From Paraspadella gotoi (taxonomy: Eukaryota > Animalia > Chaetognatha), in contig CM119267.1 in assembly GCA_051294375.1 (NCBI GenBank), forward strand, positions 18,268,992-18,332,991: 64,000 nucleotides of DNA. The letters are read 5' to 3'. A program made the translations under genes and the position numbers. The notes beneath the pieces are model-generated. The model was given only the letters and a program-made list of their open reading frames with translations. It was not told the origin of the DNA and searched no databases. Numbering within the stretch: the stretch's first letter is position 1; each line of letters begins with the position of its first letter. Positions 1 to 64,000 of this stretch are shown here, piece by piece.

Positions 1-981
1 TAGATAGGCGCTGTCGGGCGAAAAGTTGATGCAATAAACGCGAGCGGTGTCGGCTCCGCGACGAAGCTCGATCGATTGAGTTCCCGTCTTGGAGTCGAAG
101 ACGCGAATGAGAGTTCCCTTGACGGAGGCCGTCGCTACCATGGTGCCCTGACGATTGACGGCCAAATAGGCCAGGTCGCTTTGGTGAGCCTTGGGCGAAA
201 AAGAAAATGGGAAGTTAAAACACTTAATTTGATTAACTTAGGACAAGGGAAATCAATGAAACGCAATCAGACCTGAATCGATGTCGGACTGCTCGAGCAG
301 CCAGCCGAGATTGTGTTGAGATCGACGACGTGGACATTTCCCGGTCGACTCCCAGGGAAGACGACGACGTTTCGATCGGCGGTGGATGAGGCGGCGGCGA
401 CGGCGACGAGTCCGCCGGGGTTGTCCTTGGTCTCGTAGCTGAACAACTTTTTCGGGTCGTTGGGGAAGGAGAAGACGTGGATGCGATGGCGCAGCACGGC
501 GATGAGGCGGTCTTTCTGCGAGGGATGAAATGTTGGTATCAAGATTTATGAATAAGTGTAACGGCTAGAAATTGAAGTAAAATACATAAACGTCAAGCTG
601 AGCAATATTTACTGCAATATGCACTAAAATGCTCATCCAATTCGCTTTTCAAATCTTCGACCACACCTGCAACCTGACCGCCAAGACCGGCTGCGGAAAG
701 GTGAACTCTAGCACGAAGGCTTTTTTCTTGTCGTCCCAGATGAGAATGGCGTTGTCGGCAAACTTGGGTCGGCTGCCACCGGCGACGACGGCGACCAGAT
801 TAGAGCGACCCAGCATCTCGCAGATGGCGACGGAGCCGACGACGGCTTGGCGGAGGTGCATCTTCTTCGCCAGGGGGTGGACGTTGAAGATTTTGACGCC
901 CTCGTCCGAGGAACAGGCGAAGAGACCGTGGTCTTGATTCAAGGAGAGCGAAGCTACGGAGCGGTCTTCGCCGTAAGACAT
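1..981 (-). CDS. WDR45: WD repeat protein WDR45/WIPI4 (autophagy PROPPIN), 3'-partial, spliced
   Basis: Exons about 981-667, 517-273 and 190-1 give SLNQDHGLFAC..EMLGRSNLVAVVAGGSRPKF..FTFPQPVLAVR..VFSFPNDPKKLFSYETKDNP..GTLIRVFD..ELRRGADTARVYCINF, matching recalled WIPI4 motifs. Confidence 0.9.
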
Positions 982-1096
982 GGCGAAAGGATATTGAGGG
1001 TTGCGAAGCAGGAGAGTAAAGAAGGAAAGAGAGAGAACTAGAAGAGCGACTTAACAATTCTTCGGTAAGGAGTCTTTAATCCTCGAGTTTCACCCC

Positions 1097-1600
1097 TCAG
1101 TACAACTTGTCCCATTCGTCGTAGTACGTGTTGTACTTGCGATGATCGTAATTGCCGTAGTTGATCTCGTCACGAAACGGAACCGTGTCCCTAAAATCTT
1201 TGACTCTCTTGGGCATAAGGTTTGCCCGCTGGGCCTTCTTGACCAACTGCTCGATGCGCTTCTGGTGGGGAGGCTTCAGTCCCGTCGTCTCGGGAGGGAG
1301 AACGGTGTAGTCCGAGTTGACGAACTGGCGCAGGATCAGCACGTCGGTGTGGGAAAGAAAACGGAAGAAGTCGTTGTCCTCCAGCAGAGAGCGACGGGTC
1401 CCGTCCGCGTCCTGGATGCAGACGAAGCGACCGTGCGGAATGTCGCGTCGAACGCCCTCGACCACCGTGGAGGATCCTTCGATAGTCTCGATGATGTCTT
1501 TCAAAGGACGGATGGCAGAGACGGAGAACGGAGCGACGATGCGAGGAGAGACGATGGGGCGGGCGAGGAGAAAGAGAGACGAGCGAAAGGGAGTCAACAT
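1097..1600 (-). CDS. MRPS18A: Mitochondrial ribosomal protein S18A/mL66-like, single exon
   Basis: Basic N-terminal presequence and S18 core HTDVLILRQFVNSDYTVLPPETTGL..HQKRIEQLVKKAQRANLMP. Confidence 0.8.
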   Translation of the reverse strand: MLTPFRSSLFLLARPIVSPRIVAPFSVSAIRPLKDIIETIEGSSTVVEGVRRDIPHGRFVCIQDADGTRRSLLEDNDFFRFLSHTDVLILRQFVNSDYTVLPPETTGLKPPHQKRIEQLVKKAQRANLMPKRVKDFRDTVPFRDEINYGNYDHRKYNTYYDEWDKLY

Positions 1601-1731
1601 TTTCGAGAGACGATTCGATTGGGAATCGTCGGAAATCCCTTCGCAACGGATGGCGAGGGATCAATACTACAATCTGATAAAAAAAAAGTTTAAGGAGCGA
1701 ATTGTTTAAAAAATTATCAGCATTGATGTCA

Positions 1732-2267
1732 TCATATGATCAAGCAACCAGGAATATAAAAGAAAGACTTATGTTGAAAACTCGCATAAATCTGTTTTAC
1801 ACAAAGGATTGTGAATGGGCCATTTCGATAGTTAATTTACTTCGGGAAAATTTAAATGGAAAACATTCATTACATCCAATACATTTCGATACTGAGCAGC
1901 GACGAAAGCTACAGAGCTTTTCGGACAATATTTTACGGATCTCATGGCGTAAACACGCTTAATCCGCTGACGTAAATTTGAAAGAAATTCGGATTCTCGC
2001 GACCCCTATAGGGAATCCGGGGAAATTCAATCTCGCTTCCTAAAACCAATCATAACAAAAGGCACTGAGCAATCAAAACTGATCAGATTCAAACGCGACT
2101 TTGGCGAAATTGATACAACTAATATATAAATTATCTATTCTTTTAATAAATAAGCGGCTTCCCCTTTTGGTATGGTAAACACCAGTTTTGTTACGTCGCG
2201 TTGTACGAAGTTTTCCGCAAATGAAATTTAATTGCGGCGGCGTCAACACCATCGCCGCTCCACTCAT
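1732..2267 (-). CDS. Possible small orphan spliced gene (~130 aa)
   Basis: ATG at 2267 and an open segment of ~68 codons after a TTTTAG acceptor at ~2040, plus a second acceptor at 1792. The first donor is weak and no homology was recognised. Confidence 0.25.
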
Positions 2268-2484
2268 AACATTTATTTTGCTTTATCCGATTTATTTTGA
2301 CAAAGATGTTGTTTATTCTTTGATGAAATAAGTAAATTTAATTCTGTGTTTCCTGTATTACAATTTCTATAATCTGATACTAACAATATTCTTTAAATAA
2401 ATTAAGTAAAAATATATAAAACAAAACACTTTTTATTATCAACACAAAAAAGAACAATTCAATAACGCAAAAGGATTTCAAAAA

Positions 2485-3702
2485 TCACGAACTGACGCGG
2501 TCCTCTACTCCAACCGCCACTCCGCTCGCCGGACTTCCCAGGCCCTCGCTTCCCCTTTCCCGCGCCAAAGTCTCGAGAGTCAAAGAAAGGAGTCGCTGGT
2601 GATGAAGCAAAATTCCTGAGGTAACGGCGGAGGTGCCGCTCAAGATCGTCGACAACTGACCGCGTTGAAGATCCACGTTCTCCAGTTCAGAGTAGGCTAT
2701 AAAGCTGGTGCGCGTCATCAAATGGTTCTCGACCACGCCCCCTGCCGACAAAGAGGACGACGATGATATTTAAACTGACGACGACAAAAGAGGAAATAAA
2801 AGGACTCACCCAGCAGAGTAAGTTTGGGAACGATGCGGCCAAGTCGGATCATCTCCTTAACGGCGGTCATCTCTTCGATCGGCGGCGGAGGGACGTATCT
2901 GGCAGATAAGATCGAAACGGGTCATTCGTCGATCGAAACGACGACGACGACGAAGCGGAACATCAAATGTCTCACCCTTTGGGCATTCCTTTCGAAATTG
3001 GTTCGTAAATATGACACAGAAGCACGTTTTCGTTGAGAATGGGAACGAGGTTTTCAAATTTGGTGCCCACGACGGCGCGCCGAATATCTGGATTGGTTAG
3101 GATTTGGCTTCAAATTTTTGGGTGATAACTGGAGAGGAAGCGTGATATACATAAAACGACTTGCATTCTGCTTTCCAATCCTGAAGCATAAGTCCGGACT
3201 TTCTGAACGACTGCTGTAACCCGGCCCACTCGACCCTATCTTCCGGCTTCGTGCAATAGTAAAAGGCGTAGACCTCTTGTCGAGCCATGGTGCCAGTGAT
3301 CAGCCATATCATGTAGTCATTGAATTCACGTAAATGCTAAAAGATAATTAATAATATTAATAGTTGATTTCTGTGAAACCAATGACTTTCTTCAGTCCTC
3401 ACTCTCCCTACTTTAAGTTTACAAACCTTTTGATAGGGAGACTCGGCCCACATCGTAGTCTGGTGCTCGATTTCTTTGGGGTAAACTGGAGCGGTCATGG
3501 CCCGAAGCAAGCGCTTCTCGAACCCATCCATTAAAGGCCGTTTCCGCATTCTACTGCTTCGCCAACAGACAGGCGAGCAATGAAAGTTTCGTACGATGGA
3601 AAGGAGCAAGTTGCAGGAGGGATAGGGAAAGTCGGTCACGCCGCGTCGCGACAAAAGTTTAACCGGCGGAGCGAAAGAGTTCATGACAACGCGAGGAAAC
3701 AT
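2485..3702 (-). CDS. MRPL10: Mitochondrial ribosomal protein L10 (uL10m), spliced
   Basis: FEKRLLRAMTAPVYPK near the N-terminus; C-terminal LLGGVVENHLMTRTSFIAYSELENVDLQRGQLSTIL..LLHHQRLLSLTLE resembles recalled MRPL10. Confidence 0.8.
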
Positions 3703-3881
3703 CGCGTTTTTCAATTCAAATTATAACTTTGTAATTGAAAAATAAATGTCATATAAATCGTTGGACTAGAGTAAGAAAAACTAACAACGGCTGCATGGTG
3801 CAGAGAACATAGAAATTAAACCTAGAAGGAATCTACTGGGACTCAACCCCCCTCCCCAATCCACTCGACAGATCGAAGCCC

Positions 3882-6307
3882 TCAGCGCATCCATTCGACA
3901 ACGTCGCACGACATGGGTTCGCAGACGACGAGGACTTGGGCGATTTCGTCGTGTTCGTAGGTTCGTTTGAGGAAAGCGTCAATGAGGCGGAGACCGGAGA
4001 TGGCGTGGAGTCCGGGCACGCGGGGAATCACGTTCAACTCGAGGGGGAGCGAGGATTTGGAGGAGAGTTTGCCGAACTGACGGTTGGAAATTCCCGTCCA
4101 AACCAGAGCCGGGGAAGTTGTGTTTGGGGTGGTCACGGCTGGAAAATTCCAAATGTAAATATTCATTTTCAATTTGAAACTTTTACAAATGAATCGCTGA
4201 ATGTACTATGGTCGTCGGAGGTGGCGGGTGGCGAAGGAGAACCATGTCCGCGGTTCACCCTCTCGTTCTGCAAAGCCATCGTCAAATCCATCGTCCGCTC
4301 TGAGCAATTGGTCACCGTCAGCCGGATTGTGAAAACCACGCCCATGTAGACGAGATCGGGGACGGCGTCGACTGTCACCCGTATGTCTCCGTAGCCTTCC
4401 GAATTTTAATGAAACTCATTAACAAGACTGTGGCAGGCAAAACTAAATCAACATCAACCAACCCGGCGCCATTCTTTGTAGCTGAGACGTTTGCAGCCTT
4501 CCCTTCTCTCCCATGTTCGTTCGCCATACTATATCTAGTTTCCCGATGTTGGTCACACCTCGCAGCATGTTGTCCCGCAACATTGCCTTCAATCAATCAT
4601 TTACCATAATAAAATTTCATTTTTAAATTGGTCTGAAGAATATTCTTTTCCATCCAGGTTATGTACCTTTTTCGGTGTCAGGCAATACAAATACTGCCTC
4701 GTGTCGAGATGGTTCATATTGTTTCTTTTGCCGAAAGTTTTCTCCGCCTTAGAGTCGGCCTCGACCGAATTGAGTTCGACGGCATCGTAGAGGGTCGACG
4801 CCTCCAGCGTCACCTTCTCCATGTGGATGGGCTGCAACGTCGTGTTTTGAATCTGCGTTGCAAACGTCAAGAACGAACTTAGGTTCCAGGACCACAACAA
4901 TCTTAAAACCGCGCATTGCGCGAAAGCCCAACTTGCCTGCGCCTCTAGGTAGACGTCGTCGGAGTCAGCGTTGTAGAATTTCGTCTTGACGTCGAGTGGC
5001 TTGAGGACTTGGAACTTGAAAAACTTTCGAAAGTAGAGGTTCTCACCAGAGGGACTAGAGTAAGAGACGGCGCAGACGAGGATGTGAGTGCCGAGTTCCT
5101 TCACCTGGAAAAAGCGAGAAAAGGGGAATTGGATATTTGAATGATGTATGAACATTGAACAATTTCGTAAATGGAAAGGTACGAGTACTTTTCCTATTCC
5201 TCACCTCGTGATTTATAACGTCGTCGATACTTTTACTGGGCGCCAGCGTTAAAGCGGAGCTGTTGGAGTTTATTCCGTTCAATGTTAAGCGTTGAGAACT
5301 CGTCTGTAACTCCACCTTGACAATGAACATGAAAATGTGAGATCAAAATTTGATATCAAACCATGCGCAGTTACGCACAAATACTTTTTACGGAGCTTAG
5401 CAGGCTTACCTTGACGATCACATTGGAGACTTGTACACTGGAGTCGTTGTGAACGCTTATGTAACTAGAAAATGTTTCGCCTAAAAATATGTTTCCAAAG
5501 TTTTGGGGAAGAACGAGGAGAGATCCGAGAGCCAATGGGACGCCGAGCGGGTTGCTGCCAATGTCCTTTTTCATGAGGTCGAGAAAAGTGTCTCCTAAAG
5601 AAGAATTATAATTAAAAATATATTAAATTTAATGTTAGACTTTGTATTATTTATTTCAATTCGTTGCGTTTGATTTAGGAACGAAATAATAAGAACAAAT
5701 AATAACAACTTAATATACGAGTATATTTTCACAATAAACATGATCATTTACTAATGTAAAATAATAATATTAAACCTTTAAGGTAATAGAATAAAAATTT
5801 ATCAAAGCTTAATCAGAATACGACAATATGCAAATGAGATTGAGGAACTCAATCTCATTTCAGACAATTCACAAATTAATCTGCTACATAATCTCGTTGG
5901 TTCATTTCTGTATTCTCATTTCTTCTGGTATATGCGATGACGTTAAAACAAATACTAACAACCTGATTTGCGCTGATGAAGGCTAGCAATTAGTCGAAAC
6001 TTGGCCGTTTTCACGTAAAAACATCATTTTCGATGTTGTTAACCATTAAAATGTTATTATTTCGTCTCAATTTCATGTTACAAGTAGATTATAGACAGTT
6101 TAAATATTTGCAACACCAATTTAACACATAATGTTATAAGTAAAATTATATAAGTTTTACGTATTAAAATCTTACAAACTTACCTGGTAAATCCTGGGGT
6201 TCAGTAAGAACAGGAATGATCGGAAAGAACGAAGGTCTTGTCAACCGCATGACTTTAAGAACCAAAAGTTGGTCTTTGTCTCTAGCTGGGGCTGATCCGC
6301 TTTCCAT
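3882..6307 (-). CDS. TRAPPC13: Trafficking protein particle complex subunit 13, spliced
   Basis: [96 protein letters not shown]; contains GC-AG intron 4853-4936. Confidence 0.95.
5968..6030 (+). ncRNA. Degenerate minimal type I hammerhead-like motif (Penelope pLTR-type remnant?) in a TRAPPC13 intron
   Basis: CTGATGA-a-GGCTAgcaatTAGTC-GAAAC-ttggcc-GT. Core and stem II are intact; the cleavage-site/stem I junction is non-canonical. Confidence 0.4.
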
Positions 6308-6689
6308 ACTGAAATATTTTTTTGTTTATTAACTTTATTTGTTTGTACGTAATTTGTTCACGAAATCATCTAAAAAAAAATGATAAGAAATAAAAATCAG
6401 ACGTTTATTTGTTTCAATGACTATGGACAAAATTATCAACGTCAAAATATTAATATTAATGCAGATGAACGGAATGTAATTTCAAATTTCCCCCCCCCCT
6501 TCCCCCAAAATCGGTGCAATTCCTGATATAACACGGCTAAAACTACCGAGATGGCTATCACAGCGGTACATTGTGTAATATAATAAAAACAAAATAAAAA
6601 GGCACAAGTAGATTACAATTTTGATTGGAACGACGTAGAGGTAAAGTACGGACTCTTGGAGAAAAACAACATTCTACTCCGGCTTTGAG

Positions 6690-9600
6690 TCAAACCGGAA
6701 GATGAGTCTGAGCGGCGCGGAGTTGATCGATCGATTTGCGCAAGAGGTCGTCCTCGTCATCTCCACCCTCGTCCATTCCCATTTTCATTTCGTCGTCGAT
6801 GGTGAGTTCGTCCACCTGTCGAGTTCACAAAAATCAAACGAATGCGATGGAGAGAAAAGAAAAGAAATGATGGGCCGACCTCAAAGTCGTCCTCGTACGC
6901 TTCGTCGTCTCTGTCTTCAATGTCATCCCCTGCGTTGTCGCCTTCAGTCACCAAAATGTTGTACTCGTCCATCGCGAATCTCTCCCATTCAGTCAACTCC
7001 CTTCCGTCAGGTCCGAGAGACTGAAAGTAGATAAAAAAACCCGTTGTTTGTAATCAAATAAAATTTGTTTTCTCTGAACACAATATCAAGTATAATATTT
7101 TAAACAAGTTATTTAGAATAACACACGTTCTTCAGAGAATTTTTACATTTCACCCTAAAGTCGCACGCACGAAAACTCTGCCACCTCACGATCGAACAAG
7201 ATAAAGCGAGATAAGGAAACTCGACCTTCGAACAAAATGTTCCGAAGAGAAAACCAACCGTGTTCCTCAGTCTCAAAACGAAAATTACGCCGCGATGGAA
7301 ACCTTCCCAAACCGTCATCCGACGAAAGGATTCGCGGTTCAGCGTCAAAATTCGCGCGACCCTGCCGCGGCAAATGAAAATGCGCAGCGATGGAGCGATA
7401 GGACATCTAAATCGCACGAGATTCCGTTGCAGCCCGGGTAAGGAAGACCCGACTATACATACTATACTATATACTATACAACCAAAACGTAACAGACATA
7501 AGCCGTAACGATAAACTTTTCTCAGACCCGACCATCATGCTCACCAACCGGAGCCATCACCAACAGCGTTGCCCTCGTCCCGTGAGGACATTCTTCATTC
7601 CTACGGAGACCGGCCTCATGAGAGATCGACGTTCGGTACTCGCCCGTTGGTCGACCTCACAACCAGAGCTCAGGACGAACGCGCCCAATTTATCTACGAG
7701 GAGAAAAACAAACTGGCACAGGGCGCCTTCTTCAAGGGTTTGGTGATAATTTTTTTATGCTTTTATCTCGCAATTTCAGATTGCTTTCTGTTTCTCTCAG
7801 GCTCAACTCTCCTCAGAGGATCGACAGTGAGTAACGTGTTCCGCTTCGCCACTCTCCGCGGTGGCGATCGCGGCGTCGACGACAAAATCGGAGTCGAGGA
7901 TCCCAACGAGTCGCGCGACGTTTGCCTCGTCGTCGCCGTGGTCGTATTCGCCGTCGCGGTCGTCGCGCTCCTCGCCGTCGTCGCCGTGGGCGTCGTCGTC
8001 GGAGTTTTGAAACAGAATGAGTTGGCGACGACGACAGAGTCGACGATGAGAGAGTTGGTGACGGAGGTGAGAGCGTTGAGACGACGGGCAGAGAGTCGAC
8101 GGGACGACGACTGGATCGCCAAATCGAAATTCGGACGAGAGGAGAAACTGGAGGAGACGATGGCGAGATTGTCGGAAGCCGTTGAGAGTTTGGAGAGTTC
8201 CATGAAAAGCGAAAAGGCGGAGAGAATCGAAACGGAAGGGAGAGCGAGTAAAAAGGTGGCAATGAGGAAAAAAGGAAGGAGGCAAAGATCGGCCACGATA
8301 ATGGAAGAAGAGTCAATAGAGGAAGAGGAGACAACAGATGAAGTTGAAGATGAAGCTATCTCTAGGGGAGATATAACGATTGATGAGACCGTGGCTGAAC
8401 AAGAGACGACTGAAGAGACCACGGCTGAACAGAAGACAGACAGAATGGAAACGAAGACGACAAAAGAAAATTTTGCAAACATAACCTTTAACTTTACCCA
8501 ATTCGAAAGCGAGTTCTTCCCTCAAATTTTGGAATATCTTCACGACATTAACGAGACTCTCGGAGAATGGAGGCAACAAAAAAAGAACAAGTATCGAAGG
8601 GTATTTGTCTCCAAAATCAACGAAAATTTTACAACTCCCATACAAAAATGTAACGCTTCGAAAACTACTAACAATATATACAGATCGTCAAGTCGAAAAA
8701 TACATAAAATTCGATTGCCGACGATAATCACACATGCGAGGTATTATTGTGAAGACTTTTATCCGCTTTTGAATGACGACTCGGCTCTGGCATTTTTCAA
8801 AGATCCGCTTGACAACTCCATAGCATGCTACGTCGCTGCCAACAAACTACCTTACGGGATTACACATTCTGAGGCGAAAAATTTTTGTTACAAATTTGGC
8901 GGGTTTTTAATCCAAGTTCAGTGGACGGAAAAAGCTAATTTTTTGAGAGACCTGCTCAGGTTATATTTTAGTTACAAAATATAATGATATTAACGGTTAA
9001 ATTCAAAACGAATTCACATGTAGGTTCGCTTCCGTAAATAACGGTTACTGGCTTGGCATGACGAAGAGAAACGACTGGATGTGGACGAATTCCTCGACGC
9101 GACTCAACTACTCCAACTGGAACACGAATTACGCCGCGAACCCCAACCACCTTTGCGCATCTGTATCGATTAACAAAACTGACGAAACGACCGGATGGCG
9201 CACAAGTGACTGCGCCGCGCTCAGACGACCGATTTGCCAATTTGAAAGATACGGATACTCGAACAGATATCCCATAATCAACAAGGTCAACCGTGCGGAT
9301 TTTTACGAATCCCAAGTCAATTGCGAGTCGTCAAATTCGAAATGTTTCCGCTTCTTTAGAACTCAGCGTAGTTTTTCCACGGCTGAGCGAATCTGTCGTC
9401 AGCGCAGATTGATTTTGGCTAAACGAACCGATTTGAGCAACACGATCCTCCTTTCTATCTTGAAATCTATTCCAATTCTTAGCCTTGAACATTTCGATAG
9501 ATTGGTAAGTTCAGGGGTGACGGTGTTTTTAAAAAACGCCACCAAAGAGAAACTTTCCGCTTAATTCAGGAGCCTTGGTGGCTAGGACCAGGGACAAGCG

Positions 9601-12600
9601 AATCCGACCATTCGTCCCCGTCTGCATCAAGAACAACGTGCGAGGCGGCACATTTTGTCAGGGACGCTACGCCCTCAGAAGGTGAAGAAGAGAGAGAAAC
9701 TAATCTGAGCGGACTCAGGATTCGCGTTCAAGAGGAAAACTGCGAAAAGCAAATGTGGTTTCTGTGCACGAAAGAGTTGAATAAATGAAAAAAAAAAGAA
9801 GAAAAACTGAAAATTGATTAAAATTATCATAAGATTTTAATGGATAATACGTTTATAATGATCATTAATTATCAATAAATTAATCAAACCTTTTGCGCAG
9901 CTACAGCGAAAGGGTCCCTTTGTTCATGCTCCAAATACTTTTCCAAGTCGAAAAAAGTGTCGAAAAAGATATGAACGAGATGGATTTTTGCCTTGAGATC
10001 GGAGAGGGTGATAAAGTTGTCGTCCCTCGGGTGAATAAGATCCAGCATTTGACAGAGAAGATCCTCGAAGGGCAACGGTTCGATGCACATCGACTCCAGT
10101 CTGTTACAAAATAAAACACGAAATTAAATTTCATTATTTTTGGTGTTTTCTGATCCGTTTTTTGTTCACCTCCGAAGCTGTTCCTCGTAAAAGTACTCTA
10201 GTTCGTACATCGAGAGGCACCCGTCGCCGTCGAGGTCCATGCAACGGAACCAATACTCGATCGCCTTGTTGCTCCTTTTATCCTCCGAGGAGAGGAGAAA
10301 CCAAATGAATTCCTATATACGACGACGCAGAATTAAAAACAAGATAAACTTTCGAATTAAAATTTCATAATAAAGGCCGACCTGGTAAGTCATGACTCCC
10401 GTCTTGGAAGGATTGGAGCGGTTTACGGCGGCGGAGAACACCCGGTCTATCATTCGATCAGAGATGGCGTGGTCGTTGTAGCCGGCCAGCTCGGCCTTGC
10501 TGATCTTGAGGTCGTGATCACGATCAAGCTCCCAAAATTTGCAGTAGATGACGTAAAAGTGTTCGTAGGAAAAAAAATCGGTGACGAGGTTGATGTCGTC
10601 CGAGTCTTCAAGGCGGCGAACGGCGTCGAGGAGGGAGGCTCTGAAGTCAGTGATTAATGTTGGGGAGATAAATGAGTTGACAAGAGCCAAAATCCCCGCA
10701 TCCCCCGCCACAGAGGCCTCAATCGCGATAACTGACCTTTTATGGACTTTGAGATCGTGCCGCAATTCTTGCAGCGTAACGCGTCCGGACCAAGAAGAGT
10801 TTACCGAATAAAATATCCGCGAAATGACTGTCGCCACATACCTATGTAAGAGCGGGGCTGTTTATGAATTGGATATTGTTATTACTTCTTCATATTATTG
10901 AATCTACAGTGATGGCGCTCGCTCCGCCTTTCTAATTTCCTTAATATTCATTAACAGAGCTAAATAACTAAAAACAAATAGAAACAATTTATCTGTAATA
11001 ATATAATTATTATTTACATAAGACAATGCTTCAACACTTGATACATTGAGCTCGAACTTCAAAAATCTCTCTAACATTAGAGTGCATCCCTTAATACAAG
11101 CTGACCATTAATTTCGCCTTTGAATTAATAATGAACTATTTTTGAGTTATGAAAAGGTCAGCCAAATTAGAGTTAAACTCGCAATCATCAATGTGATAAT
11201 TATTCTATCAAAATATCACAAAATCATCTATGAATCAAACTACTAAACAATATAGAAAAGCATAATAAAATTCAAAATTTGTGGTTCCANNNNNNNNNNA
11301 AAAAGCCGGGAGACTAAGCGCAAAGGCGCAAACAGAAGAAGTGATTCTGTCTCGTGTCGGCGTACTGAGGTAGCGTACGGGAGGGGGTAGAGAAGGCGGG
11401 GAAGAGGAGGTTTCCTCTTCGTTTTTCTCTCGGGAGATGTCGCGTTTGCAGAGCAGATGCTCACTTTGTTGGTGGGGAAGAACTACATGATAGAATTATA
11501 CGTCAGAGATGATACGAACTTTCGATCAAAGATTTCCATAAAAAAAAAAACAAAAAAACGAACGGTCCTTCTAATATATTGCACCGCAATGACTTTCTTT
11601 TTAAGTGTATTTTTGAATGATCACATGACTACATAATTAGGAAAAATATGTGTAACAAACGTCCAAAGGTAGATGACGAGACGACATCTCACCTAGGAAT
11701 GAAACCGGGCGTATCGTGAAGGAACTGGAGACCAGGATGAGATTCGACGACATCTTGCGCCAAAAAGGCGAAGTCCTCCTCTGTCAAATAATCGCGAGAG
11801 GACTTCATGAAAAAGGATGAGTCGCCAGATCCGCCAACGTCGTCGCCCTTTAAGTTGACGGGGGGAAGAAAGGGCGTATCAAAGATAAGTGAAAATAGAT
11901 TGAAAAGATTACATGGAGAATTGGAGATAATACAATAAATACCTGCAGCAAGAACAAAAACTGAGCCGCCTCGTCGTCGACCCCGCAATGATCCCACAAA
12001 CGGTTCCAAGTCGTCGTCAAACTACCCAAAGTCACAAAGGGGTTGCGATATCCACCGCAGGCTCGGAAAAGCCCCGATTTCCAGTAGAGCGGAAGTTGAA
12101 GGCACTTGGTGATCTCGCCTAATTTTGTGTTAAAAAGAAAAAAGATAAGAGAAGATCCCACAAAGGATCCGTAAGCCACCTTTTTATCACCGAAATGCTG
12201 CCGATTCGCCACTCGATTTTCCAGGGTCTTGAAAATCTCAGCGGCTTTGGTCAACAAGCTCCGCTTCTGCTGCAGCTGCGGCCCCGACGTCGGTTCTCCG
12301 CGAGGGAAATAGAACCGGGGCACCTTGGGTGCGAGACGGTTGACGTTGTTGTTGTTGTTTTCTCGCTTCGGCGTGAAGTCTCCGCCGGCAGAGGGCGTGA
12401 CTTCCGAGTCCAGCCTCAAATCGGCGATGGTGACATCGGCGGGGGGAGGAGCGGCGACTTTAGAGGATTTGGCAGTCGACTTTTTCGTCGGTTTCTTAGT
12501 TAAGGTCTGAGATTCTTCGACGACGACGACAACCTCGGGCACATCGTTGACATCTTCATCGAAGAGAGTTCGAGGTTCGAGCGTGGACGGCAATTTGGCG

Positions 12601-13537
12601 ACGATATCGTCGGGAGAGGGTGACTTGGACTTGGAGCCGCCCCGAGTAATCACGGGTTGTAGAACTTTCTTCTCCAAACTGACCTAAAAAAATTTGAAGG
12701 GAAAAAAAAATCTTCTAAAGGTTCCCCTTGCAGAATCCCTGGAAAGCGTTTCCATCTCGCTCACCTCGGTTTCAGGCTGGGGTGTCCCGTATACTGTTTC
12801 GAAGCTGAGATGTTCCTTCTCCTCCTCAAAACTGAGAGAAGCCAACTTGGGTCGCCTTTCGGAGACGAAATTCTCACGAGGCGACAAGGGCAACTTTTGA
12901 GCGGCATCGTCTGGAAGAAAAAGGAAAAGATTTTCTTTTCTTGTTGGCTGAAAAAAAAAACAGAGATCGAATCAGCAATGAACGACCTAGCTTAGGTGTG
13001 GACGTCTTGATGTTCTCATCCAAGAGGGTCTTCACTCGCGACTTTTTTCTCTTCCGTGCATGAAAATTTCTTCTAGGGCTACAAAAAATAAACATTTACT
13101 TACATATATAAAATTAATATTAAAATAGATAAATTCACTTTAAGTTAAAATATAAAAAAACCTAGTGGAGGGCGACGACGCCGGGGAACAAGGCGGCGGC
13201 GTCGCCGGCCGCGAATTCGGCGTCGGAGAAGTGGATTCGCCGAAATCGCGGAAAATGAAATCTTCGTCGAGCCCGGGACGAGAGAGAGGAACGATAGAGA
13301 GCGGATCGATGCCTGAAATAAAAGCAAAAGCAAAATAATAGAAATAAAAAGCTTCGCTGAAGATAGATATATATATATATATACTTAAAACGCACCCTGC
13401 AAAATGAGTTTTTTATCCAGCAGCAATTGAGCCTCGTTCAGTGGATCGGTGAGAAACTGGAAATAGAGCTCCTGAACTTTGGCATTGACATTGGGAATCA
13501 AGGATCCAGCGGTCGACGACCGCATCTCCATGGCCAT
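6690..13537 (-). CDS. PPP2R3: PP2A regulatory subunit B'' (PR70/PR72 family), spliced
   Basis: N-terminal [78 protein letters not shown]. Penultimate exon 7020-6880 ELTEWERFAMDEYNILV joins via phase-0 intron 7021-9889. Confidence 0.93.
7295..9788 (+). CDS. Type II transmembrane protein with coiled-coil/acidic stalk and two C-type lectin-like domains, nested antisense in a PPP2R3 intron
   Basis: Spliceable exons ~7295-7437, 7526-7737, 7801-8959, 9024-9504 and 9570-9788. TM segment VCLVVAVVVFAVAVVALLAVVAVGVVVGVL; CTLD motifs CYVAA..EAKNFC..YWLGM..WMWTN..YSNW..C..W..DC..ICQ; second degenerate CTLD (CFRFF..AERIC..WWLG..FLC). Confidence 0.8.
11290..11299. other. Assembly gap (10 N) inside a PPP2R3 intron
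   Basis: Run of N; flanking exons join in frame (FIPR|YVATVISRIFY), which supports correct scaffolding. Confidence 0.95.
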
Positions 13538-14199
13538 CCCCTCTTTTCTTTTTTTTCGTTGCTCGTTAAAATATTTTCAAAGTTTTCTTTCTCGACATAA
13601 AAGACATCGACACCGTAACTTTTGGACTTCGATGATCTCCCTCTGCCAGAGAACGGGAAAATGTTAATAAATCACTGGACAATTTATAAAAAAAGCTGAA
13701 CGGCAGCGTCCTAATTTCAATTGAAGAAAATAAAGGTTAGCTAAGGGGGGAGTAATGAGTAAACTCGATTTAATCAAAATAAAGCTAAGAGAAAACCCTG
13801 AACAATTCGTGGGTGAAAAATATGTGAAAACAACAATCGTATCACAGATCAGGAGGAACGTCGGGAGGCGCGGACCGGCTCGGAGCAAGGGCAATGGCTT
13901 CAATTCAAAATGCAAACGAGATTCTCGTGAATGAGGTAGTTCGCGACGAGAGAGCGGGCGGACAAAACAATAATTTCGCAGCGTACGAAAAGAAATTATG
14001 AAAAAGAGAAATTCGCAGCAAGTTTTGAATGAAAATGGGATGAAAAAAAAGGACGGCTCAAATTTTAAAATAACCTTTCCATGGACCCCGCATGACTAGC
14101 TTTTCACTCCTATCCCAATTTACCATTCGGGTAGCACGCATTCAGTCGGGTCCGACCATCCGAGCACCGCCCGCTCTCAATTAAAAACATGTTAAAGGT

Positions 14200-17100
14200 T
14201 CACTCTTCCGGCTGACGCCTCCAGTTGGCGAATCCCTCGTCGACCATCAGGCGCGATATGTCGAGGAGACGCTCCAGACCCCGCCCCCCAAACGAAGTGA
14301 ATATCTGTATTTGAAAGGGTTGGCCGGCGACCCGCTTGATGGCGTCGTCCAGAGAACCGGCGATGGCGCCATCGCCCCAAGGCCCGACTGGGGGAAAGTC
14401 GGGTCCGGCGCCGGCGCCGCCCCCTTGGTGGTCGACAAGAAGGGCGCGTCTCTTGGCCGCCAATGCTTGACCGACTTTGGTCAAGAAGCCACGACCGACG
14501 ACTCGTATCTTGACGGGACGACGCTGGCCAGCCATGCAGAGAGACTCGAAGTAATCCACGGCCAACTTGGACCAAACGCGTCGATCCTTGGCTTCTGGAA
14601 TATAAACATTGAATTATTTTTTTTAGATCATTGCATACGCATGATTTACATCTCAAAAAATCATTAATATTGTCCCACACGTTTCATACCATCGAAAGGA
14701 GGCATTATGTCCGGAAGAAAGCACTCGACGGCCAATGGTGGCGGGCGTAGAAAGCGCTCGTCCAACGGCAAAACCTCGTCAAGCGGCAGTTCAGCCACGA
14801 CGCCAAAGTCCAAGTATAACACTTCGACGACGAAAGAACGGGAATCGGTTGAAGAAGGGGAAGGATTTAGGCTGCGAATCTGTGCGCGGTACCACTTCCC
14901 GCGTAAGGCATTGTAAGGAGCTGGGGCGGCCACCTTAACATGTAAAGATTGTTTGATGGATAAATGTACATTCATTCTCCCAATCCATTCTCCTTTCTTC
15001 TTACCAATATTCCCTTAGCGAAGACTTGCTTGCTGGGGTTAAAATCCCCGGCTCGCCGTGACCCATAAAAATCGTCCATTCGGGCGATGAGCCGAGCCAA
15101 AGCCGGATCGAGTCGGCGCAGCTGAATCCACACGACGTTGGCGCGGGTGGCGTCGACAGCAGCGACGAAGGCCTCGAGGAAACTCTGCTCGGCGGCGTCG
15201 GGAGAGACGGGGACTTCAACGTCATCGAGGAACCGAAATCCGCGCCTGTCGACAGAGAATGGACAATAAAAGGGGGCACATTCCTTTCGATTTTCGTTTT
15301 GCCACTTTAAATACAGATGTACAGATGTAGTGTAATATATTGTCGAATTTCTATACTAGAAAAATTAGGGTCGAAACAAATAGCGGAGATAAAGGTTGGA
15401 AGTTCTCTCACCTACTCAACGCAATGCCCTCCAGCATGACTGAAATGGGATCTTCGGTTTCCCAGAACGGCGGTTTTTCTATCTCAACCGTTCCCTCAGA
15501 TTCCGTGGAGCTTGTCGTCGTCTGACATCCCTTGGTTTCCAGAGTCTTAGACGTTTCCATGGTAAGCAAATTCTGCTCTGTCGCTCCGGTCGCGGGAGAT
15601 TCGTGCAACGATCGAAGGTCAACGAAGAGAAGGTCATTCCCGAAAAGTTTGGATTCGCACACCTCGTCCTGGATCGAGTTGGTGGCCACGACCGTTCCGT
15701 TTTCATCGTTATCGTCCAAGCTCTTGATTCCGCTGTCATTGGCTGCGGCTGAAGTGGAGAGGGCGTCGGCGGTCGCGCCGGGGATTTCGGGGTCGAGGGC
15801 TGAGAGGAGGCTTTCGTCGCTCCCGTCCTCGATCGAATCCGTTTCCATGGCCTCGTTTCGTCGTCGCTCCGCCTCCTTTCTCCTCGCTTCCTCCGCGAGG
15901 CGTCCTCGTCGCTCCTTCCGTCGCATTTCGTTTCGCTTGAGGTCGTCGGAGATGATGAAGTCCCCGCATTTGATCTTCTTGTCCATGAAGGTTATGAGGC
16001 TCTCGTCGTCGACGAAGTCTTCAACGGCTTCGTCCGCATCGTTGTCGTCGTCGTTTTCAATTTCGTCCTGAATAGTGGGACGGAAATCTTTAATTCCTTT
16101 ATGGAATATTGATTCTATATCGGTCCGCGGATCGATATGAGAATCATAAACTACCACCTCAACCTTTTCTTTTGTGGTCACGAGCGGTGTCTAAAAATTT
16201 TCAAGATGAACTTTGCACATTGCCTAAACTCATTAAATTAACTCCAATTAAAAAATCTTAAAAGTATAGTGATCTCGCCAGACGTTACTATCAAAGAAAA
16301 TTAATAAAAAATTTTGAAAAAAATGAATGATTGATGTGATAACAAATTATTGATATAATAATAATTGATTGATGTAATAGTAATTGATTGATTGATATAA
16401 TAATAATTGATTGATTGATGTAATAGTAACTGATTGATTGATATAATAATAATTGATATAATAATAATAATATTAATACGATTATAATTAAATGATTGAT
16501 GCGATGATAACCAAATGATTGATACGATGATAACCAAAAATTGATGCGATGATAACCAAAAATTAATGCAATGATAACCAAATGATGGATGCGATTATAA
16601 CCATATGATGTATATAATGATTCATTGATGCAATGATAATTATTCATTGATACGATGATAGTCATTCATTAATTCGATGATAGTCATTCATTGACATGAG
16701 TCATTTATCGTAAATAAAATAACATAATGTATATAAGCGAGAGAATAAAAGAAAAAAAAATAGAGAGAAGCTGGACAGCCGCTGGATCTCGCCTAATTCG
16801 GTCATTCGCCCGTCTGGCGAGATAAAAAATATATAAATCTAGCAATATATTCCAAATCTTACCGGGGAGGATATCGTGTGGTCCGTGCCTCCGTCGCTGT
16901 TCATCCGGTCAGTATTGATTCTAAGCGGACCCGGGCTTCCTGAGGCAACGGTGGCGGCAGCGGCGCCTTCTGTCTCGCTGACGCCGAGTCTCGAGCCGTC
17001 ACTTCGTTGGAACGAGCTCTGAAACGAGATAAGACAAATGTGAACCCTCGCTCTTAATTATTCACCTTTTCTCCGCTGGACTTCTAACCTCGACAAGAGC

Positions 17101-20100
17101 CAACGTTGCTCTCAGCGCCTCCGGCAAAGCGAGGTACATTTGATTTGTGGCAGCTTGAGTCCCTTTGAGACCCAACGACTCGAGGCTTTTGAGCGAAGCC
17201 AGCGAATCGGGCAATCGAGGGAGGTCGTTGCCGTCCAACCAGAGATGGCGCAATCGGGCGAGGTCGCCGAAAGCGGAGGGTAGCGCGAGGATACGGTTAT
17301 GGGACAGGTCGCACGTTTCAAGACGGGAAAGTCGACAGAAAGAGTCAGGGAGAGAGGAAAGTTGGTTGTAGGCTGAAAAGAAATAGAATGACTTTATAAA
17401 TCGACAATGGGGCGAAAATCGTTGCGACGCAAAGTCTCACATAAGTCGATGTTCTCCAGTAACAACAACTTCTCGATCTCCTCGGGAAGCTCCTTGATGG
17501 AGTTTCCGCTGAAGTTGAGGTAGCGCAGCTTTTGCATGTGACCGATCGACTTGGGGACTTCCTCGATGCGATTGACGAGAGGCGTCGAAAGTCGTTCGCC
17601 AGAAGCGACGCCGTCCATCGAAAGAACGCTGCTCTGACGACTGCGGCGACGCCGATCGTCGTGACGAGACAATCCGGCGTCCAGGTGGTCCAACTCAGTG
17701 AAGAATCCGATAGCCGTCGGTAGAGCTGGAAAGCGAAATATCATTATGTTAAAAGGCAAAATCGTCTTGATTCAAGAGCAGAGATTTCGAATTCCGACCT
17801 CCGACGCAGTTTCCTGACAGATCGAGCAGGTGAAGACGACGTTGAAAAAAGCAAAACTCGTCTTGGAAGGGGACGCCGTAAAGTTCGTTGTCGGCCAAAT
17901 TCAAAACGCGAAGTTTCGAGCTGGAGATCCAATTTGGCAAGGAGTCAATCTTGTTACCGTGCAGCAAGAGGCTGGAACAAGGATGAACCATGATTAAGAC
18001 ACCGCTTGAAGACCCGAAGCGTCTTAGGCAACTAAACTTCGTTTCCTCTTCCGGTTTAACCAAAGATACACGCTCGAAAGCGAATAACAATATATTATGT
18101 AGACACGAACATCTTAAAATATCAACAACCAAATGACTCTTTAATATTGATAGGCTACTAGATTTTTTATAATAATAAGCGAGAAATTCACTCTTTACGT
18201 TTTTTCACTAACCTGTTCATTTTATTCCAATTTAAAAGGACAGTTTAATTAATAATTATATCATATAATATAAGAAAACAAAAATTAATTAAAAACTACG
18301 TCTAACGAAATGGTAAAATCATTAAAAAATTTAAAAATTGTTCTTACCTTGCAAAAAAAAAAAATTATTAGCTAGTCGACCGAATACGTTAATCCAATAT
18401 AATAAAAAAAAACTAAGACACGAAAATGAACGATTTCTCAACTCCATAAACCCAAAGAAAATGTAAACCTGGATCCTAAACAGATATCACGACTTCAGCT
18501 ACAACTTTTTTTTTCTACCTCTCCAAGATGTGGGCCGATTTGCACGGATCCCAAAGATTTTGAATTCTGTTGTGTGAGAGATCCACGTGGATGAGATGAG
18601 CGAGTGATGAGAGATCGATGTTTGCGATCAGGTTGTTGCCCAGCTTCAATGTCTCTAGCATCGTTAGAGTCGAAACGATGACGCTGCTCAATTGATTTCC
18701 GCTGGCTTCCAACGTCTGGAAATGGGGTAAATGAGTTTTTCACTTCTGACGTTTTCAAAAAACTTGAAGAAAAAAAATTCAGTCGTCGCCTTCTCACTTT
18801 GACGGTTCCGGGCAAGGCGGGCAAGGACATGAGCAAATTGTCATTAGCCTCGAAATGCGTCAATGACTTTGCCGAGTGGAGGTCTTCGATTTCGGCCAGC
18901 CTATTACTGTTGACGTTAAGGCGTTGAAGGCAAGGCAGCTGGCACAACTCTTTGGGCAGCTGGCAGAAAGTATATAAAATTACAGTAGTAAGAATCGTTA
19001 ACAAAAATAATCAACTCTTTGTATACCTTCGAAATTTGGTTGTCATTTAAATTGAGGATCCTGAGTTTCGACAGCGACGCCAAAGACGACGGAAGGCGTT
19101 CCATCTGATTGTTGGCGGCGTTGAGCTCTTCAAGACACGGCATGTGTTCGGCCAACGCGTCCGGAAATTCATACAACGAATTGTGAGAAATATTGAGGCT
19201 TTTGATGTTCTTGGCTGAGGGAGCAAGAAAATATCTTCGTAATCAAAAACATTTTAGAAGCAATAAATTGTCGAAATCCAACCTCCCGGCGCCAAGAGGA
19301 TGTTGGGGGGAACGCTGCAAAGATTTCTCTTCTCTAAGTGGACGTGTTCTAGCAGGACCCCACCGTTCGCGCCGTCGTCCTCGATGGGGCCGGCGATTCC
19401 TTCGTTTTGCGACTCCTGCACTTGCATCTTGATTTTCTTGCATTCGAGTCGGTGCCCGAGTCGAGCGTCTTTTTTGTTGCAACGTTTTGAGCAGTAATTT
19501 CTGAAGGGAAAATGAAAAAAAAATCCTATAAGATTCTTGAAAAAAAAATTTCAACTTTCTTCAACCGACCTGAGCTTGCACACGGTACAGGGTTTGAGTT
19601 CCCCTGGGCTGCCGCACACGTTGCAGAGGGCGATAGGAGCGCTGTTGCGCAGCGACCCCGTCAAATTCTCGTTTATTTTCTTCAAATTAAAGTTAAAAGG
19701 ATCGAGAGGACGACCTAAGTGTTTGGAGACCGACAGGAAAGAAGCGCGATCCGCGGGGTCCATTTTTCTAAGCAAAAAATAAATATATATATATATATAA
19801 ATATTACTATTATATACTATTATTTTTTCATTTATTTTTAATTTTTTTTTTTTTTTCATTAATAACTTTCTAACTAAAATGATGTGATAGCTATTAGAAA
19901 ACTAGAACAGATAGTAATCTAACCTTGTGTTGTATAGATGCTCCCTCTATTTCCAGAAGACAACACAGACTTCCCTTTCCCAAATTGAATTATTAGATAA
20001 ATAAAACATTTTAAAAAAGAAAGCAATATATATTTGATTAAATAATATAGATTAAATACTAAATCCTTCATAAAATATAAAAATAGAAAATAGTGAAGCA

Positions 20101-23100
20101 AGTAATTTGCAAATTTTCATGCTATTATATATATACAGTCCTGTGCAAAAAAAAGGACATGTAAAAACATTATAAAAATAAATCAAATTAGATTCTTTTA
20201 AAATGAAAAATATTATAAATGAATAATATTTATGAAAAAAACTATTGGTATAAATTTGGTTAATACGTGGCTATCCATTACGAAGCAGTGATTTTTTAAA
20301 AATAACTGCTAGATTATAACTCTTTTAAATACTAAAACAAAATATCAGAACAAAAAAAAAATTAAATTATTTTTAAACTCTTATGTTTAAAATGTTATAG
20401 CTCTGGAATGACTGGTCCAATTTTTTTAAAAATTACATATTTTGGGTTCTTTTTTCAAAAATCTATTTCCCATTCATATTTTTTAAAAAAATAAATACAA
20501 TGCCCATAAATTAAAGCTAAAAAAATATTTTCGGTTTTTGGCATATTTTTAAAAATGTTTTTTGTAATGACTAAAATGATAAAACATTTTTACCACTCGT
20601 CTTTCGGGAGCTATAACTCTTGAATGCTTGGACCAATTTTTTTAAAACTGAAATATAGATTTTTTACTTTAAAATCTATATTTATAATTTATAATTTTTT
20701 ATAATGTATATAAAACGAGTACTACTTAAGTTTGAAGAGTGTCCTTTTTTTTGCACAGGACTGTAAGTGCAAATTAGGCCGCAAAAAAGTACCTGTATAA
20801 CTCGTTGGTGAGACGGGAATCTTTGGAGGTTTCGTTTCCACTGAGATGACGTAGGAGCGTCCTTTGATACCTGAAGTGTCAAAATGGGGCCATAGCTCGC
20901 TTCGATCAAATTTAATTCAATCGGACCATCTTATTAAAAACTAACCACAAATTGCCCGCCACAAAGTCGAATCCTTCATAACGTGGCAGCATCTGTGCCG
21001 AGAGAAGTGGCGGCGCTGCGCGGGCGCCGTCGAGGACGACGATGGGGGAACGTCCAGCTGGAGGCGTCGTACGATCCAGTGTGAGAGTGAAGCGCCACTG
21101 CCCGCTGGCGAATACGAGCGCCGCGCCGGGACGGCGAAGCAGTTGGCCGACGAGCACAAACCGGTCGTCGATCATCCGTTTGCCAAAAACCTCGGAAATC
21201 GTTTGGGTCTGAGTCTGGGTGGAGTTCTGAAGATTCGAGAAAAGTGAGGAAAATCACAAATTAGAACCTATTAGTAATAATATTAGAACTAATTCGAAAA
21301 CAATAATCACCCCCACAGTTGGCCTATAAGCGCTGGAAAATACGGCACCGTCCGAGTCGTCTACGAAATGGTATGAACCTTGACGAAGATCCCACTCGCT
21401 CTTTGTACCGGAATTGTCTGCGAAGGATTTGTAATAGTTTTAGATCTCATAACAAATCTTATGAAAGTTGCAAAATTATTTGTTTCACTATCTTTACATC
21501 TTTTTTTTCATTTTATTTATTTTGTTTTTTTATTTAAAATAACTATTATTTATGATTTTATTTACTTGTTAAAATATTTTTGTATAAAATAGTTAAATAT
21601 AATATTATCTGTTAGGGATGGGGGATGGGGTTGTTAGTGTTGTCTTCTGGAAATAGAGGGAACATCTACAGTGTTGATTCTACACAACACAAGGTTAGAT
21701 TACTTTCTGTTCCCGTTTTCTAATAGATATCGTACTTATTGGAAAATCATTAATGAGATTATCATATACTAGACGCCTTGCAGATCTTTTCTTTACCGGG
21801 TTTGGAGTACCACCCGATGATCGCGGGTATCACGTGCATTCCAAGGAAGGAAAGACTGACGTGAGGGGAGCAGCGAAAGCGTCGCCAAACGGCGGGTCGA
21901 GAGTCGTCTAATTTTAAGGTGATGATCTGAATTCGATAAAAATTCATTAAATGCGATGGTTTTTCTGTCGCCTACAAAAACTACAACAAAAAAGACCAAC
22001 CAAATCTTCGGTGAATTGGTGTCGCTTGCACTGATTCAAAAAGTCAATTTTGGCGTCGAGCACTTTGACGATGAAACTCTCCTCGATGTTATCAGCGTCG
22101 ACCTGTTTGCTGCGGACGTAACCCGTGACGGGAAAGTAGGGGAGACCCCAGAGATACCATTCCTTTCGACGAAGCGGTGGGACGCCGGGGCTGCGGTAAA
22201 GATGTTTCATTTTTAAGCAAACAATTTCTTCATCAAGTCCTTTCCCAGAAAAAAAACGCCAACTCACCCGCCGCCACGGTGAGTCATCAACGTTTTCTTC
22301 GGCTTGAAACTCTTCATGCTCTCGAACAGCGTTGGATGATAGAAACTGCTGTCGTGCGGCCGCGTCGCCTTTACCGCGGGAGAGTGCATAAAAAGGCGAG
22401 CACGAGTCTGGGGGTCGTAGTAAACGCCGTGATCCACGAACTCCTCCGGGTCCCAACAGTCTTCTTCCGGCGGATAACGACGTCCCAACTCTCTGTGCGA
22501 GGATAAAATGTAACCATTGAGGGAACGGGGTACGCGAAAGCCCGAATTTTTTTGCTACTCACCTGAAAATATCCAAGCTTATGAGAAGCGCTTCGTTCCA
22601 CAACTCTTTGGAAGCCTCGCATAAAGTCACTCCGCCGTCAACGACAACCTCTATCCATTCGGCCCAGTAGACCTTGTGCTCGTCTATAGTGAAATAATCC
22701 ATACATTTCTAAAAACAATAAATAGATGACTGGCGTTAATCAAAGCGGGGGTGGGACTGAGAATACGAATTTGAGAAGGAGGTTAGTATACCTTATCATA
22801 CACAAATCTGTCAGCCAAACAAAGAAAAACGCCAGGGTGTAGGATGAGGGAGAAGGGACCGGTTTGGGTCAAGGTTCCAATAGAAATTTCGACCCTCACG
22901 ACTTTGTTTATGTCCAGCTTTAAGACGGCATCCCGCATCAGGGTCTCCTTCTGTCGATGGGGAACGGAAAGATTTATAACAGGCGATTTTTTTTTGGGTC
23001 GCTCATCCGCGCGGCCATCCGATGTACAGAGGATCTCACCTGCCAGACACTCATCAGTTTGGCGAGCATTTGATCCAAATGATCCGAACGGAACGCTAGC

Positions 23101-23438
23101 CCATGGGAGAATATATCCTCGCAGGCCCATACTTGCTTCATGTAACCTAAGGTTGGTTTACGAACATATGTAAAAATGTGGCAACAAAGAAAGGAACTTC
23201 TTATGTGAGGTCGATAAAAATCACACTGACCCAAAGAGTCACGCTGCAGCTTTATGAAGTATAGGAGAGTTTCTATGGTGTAATGTTCCAAATTTCGAAG
23301 TTTAGGTCGATTCTGGGAGACCCCGGAATCGAGCGCTTAAAAAGGAAGAGCGATAACGTTTATAAAAGATTAGAAAGATTGGTCTTACTCCCCCCTCTCT
23401 CTCCCACTCCTATAAATACCGTCATCTCGCTTCGCCAT
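14200..23438 (-). CDS. Multidomain protein: pRiA4b-ORF3/MM3350-like domain + MYND zinc finger + leucine-rich repeats + extended Tudor domain
   Basis: Phase-consistent GT-AG exon chain. IITLKLDDSRPAVWRRFRCSPHVSLSFLGMHVIPAIIGW..YHFVDDSDGAVF..GQWRFTLTL..VVLDGARAAPP..LDPFNFNLKKINENL; then CNVC..CTVC..YCSKRC..HRLEC; then many LxxLxLxxNxL repeats; then KWYRAQI..VLYLDFG..AVECFL..WSKLAVDYF. Confidence 0.75.
16322..16700. repeat. Intronic AT-rich minisatellite (~21-bp TGATTGATGCGATGATAACCA-like units and TGAT/ATA repeats)
   Basis: Degenerate tandem repeats are directly visible. Confidence 0.8.
19886..21731. repeat. Pair of ~80-95 bp inverted repeats (19886-19966 and 21637-21731) in introns flanking three exons
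   Basis: gtgttgtcttctggaaatagaggg..caacacaaggttagattact..ttttctaatag is the reverse complement of 19886-19966 apart from a short insertion and a few substitutions. Confidence 0.8.
20136..20763. mobile_element. Tc1/mariner-type MITE (~630 bp)
   Basis: Perfect TIR CAGTCCTGTGCAAAAAAAAGGAC at both ends, flanked by TA on both sides; non-coding AT-rich interior with internal direct repeats. Confidence 0.88.
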
Positions 23439-23961
23439 GATGGCATAGCCGCCTCGGCCCACCGTCGGAGAGAATCGAGAGGAGTCGACGCCCCCGTGAC
23501 GACTTCACTTGTTGTTCGATTCAAATTAATCTTATAAAATTGAAAACGTAAATTCTATATTGTTAATTAAATAATAATTTAATAATTTCACTTGAAAAAG
23601 AACGGAAAGGAACCATGAACTGGCTCCAAAAGCGATACCTAAACACGTTTCAATTCAACACGAACAAAATAGACAAAATTTTCGACTAGAAGTAGAAGTA
23701 TGAATATTTGGCACTAGGTCTGTCCTTTTCCATTGCCAAAAATGAATAAAAGACAGAACCTGTTCACTGTTCAGTGTTCACAGCACCGAATATTCGATGT
23801 CAATTCTCCGTAAGAAAAAGCGCACTCGATTAATTATAAGAAGGAAACGTTCAATAATTTAAAAAAATTAGGAAATAAAATAACGTTAGGCCAATTTAGC
23901 GTAATTTTGCGCAATAAAGTCTTTAATCCGTCGCCGCAAAACTAGGACCGCTTTCAGTTCC

Positions 23962-25045
23962 TCAATCGGGCGCAACAAATTCTGCCGCCGGCCACAATCG
24001 TTTCTTGACGATGTAGACGACAGTCGCGTAGAAAAAGACAAGGGCGAGAAAGATTAGGAGGTGGTCGGTGAGTTGGCGTCGTTCGAACTTGGTCAAAAGT
24101 TTTTTGGAGGCATTGATGTGAGCGTCCACGCTCTTCACCTCCTCTTGCGACTCTTGCAGCGTCTTTGAACTGGAGATGAGGTTTTCTACGGCGGCGCTTG
24201 AGTGCTCCACCTATAGAGATAGAAGCAGAAAAACTAAAAACTAACGGTCTAGTAAAATAAAAAAATTCGCGGAGGATAAGCTGTATGAAAACAAGCACGT
24301 TCAGTCGTGCGCAACGTAAAAAAGCACTTTATATAAATTTATCAAGTTTAAAATCTTAATCTCCCACGCCGAGGCGGGAAGGCGATGCGTTTGGTCATCC
24401 TATAACACCATCGAGTCACCTGCACCGTGAGTTTCCGGCTGAGTTCCATCATGCTATCGGTGACGTCTGACACCGAGTTGACGAGCCTCTCCTTATCGAC
24501 GGTTTTTTTCTTGGAACCATCCCCGGCGCTGCGGTGACGAGGCCCGTCGTCGGAGGCCGTGCCGGGGGAGATTAGTCCTCCACGATCCAAGTGTTCGATG
24601 CGAAGTTGGCATTGGAGGTTAGCGCGGCGCAGGCTGGATATGGTTCCCTGCGGATTGGCAATAGATACAATAAGACCGATCATTTTCATTCATTTTTCTA
24701 TCACCTACTTCCAACTGACTCCGTTGCGAATCCACCTCTCGCAAAATTTCCTTCTTGTCGTCTTCCCTGTCTCTCTCTGCGATCGATAAAACGAAAAACT
24801 CGAGTTGGAATCGATTTAATCTTAAAGGGGCGCATGGACGCCATCGATTCACCTTTGGCGAACGTTTCCAACTCTTCCAACGTCCTTTTAATTTCCTGAA
24901 TGTTTTTTCTCGCGTCCGTGTTGATGAGCTGCAGCGAGGAGAGCGGCCCCTCGCAGGCGTTGATGTCCTGGATGGACGCTTTGACACTGAGTTCGAGGCG
25001 AACTACCTCCTCTAACGATTTGGTCACGAACGCCAACGTCGCCAT
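23962..25045 (-). CDS. BNIP1: Vesicle transport protein SEC20/BNIP1, spliced
   Basis: VRLELSVKASIQDI, LRRANLQCQ, VTDSMMELSR, SKKLLTKFERRQLTDHLLIFLALVFFYATVVYIVKKR (SNARE motif plus C-terminal TM). Confidence 0.92.
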
Positions 25046-26093
25046 CTTTAATCTCGCGATGTCGCGTCTTTACTTTATATGAATTTTTTTGTTCTAACTG
25101 CGCCTGTCGGGTTTAATCAAAATGGCCTCGAAGAGAAAATTACAGCTTCCCACTGCAAAATAAAGAACGATAAAAATTCACTGGATATAGCAACAACGCT
25201 TAGTTTCAAAATGAGACCGAGGCAAACTAAAATGGAGAGTGAGAGTAAGAGCGCAGAAAAAATATATTTTATAACACTGTTTGGTAACTACCGTAAACTA
25301 CAAAGAAAATTACTAAAAAAATAGTAAAACGCGAATTCAAAAGATTGTTCGGATATTTTTATTGATAAAAGATATGACTGTAAAATTGAACCATTTCCTG
25401 ACAAAGCGAGAACCAAAAGTTCAATACATTAACAAATATTTGTTAACATCGTCCCAAAGATTGTAATTAAAAGAGATTCACGGAATGCTGTTTTAGCGGA
25501 CAGCCTAGGTATATTAATACATTTTTAAGTCACAATAAATCTCAGTAAAACATTCATAAACTTCATTAATTTTAATTAAAATCATGCGAAGACAAGCGCA
25601 ATGCATCCACTGAGCTGGAGCAATATTCATTAAATCAACTCTCTCTTCAAATACAGAATTTCTTAAATCGGTTAAATCCAGTTTTAATAGTTACCATGCT
25701 AAGTAAAGATATCCTCTTCCAGAATAGTCGCCACTGTTTCTCAGCGCAATCATGCATTAACTTCGCTTCCAACTACTTTTTTAATGAACATCCCACGAAG
25801 ACAAAAAAAATATCTTTATCTGGAAAAATTCATCACTTTAAAGCATGTCTAAAGATTCCCTTAAAATATATCCTGAAATAATCAAGGTCTAGCTTAACTG
25901 CAAGTGTAAGTGTAAGGCGTTTACTTTTCAATAAAGCTACGACCAGATCACAAATCAATTAAGGCTTAAGCATAACACCACGTTGACAAGGTGTAAAGGA
26001 TCATAACTCACAACATCAACTTAACAATAACTATACATTTTGCTGAATTTATTATATAAAATCGTATAACTCAAGGTCACTTCAACTTAACCA

Positions 26094-29000
26094 CTACCAA
26101 GTCCCTATCAACTGTAGCTGAGGCACAGAGAAGAAAACGAACATGAATATCCCGATAAGTACAATAAGGCAGACGTTGACAGTCAAGAACAGCTTGGCCC
26201 GGGAATCTTGCTGCAGACTGGAGATCTTGATCAATCTCTCTTCCTGCTGCGCCAGATATTCCGCGTCCAAAGCGTCCAGACCACAGTACCATGACGCCAA
26301 CCGACGCAGTGAATTCGTCATGAAGTGGACAAACTGGTAAGGCAGCGACGGCGAATCGTGACGGCGATTTTCACTTACGTCTCCATTGCGCGGCGGCAGA
26401 GGGCCAGGTAAAGAAGAAGCCTCGCCTGACTTCGTTAGCCCGTTCTCGACTCGTTTTGTATTATCATCTTCTTCGCCCATCGTTATCATAGAAGTGCCGA
26501 CGTATTCGGGGCACTCGTCGTCGCGCATCGTCTCTAAGTTTTCGTTTTCGTCTTCGCGCTTGCGTGTGTCGTGACGGGTCCAGAAAGTTGTCCTGGTTAG
26601 AGGACAGTCGTTAAACGAATAACTTATATTTCCATTCGGACACTATTCTCTTTTCTCACCGAATGAGCCTGGCTTCGGAGGGTGGATCAGTCAAATACGA
26701 GACTCCGATGGCCGTCAGCGTCGTGGTCCAGAAAAGAAAGACGGCAAAGTACATGTAATGGAAATTAGCGGTGATGACGGGGCGCGGGTCCGGATCCCCG
26801 CAGGGTGGCGCCGGATAAACGAAATCCAACACCATACGGGGAATAGAAACAACCATTCCTGCCATCAGGCCGTAAAAAGCACCCTGAAAAGAAAGCCAAT
26901 CCAAGCATATATTATGATATATGTAGTATATTCTATTTTGTATTGCTTTAGAGTTTAGAGAGCAAGTAAATTGTTTTACAATGGCCAATGGTTTAAGGCT
27001 ATCACTCCCATATAAAAAATAATCTAAAATCTTATTTATAAAGATTTTTAGGCTCAAGCTATTTTTATGGTTTTTATTCTTGAAAATTAAAATAAATTAA
27101 AATTAAAATATATTTTGAAAGTTACAATCCGATTTCTTACCCTTTCGTTGATTCTGGGCCACAAGATGGCAAGAAGATAAACGGCGGCGATGGGGGGAGC
27201 CAAATAAGCGGCGATCGATTGTATGTAGAGGTACAGTTGTCCGCCCTGCATAGTCTCGATGACTGGGATCCACACGACGCTGATGACGATCATGAAGACG
27301 ACGAAGAGTCGACCGACGATCATTAACTCGCGGACAGAAACCGACTGACAGAAAACGCTAAAGAACTTCATTTGTCTCAAAAGCGACCAAATGCTCAAAT
27401 GCTTCATTGAAGCGAAAAATATCTCATGCATAATTTTGTATTCACCTTCCTGATCTTTCCGTAAATATCGATGGTGAACAATGTCGATGCGGAATTAAAA
27501 ATGGAGGTGAGGTCGCTCATGAGAGCCGCCAACATTACCGCCATCATAACTCCCTTGAGTCCCGTTGGCATGAGGCGCAGAACCAAGTACGGGTAAGCCA
27601 TGTTGGTGCATCCCGTTGGGGAGCCGCAAACTTGTTCGCAGGTATCAGGATCGGCACACGCGATATCTTCGGTAAACAGGATTCTGGCGATCATCCCCGG
27701 CAAAACCATGATGAAAAAAGGCAAGATTTTAAGATAGCCAGCAAAGATTGTGGCCCCCTGAGCGTGCGAGAGTGACTTGGCCGCCAGAGTTCGTTGCACC
27801 ATCATCTGTGAAAAAAATATGGGCCAAATTGCGAAACCAGTAACAAGCAAGAGGCGTTGAAACAAGTACTTGACGTAGAGGCGAACCTGATCGGAACACC
27901 AATACCAAATCGACGCCGGAGTTTGACCAATGAGAAAACCCAACCACGGCATTTCTTGGTCGGTGACTTCGCGGAGCATCTTGTCATAATTCTGGGAAGA
28001 GCAGATTTCGTTGAATGAAAATATTATTCTTACGTAAGAATAAAGACGGCGGTAAGTACCTCCGGAGGTTGAGCGCATTTCGATGGCACCGTCGAATTTA
28101 ACGGGATTGTCGCGATGGCCTCGCCGTACTTTATCAACATTTTTTCGTAGCCGCCGACTTCTTTGAAGGAAATCACCGTCAGGAAGACGGAGCCGATTAT
28201 CATGATGAATGTTTGAAGGGTATCTGTGGGTAAAAAAAAGTGGTCACCGGAAATAATTAACCAAATCATCGAATAACTCCCTAAGTGGAAGAGGCACATC
28301 TAGGAGCTAACCAGTGTATATAACCGCGGCAAGTCCCCCGGTTACGGTACAAATCGCCGTGCAAAAGAGGAGAAAAAAGATCGAGAGATAGAGATTCCAT
28401 CCAAGAGCGAGCCGGATGAACAACGCCCCCGCGTAGAGATTAACGCTGATCTTGGTAAAGATATAGAGAACGAGAGAAAGAAAAGCCAGGTAGATTCGGA
28501 TCCGGTCCCCGCCGAAACGCTTTCGCATGTATTGAGGAAGGGTGCTGACTCCCGAGGCTATGAAGACGGGAAGGAAGAGCCAGCCGAGAAGCTGTGGGCA
28601 GAGCGGGTGAAAAAATTTATTTTAAAAACGGATATAAACTTCATAAATATTTTAAATAAACTTCATAAATATTCTCAATAAACTTCATAAATATTTTAAA
28701 TAAACTTCATAAATATTTTCAATAAACTTCATAAATATTTTCAATAAACTTCATAAATATTTTCAATAAACTTCATAAATATTTTCAATAAACTTGTGAA
28801 GGAATGATCATAAACGTTATTCTCGCGTTGTCTACCTGAAGAAGTAGAATGGCATTGACTTCGAAGGCTCCAACACCAAGGCCAGCGGCTGCCCCGGAGC
28901 CTTAAAAAGAAAAGGTTTTCATGTAGGATCAATTCTAAGTAAAGTCCAATTTTCATTTTTAGTTGACCCACGAGTTCAAGTCAAGTTAAATCGAGTCTCT

Positions 29001-31250
29001 TTTCGCTCAAATAATCGCTGGGTCCAATTGTTCAATTTATCGTCGGTCGGTCTTACTTAGATTTTAATCGCTCATAATTCGGGTATTCAGTCGGTTGAGC
29101 ACGGGACTCTTAATCCCGGGGTCGTGGGTTCGAGCCCCACATTGGGCGCCACTCTATCTGGATGGGTGGTATCTCGGGGCTAACTAACGGAGTCGTAAAG
29201 AAGAAGGCAAAAATGAGGGAGAATATATGTACTATTGAAAAGGCAAAAAAAGACATCAAAAAAGAAATGGAGGGAAAAATCGGAGGAGTAGAGAGGTAGA
29301 GAGAGGAGAGAAATAGAAGTCGAAGGAGAAGTGAGAACTGGGTGAGCCTCGAGCCCTGGGTGCTGGGAGGAGGAAGAATGCGTGGCTGACGAGACACGAG
29401 ACTCGCGCTCGGGCTGGTTTGGTCGTTGGCGTCATTTAATACTTAGGAGAAATATTATGATATGGGTGGAAGGGGTAAGACTCGTATAAAACCTTCCAAT
29501 GTATAAATCGTAACAAGTGAAAAATATACGCTGTTGGTTAAAAAACAAGTTTGAGCAAACAATGTCGGATCTGCCCACGATCTTTAGCGGTAATTAATTA
29601 AATATTTAATTAATTCAGGTTAATTAATTAATTAAGCAATTATTAATTAATTTGATCCAAAATATTTGTTTTTAGGACTTTATACACTAACCACGACAAA
29701 AGCAATGACGACGACGACAATAATTCCGATAACGATTGACTTGATTGATTGATTAATTAATAGATAAATTGATAGATTAATTAATAAATAGATAAATAAA
29801 TTTATTGATTGAATAATTGATTAATTGACTCATTAATTATTGATTAATTAATTGACTAATTGATTAATTAACTGATTATTTGATTAATTAATACATCTTG
29901 CATTTACATTTAATATAAAAAGAAAAAAGCATAATCAATTAAAGAAATAGGTTTTTTTCCATTTAAACTCATTTCCACAAAAACGATTCTATAGAAACTT
30001 AATTTCTAGCTTAATCACACACTTTCCTACCCACATACAAAATTTCAAGTAAATCGCCTCATTCACTAATTAATAATTGGCGTTCAAATAGTGAAAAAAA
30101 TTTTTTTTATTTTTTCCATTTAAACTCATTTCCACTTGGACGATTCCATCAAAACTTCATATCCAGCTCAATCACACAGTTTCCTACCAACACACAAAAT
30201 TTCACTCCAATCCAACCATCCAATTACGAGTAATTGGAGTTTTTTGCTAAGGTGGGACGGACAGACGGACATTATTTTGGCATAATTTATCATAATTCGA
30301 GGTTCTGATATGATTTAAGTGAATGCCCGACAAGATTTGGGGGGGGAGACCGACAAAGTGAATTATAGAATCGGAATCTGCTGATAAGCAGATCCGCCTA
30401 AAAAAATTCAATAAATGTAGGACAAACTCTCGTTGTAATTCGTTACTCTTGATTTCCTTTTGTTAAAGTGTTTAAAAATACAAAAAATCAATATTTGTTT
30501 ACAAACGTTACCCTTCATTATTACTTCATTGTTCTGTTTAATTAATATTTAATTTCATACAGATTGTATTTGTATTGATTAGCCATCGTCATCGTCGTTT
30601 CTAAAGTTTGAAAGGAATCCTGACTCAATACTTCTTACTCAGAGTCCACAATTTAGCCCAAAACATATTTCGTAACAAACAAACCTGCAAGACCGATAAA
30701 GTGCTCGCTGCCAATGTTTGAAGCGAATAAGGAGGCGCCGACAGGAAGCCACCACATGAATCGTCCCGCCAAAAAGTAACTGTTGTCAATAAAATTCGTA
30801 TTAATTTAATAGTCAAAACATTATGATAAACAAAAGGGAACCAAAAGATTGACGTTCGATTTTTGCTATTTCTTCCAAAATATCGCAAAGACAAAAAGCT
30901 GTCCGGCATTTAACATAATCTCTAAGCATTATTGGTGACAAGAACTCCTACTGCCAAATAGAGAAGTTCGATCAACGAAAAATCGACCCCAATCTAACAC
31001 AATTTGTTTGAGGCGTGACGTCACCAAAAAATAAACTCCCGCCTCCCCGTCTACTCTCCGCTCACCCACTGACGGTTCCTCGATTTCTCCGAAATAAAGC
31101 AGCGAAGCCTGCGCTCAGAACGAGGATGAAATAAAACGTGATTGCGACGTAGTCCCATGTTTCGAGCGCGCCTCGGTCAGTCAGTCTTTCTTTGGCATCC
31201 ATCGCGATTTTGGCAGAACCAAAACTTTTTTGTATTGTAGATTCTTTCAT
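26094..31250 (-). CDS. SLC5A3: Sodium/solute symporter, SMIT1 (sodium/myo-inositol cotransporter)-like, spliced
   Basis: [86 protein letters not shown]. Family is certain; exact ortholog less so. Confidence 0.8.
28633..28795. repeat. Intronic 22-bp minisatellite (ATAAACTTCATAAATATTTTCA, ~7.5 copies)
   Basis: Head-to-tail units without spacers. Confidence 0.92.
29077..29151 (+). pseudogene. tRNA-Lys(CTT)-derived retrocopy with encoded 3' CCA and degenerate 5' acceptor strand
   Basis: TCAGTCGGTTGAGCA CGGGA-CT-CTT-AA-TCCCG GGGTCGTGGGTTCGAGCCCCACATTGGGCG CCA; the 5' GCCCGGCTAGC is eroded. Confidence 0.75.
29541..30406 (+). mobile_element. Non-autonomous Helentron-like element (HINE/DINE-1 type), copy 1
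   Basis: Sub-terminal CGGATCTGC (29566) is inverted to GCAGATCCG in the terminal hairpin CGGAATCTGCTGATAAGCAGATCCG. Also internal GACG/GACA microsatellite (30255-30270), internal direct repeats, A-run flanks and a homolog at 54084-55420. Confidence 0.6.
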
Positions 31251-31697
31251 CGCAAAGAGAGATTATTACACTGGTCTGTGGCCAGTTAAGAATAAAAAGA
31301 GATCGTTTCCTTTCAGGCTTTTTATAAGGAGATTCGACTGGGCGGAATAGGCGTCTCGGTGATTAAGTGCGTCGTTTTTTTTAATAGCGTTTTTTTTTAA
31401 TGGCGTTTTTTTCTTTTCGAGTTTAAGTTCGTCGATGGCAGTGAGATTAGTGAGAAAGCAGGTGAAAGATGCATGCTCTTAACGGTTTGACGTTTTTCAG
31501 CTGAAATTCCTTGGAGTGTTTCCTTCAGTATGCACAGTATGTTTGACAGAAACCTACATTCATTTGTGGTTGATCCAGAGGTCTAATCAATAAGAAAAGA
31601 AAAGAAGAGATCGAAAATAATGTTTAAAACAGATCTTTCATACAAAACTTATTTGAGAAATCAATGAATATCATAATTGAATCAAGGAAAGTTAAAT

Positions 31698-31816
31698 GAC
31701 CTGCTATGTTATTATATTGTAAGAGTGATGGAGGTCTTAAACCATCAAAGCCTATCCAAAGTCGGGCAAGATAGCTTGGTTATTAAATGAATGAATTGGT
31801 TGCACCAATTTCATGA
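31698..31816 (+). repeat. 5'-truncated, diverged copy of the dispersed repeat at 51859 and 57461
   Basis: gacctgctatg..gtaagagtgatggagg..ccaaagtc..gcaagatagct..ccaatttcat is shared. Confidence 0.75.
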
Positions 31817-33036
31817 AATAAAAAATATTATTTTTAAATATAAAAAATAAAACTGTCAAAAATTGGTCAAGGCCCGACATGGAATTCTCTTAGCTTCTGG
31901 AAACCTAATTATTAATATAGGTCATTCTCGAAACTATCATAATGACATTCTGCCATTCTCAATTAGTTTGAAAATGAATCGTGAATGAAGGCAGTTTACA
32001 GATCATGTTATTATAAATAAAAATTCAATTATGAAAAATAATGTACCCGCAATTATGTCTCAAAGAATTTTTTTTTTTTTAAACAGAACAACAAATGGAA
32101 AAATAATTAGGTTCGTAGTTTCTTCGCCTTCGGGGGACGAGATTTGATGACCATTAAACAAGAGCCTCCAAACTCCCCGCCAACTTAACTCTTGGGGAAA
32201 ATAATTAGATTATCAAAGCAGCAGGATTTTCGTAATCGAATATTTGAGAATCGCGATAGCAAATGACTCCTCCTTCCAAAAGTTTGGTTTAACTTAATTC
32301 ACCTTTTCTAGAGGCGTTTGTTTAAAAAGATTTCCAGAGATATTCTTTCTTTTAAACCCCCTCTGGAGCGTGGCAATTCCCTGACATACATCGGTCCACG
32401 GTCAACTTTTTGTCTGATAAAACTTATAGAACCAATTTTTTTTCTTAAAATCTCATTTGGCATTTTTCTTACTATTAGTCCAGGGAATTTAACGAATTTT
32501 AAGAAATTAACCTCTTCACATTAATAATTCTAAGTATTTTTTTTTTAAATTATCAATGGTGATTTCTCATACATAAAATCTATCTATCTTTTGTTAGGAT
32601 GTCGTGATTCACACAGCAAAACGATATTATGTAGGCTTCAAGTACTACATTAAAATAGTAAGTGTTACGCAAAAAACTTAGGGTAATTGTACTCATTATT
32701 TCGATCATCCTCGATATAATAATTAAACTGTTCTTTTTCGATCAATTATATTTTAGACTTAATTTAAAATTACAACTTTCGTACGCAGTAAAATACTGTA
32801 TTATTTCTTAAGTCAAAAAAAGAAAAAAACAAAGCGTTAAATTAAATCAAATGTAAAAAACAGAGGCTCTGCTATGGTCAAAAAAGACCCATGTATTGAA
32901 GGAACAAATGTAATCAAAAAGAATGACAACGATTTTTTTAACCAAAGTTTATGATCCGTGTAATTTTTGATAAATAAAATATGAAAAAGCGTCAAAAAAC
33001 AAGACGTATAACAAACGAAATGAGATATACTAAATA

Positions 33037-35619
33037 TCATGAAATGACACGAGCGAAACTCTGTGATGAAGAACTACAGCTGAGGACCTGTTGATCGGAA
33101 CAATTGGTGTGAGCCTTAGCATAACAATTTTTCACCATCATATCGTTGATCAAAAGGTCCTCGGATCGGTCCTCTTTCGACGTGTCCCATAACTCTATGC
33201 AGGGAGTCCCTTCTGGCAAAAGGTACTTGACGTGCATGACCAACTTCTTGGCGCGAACGGTTTCGACGAAAAAACGAACGGCTTCTAAAGACCACTTTCC
33301 GTCGTCGGAGGGCAAAACCGAAGCGAGATGACATTCCGTGGCCTGGAACTGTTGGTGCATAAATCTCTTGTCCAACGACAAGACGTTCTCCCAAGGGTCA
33401 AGCGAAATGGTTTGGGTGCTGCCGTAATCGAGGAAGAGAATTTTAAGGGCGTCTTTTTCATCGTCGACGCGTAACACCCGCGCGCGGTAATAAAAGTCGG
33501 CGACCCTGGCGGCGACCATCTCGCCGCGACGAAGATCCGACACGTCGAGACGATAGGTTCGAGAGTTGCGCTTATAAAACTTGGTCATCCTGATTTTTAA
33601 GTCAGAGTCGTTCCCCTCTTCGGTCAGGAGGGCGAAGACGTCGGAGCCTGAAACTGATTTGTCGAAGGACGACAGAGACTGGACGCCAAAGGGAAAACGA
33701 ACGTAAAAGTGTCCTGGATTTCGATAGCTGGTCACTTCGCACACGTACCATTCTTCGCAAAGGAGAGCAATCGGCTCGTTGTATCCCTCGTCTATCAAGT
33801 TCGCTTCCATTTGCTCTCTCTTATCGTCAACGGTTGGCTCGCGGTGCAGCAATGGACAATCCATCTTTAGGCAAGTGTTGCCTCGGCGCCAGTGAGGACA
33901 GACTTCTTTAGATTTCATGGGAGAGCGCTCCTGATAAATGTTTGTTGGCGACATCCAATCCCTTTCCATCGCATTGCCAACGATGGACGTAGCAGACTCT
34001 TGGGCCTTGGATTCTTCCGGCTCGGAGATCTCGACACGACTCTCGGATACGATTTCCCCCATCACGATGGGAGCGGTTGATCCCGTCTCCGACTCGTATC
34101 GAGCGAATCCCGCGGAAACAAAAATTTGATCGAGGGCGAAATAATCGATGGTGGTGGCCCGCATTTGCAAAATTTCTTCTTTAGTCGGATCCAAATCTAC
34201 GCAATCCCACGACGGGAATCCGCGATAACAGCGATCCGTCGGACAAGCTTCCCCCATCTTTTCCACATCGAGACGCGTCCAAGCGTTATTTACGACGGGA
34301 AGCAGGACCTGGTCGGGAACCACAAGACGGCATTTGATGCAAAACGGCGGGAGAGTCGCGAATTCCTCAATGACCGGAAGTAGAGACGGCAGGGGCAAAA
34401 ACTCTGAATCACCGAAATCGAAGTAAAAGACGTGACAGAGGGGAAATTCTTCATCCTGTGCACAGCTTATTTCTTTGACGACGACGCGGCAGAATGAGTC
34501 ATCCTTGGGAGCGACAGCGATCTCCCCGACGGAAACTTCAAAATCACGACTGACTTTATCTAGTGCCGCCGAGTGGGAACCGTAGAAACTCTTCATATCG
34601 CGACACAATTTATCCAGATTTTTTAAGTCGTCCAAAATCGGATGGACGCAAAATAGAATCGGCGATTCGATGATGGAAAACATGAAGACGAAACCCCTAT
34701 TTCGATCGAAGTTAAGAAATAGATCATCTTTCGCGCAGATGAGACGTTTAACTATGTTGGGTAAACTCGATGGTCCAGGTAGGAAAGTTAGAGAACTCTG
34801 AAATTGCTCGTCCTTTGCTTCCGAAAAGCCGGACGTTTTATTGACGGGCCAAGACATAGCAACGGATCCTTTTTCGGATTTCTCGTCGGAGGGCACGGAA
34901 GGCAATCTAGTTTCCAACTCAGCGTTGCATGATGGAACAGATTTAGGGGGTTCGTCCAACATGTCTAAGAGATCCTCCAGCTGCGCGTTGGGGGACTTAA
35001 ATAACGCGTGATAGGATGAGTAAGGCGGAGTAACAGAAATTTTAGAGGATGGAGACTCACGGGCGACGGAGGGAGCGAGGGGCGTTGTAGCGGTGGATGT
35101 CGGAGTCCCCGATTTCATCTCTGTCGCCTTCGGACGATCGTCTTCGTGTTGCGCCAACGGAAGGTAACGACCAGGCTCGGTATCCGAGGTGAGCGTTACC
35201 GAGGACGATTTTGCAACAGTCCTCGCGGGCGGAGTGTCCTGGGGAACGTGAGAGCAACTCATCGATCCAGTTTCAACCTCAGCGAGATCCGACTTTGGGG
35301 CCGCGAGCGACCCGGAGGAAGAGTTTTTCGTCAGCGTCGGAGCGGAAGGGGCGGTTGCGCCCTCCTCTGACGAAACCGCCTCGTCGTCGAGCACGCCGGC
35401 GATTTTGTCTAAAAGATCTGTGAAATCGTTGAGAGATCGTTTGGCCGACTCGTAATTCTTGCGGAACTTCTTTGAATCCGATTCTTCGGCGGATTTCTTG
35501 GCGACGTTGACAAGAGTCTCTCCTTCCTCGACCTTTTGTTGAAGCCTCTGTACGACGGAATCTACGTCGCTTTTGAACTGAGCCAAGTTTGAGAGCAGTC
35601 GTTCCTTTTGACGATCCAT
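33037..35619 (-). CDS. Intronless Tudor-domain protein (860 aa): N-terminal coiled coil, eTudor, CCCH finger, eTudor (Krimper-like layout)
   Basis: FCRVVV..VFYFDFGDSE..CIKCRL..W; CPHWRRGNTCLKMDCPLLH; NPGHFYV..YYRARV..LFLDYGS..QATECHL..WSLEAVRFF. Confidence 0.85.
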   Translation of the reverse strand: MDRQKERLLSNLAQFKSDVDSVVQRLQQKVEEGETLVNVAKKSAEESDSKKFRKNYESAKRSLNDFTDLLDKIAGVLDDEAVSSEEGATAPSAPTLTKNSSSGSLAAPKSDLAEVETGSMSCSHVPQDTPPARTVAKSSSVTLTSDTEPGRYLPLAQHEDDRPKATEMKSGTPTSTATTPLAPSVARESPSSKISVTPPYSSYHALFKSPNAQLEDLLDMLDEPPKSVPSCNAELETRLPSVPSDEKSEKGSVAMSWPVNKTSGFSEAKDEQFQSSLTFLPGPSSLPNIVKRLICAKDDLFLNFDRNRGFVFMFSIIESPILFCVHPILDDLKNLDKLCRDMKSFYGSHSAALDKVSRDFEVSVGEIAVAPKDDSFCRVVVKEISCAQDEEFPLCHVFYFDFGDSEFLPLPSLLPVIEEFATLPPFCIKCRLVVPDQVLLPVVNNAWTRLDVEKMGEACPTDRCYRGFPSWDCVDLDPTKEEILQMRATTIDYFALDQIFVSAGFARYESETGSTAPIVMGEIVSESRVEISEPEESKAQESATSIVGNAMERDWMSPTNIYQERSPMKSKEVCPHWRRGNTCLKMDCPLLHREPTVDDKREQMEANLIDEGYNEPIALLCEEWYVCEVTSYRNPGHFYVRFPFGVQSLSSFDKSVSGSDVFALLTEEGNDSDLKIRMTKFYKRNSRTYRLDVSDLRRGEMVAARVADFYYRARVLRVDDEKDALKILFLDYGSTQTISLDPWENVLSLDKRFMHQQFQATECHLASVLPSDDGKWSLEAVRFFVETVRAKKLVMHVKYLLPEGTPCIELWDTSKEDRSEDLLINDMMVKNCYAKAHTNCSDQQVLSCSSSSQSFARVIS

Positions 35620-36009
35620 CAGTTAATGATTGAAAGTAGCTATTTAATTAAAAAAGCTCTAAAATGATATGAATGAAAATAAAAATAAAAATAAATTCGA
35701 ATAAGATAATAATAGTAAAAATGTTTTAAAAAGTTCGCGTTGATGGGGCGCCAGTACAGTATGATTCGATACAGTTCAATTCTGGAAAAAATCCGCTTCA
35801 ATTTTTAGTTTTTAAGATTCACAATCAATTTATTTTTTTTAAAATACGAAATACGACCGCCAACAGCGATCTTCACAAACTGATTGTGAAACTTTTTTAA
35901 TTGACCGACTTTTCTAGATAAAAAAAAAATTGTATAACGATAACAAAACGTATGGCTAAGCATCAACAAAGAGCAAAGAGCGTAAAAACAAAAAGTTCAA
36001 ATTCGATCG

Positions 36010-39000
36010 TCAAAACACCCTGAAGATTTGCGCGGCCGGCTCAGACAAAGACGAAGAAGTCTCTTCGATCGCACGAAATTGCTTGGCTCGCAAATTTCTC
36101 GCGTCAAATTCTTTCAAATGATGATGGAGTTGCGATAAAAACATCAGCGCCTGACGCGCGCGTCGAAAGTCACCGGACAAGAGGAAGAGAGAGAGAGCAC
36201 GATCGGCGTTGAGAATGCCTGAAAAAAAAAAACAACAAAAAAACAAAAAAACAAAACCTTAAATAAAATAGAAATTGAAATTCGCTTCAACATAAAGTAG
36301 TAATTTATCCGCTAACCCAGACGAAACGATGTTTCTCTGGCGGCGACGTCGTCTGCGAAAGACGCCGTGGTCGCCACGTGGCATCTTGACTTGAGAAAAA
36401 AGGCTCGTCCTTGCAAATCCGGAGTCCCGTGAGTCAAAACGGAAAAGAAGCAAGAATCCAGAACCGACAGAGCCTGTGGGTCAACGAGTGTATTAGAGTG
36501 TCTCATAGCTCCAAGAAGCGCTTTGAGCTTCTGACCTGATTGGGCATCTCCAATTGGTATTGCGTCAACGCGATGAGGACCTTCGCTAAGGCGACGACGT
36601 TGTCGATGTGCCGGGCCTCGGCGGTGGTCAACGCCTTGAGGATAAATTCGACGGCGGAGGCGGGATCGTTCATCTGACAATAAACTTCGCCAATTTTGAG
36701 GAGAGCGTGAACTCGTAACAGGGCCCTTTCGCGAGCGGTCTCGGAGGAGCGCTTATCGATGGATTCCAGGAGGCGAAACAGTCGCGAAAGAGATTCCGAG
36801 TAAAGAGTCTTTTCAAGCAAGAGGAGAGCGTCGAAGAGAGCTCCTGTCAGGAAATGAAAAGAATAATATAGAAAGACGAAAGTCGACGAAGAAAACGCTT
36901 TAGTCTGTTAGTCTGACCTTCAGCAGAATCGATGGCGCTCAAGTTAGAAGCCTCTGCCGACGCCCACACGAGATCGCCATGACCGAGGGCACGCGCAAAA
37001 TCTATGCGGTGCTTCGACTTGAGCCATGCGACCGAAGTGGGCGTTCCCACCGGAAATGAGTCGCGCAGAAAGGCGAAAATGGCGTCGACCGCCGAAAAGG
37101 CTCCGTGTGACGCGTGATGCTCGGCCAGCCAAGCCTGAATGGGTAAGAAAAAAGTTATTATAATAATTATTATAATTATTAGAATATCATATATATTATA
37201 CAAATACTGACAGGTCTTACCAAGGCCAACACTTCCGACAATCCCATCTGCGGCGTTCCATGTTTGAGCGAATTGAGTTGAAGTAGAGCCTGGGTGGAAA
37301 GAGCAGCCATGTTCGTCTTTCCGTACATGCGCCAAAGTGCGGCCTTTTGGGCAAAGCTGGCGGACATAAGGCTGAGGATCGAATGTTGACAGTTAAAAAC
37401 GTCTGATCGACTCATTCCCTCGAAGATGAGATAGGGTTTCGTCGGGTCCGAGGAAAGCGCCAGTTGACGGGCCAAACTCTGGAAATCGTGAGATTATTTT
37501 TATTTACTTTTTTATACCAAAATTTATTAAGGTTCGTACCTGAATTCCCAAGGAAGATAGAAACGGAAGTAAAAGTTCGTTGGACTTTTTAATTCCGCGA
37601 GTGATCATCTCGGAGAGCGACAGGAAATCGTTTGTACCTAAGATAAAAGAAATAATAAGAACCTATTCTCCGTATAAAGCTTCGAAAAAGAACTAATTAA
37701 AACCGTTTGTCCTCTTTCGTTGATCTTCGTCTAGGCCGTCCGATTCTTCTATAATGAGATGAAGCCATCCCAAGGCGTATTGAAGGCAGATTGCGTCGCC
37801 GGCCTCTTGTGCCATTTGGATGGCCTCGTGCAACGCCGCCAACGCCTCGCCGTGATGCGAAAATCTAAAGGCATTATTGTCACAGATCACGATTCAGTCT
37901 CGCCCGCTCTCAACCTAATTTTTTTCATTTTCAAACCGGTGGTGCATTGCGGCGAGGTTGAGCGTGCCGTATCTGTAATTTTTTGGGTGGTCGAGATGGG
38001 AATCCACGCCGCCGTCTAAGGCGGCGTTCCGCGAGTTGGCGGCGACGAAGGCCTTGGGATGCTGCCGATCGAAGTAGTGATGAAGGGCGTGGACGGCGGC
38101 GTTGTACTCGTTACATCGAACCGCGTTTAAGAACGAGAGGTAGTGGAGCGAAGGAGTGTCCGGGTTGATCGAGAGAAGTTCGTTGATTTGCGACTGAAGA
38201 GCGGGAAATGTAAAAACGGCCAAGAGGTAATCGATCCAAACCGAACGCCAAAACCATGGGGGAGGGGGGGGGGGAAGAATTCTCCGCGCTTACATCCCAC
38301 CTGCAACGGCTTCGGCTTAAGGGCCTTGGTCTCATTATGGACTAAAAGGTTGACTTGGGTGGCGATAAAGTATTCCACTTGCTTTCGCGACATATGAGCC
38401 GACGACGAGCGATTGGACGAAGCTCGGGAGGCATCGGACGGCGAACCTCCGTCTTCGAAAGTAAATCCCTCGCTGAGCGGGAAGGGCAAGCAGGGTTTGT
38501 GTTCCGGTTCATCTGAAAGGAAAATGCCCGATAATCTTAAAAACGAATTAGATTCCCCAATATTTGTTATCAGGCTCCACAACCTTCTTCGTCGAGGCCA
38601 ACCTCTTTACGGGAGGGGACGAAGGGCGTGGAAACGTGCTTGGGCTTTAGTCGCGGAGTGAGAATCGAGTCCTCCAGTTGCATCGCTATATCCTCGTCCT
38701 CAGAATTGCGCGAGATCGTTCCTGATAAGGGGGGGGGGTTGAGAGGCGTTGGCAAATATTAACCATCTTAACCAATTAATCAACTAACGATTCCGATTTG
38801 AAAATTTTTATTCCTCCGTCTCGACCCCTCACCGATTTCGGACTTTTCAGCAAAGTTCGACTCTTCCGCTTCGAGCTGAAACCGAATCTTAGGCGCGGAC
38901 GGGAGGAGGCCACAGATTTTTGACTTGGAGCTCGTGGAGAGTTTGAGACAGGAGGAGACGTATGATACCGTCGATTCGTAGAGACGAACAATCTGCGTCC

Positions 39001-40055
39001 GATTGAGAAAGTTATTGGTCTCATCCTGTTATCTTATCCCGTCTCATATTATCATTATTGCTAGTATAAATAAATCAAAACGATAATAAATGTGAATCGG
39101 TACCTGGGGAAACTCCAAAGTTTTGAACGCTAAATTCATTCGCCGAAGAAAAAGTCCGACGATGCTGCTCTTGTGAATGGATTTAGAAGAAGAATCCGCA
39201 GAAGATTCCTATTTAATTATTCCGCGTTAAAAAAGATAATTTTCTTTTCCAATTTTTTTGCCAATTTCCCCTTTTCACCTGCAGCAACGCCTCGATCCCG
39301 GTTTCACGAAAATCAAAGAGAGAGTGGACTCCGCCCTCGAGAACTTCCTTGACCCTCGACTTGAAATCCTCGCAGAATCGTGGGGACGCCACCTTGCGCA
39401 CTTTAGCGGCCAACGCGCCAAACTCCATCTCGCCGCTGTGCAGAAGCGACAACAATAGCATCGCGAAGTCGCGCTTGCACTTTTCCGTCAACGACGGAGC
39501 CTCGTTTTCATCGCCTTCGCCGAAAGAGTCACAAGCGATTCCATCATTTTCGTTTGACAGACGAGCAACACGAGGTGATTCCGCGACGCTTTCGACCACG
39601 GCCGAGGATTCTGAGAGCGAAACGATATATTTGACCATTTCGGCGGATGCGGCGTTCAATCATGTTATGTTTGGCTTCAAATCTTGCGTCTCAAAACTTT
39701 GTCACTTATTTTTATCAATTACTTCGTCTTAACGACGATAAAAATTACCTAACATTTCCGACGATGTCTCATCAGGAAGTAAATTAAGAGCAGGCGTCGC
39801 CGATGCCGGCGGCGCGTAGCTCTCGTCCTTCTCGCCTCCAACCGCTCCTACCCCTCCTCCCCCGGTGCTGAGCAACTTGAGTCCCTTAAGCAACGTCCGG
39901 TAGCCATTCTGGTTGGCGGCCGCCTTCTTTCTCAGCTCGAAATACTCTGCCACAAGAATGAGGACCGACAAATTGTAGGGAGTGAAGGAGTCGTCGGAAC
40001 ACTCCGCCCCTCGATAGGGAAACAGCACCTCGGGGGTCAGCGCTAGCAAGTTCAT
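36010..40055 (-). CDS. ANAPC5: Anaphase-promoting complex subunit 5, spliced
   Basis: FTPYNLSVLIL, MSRKQVEYFIATQV, HYLSFLNAVR, LHHYFDR, RYGTLNLAAMHHRF, LHEAIQMAQEAGDAICLQYALGWL. Confidence 0.92.
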
Positions 40056-40291
40056 CACATGAGATCAAATGGCGTTCTAGTTTTCACTACAAACTGTCGC
40101 AGCTAAAAAAAGCTAAAATGAAGCTGTATTTTAACTAAATTAAAATAACACCGACTAATTTTAAAAATAATTAGATTTCGATTGGCAATTGGCGTTTAAT
40201 CCATAAGCGAAAAACTCAGATTAACAATAACAATATGTTAAAACGCAAACATAACAATAAAATAGATAAAATTCTTTAGTTTATAACGAGA

Positions 40292-43200
40292 TCAAGCGGG
40301 ACCGTCGCCCCCACCGATTTGAGCAAAGGGCGACGGGTAAGGCGCTCTGCGTTCTTTGGTTGCCGTGACATCTTCTTCCCCTCCGCGAGAAGAGCCCCCG
40401 GCGTTCGTAATTTGCGCGGCGGCCAGTTTGGCTCTTAGAGTCTGAATGTGTCGCAAAAGTTCACGCTCCCTTGCTTCGAAGGTCCGACGACCTTCAAGAC
40501 GAAAGGCATTGTCGACGCCGACAAAGTCTAAGGAGGAGGAAGGGTCAGCCTCGTGAGTGCAGTCGGTCGTTTCCCTCGAGTCGACGGTGGGAACTGTCTC
40601 TCTACTCTGCACGATTGGAACTCCGGGAGCAAAGCTGCTCGGTTGTGGCGGAGAAATAACGGCGGCTGCGTCTTCGTCTATCTGCTTGGGAGACGTTATG
40701 ATTTCATCGAGTGATTTAAGCGGATGGACATCTTCATACTCCGCTTCCGTGCTTTTTCGTCTTTCGAGATCAGAGACCGACGGATCGAGCCGAAGAAGGC
40801 GCCGCAACTCTCCGACGTTGCTGCCCCGATTCTCCGCAAGAAATTTTGGTGGGGGGACTGAAATTAAAGCATTAAACAATAAACATTGGTTCAGGGTCTC
40901 TAGTGCAGTCTATGCATTCAATTACCCTGGATGTGCCTTGCGGCCGATCTTCTCTCTAAATCCCTGACGATTCTCTCTTGTTTGGCCACTTCATCCGCCT
41001 CCTTTTCGGTCCGTTCCTTCTCGCGAATTTCAAAGTTGACCATCTTTTCGGGGTAGCCGTTGAAGATGGGATACTGAAAATAAAATCCGTTTGTTGATCA
41101 ATGATCATCCATCGCTTCTCAAGAAATCGCACTTCGCCCTCGTTTAGCCTCTTACCTGTCCGGTTGGGAGAGGAACGAAATCGGCGAAGAAAGCGTTTTT
41201 CTGCGGATGAATCTTCGAAGGCGTCGACGACGAGAGTCGCTCAGTCGTCGAAACCAGAGAGTCCACTGAAACGGGACTGCATCAAAAGAAGACGAGGAGT
41301 TTTGTCAGTTGGACGACAAGGACGAGAAACAAGACAGGTTCCGAAACCCAAACCTGTGATGCCGGAAGAAGAAACGGAAATCGCCCAAAGAATCACAGGC
41401 GAGGAGCCCCGCCTTGTTGAGGATAGCATAAGCGACGACGGCGAAAAGAATGAAAGACGGATGCGAAGAAAGAGCGAAGTCGAAAAATGTTAACCAATCC
41501 TGAGGAAGAGATGTGAGCTTTGTTTATGCTCCAATAAGCATATCGCATTCATCCAGGATAAAATGTCAACTATATTTCAAGGCGATAAAAAAGAGACATT
41601 TATAACTTCGATTCAAAGTCATTTGACTAACTCTGGCAGTGAGAATTTCCGAGAAAAGCGTCTCGAGCAACGGCCAAGCGTAAACGATGGCCGTCACGCC
41701 GCGGACGGCGAAGTGTTCAAGAAGTGTCGGGGCGTGGAAACAAAGGATATTCTCGATGGCGGCAAGAACGTTGACAGGAGGGTTGGGGAAAAACTCAAAA
41801 AAATGCTGACCGAAGTTGAGAAGGACGGAAACGATGACTTCGAAGCAATGGAGGTGGTTATTGACGAACATTTTTACGAAGGGGAAAGCGATCAAGGGAG
41901 TGAGCGTGCTTTCACCTGGGCCAATTAAGTACCAATATTAGGCAAGAATTCAAAATAAAATCAAATAAAAGATTTAAAGGCATTCACCAAATATGGGCGC
42001 CCAATGAGCTAGGTGCGATAATGTCTTTTGAAGCGCGCGAAAGGCTCGCTGATCTTTGACGGGATACGAGTCTTCCAACTTGCGAAAGGCGGGGTGAGTG
42101 CCTTTGTCCACCAACTCGGCGAAGGCTTGGTGATTCTCTGGGAGCTTCAAAATCATTCGCCAAATGAAAAGGCGATATTTAGAGGGAAACTGCAAATTTA
42201 AAAAGATAAACTTTAAATAATATAATGCAACTATTTTATTAGCTATTCTCATATTTCATCACGAACCTGACCGAAAGTCTCCAAAATGTGTCTCAACTTT
42301 TTCGGAGTCAACGGCTCCGCAATGACGCCCTCGTGCGCCTCCTCATTCCTCTTTCTTCTCCCCTTCGACGCCACGACGCGCCTGGAAACAGGCGCCAGAC
42401 GGCGCGACTTGACACGAGTAGGCGTTATTGTCTTAACCTTCGAGGGTCTAGAGCGTCGGGTGAGGGAAGCGAGGAGCTTGTCGAAGAGGTGGAGCTAGAA
42501 AATGAAGAAAATGTTTAAAATAAATAGCCTGTGGCGAATCCTAAATTTGCCACCCCTATAGTTTGGTGAAACTCAGCTAGTCCCATTGGCTTGGACAGCT
42601 AAGTACTCGTTCACCAACCGTGAGTTCTGGGTTCAATCCCTTCACGGTTAAGTGTGATGGTGTCGGAATAAACACGTCATTGCAGGTCCAAAGCCCTGAG
42701 CGCCAACTGTCGGGAGATGCATCACACACGTCTCCCCGTTGCCATAAGCCCAAAATAAACGAGAAACTCGCTCAAAAAAGGAGATAACCTTAATCCTTTC
42801 GCCGCATAGAACGATATGACGACCAGTGGGTGAGACGGCGAACTCTTTGATCCTCTCATCCTCGTCGGGCGATGACGATGAATCAAAGACGACGACGACT
42901 TGACAAGTTTCGATGTCGAGAAGGAGTAGGGAGCCAGTGGAAGAAAGGACAAGGACGAGGGAAGAGGAGGTAAGCGATGGCGGAGAATTGGTAGAGGGCG
43001 AATCGAGGGAGGGAGTGCGAGAAACGAAGCTGAGAGACTGAGGAGGACAGAAAATAAATTACCATTTTAAATTTATACTAAATATGTAAGCTCTTCGCAC
43101 AAACCTTGACGGCATCGACGATCCTCTCCGGAAGCTGAACGACCCGCAACAGCGTTTTGGACTCCAGGTTGAAAACGTAGAGACGGTTGGAGCGGCCGCC

Positions 43201-44148
43201 GGCCACGAAATGACGGCCGTCTGTGGCCACGTCTCGGAACATTGGACTGGACTCGCCGGGACCGGCCACCGCGGGCAGTTGGAATTTACAGGTTAAAGTT
43301 TCGGCGTCCCAACAAAATATTGAGTCGTCGCGAAAGCACGTTAGGATATCGTTGCCTTGGGGGGCGAAGAAGACCTTTAACACGCCAGGAGAATTTTTGA
43401 TTGTGAGCTTCCTTTTCCGCTCAAGCGTCTCGAGGTCCCACAACTGCGCAGTGTCCTCCGAGCTCGTGACCGCGTATCGACCAGATTGATGAACAGAAAT
43501 CGTTTGAACCGGATCAACGTGACCCTAGAGAGAGAGAGAAAGAAATGGAATGGAAATTAGACTAACGGTCACGTAATGCGGTATAGTTAACTCGCAGCAA
43601 AACCTTGAGGCAAGCAACTATCTCTTTGGAACCGACGTCGACAATTTTGACGGTGGCGTCGGCGGTGGCAACGAAAGCCTCTCCGACTCGTCGGCGTCCA
43701 AAAGCGACGGCGGTACAAGCGGCCCCGAAGCATAAAACTTTAACAAACTCGTTGGCGGCGAGTTTAAAGAGGAAGACGTTGCCCTGTTGAGTGAAAATAG
43801 GAAGAGTTAGTTGATAAAAACCCTCAAAGGGAGTCATCAATTGGGTAGTAAGCAAGACGCACCTGGAGATCGGCGGCGATCAACCTCGAACCAGAGTCGT
43901 CGAAGGCGACGTGAAGAAACCGGACCAGACGCGGATGAGGCAAAGAGTCTTTGGAAGGCACAGAGTGAATGATGTCCAAAACCAGTCCATCGCCTGTTTT
44001 TAAAAGTACAGGGTTGTAACAATGAAATACGTAATATGAAAATAAAACTGGATTATTACTAACTCGGGGGAGACGTTTTGCGACACCATAGTCGACCGTC
44101 GTTTTTTCTACAAAGGTCGACGACCGAAATTCCACCTGTTCCGCTCAT
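40292..44148 (-). CDS. TBC1D31: TBC1 domain family member 31 (WDR67): WD40 repeats + TBC domain + short coiled coil, spliced
   Basis: VRFLHVAFDDSGSRLIAADLQG, QLWDLETLERKRKL, FPSKYRLFIWRMILKLPENH, KGTHPAF, QHFFEFFPNPPVNVL, YAWPLLETLFSE. Confidence 0.92.
42531..42746 (+). mobile_element. Dispersed repeat with tRNA-derived (SINE-like) core and terminal hairpin, copy 1
   Basis: Hairpin GTGGCGAATcctaaATTTGCCAC, A-box-like TGGCTTGGACAG (42587), B box GGTTCAATCCC (42630); inverted homolog at 45003-45259. Confidence 0.7.
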
Positions 44149-44725
44149 TTTGCAAGATTTCGCATCATTTAAAAGTTATAACGACTGAACGTACTGAGCT
44201 AAGGAAAAATTAAATAGATTATAGTTGTGAAAAAACAATACGTGAACCATACATAAGTAGACTTTTTTTTTGTTAATTGAGCTGCACAAATTAACAAGCA
44301 CGATTGATTTCAAGCGATCAGAAAACGAGGTTAAACGTATCGAAGGCAAAACATAGGAATTATGTATAGCTATATAGCACATGATCATACAAATCGTTGG
44401 AAATGTACGAAAAAGGTCATTAGGGAATGGTTATAACGTTAATGGTCTTCGCACAATCACAGCATTCGTTCGCGTCTTCATCATCGTAAAATATCGAGCA
44501 GGAGGCAATAATCGCCAAACGCTATTTATTGTACGCATTTTGGGCGGATTATCATTCGAGGTATTTGTACTACCAAACAAAACCATTGCATTCTTTAACA
44601 TTCCATCCCAAATTTCCCCCACCCTCCCCCTCGACAACACAAAAAACACTTAACAATAAAACCCCCCCCCCAAAAAAAAACGAACGAAACTGTCGAACGT
44701 TTTTCTATTTCATTCCAGTTCAGTT

Positions 44726-47700
44726 TCATTTGTTTTTCGAGGTGAGTGCGGCTCGGGAAGAGTCCGCTGCTTTTTCATCTCCCTGGAGACCGGGTAGATT
44801 CTCTTTCGACTCGGCGCCGTCGTAAGAGTCGGAGAGGTCGAGGCTTTTGACGGGGGTGACGGGCGAAGGCGACGCTGGCGTCGCGGTGGCGGCGTCATGG
44901 GTTCCGCGGCGCAGAACTTTTTGCATGAGCGGTGTGTCGTCAAACATTGCGGGGTTCTTTCCACCTAATAAAAAAAGGTAAAAATCAAGATAAATATCCT
45001 GATATGGCAATGGAGGGACATGTGTGATGCCCGGGGTGTGAGGCATCTCCCGACAGCTGGCGCTCAGGGGTCAGGACCTGCAGTGACCACCCCATGTCAC
45101 TGGCGTGTTTATGCCGACACCATCACACTAACCAGCGTGAGCGTGAGGGGATTGAACCCAGAACTCACGGTTGGTGAACGAGTACTTAGCTGTCCAAGCC
45201 AATGGGACGAGGTGAGTTTTCACGAAACTATACGGGAGGCGAATTTAGGATTCGCCACACTGATTTATTTGAAGCTATGACGCCTACCAGGCGTGGCTTC
45301 CACTTGAATAGGCGTCCGGGTGGCGTCCGGATTGCACGGCGGCGACCGTGGATCCTTAAACGACGGAAGCGTCCTGAGAGACGACGGACGCGTCGGCGTG
45401 GAGACGCTCACGTCGCCGGCGCTATTCGACTCTGAAGCCTCGTCGGCCGTCATCTCGCGCCAGATCTTAACTTGGTTAGCGCCCATGATGCTTCAATTTC
45501 ATCGGGCGAGTCAAAAAGATGGATCAATAATGTAAGAGGTGAAAAGATTTTAACGAGAAGAGGTTCGCTTGGTGCTTTCGTTTAGTCTAAAGACAGTAAA
45601 AAAATCATAAAAAACAAAACTTATAAAACAACAAGGGAAAAATAATTGAGGAGATAACTACATATATAAACGATTTCAATTAAAAAAGCTGACAAAAGCG
45701 TCAAAAATAAGGCAGTCGGTGGTGAGGAATTTAAAATAAACTGGAATTATTACAACGATTGCACCATTGGTGAGGTTAGCGACTACATAAGCGACGTAGG
45801 CAAAGACAAGTTAAAATTTTTTTTACCTAAGTCTAAACAAGCGTTAATGATAGATTCAGAGCTTAGGTGACCTAAGTGACATTGGACGGTAAAACTAAAA
45901 GAGTACATGAGCAAAATTAGTTAATTTTTAGTCGAAGGACTCGTCAAAGGTGTTGGCGTGAGGGATGCTGTCATCGAGAGAGAGCCTGGAAATGCCGTTG
46001 ACACTGAAGAGGCTTTGCTTGAAGCCGACGTCACCTTCTCGGGAATCCGCTCTTACTGCGTCGGGGCTCTCTAAACAACGATCTTCGGAAAAACCACTGC
46101 TGGAACGGGCTATAAATGAGGAGCTATAGGAGCTCGGCAGGCGACTGGTGGAGCGAGGGGTAGAGCTAATGGCGGAAGTTGATGGCAAAGTGTCCGAGCT
46201 GACGAGGGTGGAACTAAAGTGATAAAATTTATAATTTTTAAAAACAAAGAGGCAATTTAAAGAATCATTATTTGGCAATACATACCCTGACAAACTCGCT
46301 ATCGCGTCTTCGTCGTTTGTTTGTCCGTCGTCGCTCGGGGTTCCATTCACTCCCGGCGTTTCATTTCGTGGCGCCATTTTTTCCACGAATCCACCCATTA
46401 CGTCGCCGAATCTTTGAGCTGCCGAGAGAAGATTTCTTTGCCGGGAAGATTTGGTCGGGGCACTATGGATGTCAGGGGTGTCGGTCCCCGTCGGGACCGA
46501 AGCCAAGTATCCGTAAAGAATGGCCTGCATTTCGGCCGCTTCCTCCGAGACTCGACTACCTTCCGCCGGTGGAAGGCTGAAGCACGACTTGGAAATTTCG
46601 CTCGGATTCACAGTGCGACTGGTAAATTCGTGATTCGTCTAGGAAAGAAACAAAAAGATTTTAACGTGAACGGTGAAAATAGTAAACTTCCGTGTTACCT
46701 CATCCACGACCCGCACCGGCGTTTCGCCTACAAACGCGCAACTTAAGGGCGACATGACCGAAGCCCCAAGTTTATCCATTTCCGAAATCCGTGTCGATTC
46801 AGCAGGCGCGTCGACGGCCGGTGATGCGAGCCTGGCGTCGAAGGCGATGCTTGGCGAAGCTGTGGGCAACGAGGGAGCCAGACACTCGGGGAAATTTGGC
46901 GAGAGCGTCGCGGAAAAATTAGCAGGCGGAGGTGGGAGCCGTATCAGCTGTTCCTGCAGAGGTGGCGGGGGCGGTGGCTCTGGGCTCGAATTGCCTTTTA
47001 ACGTCTGCTGAAACAACTTGCGTAATCGCGAGACTTGAGTCTCCAATTGACGATTGTGTGACTCAAGAACCTCGAGCTTCGCTTCCATCTTCTCCTTCTT
47101 GACTCGCTTCTCAAAGGCTCGATCCCTGACGCTGGCGACGATGACGTTAGTGGCGTCGCGTAGGGGTAGAAAAGATGCCTCGGCGTCACCGCGCCGGTCG
47201 TCGGAGGCGGCGCCGTCTAGAGAAGCGAGACTCTTGAAACGACTCGCTGTGGATTCGTCGGCGAAATCGCGCATGGCGTCGATTTCGGACATGAGGCGTC
47301 GGTTCTCGATCTCCAATCGCACGATAATCGATTCCATCTCCCGCTTTTGCTTGGCGTTCCAAACGTCGCCGCCGGATGGAACCGCGTAGTCGTGTCTCGT
47401 TTGAGGAAGAGCAGATTGGTAAGAGTTCTCTCCGTTTTCGGCGCCCTCGTCCTCTTCGTCCTCGGCGACGGCATCAAAATCAGGGCGTGGAATCGGAGCG
47501 CCGCTTCTGATGCCATCGCCGCGAAACCGCCCATCGTCAAAAGGATCGCTACCGCCGTTGATAATATTCTCATCCTCCCATGGTTGGCTTTCAACGCGAG
47601 GGGCCCGCTTGTCGAAAAACATTCCCATTGATGATATCGGCAAGTATCGCAGCTTCGGGGCCTTTCTCTTGTAGCCTTTGGTGAGATTGTTCTTGATAGT

Positions 47701-49451
47701 CTGGGCCAGCGCCTTCGTCTCGGCCATGGGAGAAGTAGTGTCGCAATATTCTTGCATCGGATGGGAAGACTTGTGACGTTTCGTGGATCGACCGATGAAG
47801 AAGCAGTTTTGACAAAAGTCTAGATTGAAGCACTTGAGGCATTTATATCGGAATCCCGTTATAGGGTAAGCCTTGCAACCTCCACACTTGACGTCGTGTT
47901 CTACGTCTTCGGCCGCAGTGAGGCGATGCAGTGTGGGCATCCAAACGAAAGTTTGGGGCTCCTAAGAGGTTGGACAAAGTTTCTGTGGTGATGATTAAAT
48001 ACATGGACCCTTGTTATCGAAACCCCACCCACCCCACCTGTTTCATCCAATCCATAAAGACCTCCAGCGTCAGCGCGTCCCGCCCGTCGAGGACTTTGGC
48101 GAAGCAGCTCTCGACGGCGGGGGCGACGAAGGCGCCGCCGAAAGCGTCGCCCTCGTGCAGCAGCAGAGGGATGCGCATGAGGTCGAGGAAGAGGGTCGTC
48201 GCGGCTTTGCGAGTGGTGGAGGGCGGATCCGGGAGAGGCGAAGTTGTCAATGGACGGTAATCGTCAACGGTAGCGATTTGATTGAAAAGAAACCTGTTGA
48301 TTGAAAAAGGAATCGGGATGGTTGATATTAAATTCAGAAAAATGAAGTTTAAAATGCTTTGTTCAGAAGCAGTTTTAAAGTCAACCTGTATTTATGAGCG
48401 AGACGCCCAGTGCACAAAACTCCTAACGCGACTTTGACGCTCAAAAGACGAATGCATCCGGCCCGCTTAACGTCGAAGAGGTCGAGCAGAAGGTTAAGGA
48501 GGAGGTCCACGGCGGCGTCAAGGTGTTGCGAGAGGACCGAGGGTCGCGCCATCTTAGTCACTCGGACAATCTCTTCGAGGATAGAGCGGAGCTCCTCGGC
48601 ATCAACAACGCCTGGCGATAAGGCGTCTCAATTAGCTTATCCGGTCATCTGACCCAACTTTAAACGATGCCTCCCTTGAATTGTCGGGAAGAAACTTTCG
48701 TGAAGATTCATCATTGGACTTTTATTCATTAACAAATAAAACGTTTCACCACGTGTCTATTCATTTATTATTCATTGATTGATATTTGTTATTCAATGTC
48801 TTTCCTTTCCAGCTATCATGAGTTATTAATGATTATAGGAGAGGTTATGTGGTTCTTGATCATTGTGTTTCTCTTCTGATCTATTACAGTGTAGATTCCA
48901 GGGTGCACTGTCAATGCGCAGCCGCCCGTGATCAATCATTCCCTGGTTGGAACGAGACATTCTGCCACGCCTTGACTTTTAGTGACCCTCCTTTGGTCAC
49001 CCCACACTCATCACTACCCGTTAGGGGGTACGCAGGATTCGCCCCCTAACAGAATCCTCACCCGCATTTTCGTAGACGGTGACCTCGTTGGTCTTCTCTT
49101 TTTTCTCCCGCGACGCGAAGACATGCTCGATGGTTTTTAGTTCTATCAAATCAACGTTGACGGTTTTCTGCAGGAGACGCACCTTGACGGCGGTGCGGTA
49201 GGCTGCGTATTTTACGAAGTTTAACGACGGCATTGTGTCGAACGCTGACAGATGAAAATCGTGTGTTTTTTAAGTTAAATTAATTAAATTAAATTACTAT
49301 CAATCTTACCCCTTTCAAGAATCGGATGATCCCATTGCGTAATTTCTAGTTTATGGTTGATGTAGAACGGAATCTTGTTCACAGTCTCCCCTCGCTCCCA
49401 ACCATCCGGGAGGGATCGGCCGAGGAAACGAATGCATCCGGAAACCGGCAT
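44726..49451 (-). CDS. Short dystrophin-family protein (WW, EF-hand region, ZZ finger, coiled coils, low-complexity tail), spliced
   Basis: LPDGWERGETVNKIPFYINHKLEITQWDHP; VKYAAYRTAVKVRLLQK; LNLLLDLFDVKRAG; EPQTFVWMPTLHRL..HDVKCGGCKAYPITGFRYKCLKCFNLDFCQNCFF..HPMQEYC. Confidence 0.88.
45003..45259 (-). mobile_element. Dispersed repeat with tRNA-derived core, copy 2 (inverted relative to copy 1)
   Basis: gggattgaacccagaactcacggttggtgaacgagtacttagctgtccaagccaatgggac is the reverse complement of ~42580-42640. Confidence 0.72.
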
Positions 49452-50078
49452 GGCGAACACAGGACTTCTTTATTGTTTAGTTTTCATTATCTAAAAATAA
49501 AGCATTTGTAAAAGATACAAAAATGATGACAGTTTCATTAAAAGAGAATACGCATTTCTAGTTTGATAAAAATCGTCTTCAAAACGAAGATGGCCAGAAA
49601 AAAAAAACAATCACTATACGATTTTGACCAGGCATGCGATTAGCCCCCATCTGCCGACGGACGAGTGTATCGTACAAACGAATTAAGGCACAATACAAAA
49701 TCCTCAAAGCATAATAGAAAATTTTGTGACTTCTAATTTTGTAAAATTTCAATTCATTAGTCTAGATTAATAAGATACAGCACAAAAAAATAACACAAAG
49801 TGAGCAGAGTGCACTGTGCAAGAATTGTCGGCCTGTTTCTAAAAAGAAGCCTCTTTAGTCTTCAATTAATTTTCAAGATGATGATACCCGAAAGAGTAAC
49901 TTCCCTCCACAATTCGGAGGGAATGATCGTCAGTATTCTAATATACAATAGGCAAGGTGAGAGAGGAAGAAAAAAAGAGAGAGAGAGAGAGAGAGAAGTC
50001 CCTGAGCCCGAGGAAGCCCTCTTGAACTCTACGGCTAGGCAAACTCGAAATAATGGTCGCGATCATTGCGGGGGGCGC

Positions 50079-53000
50079 CTATTGCTTCGAGGTGGCGGAG
50101 AGTTGCAAAGAGCCGAGTTCCGTCTTCAGGTTCATGTTGGCCTGAGTCTCCAACGCCAACTTCGTCACCATCTTCTGTAAATCCAGTTCCAAACGAATGT
50201 TTTCTTTTTCTTTTTGAGTCAAAGTCTCGAACATGGTTTGCATTTTATTCTGCGAAAAAAAAATTCAATTCAATTGGTGAGAGATAAGCAAACCACCACC
50301 GACCTGTGGTTCCGCCACTTGCCTGAATGTCGGACACTTGCTCCTGCAAAAGCAGCAGCTTGGAATCCTGATCCTTAATAGTTTTGTTTTTCGCTCCCAT
50401 TTCCTGTTTGTAATAAACGTCTCGCGTCGCAAGCTTTTCTTGCAGCTCTTCCACCTGTTTTTTGAGGCCATCCACCAACCCTTAATGGGAAAAGGTCAGG
50501 TCATAGTGTTACGGAAACGTTCATGGCTTCTCTCCTCCAAGATCGTCTGCCTCCGTTCATCTTCGATTCACGAACTCATGGACTTTTTCATAGACATTTA
50601 TATTTGGTTTTATTATTTATTTTATTATTTATATTTGGTTTTATTACTTTTACGTTTACCTTATTATGTGTCTTATTTATCTATTCAGAAACCGCGAGAG
50701 TTACAATAGCACCGATCTGATCTGTTTATGTAAACAATAAGACTCGAGCAACTAACCCTCGTGCGCCGTCCTCTGCCTCTCGATCTCGCGTTTCAGCGAC
50801 GCGATCTGCATGTGCATCATTTCGGGCGTCGGCGCCAATTTGGGATCCAAGTAATACGAGTTTGGTCGTCCGCTATCGGCGAACGCATCGCCGGGGGACA
50901 CTTCCGCCATCGAACGAAGGACGTCCTGAGTTGACGGAATAAGTAAAGGCTGTTGATTGTTGAATCAATAATCATAAAGATTAAAGATCATGAAGTAAAT
51001 TTTATTTTTTAGTTTTACAGATACGTATTTAGTATAAAACGGGAGAAACCTTGCGATTTCTGTTCCTCGCCGGAGGGCGAGGGGTGACTTCACACTCCGG
51101 TCTTTCTCCATTGTGAACATTCAAATCGATTGAACTTCGCTTCTCCGCCGATTCGAGGAACTGCTCGAGGAGTGGGTGGTTGGGTGGGGTGCTCTGCCTG
51201 AGAGCGGGTAAAAAGAAGGGGGACACAAATTTACCTTCAATAATCGATTTTAAAATTTAAGCAAAATCAACTTGATTCATGTCTTTCATCGAACAGGAGA
51301 AAATGATAATATTCCTCAATATGCAGGTAACTTAAGTAGCATTTACAAAAAAAAAAGGGTTCAATTAAACGACAGCAGTCAATGAGAGTCAAGTTTTAAA
51401 TTTTGTGGGCTACAAAACATTATTGCGATAAGGCAACGAAAGCATTGATACCGGATTTGCGGCACGCTACGGTGCCAACGGAGAAATTTTCGGAGCCACG
51501 CAAATTTTCTTTCCCTAAAAATCGAATAGTAGAATTGCGGAAAAAAGGAAAGGGCGTTTTAATACTTAAAACGCGATAATCCATCGCAGAATCCCGAAGG
51601 AACTTGTTTTTAAACTTACTACCGCAGCTTTTGATTGGACCGCGGAGAAAACAAATGAGCAGCGGGATTCCGAACTCAAGGTTTGAAATTGAATGTTAAC
51701 GGACAACGCGCAAAAATAAACGGACGGACGGAATGATGATCGTTGAGACGAAAGACAGTTATAATATAAGTGTGCGGAGTACAATAAGTATTCCCCGATC
51801 TAATACTTCAGGGAGTGGTCTTTTCATACAATTGAAACATTCTTTGAAATATTTTCCACTTCATTGATAGGGAAGCCAGGTACTCTGGGAGTGAATAAAC
51901 GGGACTGTGAGAGAGTCTTGATTGAAAGCTTGCAGGGACCTGCTATGTCATTATCTTGTAAGAGTGATGGAGGCCTTAAACCACCAAAGCCTGTCCAAAG
52001 TCAGGGGCAAGATAGCTTATATATTAAATGAATGGATAATTTTTATATTGGTTGTACCAATTTCATAATATAATATAATTAAATATAATTGATCATCCTT
52101 TAAGAAAAGGGTCATTCAATTCAACTTCAAAATAGGCTAAAATGGAGTAAAAATTCAGAAAGCTGAGCTCCTGGCGATTCTGAAAATGTATTCACTTTAA
52201 GCATTTGATGCATTCTACCCCATTTTATATTGGTTTTAATTATAATATAAAATAAAAGAAACCTATCTGAAGAGTTGCAGGTCAAACGAAAAGACCAATC
52301 CATCTGATATTTTTTATGAATTCTTTATTACTGAATTAGAAAAATGTAATAGAGAGACATTTTTAAATTTCAACTTGTATCCTTGAAAATGAAACGTTTT
52401 TAAACTTTAACCCTGAATTCTTTCTAACTGGAACGCGTTTATCAAAATGTCTCTCTATTACATTTTTAGAAATGTTTTTAAGATTGCTACAGTAACTTTT
52501 TTCTTTACTCGATAAACTGGAGGGAGTGGATATCTCTCAAACTTGGAGTTGGAATCAGCTCAGCTATGAGTAATAGATGCAGGAAGGTGAGCTTGTGTCC
52601 CCATTGGAGGGATTTTTCAAAATTCAAAAAAATTGCGCTCAGCACCCTAAAAATTTTTTTTACAATATTTGCTCTAGCGCAGTTATTAATGAAGCTTGCC
52701 CTATCATTTTTTGCTCATAAATACTCCGAGACGAGACCTACATAATGATGTTATAAAATTTTTAAATTAATTTTATTTTTTTGGTTTTAATAATTAATTT
52801 AGTCAAAATAATATTCAAAAGTATTCTGAAAATATCCAAAGTAATTGATTCCTTTTTTATACAAAATGATACATTGAACAAGAGCAGTTTTAATAAATAA
52901 CAAATAAAATTTAAAAAAATTATTTTAAATACCAAAAATATTTTTCCAATATTATAAAAATATATTATAGTCTTAAAACTAATTAAAATATTTAAAAACT

Positions 53001-53753
53001 ATAAAGGGTTTGAAAGCAGACATCATGCTGATTCCAAATCTATTTTTGTTTTTAAAATTTGATTTCTTGTTCTTGTTTTACAGTCTCATACATTTGAAAA
53101 AATTAAGAAAATCATCCCTTTTTCAAAACCTTATAAAAAATGATAGGGTCCATGTATTGGAAAAAAAATTTAAATTAACTTTGAAAATGTAATATCTACT
53201 TGCTATCAAAATTTTAAATGAGAAGAATAAGATTTGCCAAAGATATCAAGGGAAGAAGTGTCATTATTTATATTTTTTTATGAAAAAAAGAATAAGATTT
53301 TTTTAATAGGCAATTGAAGCGTTCTCTCATGGCCAAAGCAGCTGAGGCAGAGGTTCTTCGAAGACTAGGATTTAGTAAGGACTTAAATTTTTTTGCAATA
53401 TTGAGGACAACCTCACAACATTTTGAGTTCACCTATCTTTTTCTTACTAACATTGTACAATCAAAGTCAGAGTTCTAATGCAGACATAATGAGTAGACCT
53501 TTCCATGAATGAAAAGTTTTTAAATACATCATATGAATTTTTTGAATATTTTTTTCAAAAGATTTTTACAGTAAATGCTGCTAACTCTGAAAAAAAATTA
53601 AAAAAATGCTAAAAAATTGACTTTTTGATAAATATCTTTTAAAGCTTTATTACTACAGGGACGAAACCCAATCTATCTTGTAGTAGGGGTAGTCCCACTC
53701 AATGGAATGCACTTTTCTTAAAATCTTAAAAGCATAAGGATCGTCGCAATTGC

Positions 53754-53790
<37 letters not shown>

Positions 53791-56700
53791 GTTTTCGGAC
53801 AAATCACGAAGAGAGCGCGTTCAAACTATTTTGGGCAGTTCGGGATTTTTACATTTTTCCTCAAATTAATCTTTAGTTTCAAAAACTCGTGACGTCGAAT
53901 CGTCTTACGGCGCCTCAAGAACGGTAGTGAAGGTTTCAGTAACTAGACAACTCAAATAAACAAATATTGACGACGCCGTAAGCAGCGCTAGTACGACTAT
54001 GCAGTGCAATACAGCTATTCAGTAAACGTACGACTATTCTTTACAGAGAGAGAGAAGGAGACATAAAAAATATTTGTTTGTTTTTTTGTTTTTAGTCGGA
54101 TTTGCTTATCAGCAGATCCCGACTCTATAATTCACTAATGGAAAAAATAAAAAAATATAATTCACTATTTGAACACCAATTGCTCATGAGTGGATGGGGC
54201 GATTTACCTGGAATTTGGTATGTGAGTAGAAAAGTGTGTGATTGAACAGGAAACCAAGTTTCGATGGAATCTTTTGAGTGGAAATAAGTTTAAATGGAAA
54301 AAAACAAAAAACCTGTTTCACTAATTGAATATGATTCTTTTTCCTTTTATATTAAATGTATATGCAGGATGTATTAATAAATCAAATAATTAATCAGTTA
54401 ATTAATCAATTAGTCAATTTGTAGTCGGGCATAGCAAAGTTCACCCCGCCTCTAAGCATGAATCCTTCAGTCGTGACCCGGTGGCTCATTGAGTAAAGCC
54501 ATCAGCTCATGACCACTAGGTACCGGGTTCAATCCAACCCGGTACCTACTCTGCGGGAAGTGTGAGGACGGCCGTAAGCCGCCTTGGGGGCGTGGAAAAC
54601 CCTCAAGCCTGGTTCCAAGCCAGGACCCGTTCCATAGCTGCTAGAGGGGTTAAAGAAGTTACGGATAGTCATCTTCAGCCACTTAGCGCCTTATCCACAC
54701 TGGTGAGCCATCCTGTCGAGCGTATTCCAACCTTCTGATTCCAGGCCCATGGACGTGCTGAAGATGCTCCCTCCCTCACTGGAAGCAGTGCAGGGTGGGT
54801 TACAATCTGGGGGCATGTAGTCGGGCATAGCAAAGTTCACCCCGCCTCTAAGCATGAATCCTTCAGTCGTGACCCGGTGGCTCATTGAGTAAAGCCATCA
54901 GCTCATGACCACTAGGTACCGGGTTCAATCCAACCCGGTACCTACTCTGCGGGAAGTGTGAGGACGGCCGTAAGCCGCCTTGGGGGCGTGGAAAACCCTC
55001 AAGCCTGGTTCCAAGCCCAGGACCCGTTCCATAGCTGCTAGAGGGGTTAAAGAAGTTACGGATAGTCATCTTCAGCCCACTTAGCGCCTTATCCACAAAT
55101 TAATTAATCAATAATTAATTAATCAGTCAATCAATCCGTCCATCCATCCCACCTTAGCAAAAAGCTCCAATAACTCGTGATTGGCTGGTTGGATTGGAAT
55201 GAGTTTTTGTGTGTGGGTAGGAAAGTGTGTGATAAAGCTGGATATGAAGTTTCGACGGAATCGTGTGAGTGGAAATGAGTTTAAGTGGAAAAAACATAAG
55301 TCGCATTTACTAAAACATTTTTACTTATTTTAACCAATAAGTACTCTAATTAATCATAATTGGATGGATAGATTGAGTTCAAATTTTTTGTGTGGGTAGA
55401 AAAATGTGTATATGATATATGGGCACCTTTTACACAAACGTTTTTTGATTTGAAAACTTTTCATATATGGAAAGGTCTACTCTTTATGTCTGCATTAGAA
55501 CTCTCACTTTGGTTGTGCAATGTTAGTAAGAAAAAGATAGGTGAACTCAAAATGTTGTGAGGTTGTCTTCAATATTGCAAAAAATTTAAGTCCTTACTAA
55601 ATCCTAGTCTTTGAAGAACCTCTGCCCTTGCCGCTTCGCCATGAGAGAATGCTTCAATTGCCTATTAAAAAAAAACTTATTCTTTTTTTCATAAAAAATA
55701 TAAATAATGACACTTCTTCCCTTGATATCTTTGGCAAATCTTATTCTTCTCACTTAAAATTTTGATAGCAAGTAGATATTACATTTTCAAAGTTAATTTT
55801 AAATTTTTTTTTCCAATACATGGACCCTATCATTTTTTATAAGGTTTTGAAAAAGGGATGATTTTCTTAATTTTTACAAATGTATGAGTCTGTAAAACAA
55901 GAACAAGAAATCAAATTTTAAAAACAAAAATAGATTTGGAATCAGCATGATGTCTGCTTTCAAACCCCTTATAGTTTTTAAATATTTTAATTAGTTTTAA
56001 GACTATAATATATTTTTATAATATTGGAAAAATATTTTTGGTATTTAAAATAATTTTTTAAAATTTTATTTGTTATTTATTAAAACTGCTCTTGTTCAAT
56101 GTATCATTTTGAATAAAAAAGGAATCAATTACTTTGGATATTTTCAGAATACTTTTGAATATTATTTTGACTAAATTAATTATTAAAAACAAAAAAAAAT
56201 AAAATTAATTTAAAAATTTTATTACATCATTATGTAGGTCTTGTCTAGGAGTATTTATGAGCAAAAAATGATAGGGCTAGCTTCATTAATAACTGCGCTA
56301 GAGCAAATATTGTAAAAAAAATTTTTAGGGTGCTGAGCGCAATTTTTTTGAATTTTTAAAAATCCGTCCAATGGGGACACAAACTAACCTTCCTGCATCC
56401 ATTACTCACAGCTGAGCTGATTTCAACTCCTAGTTTGAGAGATATCCGCTCCCTCCAGTTTATCGAGTAAAGAAAAAAGTTACTGTAATCAAATTTTTCA
56501 TTCAATATTATTGCAGTCGTTTAGGCTGCAACTCTTCAAATTCAGTGTAGATTCATTGTAGCTCGAATTTCTTTACCATCTATTTAACTGAAGATTTTGT
56601 TCATGACTGGAAAACCAACAGAGTAACGAGATTAATTGTTTAATTCTCCCCTTCTAAACTATCCCATACCGTGTTTTAACTTCTTACCTAGAATTTTTTA

Positions 56701-59700
56701 ACAACCAGATTGAAAAACAAATCTTTAAAAAATGTGCTTACCCATTTAACTTAACAATTTTGTTATTTACCCATTTAAAAAAATTATTGAAAACAGAATG
56801 AACACAAATAAATAAGAACTTATTTTTTTTGTGATTACTGATGACTATAATGCATTTCTCGATATATTAGCTCTAACACATCGATGATTACGTATTGTTA
56901 TGCTGAATGACCTTTCCTCTTAACACCCCCATCCACTTCAGTCTCACCGGCTGAGACTTTTCCTCCTCGGTTGAGGTTTGGGAAAAATTCCAAGACTGGC
57001 TCGAACTTCTGGTCCCAGAGGGTGAGCCCCTTTGGCGAAAGGCGACTCGTCGGGGGAGGAACAAAGCGGCTCTTGGTTCATCAGCATATCACCGGTAAAG
57101 CCGGGTGGAGCCGAATGCTTGCGGCGATAAGTCACTTCTGAAAAAGTTATTGCCAATCGTTCGGATGTAGGGATTTGATAACTGACCTTTTGTAGCTAGA
57201 ACTTACCCGACTCGTGGTTGAAAGCCTGTTGGGTCTTATCCTCATCGGAGGAAACGGCTTCGAGAAGATCGTCCTCGGACGCGAAGCCAGAAGCGCGAAG
57301 CAGCGAGGAAGGGGGCGTGGCCTGATCCATGACCAGGTTAATGAGAGTGTCCGTACGCACCTTAGGGCCAGAATTACAGTTCAAGCATTAGGGCAGGTAA
57401 ATCAAAATAAATATTATATAATAATATATAATAAATATTATAAATAATAAATATTATACCCCTTCATTGATAGGGAAGCCAGGTACTCTGGGAGTGAATA
57501 AACGAGACTGTGAGAAAGTCTTGATTGAAAGCTTGCAGGGACCTGCTATGTCATTATCTTGTAAGAGTGATGGAGGCCTTAAACCACCAAAGCCTGTCCA
57601 AAGTCAGGGGCAAGATAGCTTATTTATTAAATGAATGGATAATATTTATATTGGTTGTACCAATTTCATAATAATAATTATATAATATAATATAATAATA
57701 ACATAATAGTAAGGTCGTACGTGATTTGCCCGGTCGCCTATTTTACCTTATTTCCTTCCTTATTGTATTCAAGCTTAAATATGAAATCGCAATAGAAAAT
57801 CATTAGGGAGACGAGGAAGGAGATGAGCGCAGAGTCACTGAGGGAGATTAAGGGATTATCGTCTCGACTGCGCAAGATGTTGGGTCCGAACACTGTCGCT
57901 AGGTTGTTCGCGTCCATCTTGTTTTCTGAGTTTAATCGTAAATTAATTAATTAATAGTACAGGGGTAGGATCATATATCTAGACAAAATCATTACTCTAA
58001 AACTTATTTTTTTTAAACATCTGAATGAATATTCAAATAATACTCTCTCTTAACTTTTAGACGATATATTAATTGTTTTGAAATTCTTTGATATAATGCT
58101 TTCTTTGATGCAGCAAAGCTCATTTTTCTCCATTCTTGGTAAAAACAGAAAAATATTTATGAAAATACTTATTTGTAGTAAAATAATGATTTAGAAAAAA
58201 ATTGAGATAAGCAGGTACGGTTTGGGTAAGTTACTGCTATGTTTGAATTTTTATTAAAACTTGCTTTTATCAATAATTTATTTACAATATTGTCAGATAA
58301 TTAAATTATTCATGCAAGATTTCTAAATGCTTAATAAAAGGGTCAAAACGGTTAGAAATACATGAAGTATTTGACGATTTAAGCGTTTTCGTTAAAATAT
58401 TCCTAAAATTTTGTTTAACTTACCCGAAAAAAAAGTAAATAGATCTAATTTGGATAGTTATGAAGAGCTTAAAATTAGGTAAATTGAATGCATAAAAATG
58501 CTTGAAAATGTGTTTTGTTTCATTGTATATGAAAGTAAAAATCCAGAAAAAACTTTTGCCACTCATTTTATTATTTTATTTCGAATCGTTCAGATAGGGC
58601 AGGAATTTAAGTTCTGTCTAGATATATGGTCCCACCCCTCATTGAATAGTATGTCTTAATAGATTGATGCACTTGCTTACCGGCGGAATACTGTGAAACT
58701 TTGCAAAGAAATTGGCACATAAATCTGAGCAAATTGTAACTGTATTTGGGAAGATCGGCGATGCAGCCGGCAAGCTCTTGCATCTCGCTAGTAGTTTTGA
58801 GGTCTTCCCCATTTTCCCGGTGATGATAAATGGATTTGGAAAGATCGAGGAGGCTTGAATAAGACTCGTAAGGCACCACCGGGTCGGGAAGCTCGCGAAA
58901 GTAAAGTTTCAGTAACGATGCTGGATAAAGGGTGAATGACGTTAGGATGGGAAAGGAAACATCGTGAAAGAATCACTCACCGACGCTGTGAACATCGACG
59001 GTTTCTACATCAAGCATCGGTGCCTCGCCGCTGTCGTACTTGTGCTTCAACTCTTTGACCAAGGCGGTTCGCCCGGCGTGACTGCAGGGAAAAAATGATT
59101 TGCATTACAAATTATGAAATCAAAGAAGTGAACTAAACGATTTTTATGCGGATTTCATTTACCGGAAGATCCCTTCGGTTTGCAAACCAAAGGCGTCGAT
59201 AAAGTCAGCTGTTTGAATAACTACTAAAGGAATGAGGCGCCGACTGTGGCGATACTCGTAATCCATGTTGTCGATCAAACTTTTGCCGAAAACTCCACCG
59301 TCTAAATATGAAATATGCATATTTTTTTTAATTTCTCTCTTATTTCAATTCCCAGTCAGCAAAAAAGGGGCCCATTATTCAATGATTCGTACCTCGCAAC
59401 CCGTAGATGACTTTTTTAATGGCTTGTATCCACATTTCCCTCTCTTCCTTCGAGGGGACACCGATAAACGCTTCCGTCTTAGTTCCTCCCGTGTTGTCGG
59501 AATAGATTTCGAACTGTATTGAATATGGTGACGGATGAGGAATTAGAAATATTAAAACTGTCCCATGATAAGGTTTTACCATGTGCAATGACTCTTCGTT
59601 ATTGTTGGCGTTAGGGTTGAGCGGCGAGAAATGCTCTTTTACTCTCGTTCCCGTCAAACTTATGACGCTCGTGGGCTGACAAAAAAAAATGTGAAAAATC

Positions 59701-59975
59701 CATTTACAAACAGGAACAGATTAAGAATTTAACACCAATACCACCAATGGCACCTTGGCGCTTTGTCCGACTGCGTCCTCCTGGTTTCGAAACATGTAGA
59801 GGTAGTCCTGAAAGAGGAGACAGTATCTCTTGCGCCATTTCCCGCTCGTCGGGCCGGAAGTCATCTTCTTTTCGATCCATCCGCTGCAAGTGCACGAGGC
59901 CCCGTCGAGCTTGGGAGGCGGCAAAGAGTTGCTGAGGTTGCGGAAGCGAACCGTCGCGCGCATCAAGGCATCCAT
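50079..59975 (-). CDS. PH-RhoGAP-coiled-coil protein (ARHGAP22/24/25 family), spliced
   Basis: PH: CSGWIEKK..KWRKRYCLL..EEREMWIQAIKKV. GAP: GGVFGKSL..EGIFR..ASLLKLYFRELPDPVVP..YNLLRFMCQFL..NKMDANNLATVFGPNILR. C-terminal coiled coil. Confidence 0.88.
51859..52080 (+). repeat. Dispersed ~220-bp repeat with ATA-rich tail (probable non-LTR retroelement 3' end)
   Basis: Near-identical to 57461-57690; a third 5'-truncated copy lies at 31698. Confidence 0.8.
54084..55420 (-). mobile_element. HINE/Helentron-like element copy 2, interrupted by the TRIM
   Basis: cggatttgcttatcagcagatcccgactctataattcact and following blocks are the reverse complement of parts of 29830-30400. Confidence 0.6.
54420..55097 (+). 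mobile_element. TRIM (terminal-repeat retrotransposon in miniature)
   Basis: LTRs 54420-54699 and 54816-55097 (TG...CA), differing by two single-C indels as far as I can see; 116-bp interior with PBS TGGTGAGCCA and a G-rich tract; 4-bp TSD AATT. Confidence 0.9.
57461..57690 (+). repeat. Dispersed ~220-bp repeat, second full copy
   Basis: Direct match to 51859-52080. Confidence 0.82.
57960..58640. mobile_element. Older MITE with ~30-bp imperfect TIRs
   Basis: AGGGGTAGGATCATATATCTAGACAAAA versus reverse complement AGGGGTGGGACCATATATCTAGACAGAA; TA on the left flank only. Confidence 0.65.
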
Positions 59976-60302
59976 GGTGATGGATGGAGGCCGCAAATTG
60001 GTTTCAACGCATCCGAGAATGGATTTCCGGAAAGTTTTGTCGAATTGATTTTAGGTCGTGATTCATTTTACCCATCAATTTCATCTTGCGTCGAACAAAA
60101 AGAGTTCGAATTTGTAATTTTTTGGTGACCAGCACCGCTTGATCTTCTGCATAATATGTAATAATTACATAAAAACAACAGTAAGAAATAGTAAAAATTA
60201 AAATAATAAAAAATAAAAAAGAGCGATAACAGTTGTAATAAGAGTGCAATTCCGTTGTCAGTTAAACGGGTGCTTACAAATTGACTAGAGAAAATACTAA
60301 TG

Positions 60303-62518
60303 TCAATTAAGACGACCAGCGATTTCTTCGCTTTTAAATATCGAGACCGACGTTTGGGCGATGGTGTAAAGAAAATACAGAGTGAGCGCTAATCCGCCGC
60401 TGGCGAGACCATCGATGAAAAATCTGGAATTACAAAGTAAAATTCGTTACAAAAAAAACAAACAAACAAACAAAAAAAAAATAAACACCAAATCTGACAA
60501 CAGTCAGACAACCTTCTGGCATAAATAAATCCGATATCCTCGTGAGTCCCGATAAACATGAAAATGGCAATGATGGAAGTAGCAAAGAGAGGCGTGGCGG
60601 CGGCCACTCGGAAGCGACGCGACATTCTTGGCCCAAGTCGCGTTTCCAGGGCGACGTAGGACGGATGGTTGCAGAGTCGGCGGCCAAGATTCTCGGAGAG
60701 GATTCCGAGAAAGTTTACGACGCACCTGATAGGAAGAAACGGGTGGAGACAATTAACGACGATGTACTTTTAGTCTTCAAAGGAGGATTTGAGCTACTAA
60801 CCAAAGTAAAATGTAAAGCTCGGATCCGTGCCAGAAGTAAATAAAAACAAAGATGAGGAAGGAGGCGCAAGACTGACGCAATAAGCCGTGACGAGATCCT
60901 CCCAGCGGCACATACAGATGACGCTTGATAAAGTTATAAAGACCGGTGTCGAAATAACGCCACATATCGGAGTAGAGATACACTCCTGGGAGGAAGTAAT
61001 TAATTAAATTTTAATCATGTATAGGACAACTAAATTAAATTTAAAACAATTACGTAGTATTATTTGCTCACTGGAAATGCACTTGGGTTGTTTTGGGGGA
61101 GTGAGTCCGTCGGCGTGTGCGATCAAAGAGTGAAACCCGTAGAGTTGCAGGTACTTAAGATGAAAAAATTGACCGGAAGCGAAACCGATTCCCGCCAATT
61201 CCCACAGGTCCGTAGAGTCGCTGCCAATCAAACATTAAATATAATTTATGAAAAAAAAATAAGAAAACTCGAAACAAAAACATTTCTCACTTGAGAAAGT
61301 CTCGTTGCCCCAGCATGACGCCGAAATACATTCGATACAACAACGCTTCCGTCACGAAGCCCCAAAAGATGAAACGAAGAACATTAAAGGCAAAGACGAG
61401 GAGGCGCTCGAGGCTGTCTCTGCTCAAGTCGAGACGAAGATGCGGCGGAGAGATCGAAGGATCTCCGTAGGACTGGACTTCGAACTCGTCGTAGGTCATG
61501 AGTGGACCCGTGAGAAAGAGCGGGAAATAGTGGACGTAATTAAAGAGATCGACGACGAGGCGCCAAAAAGGAATAGTTGTTGTGGTGGATTCTGTCGTCG
61601 TCGTCGTCAAAAAGCCTCGCTTCGTCATCTCATGGCAAAAGCTCAACGTCCGGTTAACGGTGAGCGCCATGGTGATGATCCAGACGTAATAATGTTCGTA
61701 AACAAATTCCTCGGCGCCGAAGAGGTAAGGGAACGTGGAGAAGCCGAAGTAAGGCACGCCTTCTGGGAAGTTGAGAATAGCGAGAGCGCCGAAGTTGAGA
61801 ATCCAAACGAAGACAATTCGTTTAGTTATCCTATTTTAACAACAATATTCTTATCAAGTATTTCAAGATTTTAAATTCTAAATTCTCACCTCGCTGTCAC
61901 TAGTCCCGCCAGGGCAAAAGCAAATTGGCTAAGGACCCGCTTCAAGCCAACTAAATTTCCGCAGACTAAAACGCCGGCGACACCGAGACCAAAGAGGCGC
62001 CATCGAGCTGGGACGCCGAGTCTTCGAAGCAACGCGGAAAGAGTCAAGTGGATGAAGTACCACCACCACATGCGGGAGACGAACCAGAGAAAGACAGTCC
62101 ATTCTGCATGGGACGTGGTACGTATCAAAGATAGTTAATGGGAACAAATAATTAACACGTTTTAAATTACGAGAGAATTCTCAATTCTCTCACCTGTGTT
62201 AGTTGCGTCCTTGACGGGTCCTACAATCCGCCAATCTCCCCGTGCCGGTTCGAAAAGCAGTTCGGTCTCATCGTTAAACATTTTATAGGCGGTCGGTGAG
62301 AGGCGAAGTACTCGATAACAAACGTAGCCGATGCTGCCAACGGCGCAGACGAGGTTCCAGAAAGATTCGAGGCTGGAGAGGTCCGCGTGGTGCTGCCATT
62401 GGGACCGGGGGCTGTGATGGGCGGTAACACAATCAGCGGTTTTTGGATTCGAAGGAGTCTCTGGATTCATCTTTTTGGCGGTTCTTTTCCGCAAAACATT
62501 TGATCGTTTGTCTTCCAT
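60303..62518 (-). CDS. HHAT: Hedgehog acyltransferase (MBOAT family), spliced
   Basis: YVHYFPLFLTGPLMTYDEF, GQFFHLKYLQLYG, MWRYFDTGLYNFIKRHLYVPLGGS, FIYFWHG (catalytic His present). Confidence 0.9.
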
Positions 62519-62897
62519 AATACTTTTTTTATAATAAGTTTTTGTTCATAGGGAATTTTTTTAAAGGATTTGTATATTTTTTGTTTGAACTCGCTGTCTC
62601 GCAATTTATTTAAATTATCCTTATTTTTTTGGTTTTCAAATAATTTTCATTAATTTAGTATCGTTTTTATTTTTTTAAACCTGTCTCAACAAAAAATCGA
62701 GAAAAACAGTTCTACGGAGAATAAATTAACCCCGAAAACGTCATCAATAACAAAACAAGAATAAAACAGCAAACTAATATAGTCAATGGGAAACGTAAGC
62801 TTACGTTGTCAGAAAAAAAAGAATCATGATCACCGCTGAAAAAAACAATTATGAGAAAATCACTCTTTTTCCTCTCGCCCACTAGTCCGTACGAATC

Positions 62898-64000
62898 TTA
62901 GCGTCTATCCCTTGAACGGAAATTCCTTTCGCTCTCCCCGCGATAATAATCCCTCTCGCGGTACTCCTCCCTGAGGCGGGCGTCGTCCTTGGCCTCCTCT
63001 CTATACTCGCGCCTTTCCTCGCCCCCTTCACGCCGTCCCGGCGCCCCGGCGTAGCAATCTCTTTCGCCGCTCCGCGACTTCTCCCGCCTCCTGCGCTTGC
63101 GCTCGGCCTCCGCAGGCGAGCGGCTCTTGGCCTTGCCGTATGATCTCGCCTCGATACCTCCGAGGGTGTCCTGAAGAGAAGAGAGGAGAATCTTGCAGCG
63201 GTGATCGTCGTGGACGCGCGATTGCTTGATAAGCGAGATGGCAGTGACGAGGGTCTCGATGGCGGCGCCGTAGTCGCCCTGGGAAGCGTCCTGAACGGCG
63301 CGGGAGATGGCGTTCGAGGAAATTTGCTTGTTGCGCCGAAGGTGCTCCTCTTTCTCGACCTCAGAGATTGCGTCGGCGGCGAGAGCGGCGGCGGAGACGT
63401 GGGCCGAAGAGACTGGAGCCGGGGAAGGAAAGAGCGCGGGGCGATGATGGGGGAAGGCAGAAGGTGGAAAACCGCCGGGCGGGACTGACAGAAACGCGGG
63501 ATTTATGTGGGGCGCGGGTGCGCCTGGAGGGACGATTAGAGGCGGCAGAGGTGGAAGCGGCGGACGAACGTTCGGCGGAACGAAATGATTGGGCGGCAAA
63601 GGCGGCGCGCAGGGGTAAGGCGGGAAAGTGGCGGAACCTGGAGGAACTTGAGCGGGCGGTCCGGGCCTGATCGGCGGACCAAAAAAGGAGCGCGGCGGAG
63701 GACCCGAACGGTACGGCTGAGACGTAGGGGGGCGAAAGCCGACTGGGAGAGGAAAGTTCAGCCCAGCCACAGGTCGCGGACGACACTGGGGTAACGGGTG
63801 CTGAATCAATTGAGACGGTGCCGGCATGGCGGGCTGGGGAGCAACTTCCGATCGGAGGGAGGGCGGCGATAAAGCAACCTGAATCGGGGGAAGACCTTCG
63901 GCCTCTTCTCGCCTCCACTGCTGCTGCTGCGGTTGAGAAGGCGGCACATCTGGACGACTCGGAGCCGCCGCCTCGAACTCTCTCAGGGCGGTTTTAGTGC
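62898..64000 (-). CDS. CPSF6: Cleavage factor Im 68-kDa subunit, 5'-partial
   Basis: Pro-rich region with PAPHINPAF, RNKQISSNAISRAVQDASQGDYGAAIETLVTAISLIKQS..RCKILLSSLQDTLGGIE, RS/RE tail; frame is open to the window edge. Confidence 0.93.
   Translation of the reverse strand, partial: TKTALREFEAAAPSRPDVPPSQPQQQQWRREEAEGLPPIQVALSPPSLRSEVAPQPAMPAPSQLIQHPLPQCRPRPVAGLNFPLPVGFRPPTSQPYRSGPPPRSFFGPPIRPGPPAQVPPGSATFPPYPCAPPLPPNHFVPPNVRPPLPPLPPLIVPPGAPAPHINPAFLSVPPGGFPPSAFPHHRPALFPSPAPVSSAHVSAAALAADAISEVEKEEHLRRNKQISSNAISRAVQDASQGDYGAAIETLVTAISLIKQSRVHDDHRCKILLSSLQDTLGGIEARSYGKAKSRSPAEAERKRRRREKSRSGERDCYAGAPGRREGGEERREYREEAKDDARLREEYRERDYYRGESERNFRSRDRR

Follow-up and report, generated by a model that had tools for sequence, protein, structure and literature searches.

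A spliced gene of Paraspadella gotoi joins an MM3350-like domain, a MYND finger, leucine-rich repeats and a single extended Tudor domain

The window analysed here, a stretch of 64,000 nucleotides from the chaetognath Paraspadella gotoi, raises the question of whether one spliced gene joins a domain resembling family PF07929 to a MYND finger, leucine-rich repeats (LRRs) and an extended Tudor (eTudor) domain, as a sequence-only reading had proposed, and, if so, how such a combination could have arisen and what it could do. All these parts are known, and their combination appears to be new as far as found. At the level of titles, abstracts and terms, the literature yielded no description of an MM3350-MYND-LRR-Tudor architecture and no report of LRRs plus Tudor in one protein. 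The claim that the architecture is undescribed thus agrees with the literature and with the collections, the latter searched with single-exon queries, which are weak.

Gene structure and transcript evidence

The coding region lies on the minus strand at 14200..23438 and comprises 24 exons encoding 1647 aa. It runs in one open frame from an ATG at 23438 to a stop codon at 14200, both of which had been placed correctly, and the model is derived from contig joints and sequence, with GT-AG ends at 23 of 23 introns in the sequence check. All on the minus strand, exons 1-6 lie at 23438-23420, 23335-23231, 23146-23040, 22950-22792, 22708-22563 and 22492-22268, exons 7-12 at 22190-22001, 21926-21797, 21417-21311, 21226-20946, 20870-20793 and 19767-19570, exons 13-18 at 19500-19283, 19214-19027, 18959-18798, 18715-18519, 17971-17799 and 17725-17441, and exons 19-24 at 17372-17089, 17018-16863, 16067-15412, 15245-15005, 14933-14690 and 14594-14200.

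Splicing is documented by run X1, record 1 of which, a contig of 8953 nt at depth 352.9, keeps the exons and skips the introns; its letters are those of the window exons, with no mismatch in the coding pieces displayed. X1 is a single library of contigs with flat depth, whose RNA nature is guessed from the run record and supported by the intron-less contig. It carries 0.52 of the window words, while runs X2 and X3 are nearly empty for this stretch. Joints of the gene make up 10 of the 15 rows listed, out of 60, in a first contig comparison and 12 of the 13 rows listed in a second, and 22 of the 23 introns are seen as contig joints. The remaining junction, 20793/19767, was dropped from the joint listing at a TA repeat and is fixed by record coordinates: positions 5976-6173 of the X1 record correspond to window 19570-19767, positions 6250-6532 to window 20944-21226, and the 76 letters between 6173 and 6250 are exactly window 20793-20868, which together show that this junction is spliced. 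The summed exon length agrees (3389 vs 3390, a one-base cut shift). Intron 11, removed at this junction (19768..20792, minus strand), is the longest of the gene, with 1025 nt and 22% GC, and its bins at 20163-20639 have a depth of 0.2-2.7 in X1. Five nt past its acceptor stands an in-frame ATG, a possible candidate start for a short isoform.

The gene is therefore real, its splicing, frame and domain order being established, and the earlier view of one spliced gene is upheld by a single contig that joins all exons in one frame, the 20793/19767 junction included. The exons named by the sequence-only reading are all found in the sequence, all in one frame and consistent in phase, with some displaced borders. 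The exon proposed at 21971-21797 keeps its end but begins at acceptor 21926 in the contig, that at 21417-21317 keeps its start but is cut at donor 21311, and that at 16190-15412 keeps its end but begins at 16067, the contig showing a 16863/16067 junction instead of the proposed 16863/16190. Neither acceptor 21971 or 16190 nor donor 21317 is used by the X1 contig; use of acceptor 16190 would leave the frame intact, perhaps in a minor form, which is absent among the joint rows listed. Seven further coding exons lie upstream of 21926, without mention in the earlier exon list.

Genomic neighbourhood

The window is that of a compact genome, with short AT-rich introns and GC-rich exons, and the neighbour families recognised in it are Sec20, PP2A-B'' EF-hand, sodium:solute symporter, ANAPC5 and ZZ-finger. 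On the minus strand, from about 10300 to 25100, one contig spans Sec20, the fusion gene and a PP2A-B''-like gene. Both intergenic gaps (523 and about 670 nt) are crossed unspliced by the X1 contig, and each contains a hexamer like a poly(A) signal as well as acceptor-like sites that are unpaired. The run-through may come from a trans-spliced operon, from UTRs that overlap or from plain contig merging, three readings that look alike in contigs. Because the contig runs unspliced into both neighbours, it does not by itself amount to one transcript; splice joints need junction-crossing reads, and those of the gene hold despite the run-through.

Several other features of the window were recorded. 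Past the stop codon, at 14041, the X1 contig has one additional, non-coding G. Intron 20 contains AT-rich tandem repeats at 16322-16694, with periods of 19-46, which recur in many contigs at high depth and are a dispersed repeat. On the minus strand at 33037-35622, 9.6 kb from the fusion gene, an intronless frame of 861 aa encodes two eTudor domains (TUDOR E=4e-30), a CCCH-type finger between them and a coiled-coil-like N-terminal part, so that two eTudor genes stand close to each other. This neighbour has no exact-sequence match in the protein collection, and its layout presumably resembles that of Krimper. On the plus strand, a tRNA-like stretch at 29085-29140 scores 29.6 bits, just at the Rfam cut-off (model 10-63 of 71), without an ARAGORN call, and may be a truncated tRNA or a tRNA-derived repeat. 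A long frame at 7515-9564, also on the plus strand, shows by eye a coiled coil and acidic stretches, with C-type-lectin-like exons behind them; its 9001-9561 part has no Pfam match.

The N-terminal region and the MM3350-like domain

The protein consists, in order, of an N-terminus without family, an MM3350-like domain, a MYND finger, about 15-18 LRRs, an acidic linker and one eTudor. Its N-terminal region (22001..23438, minus strand; aa 1-316, exons 1-7) is 39% hydrophobic and probably folded. No Pfam match was obtained in its 6 exon frames, and exon 7, as a single-exon query, has 0 matches at E<=0.001 among 1.84 billion proteins. The second, eroded copy of the PF07929 domain that had been suspected upstream of 22000 finds no backing, with -2.0 bits for the full profile, no match for a profile limited to columns 1-60 and a best self-similarity E of 1.1.

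The MM3350-like domain itself (19656..21926, minus strand; aa 317-553, exons 8-12) is interrupted by four introns. Its closest known counterpart is Pfam PF07929 (PRiA4_ORF3), with MM3350 of Methanosarcina mazei (PDB 2I1S). Its proposed resemblance to PF07929 is borne out by partial Pfam matches in exon 8 (E=8e-4, 19.6 bits, profile 5-42) and exon 10 (E=0.22, 11.6 bits, profile 66-129), single-exon scans that each stay below the gathering cut-off of 26.6 bits and whose rough sum would exceed it. Against the spliced region, a profile of 120 prokaryotic domains scores 28.7 bits (best of 300 shuffles, 2.2) and a profile of 35 viral-contig domains 21.1 bits (best shuffle, 2.9). Among 16 records retrieved with exon 8, at E-values that are weak, 5 are named as pRiA4b ORF-3 genes, from plasmids; NCBIfam gave no match, and exon 8 alone had no meaningful match in the PDB. 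The 120-domain profile aligns in three collinear pieces, aa 319-357, 416-469 and 528-553. The last lies past 20793/19767 and is non-significant alone (0.0 bits, and -1.9 bits with the viral profile), so that the proposed extension of the domain across this junction stands as to collinearity and falls as to significance; the third piece is at most a weak sign that the PF07929-type domain continues there.

Conservation in 80% or more of the 120 prokaryotic domains defines 52 columns, of which 25 are kept, mostly scaffold positions, and 27 are lost. The motifs P-x-x-WRR, GW, G-R-A-x-PP and DP-x-x-F are retained. The spacing between WRR and GW, measurable in 108 of the 120 prokaryotic domains, is 20 residues in 94 of these and 19 in 14; here it is 21. 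The polar residues of HLH-x-F, YDFGD, W-x-H and CPPED / PPED-x-GG are gone, YDF by deletion; the degeneration of YDFGD and CPPED had been rightly noticed, both falling among the lost columns. A metal or catalytic site formed by these polar motifs in prokaryotes would accordingly be missing from this copy, to judge by its residues. Identity to the 120 prokaryotic domains is 18-30%, compared to a minimum of 30% and a median of 47% among 40 of these domains. In a tree, the domain sits on a branch 3.3 long with a support of 0.0 and obtains no placement, and its GC3 of 0.60 is like that of the remainder of the gene, with no compositional offset. By these sequence comparisons, it is a degenerate relative of PF07929 and not a typical member.

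A modelled bacterial relative adopts a ubiquitin-like fold, this being a model of the relative and not of the chaetognath protein. Its best structural match outside the family is a SNAPc chain, at a score close to background. The chain, 7XUR chain B in the PDB, is presumably SNAP50/SNAPC3, with what we take to be a central ubiquitin-like domain; the identity is 11%, and no sequence match was obtained. Two giant-virus proteins in BFVD, A0A3G5ACM7 (Hyperionvirus) and A0A3G4ZQD0 (Barrevirus), also match the model, with E of 1e-4 and 3e-4 and 13-14% identity, and could be either PF07929-like or SNAP50-like.

MYND finger, leucine-rich repeats and acidic linker

The MYND finger (19440..19625, minus strand; aa 564-602) is split by intron 12 and matches zf-MYND (PF01753) with E=0.002. 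Its 8 zinc ligands out of 8 are present in a C4-C2HC arrangement (C564, C567, C576, C579, C585, C589, H598 and C602), and neither Gln nor Trp is found between C589 and H598. In the MYND domains of ETO and DEAF-1 a Gln and a Trp, Q529 and W533 in DEAF-1, bind Pro-rich ligands, according to an excerpt of PMC3555993. The finger begins 10 residues past the last MM3350 helix, both lying in exon 12, and its end is encoded together with the first LRR in exon 13.

The LRR array (17146..19358, minus strand; aa about 630-1065) is of the intracellular type, with LRR families matched in 6 exon frames. It contains 15 consensus repeats at aa 658-1030, plus degenerate ones, and is broken by an insert near 905-945. 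Its nearest solved structures are Leptospira LIC proteins, LRRD1 and SHOC2. The last two, top PDB matches, share with it repeats of about 23 residues, but this likeness is that of a generic repeat, and no death domain was found in the fusion protein. The acidic linker (15412..17018, minus strand; aa 1085-1354) is of low complexity, with 23% Asp/Glu and a short charged helix; it has no Pfam match and is likely disordered.

The extended Tudor domain

The single eTudor domain (14224..15187, minus strand; aa about 1375-1640), with a Gly-rich insert in the last exon, matches TUDOR (PF00567) with E=1.9e-9 and 38 bits for a cut-off of 23, and the presence of both MYND and eTudor, which had been claimed, is thus confirmed. 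The flanking parts on its N- and C-terminal sides align with the two eTudors of the 861-aa neighbour at 40.9 bits (best shuffle, 1.9), the identity between the domains being 27-29%. The best PDB match of the Tudor exon is Papi/TDRKH (E=4.9e-6, 30.3 bits), and TDRD1 follows with 25.1 bits; exon 24 alone has no meaningful match there. Papi/TDRKH (PDB 5VQG and 5J39) likewise has a single eTudor but differs by its KH domains, none of which was found by Pfam in the fusion protein.

By alignment, the aromatic cage retains Y1450, Y1475 and F1478, and Y1442 is the probable fourth aromatic, its register being uncertain by an insertion. The conserved Asn after the cage is replaced by Val1480. In SND1, loss of the hydrogen bond of the equivalent N768 severely weakens binding, and SMN and SPF30 do not use this Asn (both from an excerpt of PMC3281842).

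Origin of the fusion

As MYND adjoins the MM3350 domain in exon 12, an older MM3350-MYND module is favoured: an older eukaryotic gene of this kind, joined in exon 13 to an LRR-linker-Tudor gene, is the most likely origin, and more probable than that of a domain transferred recently onto TDRD1. Proteins with both PF07929 and MYND exist in fungi. Against such a module counts that no eukaryotic homolog was retrieved in single-exon searches, which are weak: none among 516 longer-protein candidates and 597 metagenome contig stretches for exon 10, and none among 156 candidates for the Tudor exon. Of 575 long PF07929 proteins, the best 120 showed no MYND pattern, and neither did six-frame translations of 86 loci. 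The horizontal acquisition that had been put forward is neither shown nor needed as a recent event. A lineage-specific transfer from a prokaryote, a mobile element or a giant virus, followed by intronisation, would fit the lack of any MYND, LRR or Tudor family in those best 120 proteins, the bacterial nature of all 7 Atlas clusters listed for the bacterial P0016, the carriage of PF07929 on plasmids, transposons and viral contigs, and the two giant-virus matches to the fold; however, the searches behind this bacterial-only picture were seeded with prokaryotic sequences, and the low identity, the long unsupported branch, the four introns and a GC3 matching that of the gene make such a transfer quite improbable.

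A graft onto a Tudor scaffold of TDRD1 type, as the sequence-only reading suggested, does not agree with the architecture either. In TDRD1, a MYND at the N-terminus precedes four Tudor domains (excerpt of PMC9002060), whereas the fusion protein has no tandem Tudors but one eTudor, about 770 aa from a MYND finger that stands at 564-602 of 1647 and shares its exon with the MM3350 domain; on this layout, it is not a TDRD1 member. With TDRD1, Vreteno, Kotsubu (CG9925) and CG9684 it shares a MYND upstream of an eTudor and an aromatic cage, but TDRD1 and Kotsubu have four eTudors and Vreteno two to three, and relative to TDRD1, Vreteno and Kotsubu the fusion protein has an extra LRR array and acidic linker, the MM3350 domain and N-terminal region, and a replaced cage Asn. 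A TDRD1/Vreteno-type gene could still have lost Tudor repeats while gaining the LRR array in between and MM3350 in front: the MYND-then-eTudor order is that of TDRD1 as excerpted, the Tudor exon has TDRD1 among its best PDB matches, and additional N-terminal domains exist in Vreteno (excerpt of PMC10711660). The distance between MYND and the lone eTudor, the better score of Papi/TDRKH (30.3 vs 25.1 bits) and the exon common to MYND and MM3350 speak against such a loss, which we regard as improbable. Very unlikely, finally, are two working genes, one made of exons 1-11 and one running from the ATG past 19767 through MYND, LRR and Tudor, plus a read-through chimera. The contig, unspliced into both neighbours, does indicate a merged or co-transcribed region, the position of the ATG behind the longest intron would suit a second start, and contigs cannot show transcript starts or short leaders. 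But the main contig splices 20793/19767 without breaking the frame, the interior of intron 11 is nearly empty, no loose contig end lies at 19767 among 6 of 7 listed (0 dropped at the repeat), and the split would sever the last MM3350 helix, whose score is weak.

Proposed function

Since all modules are of the binding type and the candidate enzyme site is eroded, the protein is read as a non-enzymatic adaptor that would dock methyl-arginine clients in RNA granules, tentatively and with somewhat less than an even chance. In these granules, PIWI- or Sm-type clients would be held by their methyl-arginine tails in the single eTudor, comparable to the eTudor docking on such clients described for Vreteno and Krimper in an excerpt of PMC10711660. 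The acidic linker would supply reach, and partners would be drawn to the LRR array, the MYND finger and the MM3350 domain, the last of these ubiquitin-like and probably inactive. From the combined evidence we infer the fold of this copy, its binding, its location in the cell and the order of events, as well as a germ-granule function.

The replacement of the cage Asn and the absence from MYND of the Gln and Trp for Pro-rich ligands count against the adaptor, and LRR and MYND proteins are also found in cilia and signalling, LRRD1 and SHOC2 being the nearest LRR structures. An LRR scaffold for signalling or cilia, with Tudor as a mere protein-contact module, could draw on these same structures, on the lost Asn and on the action of MYND proteins in cilia (titles of PMC2991246 and PMC2991253); it appears hardly probable, as the structural matches are generic repeat likeness and the four cage aromatics, Y1442 probably among them, are kept. 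Improbable, too, would be a nucleic-acid-binding MM3350 domain, comparable to the central ubiquitin-like domain of SNAP50, in a protein that acts directly on DNA or RNA, in small-RNA gene transcription or sensing. The likeness of the MM3350 fold to ubiquitin-like domains and a SNAPc chain, near background as it is, provides a first structural handle on PF07929.

Beyond the adaptor, the protein could represent a new class of Tudor scaffold, in which MYND and an LRR sensor would connect a domesticated PF07929 module, perhaps with the core fold of SNAP50, a factor of snRNA promoters, to a Tudor domain that reads PIWI; we consider this rather unlikely. Tudor scaffolds acquire lineage-specific partner domains, and PF07929 modules ride transposons, plasmids and viruses in prokaryotes. 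To our knowledge, PF07929 is a widespread family with no known function. If true, the domesticated module would tie this uncharacterised family to nucleic-acid defence in animals, and the core of SNAP50 might then be of prokaryotic descent. That PF07929 and Tudor are fused in one transcribed frame is a directly testable domain-fusion clue.
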